Assembly: GCA_965237955.1 (NCBI GenBank)
Contig: OZ250169.1
Span: 1,600,001 to 1,664,000 of the forward strand
Direction of reading: 5' to 3'
DNA length: 64,000 bases
Source of the DNA: Candidatus Marinacidobacterales bacterium
Lineage (GTDB): Bacteria; Acidobacteriota; Vicinamibacteria; Marinacidobacterales; SMYC01
In this document: piece by piece, positions 1 to 64,000 of the stretch
How positions within the stretch are numbered: position 1 is the first letter of the stretch
How the letters are laid out: every line of letters starts with the position of its first letter
Position numbers and translations under genes: made by a program
The notes under the pieces: generated by a model
What the model was told of the DNA's origin: nothing
What the model saw: only the letters and a program-made list of their open reading frames with translations
Database searches by the model: none

Positions 1-1816
1 TGTCTTCGGACGCTTTCGCTATCAGGCCGGCGACTTCGTCGCCGTCTTCGGGGTAGCTCGACATGCCGAACTGGAGAGCAGGGACGATGGGCGGGAGCTC
101 TTCGCCGACGCGAAACGGGTTTTTTTCGAGCAATTTTCGCATGCGCGCCACGACGCGGCCTCCTCCGTACTTGTCCGACGCGAACGCCGTCAGAGCGATG
201 AGATCTTTCGATGACATCATGCCGACGAGATCGACTTCACGGAGAGCCGCCATCGCTTGCTCCGCAACATGCCAGAGCACAGCTTCGCGAATCTCTTTAC
301 CGAACAACTCGACGATCTGAGTCAAATCGTCCACTTGAATCAAGATCAGCGTCAGCGGGCGGTCGACGCGACGGCACTTCGAGAGCTCGCGTTTGAGCTC
401 GGAGTAAAAATCTTCCTCGTCGTAGATCGGGACGTCACCGACGCGGAACCTCGGCCGCTGTACGGCCAAAGGAGAAGAGGCCGCCGCGTCAGGCTCGGGC
501 TTCTCTACCTGGCTCGGGTCCGTGTCCGCCTCCGCGCGCTCGGTCACCGCGGGCTCGGCGTCGGTTTCTTCCTCGGCTTTGGGCTCAGGCTCCGGCGGTC
601 GCGGCGCTGGTTGTTCCGTCTTCCACTCGACGTCGTCTTCCTCGTCGGCAACCGGCGCGGCATCGAGTCCCTGAACAGCTTGTGTTGCCGTACTTGCCAC
701 AGAGGCGCTGACGTCGACATCACCAGCTTCCTCGCTCTCCGGTGTAACGGGTTCCGCGTTGTCAGGCTTGTCAGGTTCACGCCCGTCTTCAGCCTTCTCG
801 TCTTTCGTTGCGGCCGCGGCCGCGGCAGGCGTCGCCGGCACGTCCGCGGCGGGTTCATCGGACACGGACGGCTCTGCTTCCGCTGCCTCGGGCTCGGGCG
901 CCGCATCGTCGTCGGTCGCTGCCGCCTTCTCTACTGGCTCTTGCACCTTGGGCTCGGACGCTTTCTCCTCGGTGCTTTCGTTTTTGTCGTCAACGGCGGC
1001 GACGGTAGCAGGCTCGTCCGTCGTGACCGGCTCCGTGGGTACAGCCGCGTCCGTATCCTCCGTATCTTTTTCGACGTCGGGCACTTCAGGAACCTCGGTG
1101 GGCGCTTCCACCGCAGAGGCAATCTCGGTTTCGTTTCGATGGGCCGCGGTCGCGGTGGCGGCGGGAGCGGCTGTGTCCGGCATCGTCTCTGACGTTTTGG
1201 CTTCCTTCGCCACATCCGGCGCGGGCGCGGGCGCGGACTCCGGCGACGGCACCTTGCCGGACCTCGATTTGGGAAGCTCGCCCGTACGCGCGCGCGGTAC
1301 CGGTGCGATCCGCGCAGGGGCCGGTTCTTCTTCCTTGCCAAAGAGCCTCCCGAGGAGCCCGCGCTTTTTTGGAGACGGCGTTTTCGAGGGGAGGCCGAGC
1401 CGGCTCAGAAAGCTCGACTGTGGTTTGCGCGTTTTCTTAGCGAGCAGCTCGACGACGAGGCGCTGGAGCTCGGGCGCACGGAACGGCTTGGTGAGAAAGC
1501 CGTCCGCCTTGAACTGCTGGAGTGCCTCGTGGCGATACTGCTGACGCAAGTAGACGCCGGTGATGATCACGACCTGGATCCCTTTCAGCTCACCATCCGT
1601 CTTGATTTGTTTGCACAGGTCGAACCCGGACAAGCCGGGCAGGAGCGCATCCAAGATGACGACGTCCGGCTGTTCCCGGTACACCGCGGGAAGCACATCG
1701 TGAGGGTCCGTCACGGTGTGCAGATTGCACCCGAGCGAGTCGAGAGCCTTCTCCAGGGCAGACAGGTCCTCGGAATCGTCGTCGACGATGAGAATGGAGG
1801 ATTCTGCTTCAGCCAT
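1..1816 (-). CDS. Response regulator: N-terminal receiver, long acidic/Pro-Ala linker, C-terminal degenerate GGDEF-like domain (runs off the left edge)
   Basis: Manual translation from ATG at 1816: MAEAESSILIVDDD...PDVVILDALLPGLSGFDLCKQIK...FLTKPF (REC motifs). The same frame near the edge gives ELKRELSKCRRVDRPLTLILIQVDDL...LREVDLVGMMSSKDL...QFGMSSYPEDG. Absent from the ORF track, consistent with no stop inside the window. Confidence 0.8.
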   Translation of the reverse strand, partial: MAEAESSILIVDDDSEDLSALEKALDSLGCNLHTVTDPHDVLPAVYREQPDVVILDALLPGLSGFDLCKQIKTDGELKGIQVVIITGVYLRQQYRHEALQQFKADGFLTKPFRAPELQRLVVELLAKKTRKPQSSFLSRLGLPSKTPSPKKRGLLGRLFGKEEEPAPARIAPVPRARTGELPKSRSGKVPSPESAPAPAPDVAKEAKTSETMPDTAAPAATATAAHRNETEIASAVEAPTEVPEVPDVEKDTEDTDAAVPTEPVTTDEPATVAAVDDKNESTEEKASEPKVQEPVEKAAATDDDAAPEPEAAEAEPSVSDEPAADVPATPAAAAAATKDEKAEDGREPDKPDNAEPVTPESEEAGDVDVSASVASTATQAVQGLDAAPVADEEDDVEWKTEQPAPRPPEPEPKAEEETDAEPAVTERAEADTDPSQVEKPEPDAAASSPLAVQRPRFRVGDVPIYDEEDFYSELKRELSKCRRVDRPLTLILIQVDDLTQIVELFGKEIREAVLWHVAEQAMAALREVDLVGMMSSKDLIALTAFASDKYGGGRVVARMRKLLEKNPFRVGEELPPIVPALQFGMSSYPEDGDEVAGLIAKASED

Positions 1817-2062
1817 GAACGTCCGCGGTTACCAAACGGAAGGAATGCGAAGATTGTGTTTCGCGCCCCGGAGTGCACCTTCCAGAGAACGGAAGCCTCT
1901 GGTACAACTCCTAAAGTTTATCATCGGGGCGGAACAGATTGCGAACAGAATGGGATAACTTACATCGCGACAAAGATATAGGGCGCTGGTCGGCTCGGGG
2001 CATCCTCTTCACCTCATTGAAAAAATCGGGAGCAGAGTGCTAGTCTGGTCCGAGCACACCAA

Positions 2063-2632
2063 ATGACGACCGATAGCGCCCTTAGCGCGAGACCCTGGCG
2101 AGCGAACCTTCCCGAGCTCCTGATGCTGGTTCTCGCCATCGTCGCCTCCGACCAAATCTCGAAAAGCCTGGTCGTGGACTCCCTCGGCCTGGGCCAGTCG
2201 GTTCCGCTAATCCCCGGATTTCTTCACTTCACGCTCGTGCGCAATACCGGCATGGCGTTCGGGCTTCTTTCTGGCGCCGATATTCCGTTCAAAGCCGCCC
2301 TGGTCACTTTGCTTTCGGTGACGGCAATGGGCGCAGTGACGTACTACGCATTGAAATCTCCCCGGAACGAACGGCTGACCCGCGTCGGGCTGACGTTCAT
2401 TCTCGGCGGAGCGATGGGCAACATCATCGACCGAGCGCGCCTGGGCTACGTGGTCGACTTCGTGGACGTTTTCTACCGAGACACGCACTGGCCCGCATTC
2501 AACGTCGCGGATACCTGCATCTGCATCGGCGTGGGTCTATTGCTGCTGGACAGCTTTCGTCGGCGCGATGAGGAACCCGAGCCGGCACGAGAGGCCGAAG
2601 TCGCAGGCGAGCCCGACCCAGGAGAAACATAA
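2063..2632 (+). CDS. lspA: Lipoprotein signal peptidase II
   Basis: Motifs DQISK, NTGMAFG, GAMGNIIDR, VVDF, FNVAD. Confidence 0.95.
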   Translation: MTTDSALSARPWRANLPELLMLVLAIVASDQISKSLVVDSLGLGQSVPLIPGFLHFTLVRNTGMAFGLLSGADIPFKAALVTLLSVTAMGAVTYYALKSPRNERLTRVGLTFILGGAMGNIIDRARLGYVVDFVDVFYRDTHWPAFNVADTCICIGVGLLLLDSFRRRDEEPEPAREAEVAGEPDPGET

Positions 2633-2649
2633 AGAGGAGAAACATAAAC

Positions 2650-3456
2650 TTGTTCCCCAAACTGTTCGACTTTGGTGAAATCAGCATATTCGGCTCTGAG
2701 TTCCACGCCATCCTGCACACCTACGGCTTTCTGCTCGCGGCGGGCTTTCTGATAGCGTTGAAAGTCGCCGCGATACGCGGAAAGAAGTTCGGGGTCGAGG
2801 CCAACCTCATCATGGATCTCGGCCTGTACATCCTCATATCCGCTCTCGTCGGCGCGAAGCTCCTACTGCTCATCGTCGACTGGGAACACTACCAGCACGA
2901 TCCGAAGAGTCTCATACGATCCGGCGGTGTTTTCTATGGTGGTCTCGTCGCCGCCGTCGTGACTTCGATCGTGTTCTTCCGCGTGCACAAACTCTCCGTA
3001 TGGATGATGACCGACATTCTCGCACCCTCGGTCGCACTCGGTCATGCGATCGGACGCTTGGGCTGTTTCAGCGCGGGTTGTTGTTACGGCAAACCAACGA
3101 CCATGCCGTGGGGCGTGACGTTCACCGATCCGTACGCACGCGAGATCGTAGGCGTGCCGCTCGGTATCTCCCTGCACCCGACGCAGCTCTACGAATCGAT
3201 CGTCGAGCTCGCGATCTTCGGGATCCTGATCTATTTGACCACCAAGAAGAAGTTCGATGGCCAGATCTTCTGGAGCTACGTCGCTTTGTACTCGGGAGCG
3301 CGGTTCATCATCGAGCACTATCGCGGTGATCTCGGCCGTGGCCTCGCGTTCGGCGGCGCGATCTCGACTTCCCAAATCATCGCCGCGGTGTTGATGGTCG
3401 TCGCCATCTTCGCGTTAATCGCGTTGCGACGGATGCCACAAAACCGTACCGCGTGA
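2650..3456 (+). CDS. lgt: Prolipoprotein diacylglyceryl transferase
   Basis: GGVFYGG, IGRLGCF..GCCYG, HPTQLYE, RFIIE..RGD motifs; adjacent to lspA. Confidence 0.95.
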   Translation: MFPKLFDFGEISIFGSEFHAILHTYGFLLAAGFLIALKVAAIRGKKFGVEANLIMDLGLYILISALVGAKLLLLIVDWEHYQHDPKSLIRSGGVFYGGLVAAVVTSIVFFRVHKLSVWMMTDILAPSVALGHAIGRLGCFSAGCCYGKPTTMPWGVTFTDPYAREIVGVPLGISLHPTQLYESIVELAIFGILIYLTTKKKFDGQIFWSYVALYSGARFIIEHYRGDLGRGLAFGGAISTSQIIAAVLMVVAIFALIALRRMPQNRTA

Positions 3457-4418
3457 GCCGCACCCATTCGTGGTCCATCGAGCCATCGGAAGATGGCTTG
3501 CGACTCGACGTAGCTGTCACCAGCCATCTCGAAGACGTGAGCCGGGCCCAGGTCAAAAAATGGATCGAACAGGGGCGTGTTCTCGTCGGCGGCGACGAGG
3601 TGCGAGCCTCGAGGCCGTGCCGCGAAGGAGACGCGATCGAGGTCCGTGTTCCCGAGCCGGTGCCGGGGGCGCCCGAGCCTGAAGAGATTCCGCTTACGAT
3701 CCTCTACGAGGACCCGCATCTCGTCGTCGTCGACAAACCTGCGGGGATGGTCGTCCACCCGTCACCGGGACATCCCTCGGGCACTCTGGTCAACGCGCTC
3801 TTGGTCCACTGCAAGGATCTGAGCGGTATCGGTGGTGTCGCGCGACCGGGGATCGTGCATCGGCTCGACATGGGCACGACCGGCGTCATCGTCGTGGCCA
3901 AAAACGATCACGCACACCGGCACCTCGCCGCACAGTTTCAGGCGCGCCGCGTGAAGAAACACTACATCGGCATCGTGCACGGCTCGACCCCAGAAGAGCT
4001 CGCGATCGACCGCGCGATCGGCCGAGACCCGATCCACCGAACAAAGATCTCGAGCCGAAGCCACCGCGCGAAACCGGCGCTCAGCGAAATCCACCGCCTC
4101 GAGTGTCTCCCCGCAAGCTCACTCATCGAGATCCGGATTCACACCGGCCGAACCCATCAGATCCGAGTACACTTGAGCGAAGTGGGCTACCCGTTGGTGG
4201 GCGATAAAGACTACGGCGCTCCCCGCAAACCGCCCACCGGGATGAGCCAATCCGAGTTCCACCCCCTCCGCGACTTCCCAAGACCCGCCCTCCACGCAAA
4301 ATCCCTAGAGCTAGAACACCCCGCCTCCGGCCAACTAGTAAAGTGGGAAGCCCCACTCCCGGAAGACATGCAAACCCTACTTACGAGGCTAAGACGCCTC
4401 CGTGACGGCACGGAATGA
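3453..4418 (+). CDS. rluD: RluA/RluD family pseudouridine synthase
   Basis: S4 domain (RLDVAV...SRAQVKKWI), VVDKPAGMVVHP, GIVHRLD, TGRTHQIRVH, LHA. Confidence 0.9.
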   Translation: MSRTHSWSIEPSEDGLRLDVAVTSHLEDVSRAQVKKWIEQGRVLVGGDEVRASRPCREGDAIEVRVPEPVPGAPEPEEIPLTILYEDPHLVVVDKPAGMVVHPSPGHPSGTLVNALLVHCKDLSGIGGVARPGIVHRLDMGTTGVIVVAKNDHAHRHLAAQFQARRVKKHYIGIVHGSTPEELAIDRAIGRDPIHRTKISSRSHRAKPALSEIHRLECLPASSLIEIRIHTGRTHQIRVHLSEVGYPLVGDKDYGAPRKPPTGMSQSEFHPLRDFPRPALHAKSLELEHPASGQLVKWEAPLPEDMQTLLTRLRRLRDGTE

Positions 4419-4440
4419 ACCCGTGAGCGCGAACTTTCAA

Positions 4441-4472
4441 GCCGATGGCTGATGGCCGACGGCGGATGGCGA
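4441..4472. repeat. Intergenic 7-mer tandem repeat (gccgatg/gctgatg family)
   Basis: gccgatg-gctgatg-gccgacg-gcggatg. Related arrays at about 24595-24619, 27143-27176, 50080-50110 and 62183-62266. Confidence 0.7.
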
Positions 4473-4473
4473 A

Positions 4474-6304
4474 ATGAGAAAGCTTACAAATAGCCTAGTA
4501 GCCGGCCAAGTCGCTGCCCTCCTGATAGCCGAATGCATCATCTTGTTCAACCCCGAAGTCCCGCACACGTGGACGAATGTGTTGTCGGTTTGGGGCACGT
4601 GCGCGCTCACGTATGGAATCGCCGCCGGTCTAGGGTTCTGGATGCTGCTGTACCTCGTGGAAGGCCGTACGCGGCAAGCCACTCGGCCCGGCGTGGCTAT
4701 CGTACCGGGTGTTGACGTGGCTCCTCATGCTGGCGCTCGCGGGCGCGGCCGCGCTTTGGTGGCACAACCTCGTCAGCCTGCGTCAGTTCATCCCGCCGGA
4801 GACGCTTCGGGTGGTTGCCATCGCGGCGACCGTGGTGACCGCGTCTTCCGGTGCACTCTTGGTCGTGTCTTTGTTCCATTACTCGTTCGGGCGGCGAGGC
4901 GCTCTCGTCAGCTACGCGGTCTCCGCCTTGTTCCTCGTCGCCGCGCTGACGCTCCCGCTGATCATGCGCCCGGAGCCCGTCGCCGAGGACGTGAGAATGC
5001 CGCTCGAGGAGAACCCGTCGTCACGTCGGTTGACGATCGTCGGTATCGAAAGCGCTTCGATGGCCTACGTGCTACCGGCGGTGGCGGAAGGAAAACTGCC
5101 CAACTTCGCGCGCCTGATAGAAGGTGGTGCGTCCGGTGCGCTCAGAACTCTGTACCCGACCGAGTCCCTCGCCGTGTGGACGAGCATCGCCACCGGCAAG
5201 TTTCCACGCCAACACGGTCTCAAGGCTTTCTACCGCTACCGCTTCCCGTTCGTATCGACGCACTTCTCGCTGCAACCGCGCGGCCTCGACTTCCCCACCC
5301 TCGATCGAATGGGCGCTTTGAAACGCACCGCTGTCACCGCGTCGCTCAGGCGCACTCAGCCATTCTGGAGCATTCTCAGCCGTTTCGGAGTCGATGTCGG
5401 GCTGTTGCGATGGTGGGGCACCTACCCCGCGGAAGAGATCCGGGGCTTCGTCGTCTCCGAATATTTCCACCGTCAAGTCCGGGAACGGTTCGATCCCCCG
5501 CTTCCGGATCTCACCTACCCTCCGGAGCTGTCCGATCGTCTGAGTGAGTACGTGGTGTTGCCGAGCCAGATCGACGGGGACACGCTGAGCCGGTTTGTCG
5601 ATACGTCAGTCGTGGTTCGCGATGGCTTTCCATGGCAATCGGAGCTTTGGCGCGCTCTTGCGGATGACACGACCTATCAAACCATCGGCACTCTACTCCG
5701 CGAAGAAATGGACCCCGACGTGTACGCGATCTATTTCTTTGGGCTCGATGCCATCGGTCACTACTTCACGCGCTACCACCTCCCGGAGCGATTCGGCGAC
5801 GTCAGCGACGAGGAGATCCGCAAGTAGGGACGCACCATCGAATCGTACTATCGCTACCTCGACACGATTCTCGGCGGCTATATCCAATCGCGACAGGAGA
5901 ACGAGACGATCCTCGTGCTCTCGGGTCACGGCATGGAGCCGTTACCCATCACCCGGCGTGTCATCGAGCCGTTCAAAGGCAACCCACATCTTTCCGGATA
6001 TCACGAGGACTCGCCCGACGGACTCCTCATCCTGTACGGCTCCGGCATCGCAGCCGGCGCGAAGATCCAAGGCGCCTCGGTTCTCGACATCACCCCGACA
6101 CTCCTGTACTTGATGGGCCTTCCACTGGGACGGGACATGCCCGGAAGCCTTCGCGCCGACGCCCTCGAAGAGGCGCTGGTACGTACGCAACCGGTGACGT
6201 TCATCTCCTCGTACCACAATTTCCTCATCGAGGCTCGCCGCCCAGTCGACGACGCCGACTGGTCCCCTCTGGATGCGATCCCAGAGCTAGAGGTTCCTGA
6301 GTAG
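4474..6304 (+). pseudogene. Membrane-anchored alkaline phosphatase/phosphodiesterase superfamily protein, interrupted by a frameshift (about 4690) and an in-frame TAG (5825-5827)
   Basis: N-terminal TM segments in two frames, then GKLPNFARL, PTESLAVWTSIATG..HG, GLDAIGH, LSGHG, H...PDG...DITPTLL..MGLP. The frame continues straight through TAG (EIRK*GRTIESYY). May be assembly error rather than a true pseudogene. Confidence 0.75.
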
Positions 6305-6357
6305 CCCCCCTGGAGTTGGTGGGGTCCGGGCGGCGGAAGCTGATAGAATCCGCCACG

Positions 6358-6891
6358 GTGACGGAAACCCAGATCATGGACGCTGCGGCATTCGAGCAAA
6401 AGCTCGAACGCCTCGCGGGAGAGATCGCCGAGAAGACCCGCAGCTTCGATGGTCGCGTCGCTCTGGTCGGGGTTCGGACCCGCGGGGTGCCGCTTTCCAA
6501 GCGGCTCGCGCACCACATCGAAGCTTCCACCGGCCGGCGTCCCGACCTGGGGGTGCTCGACATCACGTTGTACCGCGATGACCTGACAGCCGTGGGCGAG
6601 CAACCCATCGTCCGCCGCACCGAGCTCCCGTTTGCCGTAGATGACACCTGGATCGTGCTCGTCGATGACGTGCTCTACACCGGGCGGACGGTACGCGCCG
6701 CGATCACGGCTCTCATCGACTTCGGGCGACCGAAGACCATCCAGCTCCTCGTGCTCGTCGACCGCGGCTGGCGTGAGCTTCCGATTCACGCCGATTACGT
6801 CGGCACCACGCTCGAGACGGCCCGCGAGCAGACGGTGCACGTCCACGTGGCTGAACAAGACGGGCGTGACGAGGTGGTGCTCTCCGGATGA
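6358..6891 (+). CDS. pyrR: Pyrimidine operon regulator / uracil phosphoribosyltransferase
   Basis: [37 protein letters not shown]. Confidence 0.95.
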
Positions 6892-7847
6892 AGCTCTCGA
6901 GCAAAGACCTTCTCGATATCGAGAGCCTGAGCCCGGAGGAAATCGAGCTCGTTTTGGACACGGCGACGTCGTTCAAGGACGTGAGCGAGCGAACCATCAA
7001 GAAAGTGCCGACGCTTCGCGGCCGCACCGTCATCAACCTGTTCTTCGAAGCCAGCACGAGAACCCGCGTGTCGTTCGAGCTCGCGGCAAAGAGGCTCTCT
7101 GCCGATGCGATCAACGTGAGCGCGTCGGGAAGCTCGGTCGAAAAGGGCGAGACCCTTCTCGACACGGTTCGAAACCTGCAAGCGATGGCGCCCGACGTGA
7201 TCGTCATGCGCCACGGTGCATCGGGAGCGCCCTATGCCGTCGCGAACATGGTCGCCGCCGCCGTCGTCAACGCCGGCGACGGGATGCACGAGCACCCAAC
7301 CCAAGCGCTCCTGGACGCCTACACCATCCGCGAGGCCAAAGGGACACTCTCCCAACTCAAGGTGGTCATCGTCGGCGACTTGCTCCACAGCCGCGTGTTC
7401 CGCTCGAATCTCCGGCTCCTCACCAAGATGGGCTCGCACGTGGTCGTCACCGGACCACCAACGCTCATACCGCCGCACGTCGCCAAACTCGGCGCCGAAG
7501 TCGCGCCCACCATGGACGACGCGATCGCCGGCGCCGACGTGGTGATGATGCTCCGGGTGCAGAAAGAGCGTATGGCGGAAGCGTTTTTTCCGTCGGTGCG
7601 TGAGTACTTTCGCTTGTACGCGCTCACCGTGGCTCGACTCGAGCGTGCCAAGCCAGATGCGATCATCATGCACCCCGGACCTCTCAATCGCGGTCTCGAG
7701 ATCGACTCGAAAGTCGCAGACGGTCCCTACTCGCTGATCCTCGAGCAAGTTACGAACGGTGTCGCGGTGAGGATGGCGGTCCTCTACCTGCTGACCGGCG
7801 GACAACATGGACCGGGCGGACACGACAAAGAGGAAGACCACGCATGA
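6888..7847 (+). CDS. pyrB: Aspartate carbamoyltransferase catalytic subunit
   Basis: [31 protein letters not shown]. Confidence 0.97.
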
Positions 7848-9133
7848 GCCGGCTCGTCGTTCGCGGCGCTCGTATCGTCGACCCCAGCCAGAATCTCGAC
7901 GAGGTCTGTGACCTCGTCCTCACCGACGGAATCGTCGAATCAATAGGCGCGGCGGTCGACGGTGTTCAGAGTGACGACGCTGAAGTGATCGAAGCCAAAG
8001 GCCTCGTCGCGGCGCCGGGCTTCATCGATATCCACGTTCACCTGCGTGAGCCCGGCTTCGAGTACAAAGAGACGATCGCGAGCGGCTCGCATGCAGCCGT
8101 TGCCGGAGGGTTCACTGCCGTCGCCGCGATGGCGAACACCGATCCTCCGAACGACAGCGCCGCGGTCACCGAGTTCATTCTCAGAAAGGCCGCGCAGGCG
8201 GACAAGGCACGCGTGTATCCCATCGGCTCCATCACCAAGGGCAGGTCGGGCGCCGAGCTCTCCGAGATGGGCGAAATGGTGGAAGCGGGCGCGGTCGCGG
8301 TGTCGGACGACGGGCTCCCGGTGGGCGACGTGAACGTGATGCGGCGCGCGATGGAGTACGCCACTGTGTTCGATATCCCCGTCATCGAACATTGCGAGAC
8401 GCCCGAGCTTCACCCCGGCGGCGTCATGAACGAAGGCTACTGGTCGACTGCTCTCGGCCTTCGCGGCATCCCTCGCGCTTCCGAGGAGATTTCCGTGGAC
8501 CGCAACGTCGTTCTCGCCGAGATGACGGGGGCGCGCTTCCACGTGGCGCACCTGTCCACGAGCGGTGCGCTCCGACGCGTGAAAGAGGCGAAAGCGCGAG
8601 GGCTCGTCGTCACCTGCGAGGTCACGCCCCACCACCTCGTTCTGACCGACGAGAGCGTGAAATCCTACGACACCGCAGCGAAGATGAGACCGCCGCTCGT
8701 GACCGAGAGCGACCGCGCCGCGCTTCTCGAGGGTCTCGCGGATGGGACCGTGGACGCGATCGCGACCGACCATGCTCCGCACCACATGGACGAGAAGAGC
8801 GAAGACTTCGACCACGCCCCGTTCGGTATCGTCGGCCTCGAGACCGCGGTATCGCTCTGTCTGGATCGGCTCGTCCGACCGGGCGTGATTTCGCTATCGC
8901 GCATGGTCGAGCTGTTGTCGATTGGTCCCGCCCGCATTCTCGGCGTGCCCGGTGGCTCGCTCGCAGTCGGCGCCCCCGCGGACGTAACGCTTTTGGATCT
9001 CGAGCGGCGCGTCCGTGTCGATCCTGACACTTTCGTATCGCGTGGGAGGAACACGCCCTTCGCCGGTTGGGAGCTCACCGGCTCCGCGACCACCACGATC
9101 GTCTCCGGCCGTGTCGTATGGACGAGAGAGTAA
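7844..9133 (+). CDS. pyrC: Dihydroorotase
   Basis: [26 protein letters not shown]; operonic with pyrB. Confidence 0.95.
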
Positions 9134-10002
9134 CGCAACCCAAGAAGCTTCTCAGAGACGGGCTCGAGGAGCTGCGCCGACGCTACGACGAGCGCTACCT
9201 GGCAACCGACCCGCTCGTGTTCCCGCGGCGGTTCGAGCGCAACCAGGATCGTGAGGTCGTCGGCCTGGTCGCATCCGCGCTCGCTTACGGGAACGTGAAG
9301 ACGATCGCGTCGAGCGTCGAGCGCTGTCTCGATTGGATGGGTCCGCGTCCCGCCGAGTTCGCACGGCACGCTCGCCCGCAAGAAGCGCTTCGCTCGCTCG
9401 GACGGTTTCGCCACCGCTGGACGAGGGCGCGGGACGTCGCCTGCCTCGTCCACTTCGCCGGCCAGATGCTCGAAAGCCATCACAGCATTGGCCGTTTTTT
9501 CGCAGAGAGCTACGCCGGCGGTGACATGGCGGAAAGCCTGTCAGGGTTCTCGCGGCGCGCGCTCGCCCTCGATCACGGCGGGCTCTATCGATCGCGAACG
9601 CTTCCCGCCAAAGCCGGTGTCCGGTTCTTTTTCACGAGCCCGAAAACGGGAGCGTGCAAACGCATGAACATGTACTTGCGATGGATGGTGCGACCCGACG
9701 ACGGATTGGATCTCGGTTTGTGGCCGCACATCCCGACGAGCGATCTCGTCGTGCCGCTCGATACGCATATCTACCGCATCGGCCGCCACCTCGGATGGAG
9801 TCAAAGGAAGACACCCGGATTCGGTGCGGCCCTGGACATCACTCGAAGCCTCGCGCTCGTCGATCCGGACGACCCAGTCAAATACGACTTTGCGCTGTCG
9901 CGCATGGGCATTCTCGAGAACTGCCCCCGTCATCGAAGCAATCGTGAACGGCGGACGTGCGAGCTCTGCAAACTCAAAGGGCTCGAGAGACGCCTTCGAT
10001 GA
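9118..10002 (+). CDS. TIGR02757/DUF2400 family protein (HhH-like)
   Basis: DPL.FP, ALAYG.V..I, CKRMNMYLRWMVR..DG.DLGLW, PLDTH, DPVKYDFAL. Confidence 0.85.
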   Translation: MDERVTQPKKLLRDGLEELRRRYDERYLATDPLVFPRRFERNQDREVVGLVASALAYGNVKTIASSVERCLDWMGPRPAEFARHARPQEALRSLGRFRHRWTRARDVACLVHFAGQMLESHHSIGRFFAESYAGGDMAESLSGFSRRALALDHGGLYRSRTLPAKAGVRFFFTSPKTGACKRMNMYLRWMVRPDDGLDLGLWPHIPTSDLVVPLDTHIYRIGRHLGWSQRKTPGFGAALDITRSLALVDPDDPVKYDFALSRMGILENCPRHRSNRERRTCELCKLKGLERRLR

Positions 10003-10208
10003 AAGACTGCTGCCGCAAGGAAAGCACCAAGAGTCTACGTCGCCACCGTGACGTCGCCACTTGCGATGACTGCGGCGCCCTGCTACTCGCCTACGGAAAC
10101 GACACGGACTTCGATCGCAGCGTCGAAGAGCTCGACAAACACGGCGTCGACTACCAGACGAGAACCCTCGGCAAGCTCAAAATCGTGGCGAAGGCGAAAA
10201 CCCTGTAG
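9999..10208 (+). CDS. Small Cys-containing hypothetical protein (69 aa)
   Basis: ATGA overlap with the upstream stop; MKDCC...CDDCG suggests metal binding. Confidence 0.6.
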   Translation: MKDCCRKESTKSLRRHRDVATCDDCGALLLAYGNDTDFDRSVEELDKHGVDYQTRTLGKLKIVAKAKTL

Positions 10209-10222
10209 CGTGAGCCACTTTG

Positions 10223-11185
10223 ATGTCGTTGTCGTTCCGCCCCCTGATCCCGGGAGCCCATCTCCAGACCATCGGTGGTCAGTTCGTCCGCGCGTTCCTC
10301 AGGTGGCCGTTCGCGACGGAAGCTACTATCGTCGAAGCGGAGGATGACGTTCGGCTGCTGGTGCGAGCGTCATGGCAACCGGGCAGCGTGGCCCGGCCCG
10401 CGCTCCTTTTGATCCACGGCCTCGAAGGCTCGGCCGAGTCGCGCTACATGCTCAGCGCCGGAATCCTCGCTTATCGCGCCGGCTATCACGTCATCCGCAT
10501 GAACATGCGCGGTTGCGGCGACTCGCTCGAGCTTTGTCCCCGCCTCTATAACGCTGGCTTGACGGCGGATCTCGTCGCGGTGTCCGACTGGCTGGCGCGG
10601 CGCGTCCCGCGCTTCGCCGTCGGCGGGTTCTCTCTCGGCGCCGGTTTGACGCTTCTGACGCTCGCTCGCGAGAAAAAGCGCCTCCCCGACGCGTGCGTCG
10701 GAGCGGTTGCGGTGTGCCCGCCGCTCGACATGTCGCGGTGCGCCGATGCGCTCGAGCTTCGGAAAAACTGGATCTATCAGCTTCGTTTCACGCGATCCTT
10801 GTGTCAGTCGTATCGATTGCGGCAACGGTTATTGCCGGAACGCTACGAGAAAGGCCGTGAGCGCGGCATCACCACGCTGCGCCAGTTCGACGACGTCGTG
10901 ACAGCGCGCTACGGAGGTTATCGCGACGCGGACGACTACTACCTCGCGGTGAGCACTGGACCCAAACTCGAAGAGATCGATCGACCCGCACTCATTCTTG
11001 GCGCGGACAATGATCCGTTCATCCCATACGAAAGCATCACGCGCTGGCCGCATTCGGAGAGCGTCCGGGTCGAGATCGTAGAAGGTGCGGGTCACATGGG
11101 TTTCGTCGCTGGCTCCAACGCCCCGCGCTACTTCTGGGCCGCGGATCGCATGCTCGCCTTCTTGCACGCGATTGATTCTGTTTGA
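10223..11185 (+). CDS. YheT-like alpha/beta hydrolase
   Basis: HLQTI, HGLEGS, MRGCG, GFSLG nucleophile elbow, DNDPFIP, GHMGF. Confidence 0.9.
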   Translation: MSLSFRPLIPGAHLQTIGGQFVRAFLRWPFATEATIVEAEDDVRLLVRASWQPGSVARPALLLIHGLEGSAESRYMLSAGILAYRAGYHVIRMNMRGCGDSLELCPRLYNAGLTADLVAVSDWLARRVPRFAVGGFSLGAGLTLLTLAREKKRLPDACVGAVAVCPPLDMSRCADALELRKNWIYQLRFTRSLCQSYRLRQRLLPERYEKGRERGITTLRQFDDVVTARYGGYRDADDYYLAVSTGPKLEEIDRPALILGADNDPFIPYESITRWPHSESVRVEIVEGAGHMGFVAGSNAPRYFWAADRMLAFLHAIDSV

Positions 11186-11293
11186 TGAGAAGTTAAGGCG
11201 AAATAGTTACAGCTATACTTTAGGTTTTTCGTTTGGCCGTGTTGATTGCTCGCCTCGGTCGAGGCAGTTTGAGGAAGGGTTTAGGGGGAGACG

Positions 11294-11482
11294 TCAGCTC
11301 TGGCTCGGCGGCGCAGCACCCCGAAGGGAGATCGGCGTCGTCGTCTTCACACTCGCGTCCGCGACGGAAATACCCGCCCCGCGCACGAGCTGTTGTTGCC
11401 TTCGCTTGTTCGCCATCTCAGCGATTGCCTTGCGGCGTTGCGCTAGAAATTTCCGGCTTGACGAATTGCTGGGCTTGGCCAT
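11294..11482 (-). CDS. Small basic hypothetical protein (62 aa)
   Basis: AGGGAG RBS before the ATG at 11482; near-consensus sigma70 promoter upstream. Confidence 0.55.
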   Translation of the reverse strand: MAKPSNSSSRKFLAQRRKAIAEMANKRRQQQLVRGAGISVADASVKTTTPISLRGAAPPSQS

Positions 11483-11527
11483 GTCAAACTCCCTTCGCGT
11501 TGGATGAAGCTGCATGAAGCTCGTACA

Positions 11528-11556
11528 AATTTATGCGAGGGAGCCCGATCTGTCAA
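11528..11556 (-). promoter_or_regulatory. Sigma70-type promoter for the 62-aa ORF
   Basis: Minus strand reads TTGACA-17 bp-TAAATT. Confidence 0.6.
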
Positions 11557-11621
11557 CCCATCCCGATCGACGCTCTGAACTACTGGCCTTGAAAAGCTTG
11601 TTTTCCGGTGAGGAAAAACTC

Positions 11622-11712
11622 AGCGCAAAAGCGCAAAGTCGCAAGGGCGCAAGGTGAGCGCCTTCGGCGCGGATTCTCGCTTTGCGTCTTTGCGCCTTGG
11701 CGTCTTTGCGTT
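11622..11712. repeat. Palindromic repeat element (cgcaaaggcgcaaag...ctttgcg family)
   Basis: Left arm gcgcaaaagcgcaaagtcgcaagggcgcaag, right arm ctttgcgtctttgcgccttggcgtctttgcgtt; shares its internal sequence with the copy at 46659. Confidence 0.8.
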
Positions 11713-11758
11713 AAAAAAAGCAGCGGCCAGAGAAGAAACGCAGAGTCGGCGAACTCCT

Positions 11759-13330
11759 CTAGCGGATGGCGATGTTGGAGTCGTCTAGAATCGTTCCTTT
11801 CGCTCTCTCGAACGCAGCGATGGCTTTCACGAAGTCGATCAGCGCTCTCAGCTCGTTCGCGGCCGCCTGCGACAGATCGCGCTGCGCTTGTACGATGAAA
11901 AAGCTCGTCGACATACCGACCTCGAACTTCTTCTGTTCCGCTTCGAGTCGGCGGTGTGCGAGCTCCCGTGCGACGCGGCTCGCGTCGATACGCTTCCGGT
12001 TGGTGGCGACCGCTCTCGCCGCTCGCCGAACTTCCTGCGCGATGAGAATCTCGTTCGAGCTGATGAGCGCTCGTTGCTGCCGCGCCGCCACTTGAGTCTG
12101 CGCGTGCTGTGCTTCGGCCTGCGAATTACCGAGCGGATAAGAAATATTGAGCCCGATCGACCAATCGCGGAATTCGCGGCCGAACACTTGATCGATGGCG
12201 TCGCCGTAGCCGCCCGGAATGATCAAGCGGGGCTGGCCGGCGAAGTCGTCGCGGACGAGCTGGTTGCCGCCGACACCGCTAAACGCCAGCGAGCCGACGA
12301 CGTCGAGTTGCGGCATCAGCTGATTCTTGGCGAAGCGAACGTAGTACGTACGCGTCTCGAGCTCGACCCGAGACTGCTCCAGGATCGGACGGCGCGACAA
12401 CGCGATTCTTACCGCATCGTCGACATCGATCTCGATCTCCTCGATGGTGGGCTGATCGATAGGGGCGTAGCTGTTGCTCCAGAAATCGAGGGAATCGGGA
12501 TCGTTGATGAGCCGTTTGAGGATATCTTCAGTGACCCGGATCCATTCTTCGGCGAGGATGACGGTTTCGTTCCGGACGGCAACTTCCGCTTGCGCCTCGA
12601 GCACATCGATCGGCGCCATGGTGCCGACCTCCACTTGAATGCGATTGTTGCGAAGTAGATCTTCCGCGAGCCCGAGCGAGCGACGCGCCACCTCGAGATC
12701 CCGGATCGCGAAGACGAGATCCCAATAGGCGAACTCGACATCGCGAACCGTGTCCATGACCGAGAGCTCGAACTGATTGCGTGAGATACGCTCTCCGTTT
12801 CGCGCCACGAGAATCTGCTGCTTGCTCGCGTCGGTGCCGAAATTCGCCATCAACGGTTGGGTAATCTGCGCGCTGGCGACGGCGTTGTACAGCGGGTTGA
12901 AACCGGTGAACGCGCTGTTGGTCGTCGAGCGAAGATTCAACCATTGGATGTTGTAGTTTCCACCCGTCGCGAGCTGCTGTTGCCACGTGAAGTTGTAATT
13001 GGTCCGCGTGCTCGTCAATGTCTGCGCACCGACGAGCTGGTTTTGCGCCGGTGAGGCGCTTTCGAACGTATTGATCCCGAGCGAGATAAACGGCTGGTAG
13101 ACTCCGCGCGCGAACGAGACTCCTTCCGCCCGCACTTGAGTGTCGAGGCGGGACACAACGATGTCCAGGTTGTTCTCGAGCGCCATCTCGATGGCCTGTT
13201 GAAGCGTGATCTGAACGGCGTTGGGATCGACGTTAGGAAGCTCGGCTGCGCTCTCGCTCTGTGCACTCACCGCGGCGGACGCGCCGAGTAGATAGACAAA
13301 TAGCACGATCAGAAGGCGATACAGTTTCAT
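11759..13330 (-). CDS. TolC family outer membrane efflux protein
   Basis: Signal peptide, ITLQQAIEMALENNLDI, EVGTMAPIDVLEAQAEVA, AEQKKFEVGMST. Confidence 0.9.
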   Translation of the reverse strand: MKLYRLLIVLFVYLLGASAAVSAQSESAAELPNVDPNAVQITLQQAIEMALENNLDIVVSRLDTQVRAEGVSFARGVYQPFISLGINTFESASPAQNQLVGAQTLTSTRTNYNFTWQQQLATGGNYNIQWLNLRSTTNSAFTGFNPLYNAVASAQITQPLMANFGTDASKQQILVARNGERISRNQFELSVMDTVRDVEFAYWDLVFAIRDLEVARRSLGLAEDLLRNNRIQVEVGTMAPIDVLEAQAEVAVRNETVILAEEWIRVTEDILKRLINDPDSLDFWSNSYAPIDQPTIEEIEIDVDDAVRIALSRRPILEQSRVELETRTYYVRFAKNQLMPQLDVVGSLAFSGVGGNQLVRDDFAGQPRLIIPGGYGDAIDQVFGREFRDWSIGLNISYPLGNSQAEAQHAQTQVAARQQRALISSNEILIAQEVRRAARAVATNRKRIDASRVARELAHRRLEAEQKKFEVGMSTSFFIVQAQRDLSQAAANELRALIDFVKAIAAFERAKGTILDDSNIAIR

Positions 13331-13533
13331 GGTTTTCCTCGTGGAGCTCAGTACGAACAATACTGACAGGGCAATCTCCTCAAATATCGTACGGACCTCG
13401 CTACGAAAATACGCGACGCCCGGCGATTAAGTTCCCTCGGGGGTGCATTTTAATACGCGCGTCGCCGTCTCGCAGCTGGATCGGGTAAAGGATGTAAAAA
13501 CGTGCCCGTGCCCGATCAGTAGTCCTGTCCAGC

Positions 13534-13577
13534 TCCCCTGCCCTTGCCCCTGCCCCAGCAGGGGCAAGGGCAGGGGA
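13534..13577. repeat. Perfect 20-bp-stem hairpin of the gcccct/gccctt repeat family
   Basis: tcccctgcccttgcccctgc-ccca-gcaggggcaagggcagggga. Confidence 0.85.
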
Positions 13578-13594
13578 CGCTACAATGAGACCCC

Positions 13595-14332
13595 GTGCCG
13601 CTATACAAAATCCTGCTCGCCTACGATGGGACCGCCTACCGGGGATGGCAGGTGCAACCCGAAGGCGACACGATTCAGGGTCGATTGCGAGACGCGCTGT
13701 CGCGCATGGCAAAGACTTCCGTGGACGTCGTCGCCGCCGCGCGTACCGATGCAGGCGTCCATGCGCTCGGACAAGCCGCACATTTTCAATTGGTGCACGC
13801 GATCCCGGCGGACGGCCTGGCCCGTGGGTTGAACACGATGCTCCCGGAAGACATCCGCGTTCGCCACGTCGAGGAAGCACCACCGGAGTTCCATGCCCGC
13901 TACCGCGCTCGGTCGAAAACCTATCGCTACCACCTCGATCGGGCTCCGGTGCCGCTCCCGTTCCGCTCGCGGTTCGCGCTCCACCACCCTCACGATCTCG
14001 ATCGCGCCTCGCTCGACGAAGCCGCGCGTTTGTTTCAGGGCGAGCACGACTTCGCTGCGTTCCGCGCATCCTCTTGCAACGCCAAGACGACGACCCGGCA
14101 CGTGTTCGTCTCGCACTGGCTCGACCACGACACCGAGCTCGTATTCGAAGTCGCTGCCACCGGCTTCTTGCAGCACATGATCCGGAACATGGTGGGAACC
14201 CTGCTCGAAATCGGTCGGGGCAAACGACCGGTAGAATCCATCACCCACCTGTTCGCGAGGGGGGACCGTACCCAAGCTGGACCGACGGCGCCAGCCAAAG
14301 GCCTCCATCTCATACGCGTCGACTACCCCTAA
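13595..14332 (+). CDS. truA: tRNA pseudouridine(38-40) synthase
   Basis: YDGTAYRGWQVQ, RTDAGVHA, FHARY, GFLQHMIRNMVG, GPTAPAKGL. Confidence 0.95.
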   Translation: MPLYKILLAYDGTAYRGWQVQPEGDTIQGRLRDALSRMAKTSVDVVAAARTDAGVHALGQAAHFQLVHAIPADGLARGLNTMLPEDIRVRHVEEAPPEFHARYRARSKTYRYHLDRAPVPLPFRSRFALHHPHDLDRASLDEAARLFQGEHDFAAFRASSCNAKTTTRHVFVSHWLDHDTELVFEVAATGFLQHMIRNMVGTLLEIGRGKRPVESITHLFARGDRTQAGPTAPAKGLHLIRVDYP

Positions 14333-14336
14333 CAGG

Positions 14337-17300
14337 ATGTCCAGGATGCCCAAGATGACAGGGAGCTCGCGACGTCCGCCGGTCATTCGCGTCCGAGGCG
14401 CGCGCCAGAACAATCTGAAGAATCTCGACCTCGACGTTCCGGTGGGTAGTCTCCTCGCGATCACAGGAGTTTCCGGCTCGGGGAAATCATCTCTGGCCTT
14501 CGACACGCTCTACGCGGAAGGTCAGAGACGCTACGTCGAAAGCTTCTCCACATACGCACGGCAGTTCCTCGATCGGATGGACAAACCGCAGGTGGAATCG
14601 ATCCACGGCGTGCCTCCCGCCATCGCCATCGATCAGAGCAATCCGGTCAAGAACTCTCGCTCGACCGTGGGGACGATGACCGAGCTCAACGATCACGTGA
14701 AGCTTCTTTTTTCGAAGCTGGCGACGCTTTCTTGTCGCACATGCGGCGAGCCGATCGAGAAGGATGACGCCGCATCGATCGCGAGAAAACTCGAAGGTCG
14801 CCGCGACGCTCGAGCGATGGTGAGCTTTCCTCTCGACCTTACCGGGCTCAGCGGGCGCATCGAGCCCAGGAACGTTTCCGCTCATCTGGAAGAAATGGGA
14901 TTCCACCGCTTGCTCGATGCCGAAGGAGCCATCCTCGACGTCACGCCCGAGGCACTCGCAGCCGAATCGGTGAACGTTCTCGTCGACCGTCTCCGTCTCC
15001 AAGAGGGCTCGCGCTCACGGCTCGTCGATTCGCTGGAGCAAGCGCTTCGCTACGGCCAAGGGCGGGTGAGCGTTTTGGTCGAGAGAGCGCGCGGCCGCTT
15101 CCGTGAGAGCAAGTTCAGTGACCAGCGCCATTGCCCCGCGTGCGATATCACCTACGCCGAGCCGGTAGCGAACCTGTTCTCATTCAATAGCCCTTTGGGA
15201 GCGTGCGAGATGTGCAAAGGTTTCGGACGCACGATTGGCGTCGACCTCGATCTCGTCGTCCCCGATCCGAGACGCTCGCTACGAGACGGCGCGATCAAGC
15301 CGTGGCAGACCAAGAGCTACGCCGAGGGACAAGACGACCTCATCGCGTTTTGCCGACGGCGGAAGATTCCAGTGGATCGGCCGTGGAAAATCTTGCGCGC
15401 CCAGCACCGGCGGCTCGTCATCAACGGTGACGGAAGCTTCTACGGCATCCAGGGGTTTTTCGATTGGCTCGAAGGCCGGACGTACAGAATGCACGTCCGG
15501 GTGCTGCTCTCGAAATATCGCAGCTACCACAGGTGCGAGGACTGCGGCGGGACGAGGTTCCAGCCGGAAACGTTGTTGTACCGGCTCGGCGGAAAAACGA
15601 TCGCGGAGATCTACGCTCTCGACATCGTGAGCGCGCTTCGGTTCTTCCGTCGGTTGTCGCGGCCGGGGCAAAACCCGGTGGCCGAGCTGCTTCACACCGA
15701 GATCGAATCTCGCCTCGACTATCTCGAACGCGTCGGCCTCGGGTATCTGACGCTCGAGCGGCAATCGCGAACCCTTTCGGGCGGCGAAGTCCAGCGCGTG
15801 GACCTCACCACCGCGCTCGGCTCGTCGCTCGTCAATACACTCTACGTCCTCGACGAGCCGTCCATCGGACTCCATCCACGCGACACCGCTCGTCTCATGG
15901 ACATTCTGAAAAAACTCCGCGACAGCGACAACACCATCGTCGTCGTCGAGCACGACGCCGAAGTCATCCGTCGAGCCGACTACGTTCTCGACCTCGGCCC
16001 CGCCGCGGGCGAGCGCGGTGGCGAGATCGTCTATTTCGGACCCACATCGAAATTCACCCGCGAGCGCGCCTCGCTCACCGCCCAATACCTCGGCGGCAAG
16101 CGCATGATCCCATTCCGCGAACGACGACGATCGCCCGATGGGCACCCTGCGATCCGAATAATAGGCGCGCGCGCGAACAATTTGAAGAGTATCGACGTCG
16201 TCATTCCCCTCGGACTCCTCACCGCCGTGACCGGCGTCTCCGGGTCGGGGAAGAGCAGTCTCATCGAAGACGTTCTCTACCGAAGTTATCGACGTTTCCG
16301 TGGCGAGAGCACGACCGAGCCCGGGGCGCGCGATGCCATCGAAGGGTTCGAGCTCGTCTCGGACATCGTGCTCGTCGACCAGTCACCTCTCGGAAGAACA
16401 CCGCGTGCCAACCCAGCCACCTATCTCAAGGCCTACGACGGCATCCGACGAGCGTTTGCGTCGACACCGGAAGCGAAGAAGAGGGGCTACACCGCGAGCA
16501 CGTTCAGCTTCAATGTGGACGGGGGACGCTGCCCGCTTTGCTCGGGGGACGGGTTCGAGCGCGTGGAGATGCAGTTTCTCTCGGACGTGTTCGTGACGTG
16601 CGAGTCGTGCGCGGGCGCACGGTTCACAAACGACGTTCTCGAGGTTCGGTACCGGGGCAAGAACATCCGTGAGGTGTTGTCGTTCACGATCAGGGAGGCG
16701 TTGATTTTTTTCGAAGACGACCGAAAAATCGCCGCACCGCTCGAGATCGTCGCCGAGATCGGTCTCGGCTATCTGCGTTTGGGACAGCCGCTCAACACAC
16801 TTTCGGGTGGCGAAGCGCAGCGTCTCAAGCTTGCGCGGCAGATGGCGCGAGCCGAGAGCGCCGAGAGCGCCGAATACGCGGGGACGCTCTTTCTGTTCGA
16901 CGAGCCGACAACCGGCCTTCATTTCGACGACATTCGACTTTTACTTCGAGCGTTTCACAAGCTGATCGATCAAGGTGCGAGCGTCGTCGTCATCGAGCAC
17001 AACTTGGACGTCATCAAAGACAGCGACTGGGTCATCGATCTCGGACCGGAGGGAGGTGATGCGGACGGTGAGATCATCGTTTCGGGGCCTCCCGAGGCGG
17101 TCGTCGTCGAGCGCCGTTCGTACACCGGAAATTTCCTCGATCCATACCTGAAAAAAAACCTCCGCGACTCGCGCCCGCACCCCTCGAGAGAACCCGCGAG
17201 CGTGGGAACCATGTCGCGGTTCGCGGCGCTCGCCAGCACAACTTGAGAAACGTCGACGTCGACATCCCTCGGGACCAGCTCGTCGTCGTGACCGGCCTGT

Positions 17301-19989
17301 CGGGATCGGGGAAGAGCAGCCTCGCGTTCGACATCGTCTTCGCCGAAGGACAGAGACGATTTCTCGAAAGCCTGTCTGCCTACGCGCGCCAATACATCCG
17401 TGTCCTCGACAAGCCGGACGTCGACCTCGTGACCGGCCTGCCGCCGACGATCGCCATCGAGCAACGACTCACCCGCGGCGGGAGAAACTCCACTGTTTCG
17501 ACCGTGACCGAGATTTAACATTACTTGCGACTCCTCTACTCAAAAGTAGGAACCCAGCATTGCGTCGATTGCGACATCCCGATCACTCCCCAGACCGAAG
17601 ATCAGATCCTCGCGGACATTCGATCACGCTTCCGGGGAAAGACCTTGTCGCTCTTCGTCCCTCTGTGCGTGCCCGCAAAGGCTCCCACCGGATCGTGCTC
17701 GAGCGTGCCGTCAAAGACGGCTACAAGAAACTCCGCATCGACGGCCGCGTCATCGACGGCAGGGCCGCCGGTGGCGCCCGCCCACTGAAATTGCCACGCT
17801 ACGTCGAGCACGACATCGAGGCTTTGGTCTGGTCGGGAACGCCGAGCGCACTATCGAAAGAGCTCGGAAAAGCTCTCCGGAACGGCAAAGGCGCGTTCCT
17901 CGTCGTGGCCGCTCGTGAAAGCCGCTACTACAACTCGCGCCGCGCTTGTCCGCGGTGTGAGCGTAGCTACGAAGAGCTCGACCCGCGGATGTTCTCGTTC
18001 GGAAGTCGCTTCGGAGCCTGCCCGGAGTGTGCCGGAGCCGGGATCGAAGCGTCCTTCGACCGCCGCCTGGTGGTTCCCGATGACACCTTGAGCCTCGCGG
18101 AGGGCGCGCTCGCCGTGTTCCCGAAAGCGCGGAGCCGGATGCCCGGTCTTCCGCGCACCCGCGCACAACGAGACGTCAAGGGTCTCGGGATCGATCCGGA
18201 GCGAGCGTGGCGGCGCATCGCACGAGGCAAACAGGACGCTTTTTTCGAGCGGTTGTTCGCTTCTCTCGACGCTCTCTACCAGGATTCGCAGGGAGAGCTA
18301 CGTGACTTCCTTGCGCAGTTTCGTTCCGAACGGACGTGCGCTTCGTGCGGCGGCGGCCGGGTACACGCGCAGGCTCGTGCGGTGCGCGTGTCCGGTCGCG
18401 CGATCACAGACGTCGCCGCTCTGACACCGGACGGCGTGCTCCAATTCCTCGACGAGCTCCGAGCGGGCGAGCTCGAAAAGAGTGGGCGCGCGCTCACGGT
18501 CGCCTCCTCGCTTCTTGAGGAAATCGAGTCCCGGCTCCAGCTGCTGTTGAAAGTCGGCCTTTCCTACCTGCAGCTCTCGCGGCGCGCCGACACCCTTTCC
18601 GGTGGTGAATCGCAGCGGGTGCGGCTGGCCGCGCAGCTCGGCTCGCATCTCAGAGGCGTATGCTACGTTCTCGACGAGCCGACCATCGGTCTCCACGCGC
18701 GCGACAACGAACAGCTTTTAGAGACACTGCGCGAGCTCGTTCTCGCCGGCAACTCGGTCGTCATCGTCGAACACGACGAAGACACCATCCGGAACGCGGA
18801 CTACGTGATCGATCTCGGCCCGGGCGGAGGCACCGAAGGCGGCAACATCGTGGCGCAGGGAACGCCTCAGCAGATCCTGACCAATCCCGAGTCGGTGACC
18901 GGCCGGTACTTGCGCCGAAAATCTCCACCACCGGAGACGCGCCCGCTAAATGATATCCCCTTTCTCGAGATCCGCGGCGCCCGTGAGAACAACTTGAAAA
19001 AACTCGACGTGCGCTTTCCACTCGGCCGTCTGTCCGTCGTCACCGGTGTCTCCGGCTCGGGCAAGAGCACGCTCGTGCGCGAGGTCCTCGGTAAAGCGGT
19101 GCGGCGGGCCCTCGGAGGGAGTGCTCTGCCGGGAGAGCACGACACACTCGTCGGCCTTGATCAAGCCCAAGACCAACACCAACTCGACCGTGTTCGCGAA
19201 GTGGACCAGACGCCCATCGGCCGAACGCCGCGCTCGATCCCTGCGTCGTACGTCGGCTTTTTCGACGAGATACGGAAACTATTCGCGAGAACGCCCGCGG
19301 CGCGCATGGCGGGCTACAGCCCGGGACGATTCTCGTTCAACGTCAAAGGCGGCCGGTGCGAGGCCTGTGCCGGGCAAGGCACGATCAAGATGGAGATGAG
19401 CTTCCTTCCGAACGTGTACGTGCACTGCGACAGCTGCGGCGGGCGTCGTTTCAACGACGAGACGTTGTCGGTCACGTTCCGGGGCAAGAACATCTACGAG
19501 ATTCTGGAGATGACCTTCGCGGAAGCGGGGACGCTCTTCGAGCGCATCCCCTCGATCCACCGGCCGATACGCTTTCTGAGCGAGATTGGCCTCGGCTATC
19601 TCACTCTAGGCCAACCCTCCAACACCCTCTCGGGCGGTGAAGCGCAACGCATCAAGCTCGCGTACGAGCTTGCCAAACCGTCGCGCGGAAAAACCCTCTA
19701 CTTGCTGGACGAGCCGACGACGGGGCTTCACCTGGCCGATATCGAAAAGCTAGTGAACGGATTCCAGGCGCTCGTCGAGCGCGGCAACACGGTGGTCGTC
19801 ATCGAGCACAACCTTCACATCGTCGCCGAAGCCGATTGCGTCATCGACCTCGGACCCGAGGGAGGAGCGCGCGGTGGGGAGCTGGTTTCTTGGCGCTCAC
19901 CCACTCAGATCGCACGCGAGACACGCTCGCACACGGGACGGTACTTGCAGGCGCATTTCAGCGCGAAGCGCGCGTCGGCGGCGTCGTAG
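14337..19989 (+). CDS. uvrA: Double-length (tandem-fused) excinuclease ABC subunit A, about 1880 aa; broken in this sequence by frameshifts (A8 run at 17151-17158; about 17665) and an in-frame TAA (17516-17518)
   Basis: Four Walker A blocks (G[VL]SGSGKS), four LSGGE signatures and DEP motifs. Shifting frame at the A8 run gives a continuous [34 protein letters not shown]. Confidence 0.88.
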
Positions 19990-19991
19990 TC

Positions 19992-20760
19992 CTATTCGTT
20001 GCTGTCGCGGCGGCGCGAGAGCGCGAGGAGACCGAGCCCGAGCCCGAGCAATGCCAACGCACCCGGCGCAGGTAACAACACGAGATTGTCTACCGCTCCC
20101 GAACCGCCGAGCGTGATCTCGATCCTGTCGAACAGCCCGAACCCCCCGATGGGCGCGATGCGGTTGACGGTGTTGTTCCCGAACACCGCATCTTGGTCGA
20201 AAGCCCCGCCATCCAGAAACTCGGCGAACGCGATCGTATCGATGACCACACCTTCCATGAGGAACGTCGCGAAGTGCCCCGGCTCTTCGCCGATGCCGAT
20301 TCCTTCGATATCGATCAAGTCGAACCCTACGGCCGCTTCGAGGGTCGGCCAAATCGAAAATGAGCATCCCCGCTTGGCGGTTACCTTCATCATCGGGAAA
20401 ATCGGCGAAGCCGTCTCCGATACCGATGCTGTTCTCGGCGATGATGATGGCGGTACCGAGCTCGAGATTCTCGAGCTCGAACGGAGTGAGATTGCCTCCA
20501 TCCCACGAAGGTCCTTCGAGATCCGGGTCCCGCGTACCGGTTAAGCCAGTGTCGAAGCCTATCGCGAGATTCGGGTGGTCGGTAGGGCCGCCCTCGCCGA
20601 AACTGAAGTTGATGGCGCTGATGGTGATGCCAAAAATCTGTGTCGAGGCTACTTCGCCATGCGCGATGTCGTCGAAGGTAATGACGCCGGCAGTGCTCGT
20701 GCCGAGTCCGCACATGACGATGGCGGTAACTGCCGCAAACGAGATGGTGCGCTGTTTCAT
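19992..20760 (-). CDS. Secreted protein with PEP-CTERM-like C-terminal sorting signal (one frameshift about 20345)
   Basis: Signal peptide MKQRTISFAAVTAIVMCGLGTSTAG-VITFDD; C-terminus LPAPGALALLGLGLGLLALSRRR. Confidence 0.8.
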
Positions 20761-20797
20761 TGTGTGCTTCTCCCCAAGAGTTACCTGTGATTTCCTA

Positions 20798-20983
20798 AGC
20801 AATTTTCGTGACAAACAGGCAAAGTGTTTGCAACACAACCTGTTACGTCTGATCGGGAAACTTCCGGACGACGCGAGAACGTAACCTATTCAGACACCGC
20901 AATCGGCGTGCGAGCCTCGATAATCGCAAATGATACTGATCACGAGACTTACGGGAGACCGGCGACTGTCAGAGAATTCGACG
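20798..20983 (-). promoter_or_regulatory. Sigma54-like promoter plus two degenerate TGT-N11-ACA boxes for the PEP-CTERM gene
   Basis: Minus TGTCACG-AAAA-TTGCT (20798-20813; one mismatch in the GG); boxes cgtaacctattcagaca (20880-20896) and tgtcagagaattcgacg (20967-20983). Confidence 0.5.
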
Positions 20984-20997
20984 GCTGTAACCGAGTC

Positions 20998-21030
20998 AGC
21001 CCCTCTTCTCCACGAAGGAGAAGAGGGGCT
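20998..21030. terminator. 14-bp-stem hairpin, possible terminator or RNA 3' structure
   Basis: agcccctcttctcc-acgaa-ggagaagaggggct; no clear U-tract on either strand. Confidence 0.55.
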
Positions 21031-21098
21031 ATCCGAGTGCTAGGTCGAATTTTAGGTCCCGGAGCTAAGTCAATTTCGTGCCGGCGACAGGAGCGAGC

Positions 21099-21289
21099 GC
21101 AACGCTCGTGCCACCTCGCCATGCTCGTTGTAACAGACTATTTGCGAAGGGTTTCCTCCGCTTGGGGCTGAAGGCGCCACCGGCGGAGTGTAAGCCAGCC
21201 CGACAGAACAGCAACTGGGTCTTCGCAATCCAAATAATTGAAAACAATGCTTGTCCCCGCATCGCGGGTGCCTGTCAGCATTTCCGACA
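21099..21289 (-). promoter_or_regulatory. Sigma54 promoter with two upstream TGT-N11-ACA enhancer-like boxes
   Basis: Minus TGGCACG-AGCG-TTGC (21099-21113); boxes tgtaagccagcccgaca (21189-21205) and tgtcagcatttccgaca (21273-21289); AT-rich spacer between the boxes. Confidence 0.7.
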
Positions 21290-21291
21290 CT

Positions 21292-22812
21292 TCATGGCAT
21301 CTCCGGAAGGCCCAGAAGGCGACGCCGCGCGCGATCGCGCGCTTGGGCAATGGCGACGTTGTCGGGAGCAAGCGCCAACGCGCGATCGTAGTAGGCAACC
21401 GCGTCGCCAATTTGCCCGAGCGCTTCCGCCGAGCCGGCCATCAGGACCCAGACGTCGACTTCATCGGCGAACTGGCGCTCGGTAGCACCGAGGTGCGTCA
21501 AAACGTCTCGATAGCGCCGTGAGGCGTACAGAAGACGTGCGAGCTCGAGATGCACGCGCACTTCATCCCCGTTGAGCTCGAGCGCAGCTTCCAACTCTTC
21601 GATCGCACGCGCTCTCGCGCCGCGCTCGGCGAGCGCGAGTCCTCGCGCGAAGCGATAGCGTCCCTCTTCGGCGCGCGTTCGAGCCCGCACGAGAACACGC
21701 GCGGGCTCGGGGTGGGCTCCGAGCTCGTTCTCGAATGCGAGAGCGCGCGCTTCGTTGTCGTCCACCGTCCACGTGTGCCACGTGTTGTCGACGAGCTCCG
21801 TGACCACAGCCCCGGCGCCATCGGTCACGAGCGCCAATTCGAAGCGCTCGTCGTTCGGCTGCACGATTCTCCGTCCTCGAAAGCTCAGCCGCGTCATCGT
21901 CAGCGCTTGCCTTTCTCTCGCGGACACGTCGAGCTCGATCGAATCTTCCCAGCGCTCACGCTCGACGGCGACTCCGACGAGCCGACCCACAAGGGTGAAA
22001 CGCACGCGGTAGCGCTCACCCTGCGCGCGCCATCGCAAATACCGGCTCGCGCCCGGAGCGAGCTCGAGAGCGTAGTGAAGCTCAAAAACGCCGGCATCGT
22101 CGGCGAACACCGACGAGACGAGCCGTGAGCGAAGCTCGCGCGTGCTCACCGCCACCCGCACGTTTTCGCCGAATACGCGATCACGCTCACGGAGCTCTGG
22201 GAAGGCGTCGAGACTCGCGAGGAGCGAGAGCGCCTCCTGTCGGCCTCCGCCGGGAACGAGCCCTTCTACTGCGAGCGCGAGCTCGGGGTCGACCGCGTCG
22301 AGCCCGGGGTCGGCTCCGAGCTCGAACGCTGAAGGCTCCGCCGCCGGCACGAGCGCCCCGACGCCGTCGGTGGCCGGATTCCAAAGACCGTACTCACCGG
22401 AGCCGCCACGTCGAAAGAACACGAGGTAAAACGAGTCCGGGAGGAACGAGACGTCGACACCGGTGTAATGCCAGAGCTCGGACGGCAGGATGCGGTGGCC
22501 GGCGCGGGTAAGATCTTCTCGAAAGCTCGGCGCACCGAGAAGTTGGTAGACGCGTCCGCGTTCAGACCACCGGCCAAGGTGTCCGAACAGACGCTCGCAC
22601 GCACGAAGCCTTTCGTGATGGCGGTTGCGATCCCGGTGGCTCCAAAACGCCTCGATGAAGCGATCCCGCAGATCCTCGGTCTCGAGCGCGCCGAATCGCG
22701 CGCGCTCGTCCGCGGTCAACAGAAAGTGGGCCTCGTCCTCGAGAAAAACGCGGTGACGCTCGGCGAGCGGCACCGGCAAAAGACCGAGAACGAGGAGCAT
22801 GACGGCCGCCAC
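21292..22812 (-). CDS. GWxTD-domain-like protein with C-terminal TPR repeats
   Basis: LLTADERARF...RDRFIEAFW...H.ER, GRWSERGRVYQLLGAP (degenerate GWxTDRG), ELWHY; TPR-like helices at the C-terminus. Confidence 0.75.
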   Translation of the reverse strand: MAAVMLLVLGLLPVPLAERHRVFLEDEAHFLLTADERARFGALETEDLRDRFIEAFWSHRDRNRHHERLRACERLFGHLGRWSERGRVYQLLGAPSFREDLTRAGHRILPSELWHYTGVDVSFLPDSFYLVFFRRGGSGEYGLWNPATDGVGALVPAAEPSAFELGADPGLDAVDPELALAVEGLVPGGGRQEALSLLASLDAFPELRERDRVFGENVRVAVSTRELRSRLVSSVFADDAGVFELHYALELAPGASRYLRWRAQGERYRVRFTLVGRLVGVAVERERWEDSIELDVSARERQALTMTRLSFRGRRIVQPNDERFELALVTDGAGAVVTELVDNTWHTWTVDDNEARALAFENELGAHPEPARVLVRARTRAEEGRYRFARGLALAERGARARAIEELEAALELNGDEVRVHLELARLLYASRRYRDVLTHLGATERQFADEVDVWVLMAGSAEALGQIGDAVAYYDRALALAPDNVAIAQARDRARRRLLGLPEMP

Positions 22813-22871
22813 CGCCCGACAATAGCATGGGAGCGATTCTCAACAGTATGCTAGAGTTAGGGGATCAAGCT

Positions 22872-23666
22872 ATGAGCCGTCAGGATATTCTCGACACGAC
22901 CCGCGAAGGGTCCGTCGAGCGACAGCTCTTCGACCAAATCGACTTCGAGCGGATTCCGCGCCACGTCGCCATCATCATGGATGGCAATGGGCGTTGGGCC
23001 AAAGGCCAAGGCCTTCCCCGCGTCGAAGGCCACCGCGCCGGGATCGCCTCCGTCCGCGAGACCGTCGAGACGTGCGCACGTTTGGATATCCCGGTCTTGA
23101 CGCTGTACGCGTTCTCCGTCGAAAACTGGAAGCGCCCGCGGAGCGAAGTCGACGTCCTGATGATGCTGTTGAAGCAGTACCTTCGTCTCGAGCTCTCGAC
23201 ATTGATGAAGAACGATATTCGCTTCCAGGTCTTAGGGCGCATGCCGGATCTTCCCGACGACGTGGTGTCGGAGCTCGAAGCGGGTATGGAGCAGACGCGT
23301 GACAACCGCGGCCTTCTCTTCAACATCGCGTTGAACTACGGCGGGCGGGCCGAGATCGTTGACGCGTGCCAACGCATCGTCGACGAGGCGGTGGCGAAAG
23401 GCGAGGCGCCTATTATCGATGAAGCTTTCTTCTCGCGGCATCTCTATACGTCCGGTGTCGTCGATCCGGATTTGCTGATCCGCACGAGCGGCGAGCTCCG
23501 TGTCTCGAACTTCCTCCTGTGGCAGATCGCGTACGCCGAAATCTGGGTTACTGACACGTTGTGGCCGGAATTTCGAAAACGCGAGCTCTTCGAAGCCATC
23601 ATCGCTTATCAGAAGCGCGACCGGCGCTACGGCGGCATTGCCACGAAGGCACGCAGCACCGCCTGA
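22872..23666 (+). CDS. uppS: Undecaprenyl diphosphate synthase (isoprenyl transferase)
   Basis: HVAIIMDGNGRWA, YAFSVENWKRP, PDLLIRTSGELRVSNFLLWQ. Confidence 0.97.
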   Translation: MSRQDILDTTREGSVERQLFDQIDFERIPRHVAIIMDGNGRWAKGQGLPRVEGHRAGIASVRETVETCARLDIPVLTLYAFSVENWKRPRSEVDVLMMLLKQYLRLELSTLMKNDIRFQVLGRMPDLPDDVVSELEAGMEQTRDNRGLLFNIALNYGGRAEIVDACQRIVDEAVAKGEAPIIDEAFFSRHLYTSGVVDPDLLIRTSGELRVSNFLLWQIAYAEIWVTDTLWPEFRKRELFEAIIAYQKRDRRYGGIATKARSTA

Positions 23667-23686
23667 GGTCCCGAGCGCCTGAGAGT

Positions 23687-24487
23687 ATGAGACGGCTTGT
23701 CACGGCGGCCGTCGCCGTTCCTCTTCTCCTGCTCGTCATTCTGCGCGGTCCGGCGTCGCTGTTCCTCGTCTTGGTGGTCGTGTTCGCGCTCGCCTGTTTT
23801 TGGGAGCTCTCCAAGATGCTGAAGAGCTCGGACTCGGACAAAACGCTCTTACCGGTCGGGTACGTCGCCACCGGTCTTGTGACCGCGTCGTTCTACTTCC
23901 CGCGATTGTCGTTCATGCACGCGAGCCTCATCGCGTTATTGCTCATCGGCGTCGGCGTGGTGGTGCATCGGCGACCCGAGCCGGACAATCTCGTCGCAGC
24001 GATGGGGACGGTGTTCGCGACGTTCTACGTCGGAGCCCTTCTCGGAAGCCTCGTCGGACTACGGATGGTGGAGCCCGATCCGGACGGACGCCGCTGGGTC
24101 GTGTTCCTGATGACCGTCGTCTTCGTCGGCGATGCCGGCGCGTACTACGTCGGCAAGTCTGTCGGAAAACACGCGCTCGCCCCGCGATTGAGCCCCAAGA
24201 AAACGATGGAGGGTCTCGCGGGAGACGTCGTGTTCGCGATGGCGATGGCGGTCGTGCTCAACGAGCTCTGGTTCCCGGGATTGCCCATCGCCACCGTGGC
24301 GGGTCTGGGTGTGGTGCTGTCGCTTCTAGGCGTCGGCGGCGACCTGTTCGAGTCATTCCTGAAACGCTCGGCCGAGGTAAAAGACACGTCGTCCCTCATT
24401 CCGGGCCACGGGGGCGTGTTGGATCGTGTGGACTCCGTATTGTTTGCGGCACCAGCTTTACTGCTATGCGTTTGGTGGTTTCTTTGA
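23687..24487 (+). CDS. cdsA: Phosphatidate cytidylyltransferase
   Basis: DAGAYYVG, SPKKT.EG, GDLFESFLKR...KD...IPGHGGVLDR.DS. Confidence 0.95.
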   Translation: MRRLVTAAVAVPLLLLVILRGPASLFLVLVVVFALACFWELSKMLKSSDSDKTLLPVGYVATGLVTASFYFPRLSFMHASLIALLLIGVGVVVHRRPEPDNLVAAMGTVFATFYVGALLGSLVGLRMVEPDPDGRRWVVFLMTVVFVGDAGAYYVGKSVGKHALAPRLSPKKTMEGLAGDVVFAMAMAVVLNELWFPGLPIATVAGLGVVLSLLGVGGDLFESFLKRSAEVKDTSSLIPGHGGVLDRVDSVLFAAPALLLCVWWFL

Positions 24488-24634
24488 TCAGCATTCAGCC
24501 GATTCGCGTCGTGCCTGTAACAGGGGAGTAACTTACCGGCAGAACGGTGCTCGATATGCGAACGACGCAATTTACTGGCAGGGCGTGGAGTGGACTGGAT
24601 GCTGGATGCTGAATGCTGGGCTAGAATAGAAACC

Positions 24635-25801
24635 GTGAGAGGCATTTCCATCCTTGGGTCCACGGGATCCATTGGCACCAATACCTTGCGGGTGATCGAT
24701 CGCTTTCCCGAGCGGTTTCGAGTGGTCGGTCTTGCTGCGGGACGCCGTGTCGACGAGCTCGGCGATCAAATCGCGAAGTACCGGCCGGCCATCGTCAGTG
24801 TGGCGAGCGCTGAGCTTGCCGAAACCCTGAGCCGTGACTTTCCCGATGTCGAGGTCCGGTGCGGAGTCGAGGGGCTCGTCGACGTTGCGACGCACACGGA
24901 TGCGGACTTCGTCATGTCGGCGACCGTGGGCGCGGTCGGTCTCGTGCCGACGCTTTCCGCCATCGAATCCGGAAAGACGGTGGGACTCGCGAACAAAGAG
25001 ACGCTGGTGATGGCGGGCGAGCTCATGATGCGCGCCGCGGCGGCGGCAGGAAACGCTCTTCTTCCCGTGGACAGCGAGCACAACGCCATCCACCAATGCC
25101 TCGACGGTCGCAAGCAACCGGTGAAACGCATCTGGCTCACCGCTTCCGGCGGTCCGTTCCGCACCGCCAGCCGGGAAGAAATGCGCGACGCGACCCCAAA
25201 AAGGGCGCTCGAGCATCCGACGTGGAAGATGGGACCCAAAATCACCATCGACTCCGCGACGATGATGAACAAAGGGCTCGAGATTATCGAAGCGCATTGG
25301 CTTTTCGACGTTCGGCCGGAGCAGGTCCGCGTCGTGGTGCACCCGCAGTCGACGATCCATTCGATGGTCGAGCTAGAAGACGGTTCGTTCATCGCACAAC
25401 TCGGCGTGACCGACATGCGGCTCCCGATCCAATACGCGTTGACGTACCCTGAGCGTCTCGACGTGGGTCTTCCGCCCATGGATCTGGATGCGCCCATGCG
25501 ACTCGATCTCGAGCCGCCCGACTTCGAGCGCTTCAAATGCCTCGCGCTCGCCTATGAAGCCCTCGACGCCGGCGGAACCGCACCGGCGGCGCTCAACGCC
25601 GCCAACGAAGTTGCCGTCGCCGCGTTTCTCGACGAGCGCATCGGTTTTCTCACGATTCCGGAAATTTTGGAAGAAACCCTTTCACGTCACGATCCCCTTC
25701 CCGTACGTGATCTCAAGACCGTGCTCGAGGCTGATCAATGGGCGCGCACGGAGGCCGAGCGGCTCATCCGTTCGCCCGTCATGACGCCTTCGACTCGATG
25801 A
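24635..25801 (+). CDS. dxr: 1-deoxy-D-xylulose-5-phosphate reductoisomerase
   Basis: LGSTGSIG, LANKE, PVDSEH, TASGGPF, HPTWKMG, NKGLE. Confidence 0.97.
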   Translation: MRGISILGSTGSIGTNTLRVIDRFPERFRVVGLAAGRRVDELGDQIAKYRPAIVSVASAELAETLSRDFPDVEVRCGVEGLVDVATHTDADFVMSATVGAVGLVPTLSAIESGKTVGLANKETLVMAGELMMRAAAAAGNALLPVDSEHNAIHQCLDGRKQPVKRIWLTASGGPFRTASREEMRDATPKRALEHPTWKMGPKITIDSATMMNKGLEIIEAHWLFDVRPEQVRVVVHPQSTIHSMVELEDGSFIAQLGVTDMRLPIQYALTYPERLDVGLPPMDLDAPMRLDLEPPDFERFKCLALAYEALDAGGTAPAALNAANEVAVAAFLDERIGFLTIPEILEETLSRHDPLPVRDLKTVLEADQWARTEAERLIRSPVMTPSTR

Positions 25802-25808
25802 CGACACT

Positions 25809-27125
25809 ATGACCACGCTACTAGCTTTCATCTTCGTCCTTGGGGTTCTCGTATTCGTCCACGAGGCGGGTCACTTCCTCACCGCCAAGTGGGTCGGCGT
25901 ACGCGTGAAGGTGTTCTCTCTCGGCTTTCCCCCCAAGATAATAGGACGGACCTGGGGCGATACCGAGTACCGCATCGGCGCGCTCCCGCTCGGCGGTTAC
26001 GTCAAGATGGCGGGAGACAACCCGTTGGAGGCGACCGGGGACCCCGAAGAGTTCATGAGTCGCTCCAAATGGGAACGGTTGGCGATTCTCTTCGCCGGCC
26101 CGGTGATGAACCTCGTCCTCGCCGTCCTCATCCTGACGGTGTTGTTCATGGTCGGCATCGACCGGCCGGCCGGGCTCGACGATCCCGCGGTGGTGCGCTT
26201 CGTCGCCGAAGACTCGGCCGCAAGCCGTGCCGGCCTCGAACCGGGTGACCAGATCGTCGCCATCGACGGCGCACCGATCGAGAACTGGCGCGACGCCCTC
26301 GACGACTTCCTCGTGAGCGCGAACGAAACGTTGACCGTCAGCTTGCTTCGAGACGGAGAGACGATCGAACGCGACGTCATCGTCGAAGCACGCGGCGAGG
26401 ATGAGATCGGATACGCGGGTGTGTTCCCGGCCGTCCAACCTCAAGTTCTTAGGTTGCGCGAAGACTTTCCCGCTGAGCGCGCGGGCATGCAACCAGACGA
26501 CGTCATCACCAAAGTCGACGGCGCTCCGATCTTCTATTACACCGAGCTCATCGACGCCATCGAAGCGCGTGATGGGGCGCCGGTGCTCATCGGAGTTCTG
26601 CGCGTCGACGAGACCCTCGAGTTCGACCTCACGCCCCAAAAAGACGGCGACCGGTGGCTCATCGGAATCGAGTTCAATCCTTCACCGACGGTGATCTATC
26701 AAGTCTCGAATCCGGCGCTCGCGTTCGCCGCGGCGCTCGGGGAGACGGAGCGCTTCACGCGCCTGACGTTCATCGTCCTCGGAAGGCTCCTCACCGGACG
26801 CGCGTCGGTCAACACGTTGTCCGGACCCATCGGTATCGCGGAGGCTTCAGGTGAGACCGCCCGCCGTGGCCCACGGCAGCTGTTCATGTTCATGGCGTTT
26901 TTGAGCTTGAACCTTGGTATCTTGAACTTGCTCCCCATCCCCCTCCTCGACGGCGGGCACATGGCGGTCATCGCCATCGAAGGACTCGCGGGCCGTGACT
27001 TCAGCCTTCGCGCCAAAGAACGCATCCTCCAAGTCGGCTTCGTGATGCTGATGCTTCTGATGGTCACGGTCATATACGTCGACCTTTCCAAGATCGATTC
27101 GATCGGTAAATATTTGCCGTGGTAG
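25809..27125 (+). CDS. rseP: RIP metalloprotease RseP
   Basis: HEAGH, PLGGYVKM, two PDZ domains, NLLPIPLLDGGH. Confidence 0.95.
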   Translation: MTTLLAFIFVLGVLVFVHEAGHFLTAKWVGVRVKVFSLGFPPKIIGRTWGDTEYRIGALPLGGYVKMAGDNPLEATGDPEEFMSRSKWERLAILFAGPVMNLVLAVLILTVLFMVGIDRPAGLDDPAVVRFVAEDSAASRAGLEPGDQIVAIDGAPIENWRDALDDFLVSANETLTVSLLRDGETIERDVIVEARGEDEIGYAGVFPAVQPQVLRLREDFPAERAGMQPDDVITKVDGAPIFYYTELIDAIEARDGAPVLIGVLRVDETLEFDLTPQKDGDRWLIGIEFNPSPTVIYQVSNPALAFAAALGETERFTRLTFIVLGRLLTGRASVNTLSGPIGIAEASGETARRGPRQLFMFMAFLSLNLGILNLLPIPLLDGGHMAVIAIEGLAGRDFSLRAKERILQVGFVMLMLLMVTVIYVDLSKIDSIGKYLPW

Positions 27126-27203
27126 GGAGATCACGACGGCGATCCGCCGTCCGCCATCGGCCATCAGCCGTCAGCCCTGCGGTCTGATAACGTTCTCAGC
27201 CTT

Positions 27204-28313
27204 ATGAAGATCGAGTCCATCGTTATTCACGAGGTGAAGCTCGACCTCAAGCATTTTTTCGAGACCAGCTTTGCTCGTGTCACCTACGAGCATTTCCTGC
27301 TCCTTCAAGTGACCGTCGACGGCGTCACCGGATGGAGTGAATGCGTTGCTTCCGAGGCGCCCACTTATTCATCCGAGACGGTGAAGACGGCGCTTCACGC
27401 CATCGAAGACTTCATTGCTCCTCATGTGTTCGCGCGCGACTACGACCACCCCGACGACATTCTCCCGTCGCTCCACCACGTGCGCGGCCACAACATGGCG
27501 AAGGCCGCCGTGGAAATGGGGATGTGGGAAGCGTATGCGCGCATGCGCGGCGAGTCTCTTTCGGAAGCCCTCGGCGGCACACGCACCGAGATTGCGTCCG
27601 GCGTTTCCATTGGCATCCAGGACAGCGTCGACCAACTCCTCGACAAGATCGCACAAGAGCTCGCAGACGGCTATCGTCGCATCAAGATGAAGATCAAGCC
27701 CGGGTGGGATCTCGACGTCGTTCGCCAGGTGCGCGCGCGGTTTCCCGACACCCTCCTGATGGTCGACGCCAACAGCGCCTACTCGCTCGCCGACGTCGCG
27801 CTCTTTCAAAAGATGGACGAGCTCGATTTCATGATGATCGAACAACCCCTCCACTACCAGGATATGTGGGATCACGCCAAGCTCCAGAAAGAGATCCGCA
27901 CTCCCGTTTGTCTCGATGAGTCCATCCATTCGGTCGAGGACGCCCGGCGAGCGATCGAGATGGAAGCGACGCGCATCATCAACATCAAAGCGGGCCGTGT
28001 GGGTGGCCTTTCGAGTGCGCGCGCGATCCAAAAGCTCGCGGAAGACCACGGCATCCCCGTATGGTGTGGCGGGATGCTCGAAAGCGGCATCGGCCGCGCC
28101 CACAACGTGCACTTGTCGACGCTTTCGAATTTCACGTTGCCGGGAGACGTCGCCGACTCCAAGCGCTACTTCGTCGAAGAGCTCATCGAGCCGCGCGTCG
28201 AGGTTCGCCCCGACGGAACGATCGAAGTCCCGACGGGACCGGGAATCGGGTATGAGATCCAAGAAGATCGGATTGCGAAGCACCGGATCTCGAAGCGAGT
28301 GTTGGAGCCGTAG
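27204..28313 (+). CDS. menC: o-succinylbenzoate synthase / N-acylamino acid racemase (enolase superfamily)
   Basis: KMKIKPG, MVDANSAY, IEQPL, CLDESI, INIKAGRVGG, WCGGMLE. Confidence 0.85.
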   Translation: MKIESIVIHEVKLDLKHFFETSFARVTYEHFLLLQVTVDGVTGWSECVASEAPTYSSETVKTALHAIEDFIAPHVFARDYDHPDDILPSLHHVRGHNMAKAAVEMGMWEAYARMRGESLSEALGGTRTEIASGVSIGIQDSVDQLLDKIAQELADGYRRIKMKIKPGWDLDVVRQVRARFPDTLLMVDANSAYSLADVALFQKMDELDFMMIEQPLHYQDMWDHAKLQKEIRTPVCLDESIHSVEDARRAIEMEATRIINIKAGRVGGLSSARAIQKLAEDHGIPVWCGGMLESGIGRAHNVHLSTLSNFTLPGDVADSKRYFVEELIEPRVEVRPDGTIEVPTGPGIGYEIQEDRIAKHRISKRVLEP

Positions 28314-28345
28314 CTCCCGTGCCCTTGCCTTTGCCCCTCCCCGTT
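28314..28345. repeat. Left arm only of a gcccct-family palindromic repeat, cut by the IS
   Basis: ctcccgtgcccttgcctttgcccctccccgtt resembles the left arm of the element at 59272-59425. Confidence 0.6.
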
Positions 28346-29431
28346 GCCTTGGTGCACAACTCCGATAGAGGCCGATAGCTCGCTTGGCCCCGACTCCCAT
28401 CATCCGATCATCTCGCTATCAGGCATCCCGAGCGCCGTCATCGTGTTGAGAATCTTGCACCCGATCCTTGCCTCGACTCTCTGTGCCGCCAACCCTCTCG
28501 CTCGCATCGCTGAGCCCACGATAGCCTTGTAGCGATGGAACGTTGTCTCGACTTTGCTCCGTTTGCTGTAGCCCGATTCTGTGTGCCACTTTCGTTTGCC
28601 GAGCCGAGCTTGTGCTGCAATGTTGCGATTGCGCTGTCGGCTGCTCGCCGGCCCCGATGCGAGCTGGGCGCCCTTGCGCGGCGGTATCAGCACCCTCGGC
28701 GAGCGATGAGCGCTGTGATTCTCGATCGCCTCATAGACGCCGCCGGCGTCGTATGCGGTGTCAGCTCTGGCCGATGAGATGGGACTGTCGATCTGTCCGA
28801 CAAGCGATGCAACCCGCGATGAATCGCGGGCTCTTTTGCTCGTCAGCTCGCCGGCAACGACTTCGCCAGTCTGCTCGTCGACACACAGATGGAGCTTGCG
28901 ATAGTCCCTGCTCTTTGGTGCTCTGCGCAGCTGGCCGGCGTGGACAGCGAGACCGCTGCTGTCGATCAAGATGTGCAACGGCGTCTTGTGCTTGTCTTGG
29001 TAGAAGGGGACCTTACCCAGCTTCGCCTTGCGCCTCGAAATCGTGGTGTGATCGGGCACATCATGGTCTAGCTTCATCAGAGCGAACAACGATCGCAGCA
29101 ATCCCTCGCTCTGCCTAGATGACAGATGAAACACCATGCCCAGGGTGACAGCCGTCTCGATGGCGTGGTTCGAGTACTTGCGTTGACGGCCCGGTTTCCT
29201 CCTCCTCGGCCGGGGCGCGTCCCAGTTCACAAGCTTGCCGGCGGTGAGCGAGATCCAGACGGTCAGGCTCCCACGGTTGCGTAGACCCGCCTCATATTCA
29301 CGCCAATTCCTCACGCGATAGGCCTTCTTCACATACTTCCTCTGAGTGCGTTTGAAAATGCTCATGGGGAACTTCGAATCCGTGAGTAAAGGACAATTGT
29401 GGACCGAGATCGCGAGTTGTGCACCAAGGCA
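28345..29431 (-). mobile_element. IS5 family (IS903-like) insertion sequence, about 1.09 kb
   Basis: Perfect 18-bp terminal inverted repeats tgccttggtgcacaactc / gagttgtgcaccaaggca; no matching flanking direct repeat. Confidence 0.9.
28400..29365 (-). CDS. IS5 family DDE transposase
   Basis: YRVRNWREYEAGLRNRGSLTVW, PDHTTISRR, IDSSGL, RKLHL, D.AYD, Y..RS.VET.F.R.K. Confidence 0.93.
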   Translation of the reverse strand: MSIFKRTQRKYVKKAYRVRNWREYEAGLRNRGSLTVWISLTAGKLVNWDAPRPRRRKPGRQRKYSNHAIETAVTLGMVFHLSSRQSEGLLRSLFALMKLDHDVPDHTTISRRKAKLGKVPFYQDKHKTPLHILIDSSGLAVHAGQLRRAPKSRDYRKLHLCVDEQTGEVVAGELTSKRARDSSRVASLVGQIDSPISSARADTAYDAGGVYEAIENHSAHRSPRVLIPPRKGAQLASGPASSRQRNRNIAAQARLGKRKWHTESGYSKRSKVETTFHRYKAIVGSAMRARGLAAQRVEARIGCKILNTMTALGMPDSEMIG

Positions 29432-29929
29432 TCTTGCCGGCGAGATCGGCGATGGCGTGTTGCCCTTCTGTTTCCGCCTGAGCACTACTTCACGGTAAAG
29501 CCTCTCCTCGAGGAAGGGGCTCGTGCTCGCGACGCGTCGCTCGGCGAGATCGATTTCGCCGCGTGTCTATGGGTGTCGTTGTCGAGCGACGGCGACGCTG
29601 CCCGCTGTGCTCTTGCCGAGAAGATTGCGTACTATGGAGCATCACTTTCACCACTCATTCTCGAAAGGCTGTCTTTGACGCGAGACGATTTCGTTGCCAT
29701 CGACCGCGCCGTGCACCACGAGCGCGACATGGACAAAGCATGCTCCCTCGTCGACGAGCGCATGTTGCGCATCGGTGTCACCGGCAAGCCCAAAGACCTG
29801 ATTGACCGCCTCGAGCCGCTCGTAGAAGCGGGCGCGCGGCATTTGAGCTTCGGGCCGCCGCTCGGACCGGACCCCCTCGAAGCGGTCCGGCTTCTCGGCC
29901 GGGTCGTGCTTCCCTACTTTCGCTCTTGA
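29432..29929 (+). pseudogene. C-terminal fragment of an LLM-class flavin/F420-dependent oxidoreductase (Mer-like), 5' part missing
   Basis: Begins directly at the IS end: LAGEIGDGVL (frameshift) LFPPEHY...GARHLSFGPPLGPDPLEAVRLLG..VLPYF. Confidence 0.75.
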
Positions 29930-29959
29930 TGACAAGATTCTACTGAGCAAGCACCGCAC

Positions 29960-31573
29960 ATGTCGTTACTTCGATCTCAGATCAAGACGCGCTCCGACGA
30001 GTACCGTCAAAATTTCGATGCCAACCGTGCGCTCAACGAAGATCTCGCGCGCAAGCTCGACGAGGTCCGCACCGGCGGTAGCGCGCGCGCACGTCAACGA
30101 CATCGAGAGCAGGGAAAGCTGTTCGTGCGCGATCGCATCGCAACGCTCATCGACGAGGGCACACCGTTTCTCGAGCTGAGCGCGCTCGCCGGACACGAGC
30201 TCTACGACGATGTGGTTCCAGCGGGCGGGCTCGTCACCGGCATCGGGCTCGTTCGCGGACGTCAATGCATGATTGTCGCGAACGACGCCACCGTGAAAGG
30301 CGGGACCTACTATCCCATCACCGTCAAAAAGCACCTGCGTGCGCAGGAAATAGCTCTCGAAAATCGTCTAACCTGCATCTACCTCGTGGACAGCGGCGGC
30401 GCGTTCCTGCCGAAACAAGACGAAGTCTTTCCCGACCGCGAGCACTTTGGTCGTATCTTTCGAAACCAAGCGGTGTTGAGTGCGGCGCGCATCCCCCAAC
30501 TTTCCGCGGTGATGGGGACGTGCACCGCTGGCGGGGCGTACGTGCCCGCGATGAGCGATCAGTCGGTGATCGTCAACGGTACGGGAACGATCTTCCTCGC
30601 GGGTCCGCCGTTGGTAAAAGCCGCGACCGGCGAGGACGTGTCGGCGGAAGAGCTCGGCGGCGCGCGCGTTCACACCGAAGTTTCCGGCGTCGCCGACCAC
30701 TTCGCCGAGGACGACGAGCACGCGCTCGAGATTCTTCGAGAGGTCGTCGGTCACCTCGGAGCGCGACCCGAGACTGAGGCTGCCACGCGTTTCGAATCGC
30801 CCGAGCCGCCCGCCTACGATCCCGAGGAGATTTTGGGCGTGTGGCCACGCGACTCGAGACGGCAGGTCGACGTCCGTGAAGTGATCGCGCGCCTCGTCGA
30901 CGGCAGTCTCTTTTTCGAGTTCAAGAAGCGCTACGCGACGACGCTCGTCGCCGGCTTTGCGCATATCGAAGGCATGCGTGTGGGCATCATCGCGAACAAC
31001 GGGGTTCTTTTCAGCGAAAGCGCTTTGAAGGCAACGCACTTCATCGAGCTTTGCACCACCGAAAAAATTCCCATCCTGTTCGTGCAAAACATCACCGGCT
31101 TCATGGTCGGCGCGCAGTACGAGCGTGGCGGCATCGCCAAAGACGGCGCCAAGATGGTGCACGCGGTCGCGACCGCGCGCGTGCCCAAGTTGACGCTCAT
31201 CGTCGGCGGGAGCTTCGGCGCCGGTAACTACGGCATGTGCGGGCGCGCCTACGATCCTCGCTTTCTATGGACGTGGCCGACGAGTCGCATCTCCGTCATG
31301 GGAGGGGAGCAAGCGGCTCAAGTTCTGGTGACCGTCAAACGCGATCAACGTGCCCGCAAGAACGAGACACTCACCAGCGACGAAGCCGAGGCGATTGCCG
31401 GGCCCATCCGCGCCAAGTACGAGCGGGAGGGTCATCCTTACTATGCGTCGGCCCGGCTCTGGGATGACGGCGTCGTCGACATGCGGGCGACGCGGACGAC
31501 GCTGGCGTTGAGCCTGGCGACGGTGTTGGGCGCGCCCATCGAGGACACCAGGGTCGGCGTCTTCCGGATGTAA
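29960..31573 (+). CDS. Methylcrotonyl-/geranyl-CoA carboxylase carboxyltransferase subunit (LiuB/AtuC-like)
   Basis: [56 protein letters not shown]. Confidence 0.92.
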
Positions 31574-31576
31574 GTG

Positions 31577-33439
31577 ATGCCTAGGAAAACCACTCTGAGA
31601 ATCGCCAACGCCGGCGGCTACTGGGGCGACGATCCTTACGCGATGCGCCGCCAGGTGACAGGTGAGCTCCCCATCGACTACGTGACGATGGATTTTCTTG
31701 CCGAGATCACGATGAGCATTCTGCAAAAGCAGTTCGCCCGCGATGCGAGTGCGGGCTACGCGCGGGATTTCATCGCTCAAATCGATCCGTTGCTCGAGGA
31801 GATCTTGGAGCGCGGCATCAAGCTCATCACCAACGCGGGCGGCGTCAACCCCAAAGCGTGCGCCGACGCCCTGTTCGACGTCGCCGGCTCGCGCGGTCTC
31901 TCTCTCAAAGTCGCTGTCGTCGGTGGAGACGACGTGCGTCCGCGGCTCGACGAGCTCACGCTCGACAACATGGAGACGGGCGAGAGCTTGAATAACTATG
32001 GCGACGATTACCGGGACAAAGTCTTGTCGGCCAACGCGTACTTCGGCGCGATGCCGGTCGTCGAAGCTTTGAAAGAAGACCCCGACATCGTTTTGTCGGG
32101 TCGTGTGACCGATACCGGCATCACCCTCGCTGCGCTCATCCACGAGTTCGACTGGAGTGCCGACGACTATGACCGTCTCGCGCAAGGCATCGTCGCCTCG
32201 CATCTCATCGAGTGCGGCGCTCAGGCGAGTGGAGGGAACTTCACCGATTGGAAAAAAGTAACCAGCTACATCGACGTGGGTTTTCCCATCGTGGAGTTCG
32301 AGCCGGACGGCACGTTCGTTTTGACGAAGCATCCCGGCTCGGGCGGGCTGGTGTCGCTCCAGACTGTGCGCGAGCAGTTTTTATACGAGATGGGGCATCC
32401 CCAGGTGTACATCACGCCCGACTGCATCGCCGATTTCACTACGATGACGCTCGAGGCCGATGGCGACAATCGCGTTCGCGTTCGAGGCGCTAAAGGTGCA
32501 GCACCGACGGATCTTCTCAAGGTCAGTGCGGCGCTCGAGGACGGGTTCAAATCGGCGGGAAGTCTCATCATCTCGGGACCCGATCCACGAGCCAAGGCCG
32601 AGACCTTCGCCGAGATTTTCTGGACACGACTCGGTGCTGAGCTCGAGCGCGAGGGCTTGGCCCCGTTCGAAGCCACGCACACCGAGTACATCGGCGACGA
32701 CAGCACCCACCGTAGCCTCACTCCCGAGCACCACGTCACCGAGATACTGTTGCGTCTCGCAGCGCGCGATCGCGACAAACGGAAGCTCCAAATATTTCGG
32801 GAGCTTCTGCCGAGTCTCATCTTGAGTGGTCCGGCCGGAGTCGCGGTGACCGGTGGCGCTCCCGCGATCTCGAACGTGGTGCGGTACTGGCCCGCTCTCA
32901 TTCCGCAAGAGAATGCCCCCGCGAGTGTCGCGGTTTACGCGGACGGCGAGCTCGTCTCGTCGAAAGACGGTATCGAGTGGCCGAAGACGGGTGGCGTTTC
33001 CGAGCCGGTGAGACCGCTCGAGGATCCCTACCCGGAATCGCTCGTCGATGCGCTCGGCGGAGACGACATCACGGTGCCACTCATGGCGCTAGCACACGCC
33101 CGAAGCGGCGACAAAGGTGATACCGCGAACGTCGGGCTCATCGGACGCAGTGCCGCATGTTATGCGTGGCTCCGAGACAACGTGAGCGCCGAGCGGGTGC
33201 GCGGTTGGTTCGAAGATAGCGTTCACGGTGAGGTGCATCGCTATCTGGTGCCCAATCTCCTTGCGCTCAACTTTCTTCTCGATGAATCGCTCGGAGGCGG
33301 CGGTACAGTGAGTCTTCATACAGACGCGCAAGGCAAGACTTACGGTCAGGCACTTTTGCGGTGCCGTGTCAACGTGCCCTCTGATCTTCTCGACACTATC
33401 GCCGACGCCGACAAGCCGACGTCCTCGGAGCTTTCGTGA
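31577..33439 (+). CDS. Acyclic terpene utilization AtuA family protein
   Basis: RIANAGGYWGD, DFLAEITM, NAGGVNP, GRVTD, HLIECG, ARSGDKGD, D.QGK. Confidence 0.88.
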   Translation: MPRKTTLRIANAGGYWGDDPYAMRRQVTGELPIDYVTMDFLAEITMSILQKQFARDASAGYARDFIAQIDPLLEEILERGIKLITNAGGVNPKACADALFDVAGSRGLSLKVAVVGGDDVRPRLDELTLDNMETGESLNNYGDDYRDKVLSANAYFGAMPVVEALKEDPDIVLSGRVTDTGITLAALIHEFDWSADDYDRLAQGIVASHLIECGAQASGGNFTDWKKVTSYIDVGFPIVEFEPDGTFVLTKHPGSGGLVSLQTVREQFLYEMGHPQVYITPDCIADFTTMTLEADGDNRVRVRGAKGAAPTDLLKVSAALEDGFKSAGSLIISGPDPRAKAETFAEIFWTRLGAELEREGLAPFEATHTEYIGDDSTHRSLTPEHHVTEILLRLAARDRDKRKLQIFRELLPSLILSGPAGVAVTGGAPAISNVVRYWPALIPQENAPASVAVYADGELVSSKDGIEWPKTGGVSEPVRPLEDPYPESLVDALGGDDITVPLMALAHARSGDKGDTANVGLIGRSAACYAWLRDNVSAERVRGWFEDSVHGEVHRYLVPNLLALNFLLDESLGGGGTVSLHTDAQGKTYGQALLRCRVNVPSDLLDTIADADKPTSSELS

Positions 33440-34293
33440 GAGATTTTCCCGTCGAGCGCGTGGTCACGAATGCCACGACGTTGCGCGTCGAATCACTGTC
33501 GTTGGGCGTGAAGCGGATCGTCTTCGCGCGGCCGGACGTACGCAACGCGTTCGACGAAACCATGATTGCCGAGCTTCGCGACGTACTCGACCACCTCGCC
33601 GGTATCCCTGATCCGCTGCAAATGCGTCTTCTTCTCCTGGAAGGTGAAGGGAAAGTCTTCAGCGCCGGCGCCGATCTCGGTTACATGAAGCGAGTCGCCG
33701 CGGGGAGCGAGGCGGAAAGCTTCGAGGATGCAAAAACACTCGCGCGGATGTTTTACGCGCTCGCGGATTTTCCCGCGCCGGTGATAGCGGTGGTCCAAGG
33801 CGCCGCCATCGGTGGCGGGCTCGGCCTCTCCGTGTGCGCCGACTATGTGCTTGCGGACGAGCAATCGGTGTTCGCTACCTCCGAAGTGTTGCTCGGCATC
33901 GTTCCCGGTGTCATCAGCCCCTACATCATTCGCAAGATTGGCTTGTCTCGCGCGGCGCCGATGATGCTCACCGGTCGCCGAGTCGTCGCCGATGAAGCGA
34001 AAGATATGGGGCTCGTTCAGAGAATTACGCTGCCGTCGGACCGAACGGCCGTGCTTCAGAACGTGGTCCTCGACTTCCTCGCGGCAGGGCCCGAAGCCGC
34101 GCGGCGTACCAAGGCGCTGTTGAAGCAAGCGTCACCGCTTCCTGGTCCCGAGCTCATCGAATTCACCGCGCGCCAAATCGCGGAAGCGCGCTCGTCTCCA
34201 GAAGGCAAGATGGGACTCGAGGCGTTTTTCAGCAAGGCTCCTCCCGCGTGGGCCGCTCGCGTCACACTGCTTCGAAAAAAGCAGGTCACTTGA
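33436..34293 (+). CDS. Enoyl-CoA hydratase (methylglutaconyl-CoA hydratase-like)
   Basis: RPDVRNAFD, FSAGADL, GAAIGGG.GL, SEV.LG. Confidence 0.88.
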   Translation: MRDFPVERVVTNATTLRVESLSLGVKRIVFARPDVRNAFDETMIAELRDVLDHLAGIPDPLQMRLLLLEGEGKVFSAGADLGYMKRVAAGSEAESFEDAKTLARMFYALADFPAPVIAVVQGAAIGGGLGLSVCADYVLADEQSVFATSEVLLGIVPGVISPYIIRKIGLSRAAPMMLTGRRVVADEAKDMGLVQRITLPSDRTAVLQNVVLDFLAAGPEAARRTKALLKQASPLPGPELIEFTARQIAEARSSPEGKMGLEAFFSKAPPAWAARVTLLRKKQVT

Positions 34294-36170
34294 AGAAACT
34301 CGTCATCGCGAATCGAGGGGAGATTGCGCGCCGCATCCTGCGCTCCGCGCGGGAGCGCGGCTACCTCGTCGCGGTGATCTCGACTGCCGAAGACGCGGAC
34401 GCCCTCGTCCGCTCCGAAGCGGACACGGTGCTCGAAGTGTCGAGCTTTCTCGATGCCAAAGCGATCGTGCGTGCTGCCAGGAAGTGGGACGCCGATTTGT
34501 TGCACCCCGGCTACGGGTTCTTGTCGGAGAATACCGATTTCGCTCGACAAGTGGAATCCGCCGGCATGCGGTTCGTCGGCCCGACGCCGGAAGCGATGGA
34601 GCGTCTCGGCAACAAGGAGAGCGCGAAAAAGATCGCGGAAGCGAACCGCGTGCCGACGCTAGCGTCGGTACGGTTCGACGAAATCGACGACATCGCGGAC
34701 AAAGGAATCGAACCGCCGTACTTGGTGAAGGCCGCCGGCGGTGGTGGAGGTCGCGGGATGCGCGTCGTCGAGACCGCCGAAGGGCTACCCGCCGCGCTCG
34801 AGCGGGCGGCGGAAGAAGCCAAGGCCGGCTTCGGTGATCCGACGGTGTTCATCGAACGTTTCCTCGCCGAGCCGCGTCACATCGAGATCCAAGTCGTCGG
34901 CGACGGTAAAGGCGGAGGTGTGGCTCTCGGCGAGCGCGAGTGCTCGATGCAACGGCGCTATCAGAAAGTGATCGAAGAAGCGCCGAGTCCGGTCGTCGAC
35001 GATGTGTTGAGGAAGAAAATGAGCGCGGCGGCGATGAAACTCGTTCGAGCGACGAACTACCGCGGCGCGGGCACGGTGGAGTTCTTGCTCGATATCGATG
35101 GCGGCTTTTACTTTCTCGAGGTGAACACCCGTCTTCAAGTCGAGCATCCGGTGACCGAAGCGGTGTACGACGTCGACCTCGTCGCCGTTCAACTCGCACT
35201 GGCCGAAGGCGAGTGGCCACAGCACCTCGATGCACTCGAGCCCAACCGATGGGCGATCGAAGCCCGGGTGCTCGCGGAAGATCCGCGATCGGACTTCTTG
35301 CCGACGCCGGGCCCGCTCATTCGCTACCGAGAGCCAAGCGGTTTGGGAATTCGTGTCGACTCCGGCGTCGCCGAAGGCAACACCGTACGAGCCGAGTTCG
35401 ACTCGATGATCGCGAAGGTCATCGCCGTCGGTGAGACGCGCTCGGAAGCGATCGAGCGTCTCGGCCCCGCGCTCGCGTCGTTCGTCGTCCATGGTGCGGT
35501 CACGAATTTGCCGTTCTTGCAAGCCGTGGTTCGCCACCCCGAGTTTCGCGACGCGTCGTTTTCGACGGCATGGATTGGCGCCAACATCGACGAGCTCAAC
35601 CGTTCGCTTCTGCCACAGGAACTAGAGGGGCGTCTTGGCACCCCGGGATTTCGCGAGCAGCTTTCGTTCGCGCTTCGCGGCGGCGCTTCCGAGACGCGTG
35701 CTGCGGCTCGCTTTCGTAGTCTAGGAAACGCCACCGCGCGCTTGGGAAGCTCTCGCGAGCACGCCGCGCTCGACGTGGAAGCCGACCCGGTGACGGGCAC
35801 CGTCGTCCTGTCGGGACCCGGCCTCGCCGAACCCATAGAAGGCGTTGCCACCGTGCTCGACCCGACCGCCATGGCGCTCACCGTGCAGGGCGAAACCCTC
35901 CGGCTCGACGATCCCCAGGCCCTCAAGCACCGCCGGGTGAAGCTCGTCGTGAGCGACGGCGAAGTGAGAGCCCCGATGGCGGGCAAGGTGCTCAAGATCC
36001 ACGTCGAGCAAGGCGCGAGCGTCGAGGAGGGTGAACTGCTCATCGTTGTGGAATCGATGAAGATGCAGCTCGAAGTCCACGCCCCCATTGCGGGTCGCGT
36101 GGAGAGCATCGAAGTAGAAGAGGGCCAAATCCTAGATGGACCGGATCTAATGGCCGTCCTGACTCCGTAG
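34290..36170 (+). CDS. Biotin carboxylase with biotin-carrier domain (LiuD/AtuF-like alpha subunit)
   Basis: IANRGEIA, HPGYGFLSEN, GGGGRGMR, ECSMQRR.QK, EVNTRLQVEH, ESMKM biotin site. Confidence 0.92.
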   Translation: MKKLVIANRGEIARRILRSARERGYLVAVISTAEDADALVRSEADTVLEVSSFLDAKAIVRAARKWDADLLHPGYGFLSENTDFARQVESAGMRFVGPTPEAMERLGNKESAKKIAEANRVPTLASVRFDEIDDIADKGIEPPYLVKAAGGGGGRGMRVVETAEGLPAALERAAEEAKAGFGDPTVFIERFLAEPRHIEIQVVGDGKGGGVALGERECSMQRRYQKVIEEAPSPVVDDVLRKKMSAAAMKLVRATNYRGAGTVEFLLDIDGGFYFLEVNTRLQVEHPVTEAVYDVDLVAVQLALAEGEWPQHLDALEPNRWAIEARVLAEDPRSDFLPTPGPLIRYREPSGLGIRVDSGVAEGNTVRAEFDSMIAKVIAVGETRSEAIERLGPALASFVVHGAVTNLPFLQAVVRHPEFRDASFSTAWIGANIDELNRSLLPQELEGRLGTPGFREQLSFALRGGASETRAAARFRSLGNATARLGSSREHAALDVEADPVTGTVVLSGPGLAEPIEGVATVLDPTAMALTVQGETLRLDDPQALKHRRVKLVVSDGEVRAPMAGKVLKIHVEQGASVEEGELLIVVESMKMQLEVHAPIAGRVESIEVEEGQILDGPDLMAVLTP

Positions 36171-36252
36171 CGCTAGCCTTGCATCTCGGCTAGGAGTTGA
36201 CCCCGTGCCCGCGCACGGGCTCGGACACGGGCACGATCTGGCAACGGAGCTG

Positions 36253-36299
36253 CCCTATTGACACTACGCGACCCGTCCGCGAGAATTGAATCAATAGGG
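36253..36299 (+). promoter_or_regulatory. Putative sigma70 promoter of the ubiquitin-like operon, bracketed by a 9-bp inverted repeat
   Basis: TTGACA (36258-63), 17 bp, GAGAAT (36281-86); ccctattga (36253-61) and tcaataggg (36291-99). Confidence 0.55.
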
Positions 36300-36340
36300 T
36301 CCTGGTTCCACAAACCTTCCGTCCTCTGGAGTCCAAGTCC

Positions 36341-36622
36341 ATGGGTGATGTCAACCTAGAAGTCTGGGATGCCACCGGTAACAAACGGGTCGAAGTCGAG
36401 GTGCCCGACGACGTTACCGTGGATCGCATCCTGCTCGTTCTCGCGGACAAGCTACACCTTCCCAAGCACAGCCCCGACGGCCAGTTGATGAGCTACAAGT
36501 TTCACCACCGGCGGCTCGGGATCCAGCTTCTCGACGACAAAACGCTCGCCGATCAGCAAGTTGCTGACGGTGACGTAGTTCGAATCCAGCCAGAGATAAC
36601 CGCTGGCGTCGTCTGGGCGTGA
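36341..36622 (+). CDS. Ubiquitin-like beta-grasp protein (YukD/EsaB-like) with a short C-terminal extension
   Basis: VEVPDDVTV..IL..L...L.LP, L.DDKTLAD..V.DGDVVRIQPEITAG followed by VVWA; first gene before E1. Confidence 0.85.
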   Translation: MGDVNLEVWDATGNKRVEVEVPDDVTVDRILLVLADKLHLPKHSPDGQLMSYKFHHRRLGIQLLDDKTLADQQVADGDVVRIQPEITAGVVWA

Positions 36623-36626
36623 AGCT

Positions 36627-37776
36627 TTGAAACTCTCGCACAGCGAGCTCGGCATTGACGGCAGGCACGAGAGCGACGACAGCGCGGGCCGCTATCACCG
36701 ACAAGAGCTCATTACCTGGTGGGATCAGAGTCGAGTGCGCTCCGCACGCGTTCTCGTCATCGGCGCCGGCGCGCTCGGAAACGAAATCCTGAAGATCCTG
36801 TCGTTGACCGGCATCGGCGAAGTGCTCGTCTATGACATGGACGTCATCGAGCAAAGCAACTTGTCCCGCGGTGTCTTGTTCCGCGATGAAGACAAAGGCT
36901 CGGCCAAAGCGACGGTCGCGGTCGAGCGCATGCGCGAGCTCAACCCCGACGTGAGCGCCCACGCGCGCGTGGAGAACTTGAACCACAAGGCCGGCCTGGG
37001 AGTGTTTCTGTGGGCCGACGTCGTGATCTGTGGACTCGACAACCGCGAAGCACGCATCTTTGCCAACAGTGCGTGCGCAGCCACGGGTCGGACCTGGGTC
37101 GACGGCGCCATCGAAGGGTTGGCTGGCATCGCCCGCGTTTTCAATCCGGCGGAAGGCGCGTGCTACGAATGCACCATGAACGAGACCGACCGGAAACTCG
37201 TGGCCGAGCGGCGTTCGTGCGCGATGCTCGCGCGGGCCATCGTCGAGTCCGGACACGTGCCGACGACCGCGGTAGCAGCATCCCTCGTCGCGGCTCTCGA
37301 AGTTCAAGAAGCGATCAAGATTCTTCATGGTCAACCCGCCATCGTCGGCGAAGGCACCACTCGGCCTTCGAAGCGACGCGATAACTTTCGAAGCGCTTGT
37401 CGAGCGAGCGGAAAAAGAGCTCGGCAATGGTGCGGTTTTGGAGCTCAGCCGCGACGTCATCGTGTCGCTCGAATGCGCCGCGTGCGGCACGCGTGAGCCG
37501 AGGTACGTTGTTCTCGGCGAGCTCGGCGAGAAAGATGCCGCGTGCCCGAAGTGCAGTGCCCACCGTATCGTCGAGTTCGCCTCGTCGGTTTCGCGCGACG
37601 GCGTCGTCGATTTGAGCCGAACGCCGCAACAAGCAGGTTTGCCGCCGTTCGACATCATCGTCGCCCGTCAAGGCCTGGACGATCAGCGCGCGTGGCTCTT
37701 CGACGGAGACGCAACCTCGGTGCTTGGACCTCTCACGGTTCCCGCGGAGATGGGAGGTGTTCTTGAACGGTCTTGA
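36627..37776 (+). CDS. E1-like (ThiF/UBA) activating enzyme, frameshifted near 37355
   Basis: RYHRQ..I.WW.Q, VLVIGAGALGNE, D.D.IE.SNLSR, GLDNREAR, ACYEC, RRSC (candidate catalytic Cys). The second frame carries CAAC/CPKC and GLPPFDII. Confidence 0.88.
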
Positions 37777-39007
37777 CACGCGTGCCATCGACACCAAGGA
37801 GCTTTCGAAGGAGACGTTTCCTCACGTCCGGCACGGTTTTCGTATTTTTATCTCGGAAGACGCGTTCGATCGTGCGACCGAGCGCGGGCAGGCGGACCTG
37901 ACGCGCGAAGTGGGCGGCGTTCTCGTCGGCCGTATTCATCAGGACAAGAACGGTCCGTTCGTTAAAGTCGATGCGACCATCGACGCGCTCTACGCTGAAG
38001 AAAAGGAAACGGAGCTCACGTTCACGCAAAAGACGTGGGACTACATTCACAAAGAGCTGGAATCCAAACACAAGGGCAAGAAGATCGTCGGCTGGTACCA
38101 CACGCATCCAGGCTTCGGCATCTTCTTGTCGGATCGGGATCTCTTTATTCATCAAAGCTTCTTCAACCTTCCCTACCAAATCGCGCTCGTCTATGACCCG
38201 AAGAGCCACGAGCACGGTGTGTTCGCGTGGCGCGACAACGAGCCCGCGCGGTGTCGACAGTACTGGGTCGGGCACGAAGAAAACCTTTGGGACGGTCCCC
38301 GCATGGCGGTGGAGCCCATGGCTGCCGTCGTAAGCCCGGAGAAAGAGGACATGAGCAACAAACGGGTCGAGCTCGCGCCTTCGGAGCGCGAATGGGATTG
38401 GGCGACGTTCGCGATCACCGCGGTGGCGCTTGTGCTGATTGGTGGTCTCGCGGGTTTCTGGTTCGCGCAGTACCGGATGCGCGACGCCATTCGTGAGGCG
38501 CAAATGCGCATCGATCGGGATCGAGCGGCGGCGGCGGAAGTATTGCTTCGAGGGCTGAACGTGGAGCTCCTGAGCTTCGTGCGCGAGGCTGCTTCCGGCG
38601 GTTCCGGGCTCCGCCGGGATTTCGATGAAGGGCTCACCGCCATCGATCTCGGTGTCGTACAGCTTTCGAGGGGAGGTGACACGAAAGACGCACTCGTTCC
38701 GTTGATCGCGGGCCGGCGCAAGCTCAAAGAGCTTCGCGACGCGCATTTCGCAGCCGATCGCTCGTTGAGGCTCTTGCAGAGTCTCGGCGAGAAGACCTCT
38801 GCGATCCCGAGGGAAGTCACCCGGATGCTTTCCGATCAACGCGCCGCGCTCGGTCAGCTCTACGCGGAGGTCGCGGAGGATGTTGCCCAAGCGGGGGACA
38901 ACCGGCGTGCCCGGCGTCTTCTCCGACTCGCGGCCACACTGGATCCCGGAAACGCGCGCCGCTACGAGGACAAGCGGGCCGGATTGAAAGAGGAGGGATC
39001 ACCCTGA
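37763..39007 (+). CDS. JAB/JAMM (Mov34/MPN) metalloprotease with one TM helix and a helical C-terminal region
   Basis: EVGGVLVG...VGWYHTHPGFGIFLSDRD motif; TM ATFAITAVALVLIGGLAGFWF; GGAGGT RBS before TTG 37763. Confidence 0.88.
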   Translation: MNGLDTRAIDTKELSKETFPHVRHGFRIFISEDAFDRATERGQADLTREVGGVLVGRIHQDKNGPFVKVDATIDALYAEEKETELTFTQKTWDYIHKELESKHKGKKIVGWYHTHPGFGIFLSDRDLFIHQSFFNLPYQIALVYDPKSHEHGVFAWRDNEPARCRQYWVGHEENLWDGPRMAVEPMAAVVSPEKEDMSNKRVELAPSEREWDWATFAITAVALVLIGGLAGFWFAQYRMRDAIREAQMRIDRDRAAAAEVLLRGLNVELLSFVREAASGGSGLRRDFDEGLTAIDLGVVQLSRGGDTKDALVPLIAGRRKLKELRDAHFAADRSLRLLQSLGEKTSAIPREVTRMLSDQRAALGQLYAEVAEDVAQAGDNRRARRLLRLAATLDPGNARRYEDKRAGLKEEGSP

Positions 39008-40383
39008 GCGAACGAGTCGTCATCCAAAGGGACGAGCTCTACGACAAGAGCGTCGACGAAGCGCTGAGAAAAGAGCGTCAGCTTCGCACCCACGTCGTTT
39101 CCCAAGAGCCTCCCGATCTGTCTCCGGTACGAAGGCTCATGATGTCGAGCCTGTTCTACCTTCCCGTCGCGGGACTTCTGGCGAGCTTCACCGCCTGGGT
39201 TTTGATCGAGCCGCACTTCGCCGACTTTTCCCTAATAGGTGGGGAAGTGCTTCTCGTGAACTCCGAGCCCTTCGAGTTCGGGGACGGCTCGGTCGATCCC
39301 GAGCTCGGCGACGCCATCAACCTCACAATAGGGGACAACAAAGTCATCGTGTTCCCCAATCTCATCTCGATGGAGCCGGGAGCTGACTCTCAGCCGCCCT
39401 TCAACGACATTTCCGAGGTCCAACCCGGAACGTATCTCGAAGCGGTGGGCGAAGTCTGGGCTGAGAACGAGATGGTCGCGGGCGCGCTTCGTCCGGCGAC
39501 GGCAACGCACGCTGGCGACACGGGTGATCAAATCGGGAGCGGCGACAACTTCGCGGGCTTGCTCCTGTTCCCCTTGACCGCGGTCTTCATCGCCGTCGCC
39601 ATGCTCGTCGCGGAAGGGGTATCGAGTCGCAACTGGGTTCGGATGATCGATCGCGTGATGATCGGGGTCTTGTTGACGGCGATCTTCTCGTTCCTCTCGT
39701 TCATCCCCGCTGCGATCATGATGACCATTGCTCAGTCCGTCATGTCGATGGACGCGTCTGCCGACTGGACCACGGTCCAGGACATGCCGGCGGTGACGTT
39801 CGTCTTATACGCCGCTTGTCGCAGCGGCGCGTGGGCCTTCATCGGCGCCGGCCTCGGGCTGGGGATGAACCTTGCCCGCAGCACCAAGAGCCAGCTACGA
39901 AACTCGGTCATCGGCGGCGCTCTCGGCGGCGTGTTCTTCGACCCCATCGATCGATTTTTTCAAGAACCGTCGGCGTTCGCGGGCGCCGAGCTGTCCCGCC
40001 TCGTCGGTTTGGTCGCGGTAGGACTGTCCGTGGGCTTTTTCGTGGCTCTCGTCGATCAGCTCGCACGTGAAGCGTGGCTGCGCGTGCGGACCGGTCCGCT
40101 CGCGGGAAAATCGTTCGTTCTCTACAAGACGCCAACGACGGTTGGAAGCTCACCGTCGGCCGACGTTTATTTGTTCAAAGATGCGGCCATTGATCCCGAT
40201 CACATCGCGATCCATCGCGTCGGCAACCGATACGAGATCGAGGACCTCGGCACCCGCTCCGGCACCCAAGTCGGCGGGCAAGCCATCAGACGACAACGCC
40301 TCAACTCCGGCGATCAAATTACGTTGGGCGCGACCGTGCTCGAGTTCGAAGAGCGCGCCAAACAATCGAGCAGCGCGGAGTGA
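39004..40383 (+). CDS. Polytopic membrane protein with C-terminal FHA domain
   Basis: The frame opens at CTG 39004, overlapping the JAB stop (CTGA) after GAGGAGG. Several TM segments, then GPLAGKSFVL...TVGSSPSADVYL.KD..I...H...IEDLGT.SGT.V.G...L.SGDQI.LG. Confidence 0.82.
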   Translation: MSERVVIQRDELYDKSVDEALRKERQLRTHVVSQEPPDLSPVRRLMMSSLFYLPVAGLLASFTAWVLIEPHFADFSLIGGEVLLVNSEPFEFGDGSVDPELGDAINLTIGDNKVIVFPNLISMEPGADSQPPFNDISEVQPGTYLEAVGEVWAENEMVAGALRPATATHAGDTGDQIGSGDNFAGLLLFPLTAVFIAVAMLVAEGVSSRNWVRMIDRVMIGVLLTAIFSFLSFIPAAIMMTIAQSVMSMDASADWTTVQDMPAVTFVLYAACRSGAWAFIGAGLGLGMNLARSTKSQLRNSVIGGALGGVFFDPIDRFFQEPSAFAGAELSRLVGLVAVGLSVGFFVALVDQLAREAWLRVRTGPLAGKSFVLYKTPTTVGSSPSADVYLFKDAAIDPDHIAIHRVGNRYEIEDLGTRSGTQVGGQAIRRQRLNSGDQITLGATVLEFEERAKQSSSAE

Positions 40384-40399
40384 GTCGAGGAGGAAACCC

Positions 40400-40969
40400 A
40401 TGGGCCAGACGGTAAACCGGCTCAAAACCAATCGAGTCCTCGAAGGCAAGCCGTGCGGGTGGTGCTCTAACACGCTGACGTTCGGAGAGGACGCAGCTCT
40501 TTGCGAAGGCTGCACCACCGGCCATCACGCAGCGTGTTGGGACGGAAAGGGCGGGTGTGCCTCGGCCGGCTGTGTGAACGCACCGCTGAAACAGCTCGCG
40601 CCGCAGCCGGAGCGGCCCGTGGGGCCGCCACCGGGCAAGATGAATTGTCCGAACTGCCAGCTCCAAATACCGGCGAGCTCCGTTCGGTGCGAGTACTGCA
40701 ACGTGGGCGTCACCTCCCCGGATGGAGTGTACCGGGGACCCACGCAGACGGCCCCGGGCGCGGTTGCATCGCTCGTGTTCGGGATCCTGGCGTTTTTCCT
40801 TTGCGGCATCATCTTTGGTCTCGTCGCCATCCAGAAGGCGGACGAAGCCAAGACCGCGATCGCCGCCGATCCGAGTCTTACCGGCGGCGGCATCGCGACA
40901 ACGGGGAAGGTGCTCGGGATCATTGCCCTCGTCGTTTGGGGTCTGGGCTTGATCATGCAGGCCATGTGA
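40400..40969 (+). CDS. Prokaryotic RING finger + Zn ribbon + DUF4190-like membrane domain (candidate E3)
   Basis: CGWC..CEGC..HHAACW..GGC...GC; CPNC..CEYC; GAVASLVFGIL...CGIIFG...G.G.A..G.VLG; GAGGAGG RBS. Confidence 0.82.
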   Translation: MGQTVNRLKTNRVLEGKPCGWCSNTLTFGEDAALCEGCTTGHHAACWDGKGGCASAGCVNAPLKQLAPQPERPVGPPPGKMNCPNCQLQIPASSVRCEYCNVGVTSPDGVYRGPTQTAPGAVASLVFGILAFFLCGIIFGLVAIQKADEAKTAIAADPSLTGGGIATTGKVLGIIALVVWGLGLIMQAM

Positions 40970-40973
40970 GGAT

Positions 40974-41387
40974 GTGATGGGAGCTCGTCTGAAAGATTTG
41001 GGTCTGGGCGTCGTTGCCGCCGGCTGGCTCGTCGCTGCGACCTGGATGACGCCCGCGGGGGACGTCCTCGCCGCGCCATCGGGCGAGACGCTACCGACCA
41101 TGTGCTGGATCCGAGCCACCACCGGTCACGCGTGCCCGACGTGCGGTATGAGTCGAAGCTTCGTCGCGTTTTTTCATGGCGACGTAGGCCACGCGTTCCA
41201 GTTTCATCCGGTGGGCCCGGTCCTCGCGGCGGCTACGGTGATGGTTCTCGTTTCGGTTCTCGGGCTCGCGATCTCGGGGCGCAGGCCGCTTTGGGGTCGC
41301 CCGGTTTTCGCGCGCGCGCTGACGCTCTCGGCGGCGGGCGCTCTTTTCGCTGGCGTGGTACGCATGTTGGTTGGAGGGCTCGGATGA
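40974..41387 (+). CDS. DUF2752-like membrane protein
   Basis: C.....TGHACPTCGMSRSF....HGD...AF..HP motif with TM segments. Confidence 0.8.
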   Translation: MMGARLKDLGLGVVAAGWLVAATWMTPAGDVLAAPSGETLPTMCWIRATTGHACPTCGMSRSFVAFFHGDVGHAFQFHPVGPVLAAATVMVLVSVLGLAISGRRPLWGRPVFARALTLSAAGALFAGVVRMLVGGLG

Positions 41388-41923
41388 ATCGCTGCTCGGT
41401 TTGTCACACGTTGATTCAAGAAGGTGTGCCGACGCGTACCTGTCCGGAATGCCATCAGCAGTATCATGAGAGCTGTTGGGAAGGCATTGGGGGGTGCGCG
41501 ACGTACGGCTGCGAGAAAGTCGCGCCCGCGGAAAAACCAGAACCGGTGGCGGTGCAAGGCACGGGGTGGGGCGACAGTAAATCGTGTCCGGCGTGCGAGG
41601 TTGAGTTGAGCTCGAGCTTTCTCGTGTGCAGCTGCGGAGCCCAGTTCCCGTACGCGGACTCGATGACGAAGGATGAATACTACCACTGGCTCGCGAAGCA
41701 GGAGCAGATCAATTCCGCGCGTCGTTCTCTCGTCATTCTGTTCGTAGTCTGTTTGGCCGGCGTGCCCGCTCCGGTGATCGGGCCGATCGCGGGATGGTAT
41801 GCCTTTACCAAGAGAAAACAGCTGGAGGGCGCCGGTGGCACGTATCTCGCCATGGGATACGGTACCGCGGCGCTAGGAGCGACCTACGCGTTGATGATGC
41901 TCGCGCTCGCGTTGGGATTCTAG
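41384..41923 (+). CDS. Second prokaryotic RING finger + Zn ribbon + TM protein (candidate E3)
   Basis: CSVC..CPEC..YHESCW..GGCATYGC; CPAC..CSC; C-terminal hydrophobic helices; ATGA overlap. Confidence 0.82.
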   Translation: MNRCSVCHTLIQEGVPTRTCPECHQQYHESCWEGIGGCATYGCEKVAPAEKPEPVAVQGTGWGDSKSCPACEVELSSSFLVCSCGAQFPYADSMTKDEYYHWLAKQEQINSARRSLVILFVVCLAGVPAPVIGPIAGWYAFTKRKQLEGAGGTYLAMGYGTAALGATYALMMLALALGF

Positions 41924-41941
41924 GGAGTTGTCAGGACACTC

Positions 41942-43228
41942 GTGACGATGAGCACCGTAGGGGGGACGATTTGTCCTGAGTGCAGCGCTCCGGTCAAGGT
42001 GCGTCTCATCGGTGGTGAGGCGTGTCCGCAGTGTGAATCGTCGAAAGCCTGGGAGCGCTACGGCGGGGACGGCCACAAGCTCGTCATCCACAAGCGGGAT
42101 ATTGCAGAGGCCGAAGCCAAGATCACCGGACAAGCCGACGGTTCGGCGGCGACGGCGCGGTACTGGTTGCCGGGTCTTCTTGCTCTCGGCGTCGGCATCG
42201 GAGCGAGCTTTTTCGTGCGCGAGCTCTTCAGCGCTCGTCCGCTCGGTCCCTTGGAGCCGTTGGTCGCGGAGCTGCAGCGAACGTCCCTCATGCGCGCAGG
42301 GCTCGGCGTTGTGGCTCTCGCGGTAGGCATTGCATCGACGCTCGCGCAGAAAAAGGGATCTCTGTTCAGGAACGCGACTCTCCTCATCGTGAACTTGTCC
42401 GCGGTGCTCGTGGGAGCGGTCACGATGCTCGTCGGTGCATTTCAATGGGCCAACTGGGGCGGTGCGAGCGGCGTCGGCTGGGCTCACATGGCGATGCCGC
42501 CGCTCGCGGGAGCTCTGTCAACGACGCAGGCGATCACCGCCCAAGAGAAATCCATCATGTCGGCGACGACGGTTCTGGTCGCACCGGATGGGAACGGAGA
42601 CGCGCGCGGAATGTCGTTGGGATCGGGCGCTGTCATCCGCAGCGACAGCGGAGCTGCATTTGTGGTGACCTGCTCTCACGTCGCCATGCCGTATGCTTCG
42701 GTTGCGGCTTTCCGGGATCCTAAGGATGCCCATCCCGTGTGGGTCTATTTTTCGGATGGGCGCCATGCCGAGGGACATGTCGTGTGGACCGCCGAGCCGC
42801 CCCTCGACGTCGCGGTCGTGCGCGTCGACATCGAAGACCCTCCCAATCCGGTACCGGTGCGCGCGAGCGCGGATGCGGCCGAGCAAGGGTTCGACGTGTC
42901 GTTCGTGCCCAACCCGTTCCGCTCGGGATGGACGGTGCACCGCGGCAAAGTGCTGAAGCGGGAGTCGCACCGGACGCCTGCCGGAGAATACAGTTTGATC
43001 TATACCAGTTTGCCGGTGCAGCCGGGGGACAGTGGTACCGGGCTCTTCGATAGTTTGGGTCGCCTCGTCGGGCTCAACACGTGGACGCAGATCGAAGAAG
43101 GGGGACCGAGGGGCATCAGCTTGCCGTCGAACACGATGGAGCGCATCGTCGAGATGATGGAGATGACGGAGATGATGGACGCCAACGAGCTCGTCAACTT
43201 GGACGGGCTGGATGGGGCAGATCCATGA
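41942..43228 (+). CDS. Membrane-anchored trypsin-like serine protease with N-terminal Zn ribbon
   Basis: CPEC..CPQC, about 3 TM helices, triad motifs TCSHV / LDVAVV / PGDSG..LFD..GRLVGLNT. Confidence 0.82.
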   Translation: MTMSTVGGTICPECSAPVKVRLIGGEACPQCESSKAWERYGGDGHKLVIHKRDIAEAEAKITGQADGSAATARYWLPGLLALGVGIGASFFVRELFSARPLGPLEPLVAELQRTSLMRAGLGVVALAVGIASTLAQKKGSLFRNATLLIVNLSAVLVGAVTMLVGAFQWANWGGASGVGWAHMAMPPLAGALSTTQAITAQEKSIMSATTVLVAPDGNGDARGMSLGSGAVIRSDSGAAFVVTCSHVAMPYASVAAFRDPKDAHPVWVYFSDGRHAEGHVVWTAEPPLDVAVVRVDIEDPPNPVPVRASADAAEQGFDVSFVPNPFRSGWTVHRGKVLKRESHRTPAGEYSLIYTSLPVQPGDSGTGLFDSLGRLVGLNTWTQIEEGGPRGISLPSNTMERIVEMMEMTEMMDANELVNLDGLDGADP

Positions 43229-44220
43229 GCAACTTTCGACTACGTCGTCTACAGTCGGACTACGAGGCGGTGAAACGTCTCGTTCACTTGCATCCGAAGA
43301 TCGAGGTCGAGGGGGTGAGCGGAAACCCACCCGACCGCTATCGGTTGGTGATGCGGGTTCGCTCGCTGCGCGAGCAGGGCGAGCGCGTCGATCTCGCCAG
43401 AGAACATCGCCTCGAGATCACGCTTCCCAAGGGCTACCCGCGAGATGCACCGGTGTGTCGCATGCTCACGCCGGTCTTTCATCCCAACATCGCGCCGCAT
43501 ACGGTTTGCATCGGGGATCACTGGAGCGCTGCCGAGCGCCTCGACGAGATGATCCAACGCGTCGGAGAAGTGCTGGGGTTTCAGAGCTACAACGTGCAGA
43601 GCCCGCTGAACGGCCAGGCGGCGCGCTGGGTCGAAGAGCACATGCATCGGCTGCCGATCGAAAAAGAAGAGTTTTTCATCGATCTTTCGAGCGCCGTGCA
43701 CCGTGACGTCAAGACCGCGAGTCAAGATCAATGCTCCAACTGCGGCGCCAAGGACAAACCGCTCGAGCCGTGCGGGACGGGGCACGTCCTGTGCGGCGAT
43801 TGCGTCGCGCACTGCAAAGTATGTGGGTCGGTTCTTTGCCTCGCCTGTGGATCGACCAGTTGCAAGGCATGTGCTCAGGCCGCACTCGCGGCTACGGCGC
43901 CGACGGCGGCGAGAGTGCAGGCGCCCGTCAACCCCACTCGGCCAACCGGGCCCACCGGGCCGGGCGCGGCCACAGGCGCCACCGCGACCGCGACTTCGAC
44001 CGCGACGTCTGTCTCTGCTGTTCCCGCAAAAGCCGCGCCCGAGGCCGCCGCGGCGCAGCATCAAGGTTGGGTCTGCAGCAATTGTGGCACGCGAGATACC
44101 AAGGCCGTGCAGTGTCGCCAAAAACACATCCTGTGCTCGAATTGCATGATTCGCTGTCAGACCTGTGGGCGCGGGTTGTGCATGATGTGCGGCCAGTACC
44201 CTTGCCAGGCGTGCGCCTGA
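43225..44220 (+). CDS. E2 ubiquitin-conjugating (UBC) domain fused to two Cys-rich RING-like Zn-finger repeats
   Basis: RLRRLQSDY, LPKGYPRDAP, TPVFHPNI....VCIGDHW, SPLNGQAARW; two CxxC-x9-CxxxH-xx-CxxC-CxxC-CxxC-CxxC units. Confidence 0.88.
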   Translation: MSNFRLRRLQSDYEAVKRLVHLHPKIEVEGVSGNPPDRYRLVMRVRSLREQGERVDLAREHRLEITLPKGYPRDAPVCRMLTPVFHPNIAPHTVCIGDHWSAAERLDEMIQRVGEVLGFQSYNVQSPLNGQAARWVEEHMHRLPIEKEEFFIDLSSAVHRDVKTASQDQCSNCGAKDKPLEPCGTGHVLCGDCVAHCKVCGSVLCLACGSTSCKACAQAALAATAPTAARVQAPVNPTRPTGPTGPGAATGATATATSTATSVSAVPAKAAPEAAAAQHQGWVCSNCGTRDTKAVQCRQKHILCSNCMIRCQTCGRGLCMMCGQYPCQACA

Positions 44221-44222
44221 AC

Positions 44223-44409
44223 TGTCGGAATTCCAGACACCGCCTGCGTTTTCCCCAAGTCACGCTGCTCCCAAGAGTTAACACTGTCCTCCTGGGACCG
44301 GGTGTCGGCTCGCATGACAACCGGAGCGTCCGAGCAAACCACTCAGCGCGCGAACGTCCTGGTTTCACGCTGGTAAATCCGCAACACCCGTGTTGGCGCG
44401 ATGTTTGCT
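44223..44409 (+). promoter_or_regulatory. Sigma54 promoter with two upstream TGT-N11-ACA boxes
   Basis: tgtcggaattccagaca (44223-39), tgtcggctcgcatgaca (44303-19), TGGCGCG-ATGT-TTGCT (44394-44409). Confidence 0.7.
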
Positions 44410-44441
44410 TTGACTTTGATGTACTCAACCAAAGGACGGGA

Positions 44442-44594
44442 ATGGACGAGGGACGTCTGCGCGAATTCGAGGACTGGGCGCTCAGCGAGCGATCGCAGCT
44501 CAGCGACTCCGAGAACGTACTGCTCGACGCGATCGCGGAAGCGTGTTTGGCGGTTCGCCTAGCATGGCAAGACCAAGAATCCCGTCGCGGGTAG
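44442..44594 (+). CDS. Small acidic helical protein (50 aa)
   Basis: AAAGGA RBS; lies directly downstream of the sigma54 site; MDEGRLREFEDWALSERSQLSDSENVLLDAIAEACLAVRLAWQDQESRRG. Confidence 0.55.
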   Translation: MDEGRLREFEDWALSERSQLSDSENVLLDAIAEACLAVRLAWQDQESRRG

Positions 44595-44818
44595 CTCGAA
44601 GCGTGGCGTGACAAAGCGAAGACCTACCGAGAAGAGCTTCAAAAAGACCATGAGGCCATTGAAGGCGCCGACATCGAGCTTGCCGTCGGGGACAAAGATG
44701 CCGCGGTCAAGGCACGCTCCATCCTGAACGATCGTCTGCAAACCCACCCCGAAGTCGAGTAGAGCGCTTTCACGCTTTCACGTTGCCGAGAAAAACGAGC
44801 CTACTGAATCCGCCCGAT

Positions 44819-45865
44819 TCACTCTTCCAGCTTGCCGGAGAGGCGAGAGAAGTAGGATCGCAGCTTCGCAGGATCGCTCGTCGTGGCAAGCACGGCGACG
44901 AGCACGAGGCGGGCTTTCAAGCCGTCCAGATCCTCGCCCGAGATCACGCCGGAGCGCTTCGCATCGTCACCGACCAGGACGCGGCCGCCACCGGCGCGCG
45001 CCGTGAACACGACTGTGACGTCCTGGTTGCGCGCGTCCCGAACCGCGTCCATGACTTTCGGCGGAACATTCCCGCGCCCGAACACCTCGAGCACGATACC
45101 TCGCTGACCGGAGGCGACCGCGGCGCGGACTTGGCTTCCGTCGCTTCCTGTGAAGAGTCGAATGAGGGTGACCCGCGGCTCGACGGCATCGACGTCGAGC
45201 GTGAGTCGACGCGCCGGCTTGCGAGCCAGGTAGATGTTCTCGCCGTCGAAATACCCGAGCGGGCCGAATCCCGGTGACGCGAAAGCGTTGGTTGCGACGG
45301 TGTGGGTCTTCCGCACGTCGCGCGCCGTATGGATCTCGTCGTTCAACGTGACGAGAACCCCGAGACCTCTTGCTCCCTCGGTCGCGGCCAGGCGAACTGC
45401 GTTCAGGAGATTGCGAGGAGCGTCGGTGTCGCTTCGACGCGGCGGTCGCATCGCCGCCACGAACACCACGGGGCGATCGTCCTCCAACAAAAGGTCGAGG
45501 AGGAAAGCGGTTTCCTCGAGCGAATCGGTTCCATGGGTGACGACGATTCCCGAGAGCTCCGGCTCATCGTGGAAGAGCTCGTTGACGCGCTTTGCGATGC
45601 CGAATTGCAGCTCCGGCGTCATGCGCGAGCTTCCGATCGCCATGTAGTCCTCCACGCTCAGCTCGGCGACGCTCGCCAGCGCTGGGTTCAGCTCTTTGAG
45701 CTCGGCCGCGGACAGCGAGCCGGCGCGGCCACCGGCGATCGTCCCGCCGGTAGCGATCAAGCGCACTTTCGGCTCGTCGGAAGCGGAGACACTGGAAGCG
45801 CACAGGATGAGTGCGCACAAGATCCGCTGATAGTTCCAGTTACCCACGCGTGCGTGTTTTAGCAC
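44819..45865 (-). CDS. L-asparaginase/glutaminase (type II-like, signal peptide); start uncertain
   Basis: ATGGTIAG, HGTDSLEETAF, AMRP, KTHT, G.GNVP. Confidence 0.9.
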   Translation of the reverse strand: MLKHARVGNWNYQRILCALILCASSVSASDEPKVRLIATGGTIAGGRAGSLSAAELKELNPALASVAELSVEDYMAIGSSRMTPELQFGIAKRVNELFHDEPELSGIVVTHGTDSLEETAFLLDLLLEDDRPVVFVAAMRPPRRSDTDAPRNLLNAVRLAATEGARGLGVLVTLNDEIHTARDVRKTHTVATNAFASPGFGPLGYFDGENIYLARKPARRLTLDVDAVEPRVTLIRLFTGSDGSQVRAAVASGQRGIVLEVFGRGNVPPKVMDAVRDARNQDVTVVFTARAGGGRVLVGDDAKRSGVISGEDLDGLKARLVLVAVLATTSDPAKLRSYFSRLSGKLEE

Positions 45866-46047
45866 ACGTGGGGGAAAAGGGGACGGTCTAGATCACGGAC
45901 AGCCGCGCTACGAGAGCCTATAATAGAACGCTAAACCTCGACCCGAAAAATCAATTGAGCGCGTAAGCGATGTCTTATTCTGCCAACGGCGGATCGAATC
46001 CCCCCAACCCGCAGTCGTTGGCCACACCGATCGCGGGGGGGAAGCGT

Positions 46048-46653
46048 ATGAAGACCGTACTGGACCTCATCGGGGAGTTCGCTGTTCTTCATGATGCCAA
46101 GGTCATGTGGGGCGGAAAGTTACCCAACGAAGCGGAGCAGCGTTGGGAGGAGCTCAAAGACTTCTACGACCTTCTCATGTCCAAAAGCGGTGTCGGTCCG
46201 CGACCGGTCACGCGGCAATTCTCCGCGAAGGATATCGAGGAAAAAGTCACGTCGCGCGAGCGGCTGCGGGTTCCGGTCGAGATGGACATGATCTTCCGCG
46301 CAGGCGAGGAGTTCCACGCGGCCAAAGGCGTCAACGTGAGCCGTGGCGGTCTCTACCTTTCGTCACCCCTGATTCTTCCTGTCTCAACGACGGTAACGGT
46401 TTACCTCGCGAGCTCCGACGTCACCCATGAATCGCTCCTCGAAGCACCCGGCGAGGTCGTGTGGGCAACCGAAGAAGGCCGCGATCAGGCTTCGCTGCCT
46501 CCGGGCATGGGCATCAGCTTCACGACGCAAGAAGGACACCTCGAGCGCCATCTCGACGCGATGGTCATTAACTCGCTGGTGCGCCATCTCTCGGGCGTGG
46601 ATGCCAATTGCTTCGCCCCGGAGTTCCTCTTGAAAGAAAGCGTCGAGCTGTAA
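46048..46653 (+). CDS. PilZ domain protein
   Basis: RERLR (RxxxR), NVSRGG, GEVVW...GMGISF. Confidence 0.85.
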   Translation: MKTVLDLIGEFAVLHDAKVMWGGKLPNEAEQRWEELKDFYDLLMSKSGVGPRPVTRQFSAKDIEEKVTSRERLRVPVEMDMIFRAGEEFHAAKGVNVSRGGLYLSSPLILPVSTTVTVYLASSDVTHESLLEAPGEVVWATEEGRDQASLPPGMGISFTTQEGHLERHLDAMVINSLVRHLSGVDANCFAPEFLLKESVEL

Positions 46654-46790
46654 AGATCAACGCAAAGGCGCAGAGTCGCCAAGGCGCAAAGTGAGCGCCT
46701 TCGCGCGGATTCTCTCGTGAGTCGTGGGCGTGCGGAGCTCAGACACGCGCCGCAAGACGCAACTAACTGCTTTCGGATGCTGATATTTCT

Positions 46791-48174
46791 GGGTCTACGC
46801 GGGTTCGTGTGGGTTGAAAACGGCATTTCTGGGTAATGGCGGAAGGAATGCCGCCACGATCTTCAGCTTGAGATATCCCTCGTCACGATAGCCGTAGGCG
46901 CGTCGTTGCAGAACACGGATTTTGTTGTTGACCCCTTCAACCAGTCCGAGACTGACTTTGTTCTCAGGATGACAGTAGGAGGCGATACCATCCCAATGGG
47001 ACTCAATCATTCCGGCGAACTTCTGGTAGGGATGCAGGCGCTGCCATTTGAGGCTGTCTTTCCAACGTGTGAAAAAGGCGCGAGCCCCGCGTTCGGTGCG
47101 GTAATCCCAGAGTTGCCCGAAGGCCTCCTTCAAAACATAGGCGGTGTTCAGGCGCCGGTTGGCCTGGAGCAACTTCTTGAGTGCGCGGCGACCGTCCAGG
47201 CTCAGGTTCTCCCGCCGGGAAAGCAACGTGTAACGCTGCCCCTTGATATACGACCGGTCCTCGCCGCTGAGGCGTTTGTACTCACGGCGCCGGACCTCAT
47301 CGAGAGCCTTTGACAGGTGACGCATGATATGAAACTTGTCGAAGATGATCCGCGCATTGGGTGCGTTGTTAATCACCGAGTTCCGGAAGGGCTTCCACAT
47401 ATCCATGGCGGCCAGCTTGATACGGGCGCTTTTCTTCCCGCCCAGCGCCTTGAAGAACAAATCGATGTCGGTTTCTTTGCGACCCTCACCGCCCACCCAG
47501 ATGGGACGCGCCCGCTCCAGGTCGCTGACAATGACACGATAGTTATGTCCCTTGCGGATGGAGATCTCATCAATACCGATGGCCCGAGGCGCCGGCAGCC
47601 CCGCCCGCTCGACTTGCTCTTGCATGTAGAGCTTATCCAGGTCCTTCACCGTAGTGTGGTGCAGACGTTCCATCTCGGCCACCGCCTTGTTCGGCATATC
47701 CCGGCACAGCTTGCCCACATGCGTCGCAAAGCGCTGGGTGTAGCGCGGGTTGTTCGCCAGCCAGTCCAAGTGTTCTACATGCACACCACCGCACCCACGA
47801 CAGTTGACGCGCCAACGCTCGTATTCCAGATAGATCCGCCAGCCTGCCAACGACAGGTCGCGGACCCGGCACACTTGCTTGTCATAGCGCCCCCGGCACC
47901 GATGCCCACAGTACGAGCACACGGCTGTTTTTTTCGCCTCTTGAGCTGGATGACGCGGGCGTATCGGTCACCGAATACACCGTTCAATCGGGCGCCAGCC
48001 ACGAAACCTGGTAGCGCAAAAAGCGAGCGGATCGACTGGGGATTTTTCACTCGGTTAGCCTATCCGAAAAACGGATCACTTCTCAGCACCTGATGAAGTG
48101 CTGAATACCTTTTCCACACAATGAGTTACACTATTTCTCCGTCAGCATTCGCCCACAGATTTCCGCGTAGACCC
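46791..48174 (-). mobile_element. ISL3 family insertion sequence (1384 bp) with 8-bp target duplication
   Basis: TIRs gggtctacgcgg..tgtggg / cccaca..ccgcgtagaccc; ATATTTCT duplicated at 46783-46790 and 48175-48182; lower GC than the flanks. Confidence 0.95.
46795..48050 (-). CDS. ISL3 transposase, two ORFs joined by a probable -1 frameshift at A7 (47928-47934)
   Basis: CxxC Zn finger, IGIDEIS..KGHNY, AMDMW, FDKFH, EG.NNKI....RRAYG; upstream ORF ends ...LKRRKK at A AAA AAA C. Confidence 0.9.
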
Positions 48175-48222
48175 ATATTTCTTTGCGTACTTCGCGTCTT
48201 CGCGCCTTTGCGTTCCGTTCTT

Positions 48223-50064
48223 TTAGAGCCCCGGGTAGGGGGCGGGCTCGATATGGACGAACGCGCCGACGTAGCGCCGATCACGTTGGGCGCGGCTTTC
48301 GAGCAGCGGAACGGCACCCAGCTCGGTCTCGATGGAAACGAGATAGCAAAAGCTTCGGTGCCCGAAGTCTTCATACGGAAATGGTTTCCCCGCGGGTAGC
48401 TCGAGGATTACCTTCGTACCGGGAGCCATCGGGCGCGTCTCGCATCCGCCCGGGACACAAACTCGCACCCGATTGGGTCGTCCCGCCACGTTGGTGACCC
48501 GCACCACGAGCTCGGTCAACTCGACGTTCGTGCGGACGACCATTTCCGCGGTCGTCCCCCCTTTGACGTGGAAGCCGAGACCGCCTGGGCTTCGGCGCTC
48601 GCGACCCCATGTGTTGTTGTCGAGAAAGTAGCCGAGAAAACCGTCGTCGAACCGCTGGCGGAACTTCCGCGGGTCACTGTTGGTCGGCAGGTGGTTGATC
48701 GCCGATAGCTCGGGAGGCAGCCACTTGAAGACGCCGACGGTGGCATGCTCGCCGGGGCGGCGCCCGGCTTCGAACGGTCCGATCAGGATCGACACCACGA
48801 AGACCGACGCCACGCCCCAAGACGCTAGAATCGGCACCAGTGGCCGGGTGATGTTCGCGACGAGAAAGAAATAGAGTGGGAACAAATTCGTAAAGTAGCG
48901 ATTGCCGAGCGTTCCCGCCCCGCCAAAATAGTTCGTCGGACTCCATACGACGAGAAGCATGCCGCCCAACGTCGCGATACCGAGAACGAGCCACTGGTAG
49001 AGCCGTTTGTCCCGCGAGAACAGAAACAGGAACAACGCCGCGGCCGCGGGAAAGAAGTAGATCGTCACGCCGGAAAAACGTCCGACGTGGAAGAAAACCA
49101 CATCGTGTGCGACGATGTCCCAGGGCTGGTGGGTGTAGATGACATCGGTCCTCATGTCGAGACCGGTGTTCTCGAAGTTCAAGTGCGGTAGCTGATAGGG
49201 ATAGGTGCCGCCGAAAGTCTTGCGCTCGCCTCCCTGGTAGTTCATGTCGCCTGTGATCAGCAGATTCGCGATGAATAGACCCCCGAGGAACAAAGCGAAC
49301 ACGGCGCCGACTCTGAGTCCGCGAAGCCACTGGCGGCGCCACGCGAGCAGGACGAGGAACGGAATGATCAAGAAGAGGTTGTTCGGCTTCGAGTAGGTGA
49401 CCGCCCCCCAAATCGCCGCCGCGATGAGATCGGATGTGAGCCCTCGCAAGACGAAGGGAGGATCGTCCGCCTGTTCTTTGTAGAGCCAGAAAAACGCTCC
49501 CAGGAACACCAGGCACAAATTGAAGAGCTCGGGTGTGACCCAGACGAAGTACGCAGGTGCGACCGATGCGAAGAAGAATGTTCCCGTGAACGCCAGGGCG
49601 ATGAAGCGCGAGTTCGAAGCAGCGAGAAAAAAATAACCCGCCAACAAGACTGCGGTGAACAACACGGCGTGCATCAACAGCAAGCCGTTCGTTCCGAACA
49701 CACGCACGAACGGGGCCGCGACGAGCGAATACAGAAACGCCTTCGCGAAATAGATGTCGTCCGTCAGCGGGCCTTGGCTGACGAGAAAGGGAACTTCCGT
49801 CGTCAGGGTCAAGTCGAGCTCGCGGCCTTTCTTGAGGAAGATGCCGGACGGGCCGTTTCTGAACTCGCGGAAAACGCGCTCGACGTCTTCCCGCGCGAAG
49901 AGGAGATCGCCATCGAACGCGAGGCTGTGCGCCATCGTGTAGTACGTCGCGCCGTCGCTCCAGAAACTTCCAGCCGCGCGCGGGTAGTCGACGGAGAGCG
50001 AGAACCCCGTCAAGACAAGACCGACGGCCGCAATGGCGGCAAGCTGGCCCCGATGCTCACTCAT
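48223..50064 (-). CDS. Polytopic membrane protein, GT-C-fold glycosyltransferase-like
   Basis: TM1 followed by loop WSDGATYYTMAHSLAFDGDL, about 11 TM, PELFN, SKP, GNRYF. Confidence 0.6.
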   Translation of the reverse strand: MSEHRGQLAAIAAVGLVLTGFSLSVDYPRAAGSFWSDGATYYTMAHSLAFDGDLLFAREDVERVFREFRNGPSGIFLKKGRELDLTLTTEVPFLVSQGPLTDDIYFAKAFLYSLVAAPFVRVFGTNGLLLMHAVLFTAVLLAGYFFLAASNSRFIALAFTGTFFFASVAPAYFVWVTPELFNLCLVFLGAFFWLYKEQADDPPFVLRGLTSDLIAAAIWGAVTYSKPNNLFLIIPFLVLLAWRRQWLRGLRVGAVFALFLGGLFIANLLITGDMNYQGGERKTFGGTYPYQLPHLNFENTGLDMRTDVIYTHQPWDIVAHDVVFFHVGRFSGVTIYFFPAAAALFLFLFSRDKRLYQWLVLGIATLGGMLLVVWSPTNYFGGAGTLGNRYFTNLFPLYFFLVANITRPLVPILASWGVASVFVVSILIGPFEAGRRPGEHATVGVFKWLPPELSAINHLPTNSDPRKFRQRFDDGFLGYFLDNNTWGRERRSPGGLGFHVKGGTTAEMVVRTNVELTELVVRVTNVAGRPNRVRVCVPGGCETRPMAPGTKVILELPAGKPFPYEDFGHRSFCYLVSIETELGAVPLLESRAQRDRRYVGAFVHIEPAPYPGL

Positions 50065-50119
50065 GCTGGGAACATTCTAGCTGATGGCTGACGGCCGATG
50101 GCCGATGGCGGGTCCGGTC

Positions 50120-51100
50120 TCAAACTGGCGTGAACAACGAGAGAGCAAACCAATCCTTCTCGTCCGTGAACGTTTCTCGAACGCGAAAGCCTGCGCTGGC
50201 CGCCAAACCCTCGATCGATGCCAGGGTGTACTTGTAGCAGCTCTCGGTGTGGATCGTTTCCTGGTTGGCGAACGAAAAGCTCCGCTGGCAGGCCGCGACC
50301 GCTACCTCTTGTCGGCCGTTTGAGCGCAGGTGCATCTCGATGCGACCAGCCGGCACGTTGTAGAACGCCTCGTGCGCAAAGCGTTTGCGGTCGAACTTGC
50401 CTTCGAGCTCGGTATTGATTCGGGTCAGGATGTTGAAGTTGAATCGTTCGGTCACCCCGGCTGCGTCGTTGTACGCGGCGTTCAAGATCGCGACGTCTTT
50501 TTGAAGGTCGAAGCCGATGAGAAACGCGTCTTTCGGTTCTAGGTGCTCGCGAAGGCCCTTCAAGAATTGCACCGACTCGTCGTGCTCCATGTTCCCGATA
50601 CTCGAGCCGAGAAACAAGACCAGCATTCGGTCTGGAACCTGATCGTCCGCGGCCACGAGCGTGCTCGCCCGTTTCAATCCCGCTTCGTACGGAGACGCAA
50701 TCGGCGTGACGTCGAGCGCGGGATATCGTGCGTCGAGGCGATCCGCCGTCTGGCGGAGCATCGACTTCGAGATATCGATGGGGAGATAGTGAAGCTCTTC
50801 GCTGGTTTCGAGGAAACTCTCGAGCAGGATTGCCGTTTTGGCCGAGCTGCCACTGCCGAGCTCGACGACGCTGACGCCCTTCCCCACGAGGTTACTGAGA
50901 GCGGGAGCGCACTGGCGCAAGAGCCCGGCCTCGGTGCGCGTCAGGTAGTACTCCGGCTGGCGGGTAATCTCTTCGAAAAGCTCCGACCCCGTTGCATCAT
51001 AGAAGTATTTGGGCTTTAACGACTTCGGCGTACTTCCCAGCCCAACCACGACGTCTTGGGCAAACGCTTCCCGGTGGCTATCCGGAAAAGTCAGGGGCAT
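50120..51100 (-). CDS. egtD: L-histidine N(alpha)-methyltransferase
   Basis: PKYFYD..GS.LFEEIT..PEYYLTRTE, ELGSGS..KT, FLGSSIGN, AYND.AGVT, RIEMHL, IHTE. Confidence 0.93.
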   Translation of the reverse strand: MPLTFPDSHREAFAQDVVVGLGSTPKSLKPKYFYDATGSELFEEITRQPEYYLTRTEAGLLRQCAPALSNLVGKGVSVVELGSGSSAKTAILLESFLETSEELHYLPIDISKSMLRQTADRLDARYPALDVTPIASPYEAGLKRASTLVAADDQVPDRMLVLFLGSSIGNMEHDESVQFLKGLREHLEPKDAFLIGFDLQKDVAILNAAYNDAAGVTERFNFNILTRINTELEGKFDRKRFAHEAFYNVPAGRIEMHLRSNGRQEVAVAACQRSFSFANQETIHTESCYKYTLASIEGLAASAGFRVRETFTDEKDWFALSLFTPV

Positions 51101-51165
51101 CTTGGGATTATATGCCACGCGGATCTTGAATCCATATCTCCCCGTTGCTAAACTTCGCCGCGAGT

Positions 51166-51939
51166 ATGGGCATTGCACACACTTTGGACGACGTCCGCTC
51201 GTATTGGAACGAGTACGTCAACGACATCGAAGTGACCGAGTTCCCGGTAGGCTCTCCCGAGTTCTTCGAGTCGCTAGAGAAGTACCGCTACGACAAGATC
51301 GAGTATCTGCGCGACTACGTCGGCTTCGAGCAGTACCAAGGAAAGAGAGTTCTCGAGATCGGTTGCGGCGTGGGGCACGATCTCATGCAGTTCGCGCGCG
51401 CGGGCGCGGACGTTTCCGCGCGCGATCTCACCGACAACGCCGTGAAGCTCGCGATCGCGAACCTTGCGCGTGAAGGCTACACCGGCGACATCCAGCAGGG
51501 AAACGCCGAGGCCCTCGATATTCCCGACGATACTTTCGATGTGGTGTACTCGCACGGCGTGTTGCACCACACGGTCGACACCGAGAAGGCCATTGCCGAA
51601 GTGCGTCGGGTCTTGAAGCCGGGTGGTGAGGCTATCATCATGCTCTACAACCGCAACTCGTGGCTCTCGTTCGCCGCATGGGTTTCCGGCACCAACATCG
51701 AGCACGCCGAAAAAGACGCACCCATCATCCGTAAATACTCCACCCGCGAATGTCGTAAGCTCTTTCGGGACTTCGAGAACGTTCGCATCCGCGTCGACCG
51801 CTTTCCCAAACGGACGCTCAAGTTCGACAACTTGTTCGGCAAGCTCAACAACTACCTGCTCGTTCCGTTTTTCGAGATCCTTCCGGATGCCATACGCCGA
51901 CCCCTCGGCTGGCACATCATGATCCGGGCGAACAAGTAG
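51166..51939 (+). CDS. Class I SAM-dependent methyltransferase
   Basis: VLEIGCGVG.D, GNAE.L...DD.FDVVYS.GVLHH, RVLKPGG. Confidence 0.88.
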   Translation: MGIAHTLDDVRSYWNEYVNDIEVTEFPVGSPEFFESLEKYRYDKIEYLRDYVGFEQYQGKRVLEIGCGVGHDLMQFARAGADVSARDLTDNAVKLAIANLAREGYTGDIQQGNAEALDIPDDTFDVVYSHGVLHHTVDTEKAIAEVRRVLKPGGEAIIMLYNRNSWLSFAAWVSGTNIEHAEKDAPIIRKYSTRECRKLFRDFENVRIRVDRFPKRTLKFDNLFGKLNNYLLVPFFEILPDAIRRPLGWHIMIRANK

Positions 51940-52001
51940 GCCATCCGACGCAGCAAAACGCGCTCATCGTCCTCGCGCTGATCGCGTTCTCGCTCCCAGG
52001 T

Positions 52002-53807
52002 GTGCCACTCGCCCGGAGATGGTTCCGCGGATATGAAGCCTGGCTCGTCGGTCTCGCTCTAGGTTTTCTGGGGAGCTCGGTCGCCGCGAGCGTGCTCTAT
52101 CGTTTCGAGCTCGCGAGCCCGGCGTCGGTTCTCGTCGCTTCCGCGTTGCTTTCCGTGCTCGCAATCGCTTTCCAGGGGGATCGACGGGGGGGCGACACCG
52201 GGTTGGCCTGGGTCGTTCCCATGTGGCCCATGTGGGCCACGTTGGCTTTTGCAGCGCTGATCGTGGCCGTGCCGTTCTCGAGGGTCGGCGTGTCCATCGC
52301 CGACGGTGTGGCTTATCGAGCCTACTTCAGTGCCGATCTGATGACGCATCTCTCGGTCGTCGCGGAGCTACAGAAGGGCGAGTTTCCGTTCACGAATCCG
52401 TTCTACGTGGGCGCCGGCCTCGGCTACTACTGGCTGTTTTTTGTCTTTCCCGCGACCTTCGGTTTTCTCGTAACGAATCAGGGTGCACTCCTGGTCGTTT
52501 ATGTCGCAAGCGGTTTCTTGTTCTCCGGTCTCTTGTTTGCCACGGCGCGTCGGCTCGAGCTTTCGCCGCCCCGTGCATGTGTCGCCGCGATCATCGTGAT
52601 CGGAGCTGTCGGCTATGAAGGCGTCATCGCTCTCGTCCGGGCTCTCGTTCGGGTGGAGCCGTGGACCGACGTCAACGTCGACGCGTTGTCGCGCTGGGTG
52701 TTCGAGCTCATCTCTCTCGACGGCCTCCATCGCTCGCTGCTGTACTCGCCCCAACATCTATTTAGTTACAGCTTGCTCCTTACGTTGATCCTGCTCCTGG
52801 TTCGCGGCGAGCCGAAAGACGTTCCCGGGGCCCTGCTTTTCGGCGTGCTCCTCGGCGGAATGGCGGGAACGAGCATCGTGTCGGCCATGCTTGCGGGACC
52901 GTGGCTCGTGCTCGTTTTGTGGCGCCGCCGCGCCGAGCTCCCGTTCTTGACGACAGCGTTCGTCGCGACCGCGACGTCGCTTGTGTTCCTCGCGTGGTAC
53001 GTCGTGCTCGGTTTCTTCAGCGACGCGGGCGCGGCGTTGACGGTGCGCATGCCGCGCGCTCTCGAGCTCCCGTCGATCCTGATGATCGACGCCGGCGCGT
53101 TGTCCGTGCTCGCTCTTTTGAGGTGGCGCCGTCGTCGGCCATTCGATGTCGAGCTCGTCATGCTCGCGGCGCTCGCGCTCGTCGCGGTTCTCTTTTTCGA
53201 TCTTCGAGGCTACGAGGGTGTGTGGATGGCGTGGCGCGCGGGAAGCGTCTTGCTCGTAGCGTTGGGTCTCGTGGCCATCCGAGACCTGCGCTGGATGCAT
53301 GCCGCGATCGTCGGGCCAGCGATTCTCACGATCGCGCTCGATGTTCATAACGCATCCGACGTGACCAACCGGCGTCCCTCGCCCGGCGGTTTCCCGTGGA
53401 CGACAGTGGTGAGCGCGGACGAGCACGACGCTCTCACCTGGATCCGTGACCAGACGCCTATTGATGCCATCGTGCAATGGGACGTGCGTGCGCGCGAGCT
53501 CGGTGAGTGGGCACTCGTGCCAGCGCTCGGCGAAAGGCGTATGGCGGTGGGCTTTCCGATCTTTCTGCTCGACCTCCAGAAGTATCGCGTACGTGAGAGA
53601 AGGCACGTTCGACCGATTTTCAACTCGGGAGACATCATCGAGGCGCATCGTTTGGCACGTGAGCTCGGTATCGACTATCTCGTAATAGGTGCTCAGGAGC
53701 TCCGTGTCCGTGGCGAGCGTGTGCGGCCTCTATTCGAAGCCGAAGACCGGTTCCGCGTCGTCTTCGAAAGCGGTCGAACGACGGTTTTGGAAGTGCTCGC
53801 GCCTTGA
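52002..53807 (+). CDS. Polytopic membrane protein (GT-C-like, glycosylation-associated); true start probably slightly upstream
   Basis: D...HL...ELQK...P..NPFY.G..LGYYW loop, many TM, C-terminal soluble domain (ALTWIRDQTP...IDYLVIG). Confidence 0.6.
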   Translation: MPLARRWFRGYEAWLVGLALGFLGSSVAASVLYRFELASPASVLVASALLSVLAIAFQGDRRGGDTGLAWVVPMWPMWATLAFAALIVAVPFSRVGVSIADGVAYRAYFSADLMTHLSVVAELQKGEFPFTNPFYVGAGLGYYWLFFVFPATFGFLVTNQGALLVVYVASGFLFSGLLFATARRLELSPPRACVAAIIVIGAVGYEGVIALVRALVRVEPWTDVNVDALSRWVFELISLDGLHRSLLYSPQHLFSYSLLLTLILLLVRGEPKDVPGALLFGVLLGGMAGTSIVSAMLAGPWLVLVLWRRRAELPFLTTAFVATATSLVFLAWYVVLGFFSDAGAALTVRMPRALELPSILMIDAGALSVLALLRWRRRRPFDVELVMLAALALVAVLFFDLRGYEGVWMAWRAGSVLLVALGLVAIRDLRWMHAAIVGPAILTIALDVHNASDVTNRRPSPGGFPWTTVVSADEHDALTWIRDQTPIDAIVQWDVRARELGEWALVPALGERRMAVGFPIFLLDLQKYRVRERRHVRPIFNSGDIIEAHRLARELGIDYLVIGAQELRVRGERVRPLFEAEDRFRVVFESGRTTVLEVLAP

Positions 53808-53895
53808 ACGTATACTTGCCGAACGCGCGGTTGCAGCTGACGAGGCGGCGTGCGCCGGGACTTACGCCTCGCAGCTGAACCTCGCGGTTTGAACT

Positions 53896-55254
53896 ATGAC
53901 CCACGACCTTGATTTTCTCGTCGTTGGCGCGGGCGTCGCCGGCCTGAGCTTCGCCCACTGGGTATTGGGGGAAGGTCGCAGTGCCGTCATCGTCGAGCGG
54001 AACGATCACGTCGGTGGGCTCGCGCGCTCGTATCGCTACGGCGACTTCTGGTTCGACGTCGGTCCGAAGCGCTTCCACACCGAGGATCAGGAGGTGCTCG
54101 ACTTCCTGCACTCCGTTCTCGATGGCGACCACATTGTCGTGGGTCGCTCGAGCGCGGTGCATCTTTTCGGTAGATACTTCCCGTGGCCGCTCGATCATCG
54201 GGCGCTCTACCGGCTTCCGCTCAAGGTCATGGTGTCCGCGGGATTCGATCTCCTGCGCCGCTCCGCACCGCAAGACGAAAACTCGTTCACCGAGTACACC
54301 CGCTCCCGTTACGGCGATACGTTGTACCGGCTCTTCTTCAAGCCGTACACCGAGAAGTTTCTCCAGATTCCATGCGAGGACGTCCACGTCGACTGGGCGA
54401 AAACGGGCATCAACCGCGCCGTCATCGACAAACGAGTGAAGAGCGAGACCTTGTTCGATCTCGTTCGCTCCGTTTTGCTACCGACTCCGGTCGATACGAA
54501 ATTTCTCTATCCGAGCTACGGCGGCTTCGGGACGTTTTCCGAGAAGCTCGCGAGCCAAGTGCGCGAGCGGGGCGGCGAGATTCTTCTCGAGAACACCGTG
54601 CGCGCCATCGACACCGATGGCGGGAAGGTGGTCTCGGTCGAGCTCGCCGATGGACGACGGCTGCGCCCGGGACATCTCGTATGGAGCGGAAACTTGAAGG
54701 CACTCGCTCGTCTTGTCGGGCAAAAACCACCGCCGCTTCGTTACTTGAGCACTGTCCTCTACAACATGGAAATCGACAGCGACGTGTTGCAACAGGAGCA
54801 ATGGATCTACTTCGGCGGACAGGACACCGTGCTCTCGCGGGTCTCCATCACCAACGAAATGGCCGACTACATGGCGCCAAAAGGCAAGTCGGGCCTCTGC
54901 GTGGAAGTCACCGGCTTCGAGGGTAAAGGTCACTGGGAGAATCCCGACGCACTCATCCCCGAGATCCAGTCCGACTTGGTACGGTTGAAGCTCGTGCGTT
55001 CCGCATCCGACTTCGCTTCCGTCCACGTCGAACGGGTTCGTGACACCTATCCCATCTACGATCTCGACTACAAGAGCAGTTTTGCCAAGGCGTCAGGGAT
55101 GGTGAAGCCGTTCGAGAATCTGAAGCTCCTCGGACGCACCGGAGCTTACTGGTACAACAACTCCGACCATTCGATGAAGATGGCACTCAACATGGCGCGA
55201 CACTTGTTGAAAGGAACGCCCATGGAAGCGAAAGAAGCTCTCTTCCGAGTTTAA
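53896..55254 (+). CDS. FAD-dependent oxidoreductase (HemY / UDP-galactopyranose-mutase-like)
   Basis: VVGAGVAGL, VGGLARS...FDVGP..F, F..YTEK, FLYP..GG, YPIYD, GR.G.Y.YNN.DH. Confidence 0.75.
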   Translation: MTHDLDFLVVGAGVAGLSFAHWVLGEGRSAVIVERNDHVGGLARSYRYGDFWFDVGPKRFHTEDQEVLDFLHSVLDGDHIVVGRSSAVHLFGRYFPWPLDHRALYRLPLKVMVSAGFDLLRRSAPQDENSFTEYTRSRYGDTLYRLFFKPYTEKFLQIPCEDVHVDWAKTGINRAVIDKRVKSETLFDLVRSVLLPTPVDTKFLYPSYGGFGTFSEKLASQVRERGGEILLENTVRAIDTDGGKVVSVELADGRRLRPGHLVWSGNLKALARLVGQKPPPLRYLSTVLYNMEIDSDVLQQEQWIYFGGQDTVLSRVSITNEMADYMAPKGKSGLCVEVTGFEGKGHWENPDALIPEIQSDLVRLKLVRSASDFASVHVERVRDTYPIYDLDYKSSFAKASGMVKPFENLKLLGRTGAYWYNNSDHSMKMALNMARHLLKGTPMEAKEALFRV

Positions 55255-55270
55255 GAGGGCAGCGTGCAGC

Positions 55271-57526
55271 GTGATGCTGGTCCTCTCGTCTCTCGTCGCG
55301 CTCTTCCTGGTGCAGTTTCTACCGGGGCTTCTCGTGGTCAAGCTCCTCGACATTGGCCGCGATCGAGAAGAACGCTTCGTCATGGCGGCGGTCCTCGCCG
55401 GGCCCGTCGCGGCACTCATCTACCTGGTCGTCCTCCTCTCGGATTGGCCCCCTCTCTATTGGATTTTGCTCGTCAATCTCGCGGTCGTCGCAGTCGTGGT
55501 GCCGTTCCGATCCCCGCAACCGTTTCGGTGGCCACGCTCGACGATGCTCACGCTCGGGTTGATTCTCTTCGCCGCGTGCGTCCCCTATCTGCTGACGACC
55601 GGAACTACGTATCTTCCCGATGCGGAAGGCAACCTCGTCCTCGATCGCGCGCTCCAGCGAGACGTGTTGTTCCACCTCGGGATCATCCGCTCTCTCGAGC
55701 ATGACTACCCTCCGGCGCTTCTGTCGATGTCGGGAATCCCGGTCGGCTACCACGTGGGCTACCACTTGCAGCTCGCCGCATGGGCGCGCTTTTTCGAGAT
55801 CGACGCCATGGACTCCCTGGTGCGCGTCGGCACCTTGTGGCAGTTGATGCTCCTCGTCGCGAGCGCGTTCGTGTTGGCGCGGAGGTTTAGCGAGAACAAC
55901 ACCGCTCGTCTTTTGTCGCCGATCTTGACCCTGTGCGCTGGCTTCGGCTACCTGTTCTTTTTGCGGCCGACGGTGGACTGGTGGAGCCTCGTGTTCATGG
56001 ACGTGACCCTGGTCTCGGTCTTTCTCGCGAACCCGCTTCTGCCGGCGCTTCCGGTCTTGTTCACAGGCCTCGCGCTCTTCGACGACTACACGCGCGCGCA
56101 AGGGCGAGGTGCCCTCGTCGGGAGTATCGTGTGTTTAGTCTTCATCCTCGTCGTAAAGATGTTTCTCGGCGCACAGCTTCTCGCGGCGATGGGCCTTGCT
56201 GCGGTTTTGAGTTGGGGCAACCGGAAGTTCTCGACGGCGGTCCTGGCGACTTCGATGGCGTCCTTGCCTTTCTTGGCGCATACGTTCCTCGCTGCCGAAG
56301 GCTCCAACACCAGCGTCGGCCTCAGGCCCCTCGAGCTCGTGCGCTACTCGATGGAAAAGCTAGATTGGGCGGCGGCGATCGAAGCGGTCGCGGCCGTAGG
56401 TCGATTCGACGCGCCGTCGTTCGCTTGGGTCCTCGCCTTCGCGGCGACGCTTTTTTGGATCGCCGGCTTTCTCGGTCTCCGTCTCCTCGGTCTCCGCGCG
56501 TGGGCGCGCGATCTTTGGTCGAGCGCAACGCCCCTTCGCCGCACGATGGCGTGGTTCGTCGCCATCGGATTTCTGGCGGCTCTCGTGTTTCGCATCGCGC
56601 CCGCCGAATCGCAGGCACTGTCCCGGCTCGAAGCACAAAACGATGTCGTCTGGTTCGTGGCGGCGAGCGGGATTCTTCTTTGGTTCTGGGTCGCCGAGGT
56701 CGTGCGCGGGCGCGCAGCTCTCGTTGCCGTGCTCGTGTTTGCGCTACCGTCGACGGTGCAACATTTCGTCTACGCTGCCTCGCTCGAGCCGGACCGCATC
56801 GGGATCGCTCGCGTGCTCGCGGCAAGAGCGGCCGCAGCGCTGTCCGAGCCCGACGCCATTTGGCTAGATCCTCTCGATCGTTCCCGTCCGTCGTTGCTGC
56901 CGTATCTAGCCGGCCGCGCCGTGGTCTACGACCCCTACGTGGGTTACGACTACATGTTCGTTGGCCGCGACGAGATCGATTTCCGACGCGCCGCGCTCGC
57001 GCAGTTCTGGTCGAGCGGGGACCTCGCCTACCGCGCTTGGGTCCTCGATCACTTCGATGTCGACTTCGTCTGGCAGCAAGGTGGCGACGTCGGCCCCATC
57101 CCCGGGCTCGAGGGAATCTACTCGGGTGATTCCGTCTTGCTCTTGCGCGTTCACGGCACGGCGCTCGTGCGCGCGGCCCTTCCGGGGATCATGACTCCGA
57201 CGTCGATTCCCCTCGGAGCCCGCGGCTCCCCGTATCTAGGAACCGGGTTCGTGCGCGTCGGCCGCGTGCGCAACCTGAAACCCGGAAGCTCGCGTATCTA
57301 TGTGCCGCGTGCGGCAGGCAGGAGGTTAGGGATTTCGTTTCTTGCGCAGTCGCATCATGGCGGAGGTGAGCTCGTCGTCGACGGAGAGCGAGTCGATGTT
57401 GGCCGAGGCCAAATGCGAATTCGTGTCGAGCTTAGCGCGCGCGACACGTCGGGTCTTCACGCGGTCGACGTCGAGTGGTTGGGTGAGCGACCGCTCGAGA
57501 TTCTCGAGATCCGTTTCGACCCGTAG
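55271..57526 (+). CDS. Polytopic membrane protein, distant paralog of 52002-53807
   Basis: D.LFHL.II.SL....PP....SG..VGYH loop, many TM, C-terminal soluble domain. Confidence 0.6.
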   Translation: MMLVLSSLVALFLVQFLPGLLVVKLLDIGRDREERFVMAAVLAGPVAALIYLVVLLSDWPPLYWILLVNLAVVAVVVPFRSPQPFRWPRSTMLTLGLILFAACVPYLLTTGTTYLPDAEGNLVLDRALQRDVLFHLGIIRSLEHDYPPALLSMSGIPVGYHVGYHLQLAAWARFFEIDAMDSLVRVGTLWQLMLLVASAFVLARRFSENNTARLLSPILTLCAGFGYLFFLRPTVDWWSLVFMDVTLVSVFLANPLLPALPVLFTGLALFDDYTRAQGRGALVGSIVCLVFILVVKMFLGAQLLAAMGLAAVLSWGNRKFSTAVLATSMASLPFLAHTFLAAEGSNTSVGLRPLELVRYSMEKLDWAAAIEAVAAVGRFDAPSFAWVLAFAATLFWIAGFLGLRLLGLRAWARDLWSSATPLRRTMAWFVAIGFLAALVFRIAPAESQALSRLEAQNDVVWFVAASGILLWFWVAEVVRGRAALVAVLVFALPSTVQHFVYAASLEPDRIGIARVLAARAAAALSEPDAIWLDPLDRSRPSLLPYLAGRAVVYDPYVGYDYMFVGRDEIDFRRAALAQFWSSGDLAYRAWVLDHFDVDFVWQQGGDVGPIPGLEGIYSGDSVLLLRVHGTALVRAALPGIMTPTSIPLGARGSPYLGTGFVRVGRVRNLKPGSSRIYVPRAAGRRLGISFLAQSHHGGGELVVDGERVDVGRGQMRIRVELSARDTSGLHAVDVEWLGERPLEILEIRFDP

Positions 57527-57624
57527 GTTTACGCCAGGCGGCGACGCTGCTCTACCCTCAAGTGCTTGACCTCGGTAAGGATCTACCCGATAGTTGTCTT
57601 GAAGCGAAGCAAAAAATGTTTAGG

Positions 57625-59271
57625 ATGACGACGCGCCCGAGCGTGCTGGGCCTCGTTATTGGATTCGCGGCGCTCGCGGGTTGCCAGGTTTCTTCCGACG
57701 TTTCTCTGCCCGCAGAAGACCGCCTGCTCGAGGACATCATGGAGACCTATGTCTCCGAGCGGTTCCGCTTCTATCCGGTGGAGTTGACGCTCTCCGGTCT
57801 TCCCGGCAACGACGACCGCTTAGGAAGCTACTCGCGAGCGGCGATCGAAGAGCGTATCGGCTGGCTGACGGACTTTCATCACAAGCTCCTGGGTCTCAGG
57901 CCGACCGCACTGTCGCAGCCGGGTTACTTGGACGCTCTGTGGTTGGCGAGTCTGGTCAAATCCGAGCTCTTCGAGCTCGAGGAGAGAAGTCTCTGGCGTC
58001 GTAGTGCGGCGTTTTATGGCGACGCGGTGCGTCTCGGGCTCGTGTCGTTGCTCGCGGAAGGCGATCTCGCCTCGCACGCCGACGCGCTTGCCGGGAGGCT
58101 AGGTAACATACCTCCACTCCTCGACGAGGCGCGGGAAAACCTCGACCCCGCGGAAAGCGTCTGGCGATCCGACGGGCTCGACTCGCTGGATGCTTGCCGG
58201 CGATTGCTCGAGGACCTGCCCGAGATGCTCGAAGGTCGATTGCCGCCGCACCGGGTCGCCGAGCTCGCGGGGTTGAGCCGGGCGGCAACCCGCGCAGTTC
58301 AAGACCTCATCAGGTTGTTGCCCGAGCTCCAATCAGGGGACGACCCGCTCGGTTACTCGTTGGGGGAGGCGTCACTCGAACGCTATTTTTTCTACGACCA
58401 CATGGTCGACTGGTCGCTCGACAAAATCGCGATCGAGGCGGAGGAAGAGCTCGCCGTGGTGACGCACGAGCTGACCGAGCTGGCGTTGAACCAGTTCGCG
58501 TCGAAATCGCTGCTGGCCGTCATTGCACCCAAGCCTTGGGCGGAGCCGCTGGAGTCCGAGGTCGTGGCCGCGGAAAGCCGCGTGCTGGCGTTTTTTCGCG
58601 AGCGGGACGGCTCGACCCCTCTCGACGCGTCGATCCCGGTGCGGCGTGTGCCTGCCTACTTCCCCGGTACGGAAACGGTGCAGCTTTGGCGTCCCAAAGC
58701 TCTCGAGCCCGCCCGGGGATCGTTCTTGATGGTGCGTGAGGTGGCTCGGCCGGATGCGACCGAGCTCGAGCTTCTGACGTTACGGGAGATCGGCGGACGC
58801 GCACGTCAGTATGCTCATCAGGCGGGCTCGGCGAGTCTACTCAGACGTGTGTTCGCCGCGCCGACGACGAGCGAGGGTTGGCTCGCACGATTCGAGCGGG
58901 CCGCGCTCGATGAGGGATTCCATGCGGAGAGCTCCGAGCTCCGCGTCGAACACTACAAGCGGGCGATGTTGGATTTGGTGCGTTTGCTCGCGGTGGTCGG
59001 CGTCCACGCTCACGGCCAAAGCCTCGAAGACGCGGCTGCGCTCTTTCGCGAGCGCGCGTTCGTATCCCCCTCGGCTGCGCGCGCCGAAGCGGAGCGGATT
59101 GCGGTCGACCTGTCTCTCGGAGATTCGGCGCTCGGCCGGCTGCTCGTGAAAGAGCTGGCCGCCGAGTACCGCCGTAGCCATCCGCTGAGTCCGCCTTCCG
59201 AGCTCGAAGACCGCCTCCTCGCCGACGGACTGTTGCCGATCCGTCTGGTGCGTTTCCAGATATTCAATTAG
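57625..59271 (+). CDS. DUF885-like lipoprotein (degenerate)
   Basis: Lipobox ALAGC; P...T..G....DDRL..YS; EGW; A.AEAER; metal-binding HE motif appears lost. Confidence 0.65.
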   Translation: MTTRPSVLGLVIGFAALAGCQVSSDVSLPAEDRLLEDIMETYVSERFRFYPVELTLSGLPGNDDRLGSYSRAAIEERIGWLTDFHHKLLGLRPTALSQPGYLDALWLASLVKSELFELEERSLWRRSAAFYGDAVRLGLVSLLAEGDLASHADALAGRLGNIPPLLDEARENLDPAESVWRSDGLDSLDACRRLLEDLPEMLEGRLPPHRVAELAGLSRAATRAVQDLIRLLPELQSGDDPLGYSLGEASLERYFFYDHMVDWSLDKIAIEAEEELAVVTHELTELALNQFASKSLLAVIAPKPWAEPLESEVVAAESRVLAFFRERDGSTPLDASIPVRRVPAYFPGTETVQLWRPKALEPARGSFLMVREVARPDATELELLTLREIGGRARQYAHQAGSASLLRRVFAAPTTSEGWLARFERAALDEGFHAESSELRVEHYKRAMLDLVRLLAVVGVHAHGQSLEDAAALFRERAFVSPSAARAEAERIAVDLSLGDSALGRLLVKELAAEYRRSHPLSPPSELEDRLLADGLLPIRLVRFQIFN

Positions 59272-59425
59272 AGCCCGAACCCCCATGCCCTTGCCCCTGC
59301 CCCTGCCCCTGCCTTCGCCCGTCCCCGTTCAAAACCAAGGGAACGTATCTGCTCAACCGAGACCTCGAGGACAACGGAACGGGGCCGGGCAAGGGCAAGG
59401 GCAGGGGTTCGGCTTCGGGAGACGG
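59272..59425. repeat. Imperfect palindromic element of gcccct hexamers
   Basis: gcccttgcccctgcccctgcccctgcc...ccccgttc pairs with gaacgggg..gggcaagggcaagggcagggg. Confidence 0.8.
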
Positions 59426-59674
59426 GATCGATTCTCTTGCTTCCATTACACACCGTCCAGATCTATACTTTTCTCAAATCCATTCCGAATCCCATGAAAG
59501 CTCGAACCTGCGGCGCAGCCGCTCTCTCTCTTTGTCGGCTCCGCCCTCTGCGCCTGGGTCTTTTGGGCAAACGGCCTCCAGGCAACGGCCGCGACAGTTC
59601 TGGGTCTTCTTGCCGGCGGGCTCGGTGTCGCCCTCGTCCGCGAACGCCGCGAGTCTGCCCGGCTCGAACGCGCG

Positions 59675-62168
59675 TTGGGACGAGAGAGCGAGCGCGCCCG
59701 GCAAGTGTCGGACCATGCGTGGCAGAGCGCGCTTTTGACCCAAGTCGTGGACGAGCTTCGCATCTCGCCCGATGAAGTCTCGGTGCTGCAAACCGCGACG
59801 ACGGTACTGGTGAGAACACTCAAGGCGTCGCGCGCCGTCGTGTACCGACGAGAAGATGATGACGCGTTTCGCGTCCGCGCTCAGTTTGCGTCCGAAGGGG
59901 TAGCGCGGCTCGAAGCGGACGCCATCCTCCCTCCCGTCTTGGCGTCGGATCGAGAGCTTGCCGAGCGTCTCTCCGCGAGCGACCTGACGGAAGAGGCCGA
60001 TCCCGAGCTCCGCGCTTTGGCGGAGCGGCTCCAGGTACACTCCATCGTGGTCGTACCGGTTGACGACGACTACATTATCGCGGTGCACCAATGTGAAGGA
60101 CCGCGTTCGTGGACGAGCACCGAACGTCGATTCATCCAGCGCTTCGCCGACCAGCTTGCATCAGCACTCACACGGGGTGCGGAATATCGCCAACAAACCG
60201 AAGAAGCTGAGGTGCGCTCCGGACTCTTGCGCGTCGCGCATGCGCTTTCCGGAGCTCGCGAGTCTCGAGCCGTTCTCGAAATCGCGACGTCGGTGGGAGC
60301 GCCGCTCGCCCAGTCTCGAGCGAGTGCGATTCTCGTCGACCGCGACCGGTGCGGTTTTCAAGTAGCTGTCCAACACGGATTCGCGCCCGAGCTTTCGCCC
60401 GCGTGCGTTCAGTCACTCGAGAGCGAGCTCGAAGATTCCGTCCGCGCGCGTTCGACGATGCGCGTGAGCCCGGACATCGCAGGCCGGTGCCCGGAGATGA
60501 AGTCGTTCGGGCCCCTCATGATCGTGCCGCTCTACTACGGGCGAGAGGCCATGGGCGTTTTCTTGTTCGAGAAAGCTCCGACCGAGAGAAGCTGGCCGGA
60601 AACCGAAGCGCACATTGCCGAGGCTTTGGGCGATCTCACCGCATCGGCGTTGAAGAACGCGAGCCTGTTCGAAACGCTCACTTCTGCGGAAGCCCGCTAC
60701 GCCGATCTGTACGACAACGCGCCCGATCTGTACCAGACGGTCGACCCCGGAGGGCGCATCCTCGACTGCAACCTGACCCAGTGCCGCACGCTCGGTTACA
60801 CGAAGGAAGACCTGGTCGGACGTCGCTTCGAGCGTGTTCTTGCGCAAGAGTCCGTCGCAACCTGGCGGAGTCTCCAGGCGGAGCTTTTCGACAAAGGGTG
60901 CGTGCACGACGCCAATCTCAAGCTTCGCGCGCGAGAAGGACGAAACGTTGATGTGGCTGTGAACGCGTCGGTGGTGCCTGGCGCCGAAGGCAAACCGCTT
61001 TCGGCGCGTGTCGTCATGCGCGACGTCAGCGAACAGCGGCGGCTCGAGCACCAGTTGCGACAAAGCCAAAAGCTCGAGGTCGTCGGTGCGCTCGCCGGGG
61101 GCATTGCTCACGATTTCAACAACGTGCTCGGAGGTATTCTCGGCTACGCGTCGCTTTTGCACGCGCATTTGCGGGATCGTCCTCACGCACAGAGATACGT
61201 GGACACTATCGAACGCTCCGCGGTGCGGGGTGCCGAGCTCACCGGAAGACTTCTAGCGGCGTCCCGGAAAGCGCCGGCCAAAAAGGAGGCGGCGAATCTC
61301 AACGAGGTCGTCGAGGAGACGCTCGAGCTCCTCGCGCACACGTTTGACAAGAGAATCCGTATCGGCAAACGTTTGGATTCTCGCGTCCGCCCCATTCTCA
61401 CCGACGCGGGCCAGCTCCAGCAGGTCGTTCTCAATCTTTGCGTCAACGCACGCGACGCTATGCCCGACGGAGGATTGTTACAGGTAGAGACGGAGGTCGA
61501 CGAGCAGGAGAATCGCCTACGCCTCTCCGTCGAGGACGCGGGCGTCGGGATGGACCCGACGACGATGCAACGACTGTTCGAGCCGTTCTTCAGCACCAAG
61601 GGCGAGGGGGGTACGGGGCTTGGGCTCAGCGTCGTCTACGAGATCGTGACCTCGCTCGGCGGTGACGTTCGCGTGAAGAGCTCTCCCGGGAAGGGCGCGC
61701 GCTTCGATATTTTCGTGCCGACGAAGTGGGTCGAAGCCCAAGACCAGCCGACGGAACTCGCCGAGCCGGTGCGCGGTCGCGGTGAGCTGGTTCTGCTCGT
61801 CGACGACGAGCGCGTCCTGCGCGAGGTGGGAAAAGAGATTCTCGAGACCCACGGCTATCGGGTTCAGGCAGTCGGGAGTGGTGAGGACGCGCTCTCGTTC
61901 ATCCGGGACTCCGACGAGGCGGTAGCCCTCGTCATCCTCGATTTTGGTCATGCCCGGCATCGACGGAGGCGAAACCTATCGCCGCCTCCGCAACGTCGAC
62001 ACCAAGGTTCCCGTCTTGTTGTCGAGCGGGCTCAGCTCCGAGGATGCCGTCAAAGAGATCATGGCCGCCGGCGCCACCGGTTTCATCCCCAAACCCTACA
62101 GGATCGGCGAACTCACCCACGCCGTGCATAGCGCGCTCCAGACGGTCGATCCCACAATGATGCATTAG
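59675..62168 (+). CDS. Hybrid sensor histidine kinase (GAF-GAF-PAS-HisKA-HATPase-REC); frameshift at the T-run about 61942-61945; start uncertain
   Basis: HQC..PR.W, PAS (DNAPDLY), LAGGIAHDFNN, NL.VNARDAMP.GG, FEPFFSTK..GGTGLGL, VLLVDDE, then MPGIDG...FIPKPY in the next frame. Confidence 0.88.
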
Positions 62169-62294
62169 GGGTCCTGCGCGCGTCCGCTACCCGCTCTCAG
62201 TTGTCCGGTCCGCATGGATCCGTGTGCGCCGGATAGCGGGAAGCCGATAGCGGATAGCCGAAACTGACTATAATCCCCCCTGAGCAGCCTCTTC

Positions 62295-63503
62295 ATGCGC
62301 ATTTTAATGATTGCCCCTCAGCCGTTTTTCCAGCCGCGGGGTACCCCGTTCAGCGAGTTTTACCGCATCCGCGCGATGACCGAGCTCGGCCACCAGGTCG
62401 ATTTGGTGACGTATCCCATCGGCGAAGACGTAGACATGACCGGGCTTTCGATTTTTCGCACCCCGGCGATCCCGGGAATCAAGTCGGTCCGCATAGGACC
62501 GTCGCTCGCGAAAATTCCTCTCGATGCGCTCGTGTTTACATCATCGTTGCGTCGCCTGGTCTCGACGCGGTACGACGTGCTCGATTGCCACGAAGAAGCG
62601 GGGTTGATGGGAGTCGTCCTCTCGAAGCTCTTCGGTATTCCAACGATCTACGACATGCACAGCTCGCTCCCGGAGCAGCTCGAGAACTTCCGCTACAGCC
62701 GCTCGAAAGTGCTGCGCTATCTCTTCGACGTCGCCGAACGCATCACCATCAAGGGCTCCGAAGCCATCATTTATATATGTCCGTACCTGGGCGAGGTCGT
62801 CACCAAAGTCGACCCCGAGAAGCCGAGCTTCCTCATCGAGAACTCGCCATTAGCGGAGTCCGGTCGAGACGTCGCTCGGGCCGAAGCCAAACGACTGCGA
62901 GTCGAGTTCGGGCTCGACGACGCCTTCGTTCTCCTCTACACCGGGACCTTCGAGGCGTACCAGGGACTCGAGCTACTCTACGAGGCGCTTTCCCGCGTGC
63001 ATGATCCCTCGGTTCGCCTGTTGATGGTCGGCGGCAAGCCAGACCAAGTCGAAGCGGCGCAACGAGACGTCGCGCGGTTTGGCATGGAAGATCGTGTTGT
63101 GTTCGTGGGCCAGCGCCCACCCGCGGAGATGTCGCTCTACCTCGCCGCCGGCGATGCCCTCGTCTCGCCGCGCTCGCACGGGAAGAACACGCCTCTCAAA
63201 ATCTACTCGTACCTGCGCGCAGGAAAACCGATCGTCGCCACCCGCATTCTCACGCACACGCAAGTACTCGATGAGGAGATCGCCGTTTTGACCGAGCCCG
63301 ATCCCGAGGCGTTTGCTCGAGGCATCGACACGATTGTGTCGGAGCGTGAGCGGGCGCGAGCGCTCGGGGACAACGCGCGGCGGCGCTCGGACCAGGAGTA
63401 CAGCTACGAACGTTATCTGGATCGGACGCGCCGGTTGTTGGATTTCGTGTCGGAGAACCTCGGGCGGCCCCTGACGCGCGAAACCCCCGCGCCAACGGAG
63501 TAA
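62295..63503 (+). CDS. Glycosyltransferase family 4
   Basis: MRILMIAPQPFF.PRGTP, YTGTF..YQG, PLKIYSYL..GKPIVAT. Confidence 0.88.
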   Translation: MRILMIAPQPFFQPRGTPFSEFYRIRAMTELGHQVDLVTYPIGEDVDMTGLSIFRTPAIPGIKSVRIGPSLAKIPLDALVFTSSLRRLVSTRYDVLDCHEEAGLMGVVLSKLFGIPTIYDMHSSLPEQLENFRYSRSKVLRYLFDVAERITIKGSEAIIYICPYLGEVVTKVDPEKPSFLIENSPLAESGRDVARAEAKRLRVEFGLDDAFVLLYTGTFEAYQGLELLYEALSRVHDPSVRLLMVGGKPDQVEAAQRDVARFGMEDRVVFVGQRPPAEMSLYLAAGDALVSPRSHGKNTPLKIYSYLRAGKPIVATRILTHTQVLDEEIAVLTEPDPEAFARGIDTIVSERERARALGDNARRRSDQEYSYERYLDRTRRLLDFVSENLGRPLTRETPAPTE

Positions 63504-63507
63504 CAGC

Positions 63508-64000
63508 TTGAAAGTCGTCGTTGCAATCGTTTTGAGTTGTTGTGCGGCGATGGCAGGCGCACAGCCCGACGCGACATCGCGGCCGCGCGCGCGAGACATC
63601 GGCATCGCCCCCGGCGTGCTTCCGACGGGGGAGCTGAACGCCATCACCGACGTCGCCGGCGTGTTGGTGGGCCAAGTGACCATCTGGAAAGGTGACGACG
63701 TCCGTACCGGCGTCACCACCATCCTTCCGCACGGCGGCAATCTGTTTCAGGAGAAAGTGCCGGCAGCGATCCATCTCGGCAATGCTTACGGGAAGCTCAT
63801 CGGCTACACCCAAGTTCGAGAGCTCGGGTTCATCGAATCGCCCATCGTGCTCACCGGGACTCTCGCTGTCTGGAATGCGGCCAACGGCGTTCTCACGTAC
63901 CTGATGGGATTACCCGGCAACGAGAACGTGAACTCGTTCAACCCCATCGTGGGCGAGACCAACGATGGGACCCTGAACGACATCCGCGGCCGTCACGTGA
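63508..64000 (+). CDS. P1/DmpA family aminopeptidase (partial, runs off the right edge)
   Basis: Manual translation: signal peptide, RPRARDIGI.PG..PTG..NAITDV.GV.VG, RTGVT.ILPH, GKL.G.TQV.ELG, P.VGETNDG.LNDIR. Confidence 0.9.
   Translation, partial: MKVVVAIVLSCCAAMAGAQPDATSRPRARDIGIAPGVLPTGELNAITDVAGVLVGQVTIWKGDDVRTGVTTILPHGGNLFQEKVPAAIHLGNAYGKLIGYTQVRELGFIESPIVLTGTLAVWNAANGVLTYLMGLPGNENVNSFNPIVGETNDGTLNDIRGRHV

Follow-up and report, generated by a model that had tools for sequence, protein, structure and literature searches.

A putative membrane-associated ubiquitin-like conjugation operon of the predicted bacterial RING type, with an E1 gene broken by a 92-bp deletion, in a Candidatus Marinacidobacterales genome

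Bacterial operons encoding a ubiquitin-like protein (Ubl), an E1, an E2 and a JAB peptidase together with RING proteins were reportedly predicted from genomes by Burroughs, Iyer and Aravind in 2011. In the portions of the literature accessible to us, such Prok-RING_1 (PF14446) operons are described from Acidobacteria and Planctomycetes as sporadic, missing in close relatives and uncharacterised (PMC4197634, PMC3417536, PMC7159879). An earlier note on the present locus knew of no experimental work on this architecture, and our own literature search, with most subscription journals outside its scope, likewise found no experimental study of such an operon type. Two better described systems serve for comparison. 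Bil operons (Type I/II, BilABCD), according to the available parts of the reports, encode a pro-Ubl with a single Gly that is trimmed by a JAB peptidase, together with a Cys-based E1 and E2 (10.1101/2023.09.26.559546; PMC11601596). Among prokaryotes, the literature examined demonstrates a working three-step cascade for the operon of Caldiarchaeum subterraneum only, as far as the consulted sections go (PMC5654768).

The DNA analysed here, referred to as the window, is a stretch of 64,000 nucleotides (GCA_965237955.1, contig OZ250169.1, positions 1,600,001 to 1,664,000). Between 36341 and 44220 it carries nine co-oriented genes on the plus strand, encoding in order a Ubl, an E1, a membrane JAB, a membrane FHA protein, a C4HC3 finger protein, a DUF2752 protein, a second C4HC3 finger protein, a membrane trypsin-domain protein and an E2. 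A Pfam profile search returned the previously assigned family for all nine, and a Kyte-Doolittle scan placed hydrophobic helices in six of the nine products, as had been claimed; topology throughout was taken from this hydropathy scan only. The genes were said to overlap or to lie less than 20 bp apart. Spacings do run from -14 to +18 bp, with the exception of a 134 bp gap between the JAB and FHA genes if an ATG start is used, as against a 4-bp overlap if the FHA gene begins at CTG 39004. The CTG is preceded by GAGGAGG, is identical in G006, a genome of the same family, and brings in frame an N-terminal segment conserved in homologues; it is the likely start. A putative sigma70-type promoter-like site (TTGACA-17-GAGAAT, 36258..36286, plus strand) has both hexamers identical in G006 and is the sole such site within 36100-44900, where 1.4 would be expected anywhere by chance. 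An inverted repeat flanking it is not retained in G006, terminators at the operon are no more frequent than chance, and no common upstream regulatory motif was seen by eye across 75 loci.

Going by the accessible accounts, the operon is a member of the RING group of the 2011 prediction: Ubl, E1, E2, JAB and PF14446 C4HC3 fingers share one neighbourhood. It differs in that the E1 is not intact in the genome of the window. The operon and Bil are alike in having a pro-Ubl with a single Gly and a Cys-based E1 and E2. However, Bil, in the sections seen, comprises four soluble genes in the order Ubl-E2-DUB-E1, with no E3 and with an IAD-AAD-CYS E1 lacking a ubiquitin-fold domain, whereas the operon encodes six membrane proteins, an HPN-bearing E2 of the full UBC type and a single-AAD E1 that does have such a domain. 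It is also unlike Bub (6E/DUF6527), which has a DUF6527 gene and Ser/Tyr in place of Cys: the operon gave no DUF6527 match, and the catalytic-position Cys is present in 80/80 E1s (best 80 of 500 E1 relatives) and the E2 Cys in 54/54. The Caldiarchaeum operon likewise has an E1 with a C-terminal Ubl domain, a canonical E2, a RING and a JAB (Rpn11-like there); by the same partial reading of the source its ubiquitin is of the true di-Gly kind and its RING-H2 protein is small and soluble, in contrast to the YukD-like Ubl with an Ala-Gly end, the C4HC3 fingers anchored in the membrane and the membrane JAB found here. The FtsH-ternary vWA-MoxR systems with a tri-ligase Ubl module, as excerpted from PMC7159879, have JAB, E1, prokaryotic RING, Ubl and E2 in common with the operon, but their MoxR, vWA, FtsH, EAD1 and caspase features are missing among the nine genes, and Ubl and E2 are separate here.

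Related loci were defined as the best 80 of 500 E1 relatives, and long loci as the 47 of these with at least 7.5 kb downstream of E1. Within the long loci (best 80 of 500 E1 relatives), JAB and TM-FHA genes occur in all 47, Ubl and finger genes in 46 each, and trypsin and E2 genes in 45 each. The E1 is unsplit in 79 of the best 80 of 500 E1 relatives. The gene order recurs in Acidobacteriota, Myxococcota and Planctomycetota. In Planctomycetota the TM-FHA protein was found in 16/251 genomes, including all 14 with a close E1, and in Acidobacteriota in 2/251, the same two as have a close E1. Thus the membrane genes and E1/E2, whose failure to co-occur had been named as a possible refutation, accompany each other in both directions.

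The catalytic motifs are similarly conserved. The Ubl (36341..36622, plus strand, 93 aa; PF08817, YukD, 2e-11) ends in EITAG followed by a 4-residue tail, that is, as a pro-form, and all 78 plus-strand Ubl matches have the TAG-Gly end, 11 stopping at Gly and 67 carrying variable tails. The JAB/MPN+ peptidase (37763..39007, plus strand; PF01398, 2.2e-11) belongs to a set in which HxHx7SxxD is conserved in 82/82; it has one TM helix and a helical tail predicted to lie outside, for which the ESM Atlas gave TPR-like leads only (scores 0.82-0.84, below 0.9). In the E2 (43225..44220, plus strand; UQ_con 2.7e-9), a UBC fold with a Cys-rich zinc tail, H86, P87, N88 and C95 are invariant in 54/54 aligned sequences. 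The loop-4 position of E2s is usually hydrophobic; here it is Arg in 54/54, which counts against the tagging switch proposed below. The best PDB matches of the E2 are eukaryotic E2s (E about 5e-12), with no bacterial E2 among the best 60 of 240 matches. Taken together, the conserved motifs and reciprocal gene linkage give good support to a predicted membrane-associated Ubl/E1/E2/JAB cascade. This much of the E1-E2-E3 cascade at the inner membrane proposed earlier holds, and its E3 step is what we infer from operon context.

The intact, 409-aa E1 of G006 was modelled (pLDDT 85.9). The model aligns with SUMO E1 over residues 20-388 (Z 28.0, 305 aligned, rmsd 3.5) and with UBA3 over residues 15-387 (Z 28.5, rmsd 7.3), and the alignment extends through residue 387 with UBA3, SUMO E1 and UBA1, pointing to a eukaryote-like C-terminal ubiquitin-fold domain. 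The adenylation domain fits best to MoeB/ThiF (Z 30.9). This fit, and the existence of JAB-Ubl-MoeB sulfur clusters, one of them elsewhere in this genome, would suit a sulfur-carrier or small-molecule pathway of the ThiS/MoaD type. However, the operon contains an E2, a ubiquitin-fold domain and fingers and no rhodanese or cofactor gene, and all ThiF/MoeB equivalogs score far below their cut-offs; we regard such a pathway as having a negligible chance of being the right reading.

The E1 of the window itself is broken, and the operon is therefore not complete, as the earlier note had it. Its N-terminal part (36627..37356, plus strand; ThiF 1.4e-48, model positions 10-238) holds the adenylation domain and the catalytic-position Cys, and its C-terminal part (37357..37776, plus strand; model positions 268-400) the ubiquitin-fold domain with a zinc ribbon, out of frame. 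The two reading frames span 36627-37496 and 37327-37776, the first running on out of frame past a deletion whose junction lies at 37355..37356. Relative to contigs from other sequencing runs, which have 92 additional bases at this point, and to G006 and the E1 model, the missing 92 bp cost the adenylation domain its end, with two strands and a conserved C-G-H zinc-ligand motif (model positions 239-267), and shift the frame. There is no second E1 copy elsewhere in the genome. An assembly error is ruled out by contigs built from reads, which show the short form in X1 (depth 21) and, for a different strain, in X3 (18 differences in 1400 bases, depth 34), and a programmed frameshift by the loss of 29 model positions. 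Deleted and intact alleles were both found in reads from close strains. Because the deletion disrupts the E1, the tagging pathway is likely switched off in the strain of the window.

The two finger proteins carry a C4HC3 finger and a zinc ribbon, followed in the first (40400..40969, plus strand) by a DUF4190 two-helix anchor (1.1e-8) and in the second (41384..41923, plus strand) by two TM helices. Prok-RING_1 matches the first above cut-off (2.1e-8, 34.4 bits) and the second just below it (1.9e-6, 28.2 bits against 29.1). The C4HC3 pattern is present in 138/140 plus-strand finger matches. The model of the second finger (pLDDT 88.9) matches cross-brace fingers, with a best Z of 5.7, no Foldseek match at E <0.001, and alpha-COP and GATOR2 among the top structural rows. 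Conjugation might, as in Bil, need E1 and E2 but no E3; in that case the fingers would belong to a membrane complex as structural modules or as modules that bind lipids or peptides. In keeping with this, RING, PHD and C1 domains are tied for the finger fold, the central helix of the fingers is short and a C-P-x-C motif is absent, and the Bil E2 is proposed, in the part of that report available, to choose its targets itself (PMC11601596). Against it, RING domains form the majority among the top 12 VIA rows, by a lead near or under 1 Z, fingers occur in 46/47 long loci (best 80 of 500 E1 relatives), and a hydrophobic residue before the second Cys with a Trp after the sixth ligand, in 89/93 fingers, echoes the Ile and Trp that the Caldiarchaeum RING is described as requiring (PMC5654768, in part). 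E3-free conjugation is accordingly judged very improbable.

The FHA protein (39004..40383, plus strand; FHA 1.4e-12) has multiple TM helices, an outward insert and, at its C-terminus, an FHA domain. Phosphothreonine-binding FHA domains carry the motifs G-R, S-x-x-H and N-G. At the corresponding site the operon FHA domains have Arg in 0/69, Ser in 2/69 and Asn in 1/69, while eight other FHA domains of the same genome retain all three, and alignment with GarA also places the operon FHA among domains without these residues. Judged from the alignments, the operon FHA cannot use the canonical phosphate site. A parallel exists in the T7SSb YukD-YukB(EssC) pair, where a YukD-family Ubl likewise accompanies a membrane FHA without a phosphothreonine site; in the accessible text the EssC/YukB FHA domains are phospho-blind (PMC11217815) and grip YukD within a membrane complex (PMC12637312). 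That YukD, however, is non-conjugated and structural, touching FHA and DUF domains of the ATPase, and the operon has no secretion ATPase or WXG100 gene. The insert gave a weak DUF5666 match in 1/5 homologues and no usable match in the ESM Atlas. A short motif at the N-terminus of the FHA protein (58/70) recurs weakly in the protease linker (13/52 versus 0.3-0.8 expected); as a motif common to all operon proteins it was unsupported for E1, JAB, fingers and Ubl.

The DUF2752 membrane protein (40977..41387, plus strand; 9.4e-16) is found in 20/47 long loci (best 80 of 500 E1 relatives) and is absent in G006, and is thus an optional member. The following gene (41942..43228, plus strand; Trypsin_2 5.5e-18) encodes a zinc finger, three TM helices and a PDZ-less, HtrA-type trypsin domain with His and Ser motifs intact here. 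Both catalytic motifs are missing in 11/55 copies, which form one clade, and the predicted orientation of the domain is outward; these observations weaken the earlier proposal that the cascade is coupled to a membrane protease. The copies without catalytic motifs also speak against an ERAD-like quality control, under which a damaged membrane protein would receive its tag on the inside, be cut on the outside by the trypsin domain and go to FtsH or some other AAA protease for degradation. In favour of such a role, membrane-anchored C4HC3 fingers look like the membrane E3s of eukaryotes. In planctomycete copies the trypsin domain is fused to a finger (20 finger matches lie on protease ORFs), and related systems are reported, in the part of the source seen, to couple to FtsH or Pup (PMC7159879). 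Yet the operon has no AAA motor or proteasome gene, extra inner genes number 3 in total over the best 80 of 500 E1 relatives, and of HslVU, the 20S proteasome and CDC48_N the genome (98% complete) has HslVU only. Moreover, the operon is rare and dispensable, unlike housekeeping quality control. ERAD-like degradation through a Cdc48-type motor and 20S proteasome is not borne out by these data, and ERAD-like quality control, also raised in the earlier note, we consider improbable.

We put at about even the chance that the operon encodes a tagging switch of the write-read-erase type, reversible and seated at the inner membrane on its cytoplasmic face. By analogy with Bil, Caldiarchaeum and eukaryotic chemistry, JAB would trim the pro-Ubl, E1 would adenylate it and transfer it as a thioester to E2, for which the ubiquitin-fold domain would be the docking site, and the fingers, being tethered, would deliver E2~Ubl to membrane-protein lysines. 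More speculatively, a cue at the envelope might be picked up by the outward domains (the trypsin or dead trypsin, the JAB tail and the FHA-protein insert), the scaffold or reader of the tag might be the phospho-blind FHA protein, by analogy with FHA-Ubl binding, the membrane JAB might reset the tag, and the output might be assembly or a change of state, not proteasome feeding. A narrower version, in which the FHA protein binds the conjugated YukD-like tag, using the Ubl-FHA pairing by which the type VIIb secretion machine is put together, and an outside cue passed through the protease or pseudoprotease drives covalent, reversible assembly of a membrane complex, is offered tentatively and is rather doubtful. 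If true, it would make this the first RING E3 cascade in bacteria, with a ubiquitin code that is phosphorylation-free and non-degradative and for which natural E1-null strains are a ready control.

The same chemistry could instead serve defence: attack by a phage, predator or competitor would be sensed at the level of the envelope, and membrane proteins of the invader or host would be tagged. Those bacterial E1/E2 systems that have been tested (CBASS Cap2, Bil) act against phage and, as far as the source was available, RING families are predicted to be so (10.1101/2023.09.26.559546). The spread is patchy (2/19 genomes within the family are carriers), insertion sites are many, with 400 clusters among 532 flank genes, and loss alleles occur in close strains; on these points a conflict system fits as well as a switch. 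In one case, L031, the operon Ubl has a copy integrated into a divergent NACHT-FGE protein. However, at E 1e-20 only 6/244 neighbouring proteins (raw count) match PADLOC, mostly through generic domains, and the neighbourhood survey found no defence-island link, with one WYL neighbour only. The operon itself has no Bil-level PADLOC score (BilD 6.4e-7 only) and no effector gene. It evolves slowly, with dN/dS of 0.04-0.17 against G006 for eight shared genes, a value that also favours the switch, and an E2 domain 94% identical, and its flanks are the same in G000 and G006. The envelope-triggered defence suggested earlier is possible, although on balance unlikely.

The operon type bears on whether bacteria use RING E3s. 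Its parts are the most eukaryote-like, with a UBA3-like E1 that has a ubiquitin-fold domain, a canonical E2, membrane fingers and a membrane eraser, and activity, if demonstrated, would inform the origin of the eukaryotic cascade. With the kind predicted in 2011 and the E1 broken here, the window is a poor test case; the added value lies in the family-wide FHA and protease observations, the intact copies in cultured carriers (Lacipirellula L088, Aeoliella L071) and the natural loss alleles. Phospho-blind FHA, a dead protease clade and E1 loss alleles were not seen in the accessible portions of accounts of the operons predicted in 2011. Kinase coupling was also considered: the flanks hold 15 kinases in 692 kb versus 79 in 8.13 Mb of G000, but several lie at one orthologous site and the hosts differ, so no enrichment is claimed. 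The G017 region (L009) gave no blastn match.

ORF and Pfam domain scans recovered nine plus-strand genes at 36341-44220 with the domains the earlier note had named: a ubiquitin-like protein (Ubl), E1, JAB, a transmembrane (TM) FHA protein, a finger protein with DUF4190, DUF2752, a second finger protein, trypsin and E2. Hydrophobic helices are present in six of the nine products (Kyte-Doolittle scan), as had also been claimed. The tight spacing described there holds at -14 to +18 bp between genes, except for one larger gap between JAB and FHA; it disappears once CTG 39004 is taken as the FHA start, a choice backed by a ribosome site, by G006 (an Acidobacteriota genome of the same family as the host) and by the homologues' N-terminal segment, which is in frame there. 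Upstream of the operon, at a distance of 55 bases, is a sigma70-type promoter-like site that G006 retains. Directly downstream, a small hypothetical gene (44442-44762, plus strand) contains an in-frame TAG at 44592-44594; its G006 copy is intact (110 aa). The minus-strand ORF at 46795-47922, which we take to resemble an ISL3-type transposase, sits where GC is slightly lower.

The operon is real, of a predicted kind, and broken in the window's strain. It had been described as complete, but the E1 is split over two reading frames, with the E1 family profile matching positions 10-238 and 268-400 and nothing in between. A family-profile search of the host genome (98% complete) found no second E1 copy; G006 carries an intact 409-aa E1 in the same genomic surroundings. 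A 92-bp deletion (junction 37355-37356) takes out the last adenylation-domain strands and a conserved C-G-H motif, and leaves the C-terminal domain out of frame, from which we predict that this strain has no working tagging cascade. With dN/dS against G006 at 0.04-0.17 for the eight shared operon genes, this is likely a recent loss. Strain variation was compared in eight runs, drawn from seven studies, out of the 18 sequencing runs that contain at least half of the operon's words. The short E1 form occurs in X1, possibly the source run, and in X3, a different sample from the same study, which shows 18 differences in 1400 bases. In X2 the two forms coexist at low depth (4 and 2.8), and the long one has 91 additional bases, which may be an error. 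X5, X7 and X11 span the deletion site with 92 extra bases, and loose ends there in X8 and X16 are compatible with the long form. One X3 contig (depth 6.7) omits 6960 bases (36868-43829), most of the operon, and another carries one inserted base in the first of the two finger genes.

At E 1e-30 the intact E1 has 3029 relatives out of 7999 scored. The best 80 of 500 genomic stretches with E1 relatives were surveyed, and come from Acidobacteriota, Myxococcota, Planctomycetota, Armatimonadota and others. Genes were counted, using profiles built from the surveyed loci, in the 47 with at least 7.5 kb downstream of E1, the other 33 being too short. JAB and TM-FHA occur in all 47, Ubl and finger in 46 each, and trypsin and E2 in 45 each, mostly in the window's gene order; DUF4190 (38), the E2 zinc tail (32) and DUF2752 (20) are less constant. 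Single loci showed Ubl and E1 joined in one ORF (L081), a 553-aa E2 with a TM tail and the protease absent (L087), an operon split in two, the second half lying close by in inverted orientation (L052) and a split E1 (L070). The membrane association claimed earlier extends to other genomes, the linkage being reciprocal in the Planctomycetota and Acidobacteriota sets, with counts that include related, non-independent genomes and seven to nine candidates scored per genome. E1 was found at E 1e-70 in 26/251 Planctomycetota genomes, 14 of them with close copies (at least 450 bits), and TM-FHA in 16/251, including all 14; among 251 Acidobacteriota genomes both were found in the same two. Within the host's family, 2/19 genomes have the operon.

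A conserved Thr-Ala-Gly marks the Ubl end in 78/78 matches, of which 11 stop there and 67 add unconserved tails. By analogy this would fit a JAB-trimmed pro-form, such trimming being demonstrated, in the available text of the reports, for Bil (10.1101/2023.09.26.559546) and Caldiarchaeum (PMC5654768). Across the surveyed loci the E1 Cys is present in 80/80 and the JAB site in 82/82; the E2's HPN and Cys, noted earlier, both occur in 54/54 aligned copies, one truncated copy omitted. Sulfur transfer as the operon's purpose we regard as extremely improbable. The full-length model of the intact E1 (pLDDT 85.9) has UBA3 as its best Foldseek match (2.3e-20); its adenylation domain is matched by MoeB/ThiF (Z 30.9), and structural alignment with UBA3, SUMO E1 and UBA1 extends to residue 387-388. 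The model's C-terminal stretch reads as a putative ubiquitin-fold domain, whereas BilD, the Bil E1, is without one in the available text of 10.1101/2023.09.26.559546.

The C4HC3 pattern occurs in 138/140 finger matches; within the finger alignment A2 invariance is by construction. The finger model (pLDDT 88.9) resembles cross-brace fingers: Foldseek gave no match below 0.001, with RING and PHD rows intermixed, and VIA placed RING-type rows first (Z 4.5-5.7), C1 and PHD next (3.7-4.1). As these fold matches lie close together, we can only infer that the fingers act as E3; conjugation without an E3 appears very improbable.

Phosphothreonine-site residues are lost family-wide from the operon's FHA (Arg 0/69, Ser 2/69, Asn 1/69; His is present in 69/69), as also judged by alignment with GarA; the loops concerned carry a new Lys-Asp pair that is invariant. 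Eight other FHA domains found in the host genome retain Arg, Ser and Asn. Because of this loss, the operon FHA is likely a phospho-independent binding module. According to the text available, EssC FHA domains likewise lack the site (PMC11217815), and YukB FHA domains help hold the Ubl YukD (PMC12637312). The operon Ubl belongs to the YukD family, and by analogy the FHA might read the Ubl tag, a tentative and rather doubtful proposal. A short motif, hydrophobic-x-hydrophobic-S/T/D-x-x-D/E-L, occurs at the FHA-protein N-terminus (39004-39060) in 58/70 and more weakly in the protease pre-TM linker (42070-42110; 13/52 versus fewer than one expected); a docking role is possible.

Neither the His nor the Ser motif is present in 11/55 trypsin domains from otherwise whole operons, so that, judged by sequence, proteolysis is not obligatory for the operon. 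Nine of these copies bear record titles of Blastocatellia or families within it, and the other two have flanks in common with those nine; the motif loss was probably one event. Three helices would place the trypsin domain outside, away from the tag.

Our preferred reading, held with evenly balanced confidence, is a switch at the inner membrane that works by reversible tagging. Defence against invaders, for which patchy spread, varied flanks and loss alleles argue, seems on balance unlikely. It also draws on one NACHT protein carrying an integrated Ubl copy, a close copy of the operon's. This single case, a divergent operon neighbour (4637-8242 of locus L031, minus strand), is a 1201-aa NACHT, YukD-like and FGE-sulfatase protein, possibly an integrated decoy or adaptor. 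However, among 244 neighbour proteins scanned with PADLOC (312 nearest neighbours, one per cluster), 6 matched at 1e-20 (raw count), mostly to generic domains, and the operon's own proteins score weakly. Quality control by degradation of tagged proteins is improbable, profile searches of the host genome having found neither 20S nor CDC48_N. HslV is encoded there next to HslU; a single Pup-ligase-like gene (G000:C1:5201817-5203490) stands alone, with a hydrophobic insert and no adjoining proteasome.

Related operons are described, in the available text, as sporadic and uncharacterised in Actinobacteria, Planctomycetes and Acidobacteria (PMC4197634, PMC3417536, PMC7159879; further background in available parts of PMC11601596, PMC11601603, PMC1779556, PMC11354881). 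No experimental work on this operon type was found in the literature searched. A 2011 prediction paper on RING-type operons, with its supplement, may include this architecture and may remark on the FHA. The features tested ruled out Bil, Bub, FtsH-ternary and Caldiarchaeum operon identities. Lastly, a second cluster in the host genome (L094, G000:C1:3138206-3139975), with no PADLOC match to Bil at 1e-5, contains an E2-like ORF (by eye), ThiF and a weak Prok-JAB (E 0.008), and is adjoined by an IS-like ORF.

Follow-up and report, generated by a model that had tools for sequence, protein, structure and literature searches.

A labile zinc module on the tail of a eukaryote-like E2 in a bacterial ubiquitin-type operon, and its possible role as a docking tether

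The window, by which we mean the whole stretch of 64,000 nucleotides analysed here, contains an operon of nine genes (Table 1) in which a ubiquitin-like protein (Ubl) ending in Gly is linked to JAB, RING and E2 genes. Such Ubl/E1/E2/RING/JAB operons were predicted in prokaryotes by Burroughs, Iyer and Aravind in 2011, as related in PMC4197634, PMC3417536, PMC7159879 and PMC10557695, which describe them as uncharacterised, and the carriers named in PMC4197634 are Actinobacteria, Planctomycetes and Acidobacteria. The initial annotation regarded the architecture encoded by the last gene as unusual for bacteria. Within this operon family it is not: our search recovered 1490 homologues, and the operon type had already been predicted in print; the operon itself will not surprise the specialist.

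Table 1. Genes of the operon and segments of the E2-zinc-module protein, in positions of the window.
Feature	Position	Strand	Evidence
Ubiquitin-like tag, YukD/beta-grasp	36341..36622	+	YukD E 2e-11
ThiF-family E1, broken by 92-nt deletion	36627..37776	+	ThiF E 1e-48
JAB/MPN peptidase, one TM-like segment, C-terminal domain; start may be 37757	37724..39007	+	JAB E 2e-11, hydropathy
Multi-pass membrane protein, C-terminal FHA	39139..40383	+	FHA E 1e-12
Prok-RING_1 (C4HC3) + zinc ribbon + DUF4190 membrane anchor; predicted E3	40400..40969	+	
DUF2752 membrane protein	40974..41387	+	
Second Prok-RING_1 + zinc ribbon + two TM-like segments; predicted E3	41384..41923	+	
Trypsin-like (HtrA-type) protease with TM segments, N-terminal CxxC...CxxC	41942..43228	+	Trypsin_2 E 6e-18
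E2-zinc-module protein P0001, 331 aa, last operon gene	43225..44220	+	
UBC/E2 core, residues 1-158	43225..43698	+	UQ_con above cut-off, Foldseek E2 matches
Zinc module 1, C170-C216, 11 Cys + 1 His, predicted three Zn	43732..43872	+	
Linker of 67 aa rich in Ala, Thr and Pro, for the most part disordered; expanded in this lineage	43873..44073	+	
Zinc module 2, C284-C330, ends YPCxxC	44074..44214	+	

The gene order Ubl-E1-JAB-FHA-RING-(DUF2752)-RING-protease-E2 was found in 19 loci, among 106 fetched, that were long enough to hold the whole operon, and at least two Prok-RING motifs were identified by pattern in 18 of them. The second Prok-RING_1 protein in the window scored 27.5 bits, just below the cut-off, and was above the cut-off in another profile scan. 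The profile of the operon's Prok-RING proteins matched C1, PHD and RING-H2 fingers about equally, all of them weakly. The tag contains lysines and has a conserved end, ...TAG89, that is followed by a four-residue extension; A88-G89 was invariant in 20/20 sequences in an alignment whose rows were cut to that length. In the protease, the H/D/S motifs are visible as CSHVA, LDVAVV and GDSG. Six of the nine genes encode TM-like segments, of which the E2 has none.

Scans with PADLOC gave no model that matches this E2 or the Ubl, NCBIfam contained no family for the E2, the operon's E1 and JAB gave generic weak matches only, and DUF6527 was absent among the operon genes in a profile scan. Promoter-like sites (one, at 36258-36286, vs 1.4 expected) and terminator-like sites (7 vs 7.8 expected) were at chance level. 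Flanking genes were shared with the window essentially only in locus L001, apart from single genes in L042 and L045, and no neighbour recurring across phyla stood out when the ORFs in the locus flanks were clustered.

The E1 gene carries a 92-nt deletion at ~37355/37356 that, as seen in the alignment to L001, shifts the frame and removes the second Zn-ligand pair (CxxH). The related E1s are intact in 21/21 loci, and the operon copy in the window is therefore a damaged allele. An assembly error was considered as the sole cause and rejected, in that the deleted form is spanned by a contig from one run, while both forms are present in a second run. Because the E1 is frameshifted, the tagging cascade is likely to be off or silent in this strain.

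The E2 gene starts with an ATG that overlaps the stop of the protease gene just upstream. Its core matched the Pfam family UQ_con (PF00179) with 37.2 bits vs a cut-off of 27 (E 2.7e-9). The family was matched by 120/120 aligned homologues, in all of which F85-H86-P87-N88 and C95 are invariant. The HPN motif occupies residues 86-88 and the predicted catalytic Cys95 is encoded at 43507-43509. The canonical layout reported in the initial annotation was recovered in full (RRLQSD, YPRDAP, TPVFHPNI, C95-IGDHW, SPLNGQAA), and its description of the E2 as eukaryote-like was borne out: the top PDB sequence matches were eukaryotic E2s (UBE2C, E 3e-8), and Foldseek returned 367 matches at E<=0.001, with a TM-score by target of ~0.6, the listed ones being all E2 chains or E2 fusions. 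For the full-length protein, the best Foldseek match was an engineered E2-RING fusion, 8v0d (rmsd 8.7).

Downstream of the core, the pattern CxxC-x9-CxxxH-xx-CxxC-x3-CxxC-x4-CxxC-x4-CxxC, previously described as a tandem duplication, has two exact matches, C170-C216 and C284-C330, and none elsewhere in the six frames of the 8.1-Mb genome. All 12 ligands were invariant across 76 aligned units, but these units were chosen by the ligand pattern and the invariance is not independent of that choice; independent support thus comes from the homology search, whose length window and ranking favour two-module forms and in which an HMM detected two modules in 117 of the 121 proteins. Conserved positions other than the ligands are N172, D192 and L206, and the 12 ligands along with these three residues are kept in proteins labelled Acidobacteriota, Myxococcota and Planctomycetota. 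The linker between the copies was correctly described as rich in Ala, Thr and Pro (23, 11 and 8 of its 67 residues) and is disordered in the model, with pLDDT <50 at residues 237-279. Such length is not typical of the family: the linker ranges from 3 to 78 aa across the two-module proteins and is <=15 aa in 95/117. A YP motif was present in 71/117 second modules vs 2/117 first modules, and the two copies formed mostly separate clusters on a weak tree (7 changes vs 30 when shuffled).

According to prediction, the module folds as a treble-clef finger with a cross-brace, in which the first six ligands, spaced CxxC-x9-C-x3-H-x2-CxxC, come near a Sina-type RING; the ligands total 12, with three residues between ligands 6 and 7. 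Each module would bind three Zn in a staggered cross-brace formed by residues 170/173/190/193, 183/187/205/208 and 197/200/213/216. The Sina_RING profile matched 11/76 units at E<=1 (best 0.0043) and gave 13.4 bits on a module unit of this protein vs a cut-off of 29.3. Only 1/120 full proteins matched a RING profile at E<=0.1, and none of the 76 units did so significantly. RING domains contact their E2 through a central helix after ligand 6, hydrophobic contact residues and a CPxCR end. In the module, the residue before Cys2 is Asn in 75/76 units, Leu follows C205 in 70/76 and Gly follows C208 in 63/76; a CPxCR end and the hydrophobic E2-contact residues are missing. The single-module model (pLDDT 89) has no helix before residue 214 and therefore no RING central helix. 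In the operon's own Prok-RING motifs, I/W/V/Y precedes Cys2 in 65/76 and Trp follows ligand 6 in 76/76, positions that were not imposed by the search pattern. The profiles of the module and of the operon's Prok-RING did not align (hhalign 7.9%), and weak alignments of the module profile were obtained with the RINGs of TRIM56, TRIM21 and RNF2 over positions 3-45 (E 0.14-8). The term RING-like thus stands loosely for the spacing of the head, but not for the features by which a RING engages an E2.

Structural comparisons gave weak matches throughout. The single-module Foldseek search returned nothing at E<=0.001; RINGs were among the matches listed, with the SIAH1 RING at rank 2 (TMq 0.38, rmsd 5.6), but the highest TM-scores were those of FYVE/rabphilin-type fingers (TMq 0.52-0.58 vs 0.33-0.43 for the RINGs). 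Likewise, a VIA search, which could miss a family absent from VIA, returned nothing at Z>=5 and placed FYVE fingers (Z 4.3-4.5, rmsd 3.2-3.4 over 50-52 residues) above RINGs (Z 2.4-2.7); no known ubiquitin-binding finger in VIA rose above noise (AN1 Z 3.4, UBZ Z 2.2). A search of the ESM Atlas with module 1 gave no usable match. Over the whole module, the best Pfam family was Siva (PF05458), which matched 29/120 proteins at E<=0.1 (best 1.2e-5) and gave 16.1 bits on this protein vs a cut-off of 26.2; one homologue carries a precomputed Siva match.

Comparison across loci indicates that the module is the shortest form of a zinc rod, in which a head of six ligands is followed by a 15-residue unit, CxxC-x4-CxxC/H-x3, repeated n times, and then by a CxxC cap, and in L101, L103, L104 and L106 the module is extended by 7-11 or more such units. 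The loci contain 88 complete E2 ORFs, and two modules are encoded by 41 of them, one by 25 (including four long rods and one degenerate form) and none by 22. Eighteen of the tail-less E2s are distant; the other four (L088, L092, L094, L095) come from the clade of the module-bearing E2s, within which they are nested on the E2-core tree; L094 has kept the whole operon, both RING genes included. On this FastTree phylogeny of 90 rows, which was subsampled (25/40 rods, 26/47 two-module rows) and from which rows of 17 cut or degenerate loci were left out and in which four rows were relabelled, the "one" and "two" states require 11 changes each, and the rod forms fill the more diverse part. The module is thus dispensable and labile, with a copy number of 0, 1, 2 or a long rod.

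The module is not confined to this E2, which is carried by 53 of 83 representative proteins matched by the module profile; fusions to DUF4190 (five), FHA (two, one of them with a kinase) and WD40 (one) were also identified. One match, P0151, proved to be an actual repeat protein of the Sina-RING type, and the match covers the head only. Furthermore, the same head and rod occur in an unrelated E2-less family that includes a Promethearchaeota protein and for which YqhG is the closest Atlas cluster with a name. The head-unit-cap anatomy, the variation in number and the presence on YqhG-like proteins are results of the present analysis.

We hypothesize that the zinc modules are tethers through which the E2 docks onto a tagging complex at the membrane, a role that we consider somewhat probable. 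In such a system, JAB would trim the tag to ...TAG89, and the E1 would adenylate it and hand it over to Cys95 of the E2. The two modules would act as accessory tethers that bring the E2 to the membrane-anchored partners of the operon, where it may work beside the RING, FHA, JAB and protease proteins and tag membrane-associated targets, with the separate Prok-RING_1 membrane proteins as E3s and JAB also reversing the tag. In other lineages, the rod joins the E2 to a DUF4190 membrane anchor or to an FHA, kinase or WD40 domain, although the DUF4190 and FHA fusions are few (together 7/83 representatives). The substrate adaptor envisaged in the initial annotation comes close to this explanation. 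Proteasomal degradation of the tagged proteins is unlikely, given that PF00227 has a single match in this genome, which by eye looks like an HslV beside HslU.

The other reading of the initial annotation, a built-in E2-E3 fusion, would make the modules divergent RING-type E3s in cis, in which a third Zn knuckle replaces the RING helix and the module folds back on the E2~Ubl to activate transfer. It could draw on the Sina-like head, the weak alignments with TRIM56, TRIM21 and RNF2, the position of the module directly after the core in E2-bearing proteins, and Siva as the best whole-module family, Siva1 having been reported as an E3 or E3 adaptor. We nevertheless find it unlikely: Asn takes the place of a hydrophobic residue before Cys2, the central helix and CPxCR end are missing, FYVE folds outscore RING folds, and the module is freely lost or duplicated, being gone from four same-clade E2s of which one has the full operon. 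It is also present on non-ubiquitin proteins, and the operon has two separate Prok-RING_1 proteins, the genes for which are retained whatever tail the E2 has. A bolder proposal, which we hold to be doubtful, places the module in a new finger class that acts as E3 or ubiquitin reader; such a finger would combine a three-zinc cross-brace with a RING-like head, be akin to the Siva of eukaryotes and occur in Asgard and Nanobdellota proteins as well. The E2 would then be a self-contained E2-E3 or E2-reader within a ubiquitin cascade at the bacterial membrane, and the module a living relative of the RING/FYVE/Siva ancestor.

It is possible, though unlikely, that the modules make direct contact with the Ubl tag or with substrates, as ubiquitin-binding zinc fingers or substrate readers, the tandem copies raising avidity and favouring processive or chain-type tagging. 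The conserved N172, D192 and L206 and the YP motif of the second copy suggest a binding surface, first and second copies largely form separate groups in a tree that is itself weak, the tag has lysines and a tandem duplication fits avidity; yet known ubiquitin-binding fingers were not matched above noise, and the module is also found on E2-less YqhG-like proteins. Another reading, in which the modules are leftovers of the structure of an ancestral zinc rod and have no specific partner, would agree with the place of the rods where the E2 tree is more diverse, the tolerated loss in four proteins and the variable linker, but seems improbable when the 12 ligands and N/D/L are retained across proteins with three phylum labels, truncation preserves a multiple of four ligands and two copies are kept in nearly all homologues, bearing in mind the search bias noted above. 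Highly improbable, finally, is binding of lipid (FYVE-like) or nucleic acid (GATA-like), or a role as Fe-S sites. FYVE folds score best, and the first 26 residues overlay GATA fingers with an rmsd of 1.2-1.4 and a sequence match at E 5e-4. However, the phosphoinositide-binding motifs of FYVE domains, WxxD, R(R/K)HHCR and RVC, are absent from the module sequence and column profile, the model has no GATA recognition helix, and mixed Cys/His ligands in a treble-clef geometry are typical of Zn.

Nothing in bacteria parallels eukaryotic ubiquitination more closely than operons with a full E1-E2-RING-JAB set. A literature search, to which subscription papers were largely out of reach, found no experimental study of this operon type and no paper on this E2 tail. 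With the tail as a modular, dispensable zinc rod, the E3 is probably to be sought among the membrane Prok-RING proteins. Homologues with 0, 1, 2 or many modules offer natural controls, as does the broken E1 allele, of which near-identical strains carry intact versions. The module, which has no name so far, connects the E2s of bacteria with YqhG-like proteins from archaea and bacteria, and possibly with the Siva of eukaryotes, and thus bears on the evolution of treble-clef fingers.

Among known systems, the Burroughs-type operons share the Ubl, ThiF E1, HPN-type E2, JAB and Prok-RING_1 (PF14446) in one patchily distributed bacterial operon, and differ in that the E1 of this genome is broken. 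The Bil, Bub and type II CBASS systems have similar bacterial E1/E2/Ubl/peptidase chemistry, which has been shown there by experiment, but their gene sets are different: passages of PMC11601603, PMC10557695 and PMC11601596 name no RING, FHA or membrane proteins for them, and neither E2 and Ubl profiles specific to Bil, Bub or CBASS Cap2 nor a DUF6527 or CD-NTase partner were recovered for this operon. Eukaryotic class III E2s such as UBE2K, and UBE2C as the best sequence match, have in common with this protein the UBC fold, the HPN motif, the position of the Cys and the SPLN-AA segment, but their extension is a UBA domain or a disordered tail instead of a tandem three-zinc-type module in a bacterial operon. 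RING E3s, of which the Sina/SIAH C3HC4 type is closest, resemble the module in the spacing of the first six ligands and in the predicted cross-brace; they have eight ligands, a central helix and CPxCR, whereas the module has 12 ligands, lacks both of the latter, carries Asn at the E2-contact position and gives lower fold scores against them. FYVE/rabphilin-type fingers provide the best fold matches, below significance, and the Siva Cys-rich domain the best whole-module family, likewise below significance for this protein; the module differs from the former in lacking phosphoinositide motifs, and from both in its probable extra Zn site.

The operon ends in an E2 with tandem zinc modules that is real and conserved. 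The core matches the Pfam family UQ_con (37.2 bits, cut-off 27) and eukaryotic E2s in the PDB both by sequence (UBE2C, E 3e-8) and by fold, and its FHPN motif and Cys95 are invariant across 120 aligned homologues, in agreement with the eukaryote-like E2 of the initial annotation. The tandem Cys/His repeat described there was found exactly as stated: the 12-ligand pattern CxxC-x9-CxxxH-xx-CxxC-x3-CxxC-x4-CxxC-x4-CxxC occurs at C170-C216 and C284-C330, with no third occurrence in the genome. The core and both modules are confident in the AlphaFold model, and the linker is disordered. A homology search gave 1490 proteins at E<=0.001 out of 5941 candidates, and 117 of the 121 homologues examined from this search have two modules. 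The inter-module linker is at most 15 aa in 95 of these 117, and the long Ala/Thr/Pro linker of the window protein is therefore a local expansion.

Coordinates of the features discussed in the text
Feature	Position	Strand	Basis
ThiF E1 with 92-nt frameshifting deletion	window 36627-37776		alignment to L001 (related locus)
E2-zinc-module protein, 331 aa	window 43225-44220	+	ORF
Transposase-like gene	window 46795-48050	-	
55-aa ORF and Pup-ligase-family gene	G000:C1:5201623-5203493 (= L111:5624-7494)		

The anatomy of the module is explained by longer homologues. At four fetched loci (L101, L103, L104, L106), the tail has the same six-ligand head and runs on through 7-11 or more CxxC-x4-CxxC/H-x3 units to a final CxxC; the window's module is the head, one unit and the cap, which makes 12 ligands. 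Each module would hold three zinc ions in a staggered cross-brace. In sequence, the six-ligand head resembles GATA fingers (E 5e-4) and, in 11 of 76 aligned module units, Sina-type RINGs at E<=1 (best 0.0043). Siva is the best whole-length Pfam family (29 of 120 proteins, 20 of the 76 units), and the match of the window protein falls below the cut-off. No significant structural match was obtained for the single-module model (pLDDT 89). The best rows, still below significance, were FYVE and rabphilin-type fingers (TMq 0.52-0.58, Z 4.3-4.5), whereas RINGs scored lower (TMq 0.33-0.43, Z 2.4-2.7). The term “RING-like” holds loosely, for the spacing of the head.

A module-profile search over 1.84 billion representatives returned 84 hits, 83 of which were examined, and 53 of these contain this E2. 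Some continue into DUF4190 (5), FHA (2, one with a kinase) or WD40 (1). These onward-fused E2-zinc rods, with a DUF4190 anchor, FHA, FHA-Ser/Thr kinase or WD40 (P0147, P0173, P0175, P0199, P0205, P0149, P0201, P0203), are possible one-protein E2-substrate adaptors. About ten other hits, one from Promethearchaeota, form a family without the E2. Its members (P0182, P0184, P0186, P0193, P0195, P0198, P0200, P0202, P0204) combine an N-terminal domain of ~300-400 aa with the same zinc head and rod. The Atlas clusters for one such protein were mainly from Nanobdellota and Thermodesulfobacteriota, and its nearest named family is YqhG (features 0.77, which is no more than a lead; TM 0.54 by the YqhG model).

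The nine genes of the operon encode, in order, a YukD-like Ubl, the ThiF E1, a JAB protein, a membrane FHA protein, a Prok-RING_1-zinc ribbon-DUF4190 protein, DUF2752, a second Prok-RING_1 membrane protein, a membrane trypsin-like protease and the E2. Hydropathy indicates TM-like segments in six of the nine, and none in the E2. Of 106 fetched loci, 19 are complete for this set and show matching gene order, with DUF2752 optional; most of the remainder are too short. Named records belong to Acidobacteriota, Kofleriaceae/Myxococcales, Planctomycetota and, more distantly, Syntrophomonadaceae. As the nearest named relatives are acidobacterial, an acidobacterium is the likely host. The spread is patchy: within the phylum, 20 of 301 genomes had any match (full length only in G000 and G051, partial in G277), as did 5 of 61 closer genomes (full length only in G000 and G306). 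Related operons in Syntrophomonadaceae (L004, L005) have two JAB genes, acidic rather than zinc tails, and two E2-like genes, of which one lacks a recognisable HxN-Cys motif. A second system of the acidobacterial phylum (L010-L016) has a compact Ubl-E2-JAB order and a tail-less E2 (HPNIKLQAVC). Four or five Prok-RING motifs per operon copy, as compared with two, were seen in L086, L101 and L103. About 2.6 kb downstream of the operon is a transposase-like gene that occupies two overlapping frames and was judged by eye to be ISL3-like.

We considered the possibility that the module is a RING-type E3 built into the E2, one of the two readings in the initial annotation, rather than a tether to the membrane proteins of the operon. 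The RING-like spacing of the head counts against the tether, as do the second rank of SIAH1 in Foldseek and a module-profile hit that is a genuine repeat protein of the Sina-RING type. Canonical RINGs contact the E2 through three features: the hydrophobic residue that precedes Cys2, the central helix and the CPxCR end. In the module, Asn precedes Cys2 in 75 of 76 units, the CPxCR positions are occupied by Leu (70/76) and Gly (63/76), and the central helix is absent from the single-module model. Among 76 Prok-RING motifs of the operon, Cys2 is preceded by a hydrophobic residue in 65 and ligand 6 is followed by Trp in all. The Prok-RING profile and that of the module do not align. The tails of the 19 full operons comprise two modules (10), one module (6), a rod (2) or none (1), and 18 of the 19 have at least two RING motifs. 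The E2-core tree, in which support is SH-aLRT only and many forks are open, indicates repeated copy-number changes, with four tail-less E2s nested within the clade. Because the E2-contact features are missing, the tail is variable or lost, separate RING genes are kept and the module has E2-less carriers, it is probably not an E3, and the fusion reading is not supported. An E3 role of the Prok-RING proteins is a prediction only, since they match C1, PHD and RING-H2 fingers about equally.

We instead favor the hypothesis that the zinc modules would tether the E2, itself soluble, to a membrane assembly as their putative partner. A88-G89 of the Ubl tag is invariant, and the window's tag carries a four-residue extension. 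The JAB protein may expose Gly89, after which the E1 would adenylate the tag and pass it to Cys95 of the E2. The Prok-RING proteins could then steer transfer to membrane-associated targets, and the JAB protein may take the tag off again. The FHA protein and the HtrA-type protease suggest that the cascade is coupled to phosphorylation and to the control of envelope proteins. A search of this genome for a 20S proteasome found none. In G000, a Pup-ligase-family gene (E 4e-70) is immediately preceded by a 55-aa ORF with a GGE end; the two resemble a UBact/Pup pair, and the genome yielded no 20S proteasome gene. The main alternative role of the operon is anti-phage defence, as predicted for such operons in one study (PMC10557695).

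The tagging cascade is probably inactive in this strain, given the broken E1. Relative to L001, 92 nt are missing at about 37355/37356, whereby a conserved RxxxCxxH segment is lost, the frame is shifted and the C-terminal domain is cut off. The E1 is a single open frame in all 21 related loci in which both halves match. In a Bil E1 structure, the equivalent C-terminal zinc ligands are described as stiffening the E2-binding loop (PMC10557695). Among public sequencing runs, a contig in X1 spans the deleted form, X5 and X7, from near-identical strains, have the 92 extra bases of an intact allele, and both paths are present in X2, where a low-depth contig carries 91 extra bases. X1 is possibly the source sample itself, which leaves X2 as the sole independent sign of the deleted allele.

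No paper found in our literature search describes the E2 tail, although Burroughs, Iyer and Aravind 2011, or its supplement, may already show this architecture. Earlier work reports uncharacterised Ub/E1/E2/RING/JAB operons in Actinobacteria, Planctomycetes and Acidobacteria (PMC4197634), mobile prokaryotic operons with an E2, sometimes an E3, and JAB (PMC3417536; PMC7159879), and a C4HC3 arrangement in prokaryotic RINGs (PMC11354881). The gene sets of Bil and Bub (PMC11601603; PMC11601596; PMC10557695), differ from that of the window's operon. This kind of operon has been predicted already, apparently without having been tested, and the E2 in the window is a variant of that kind.
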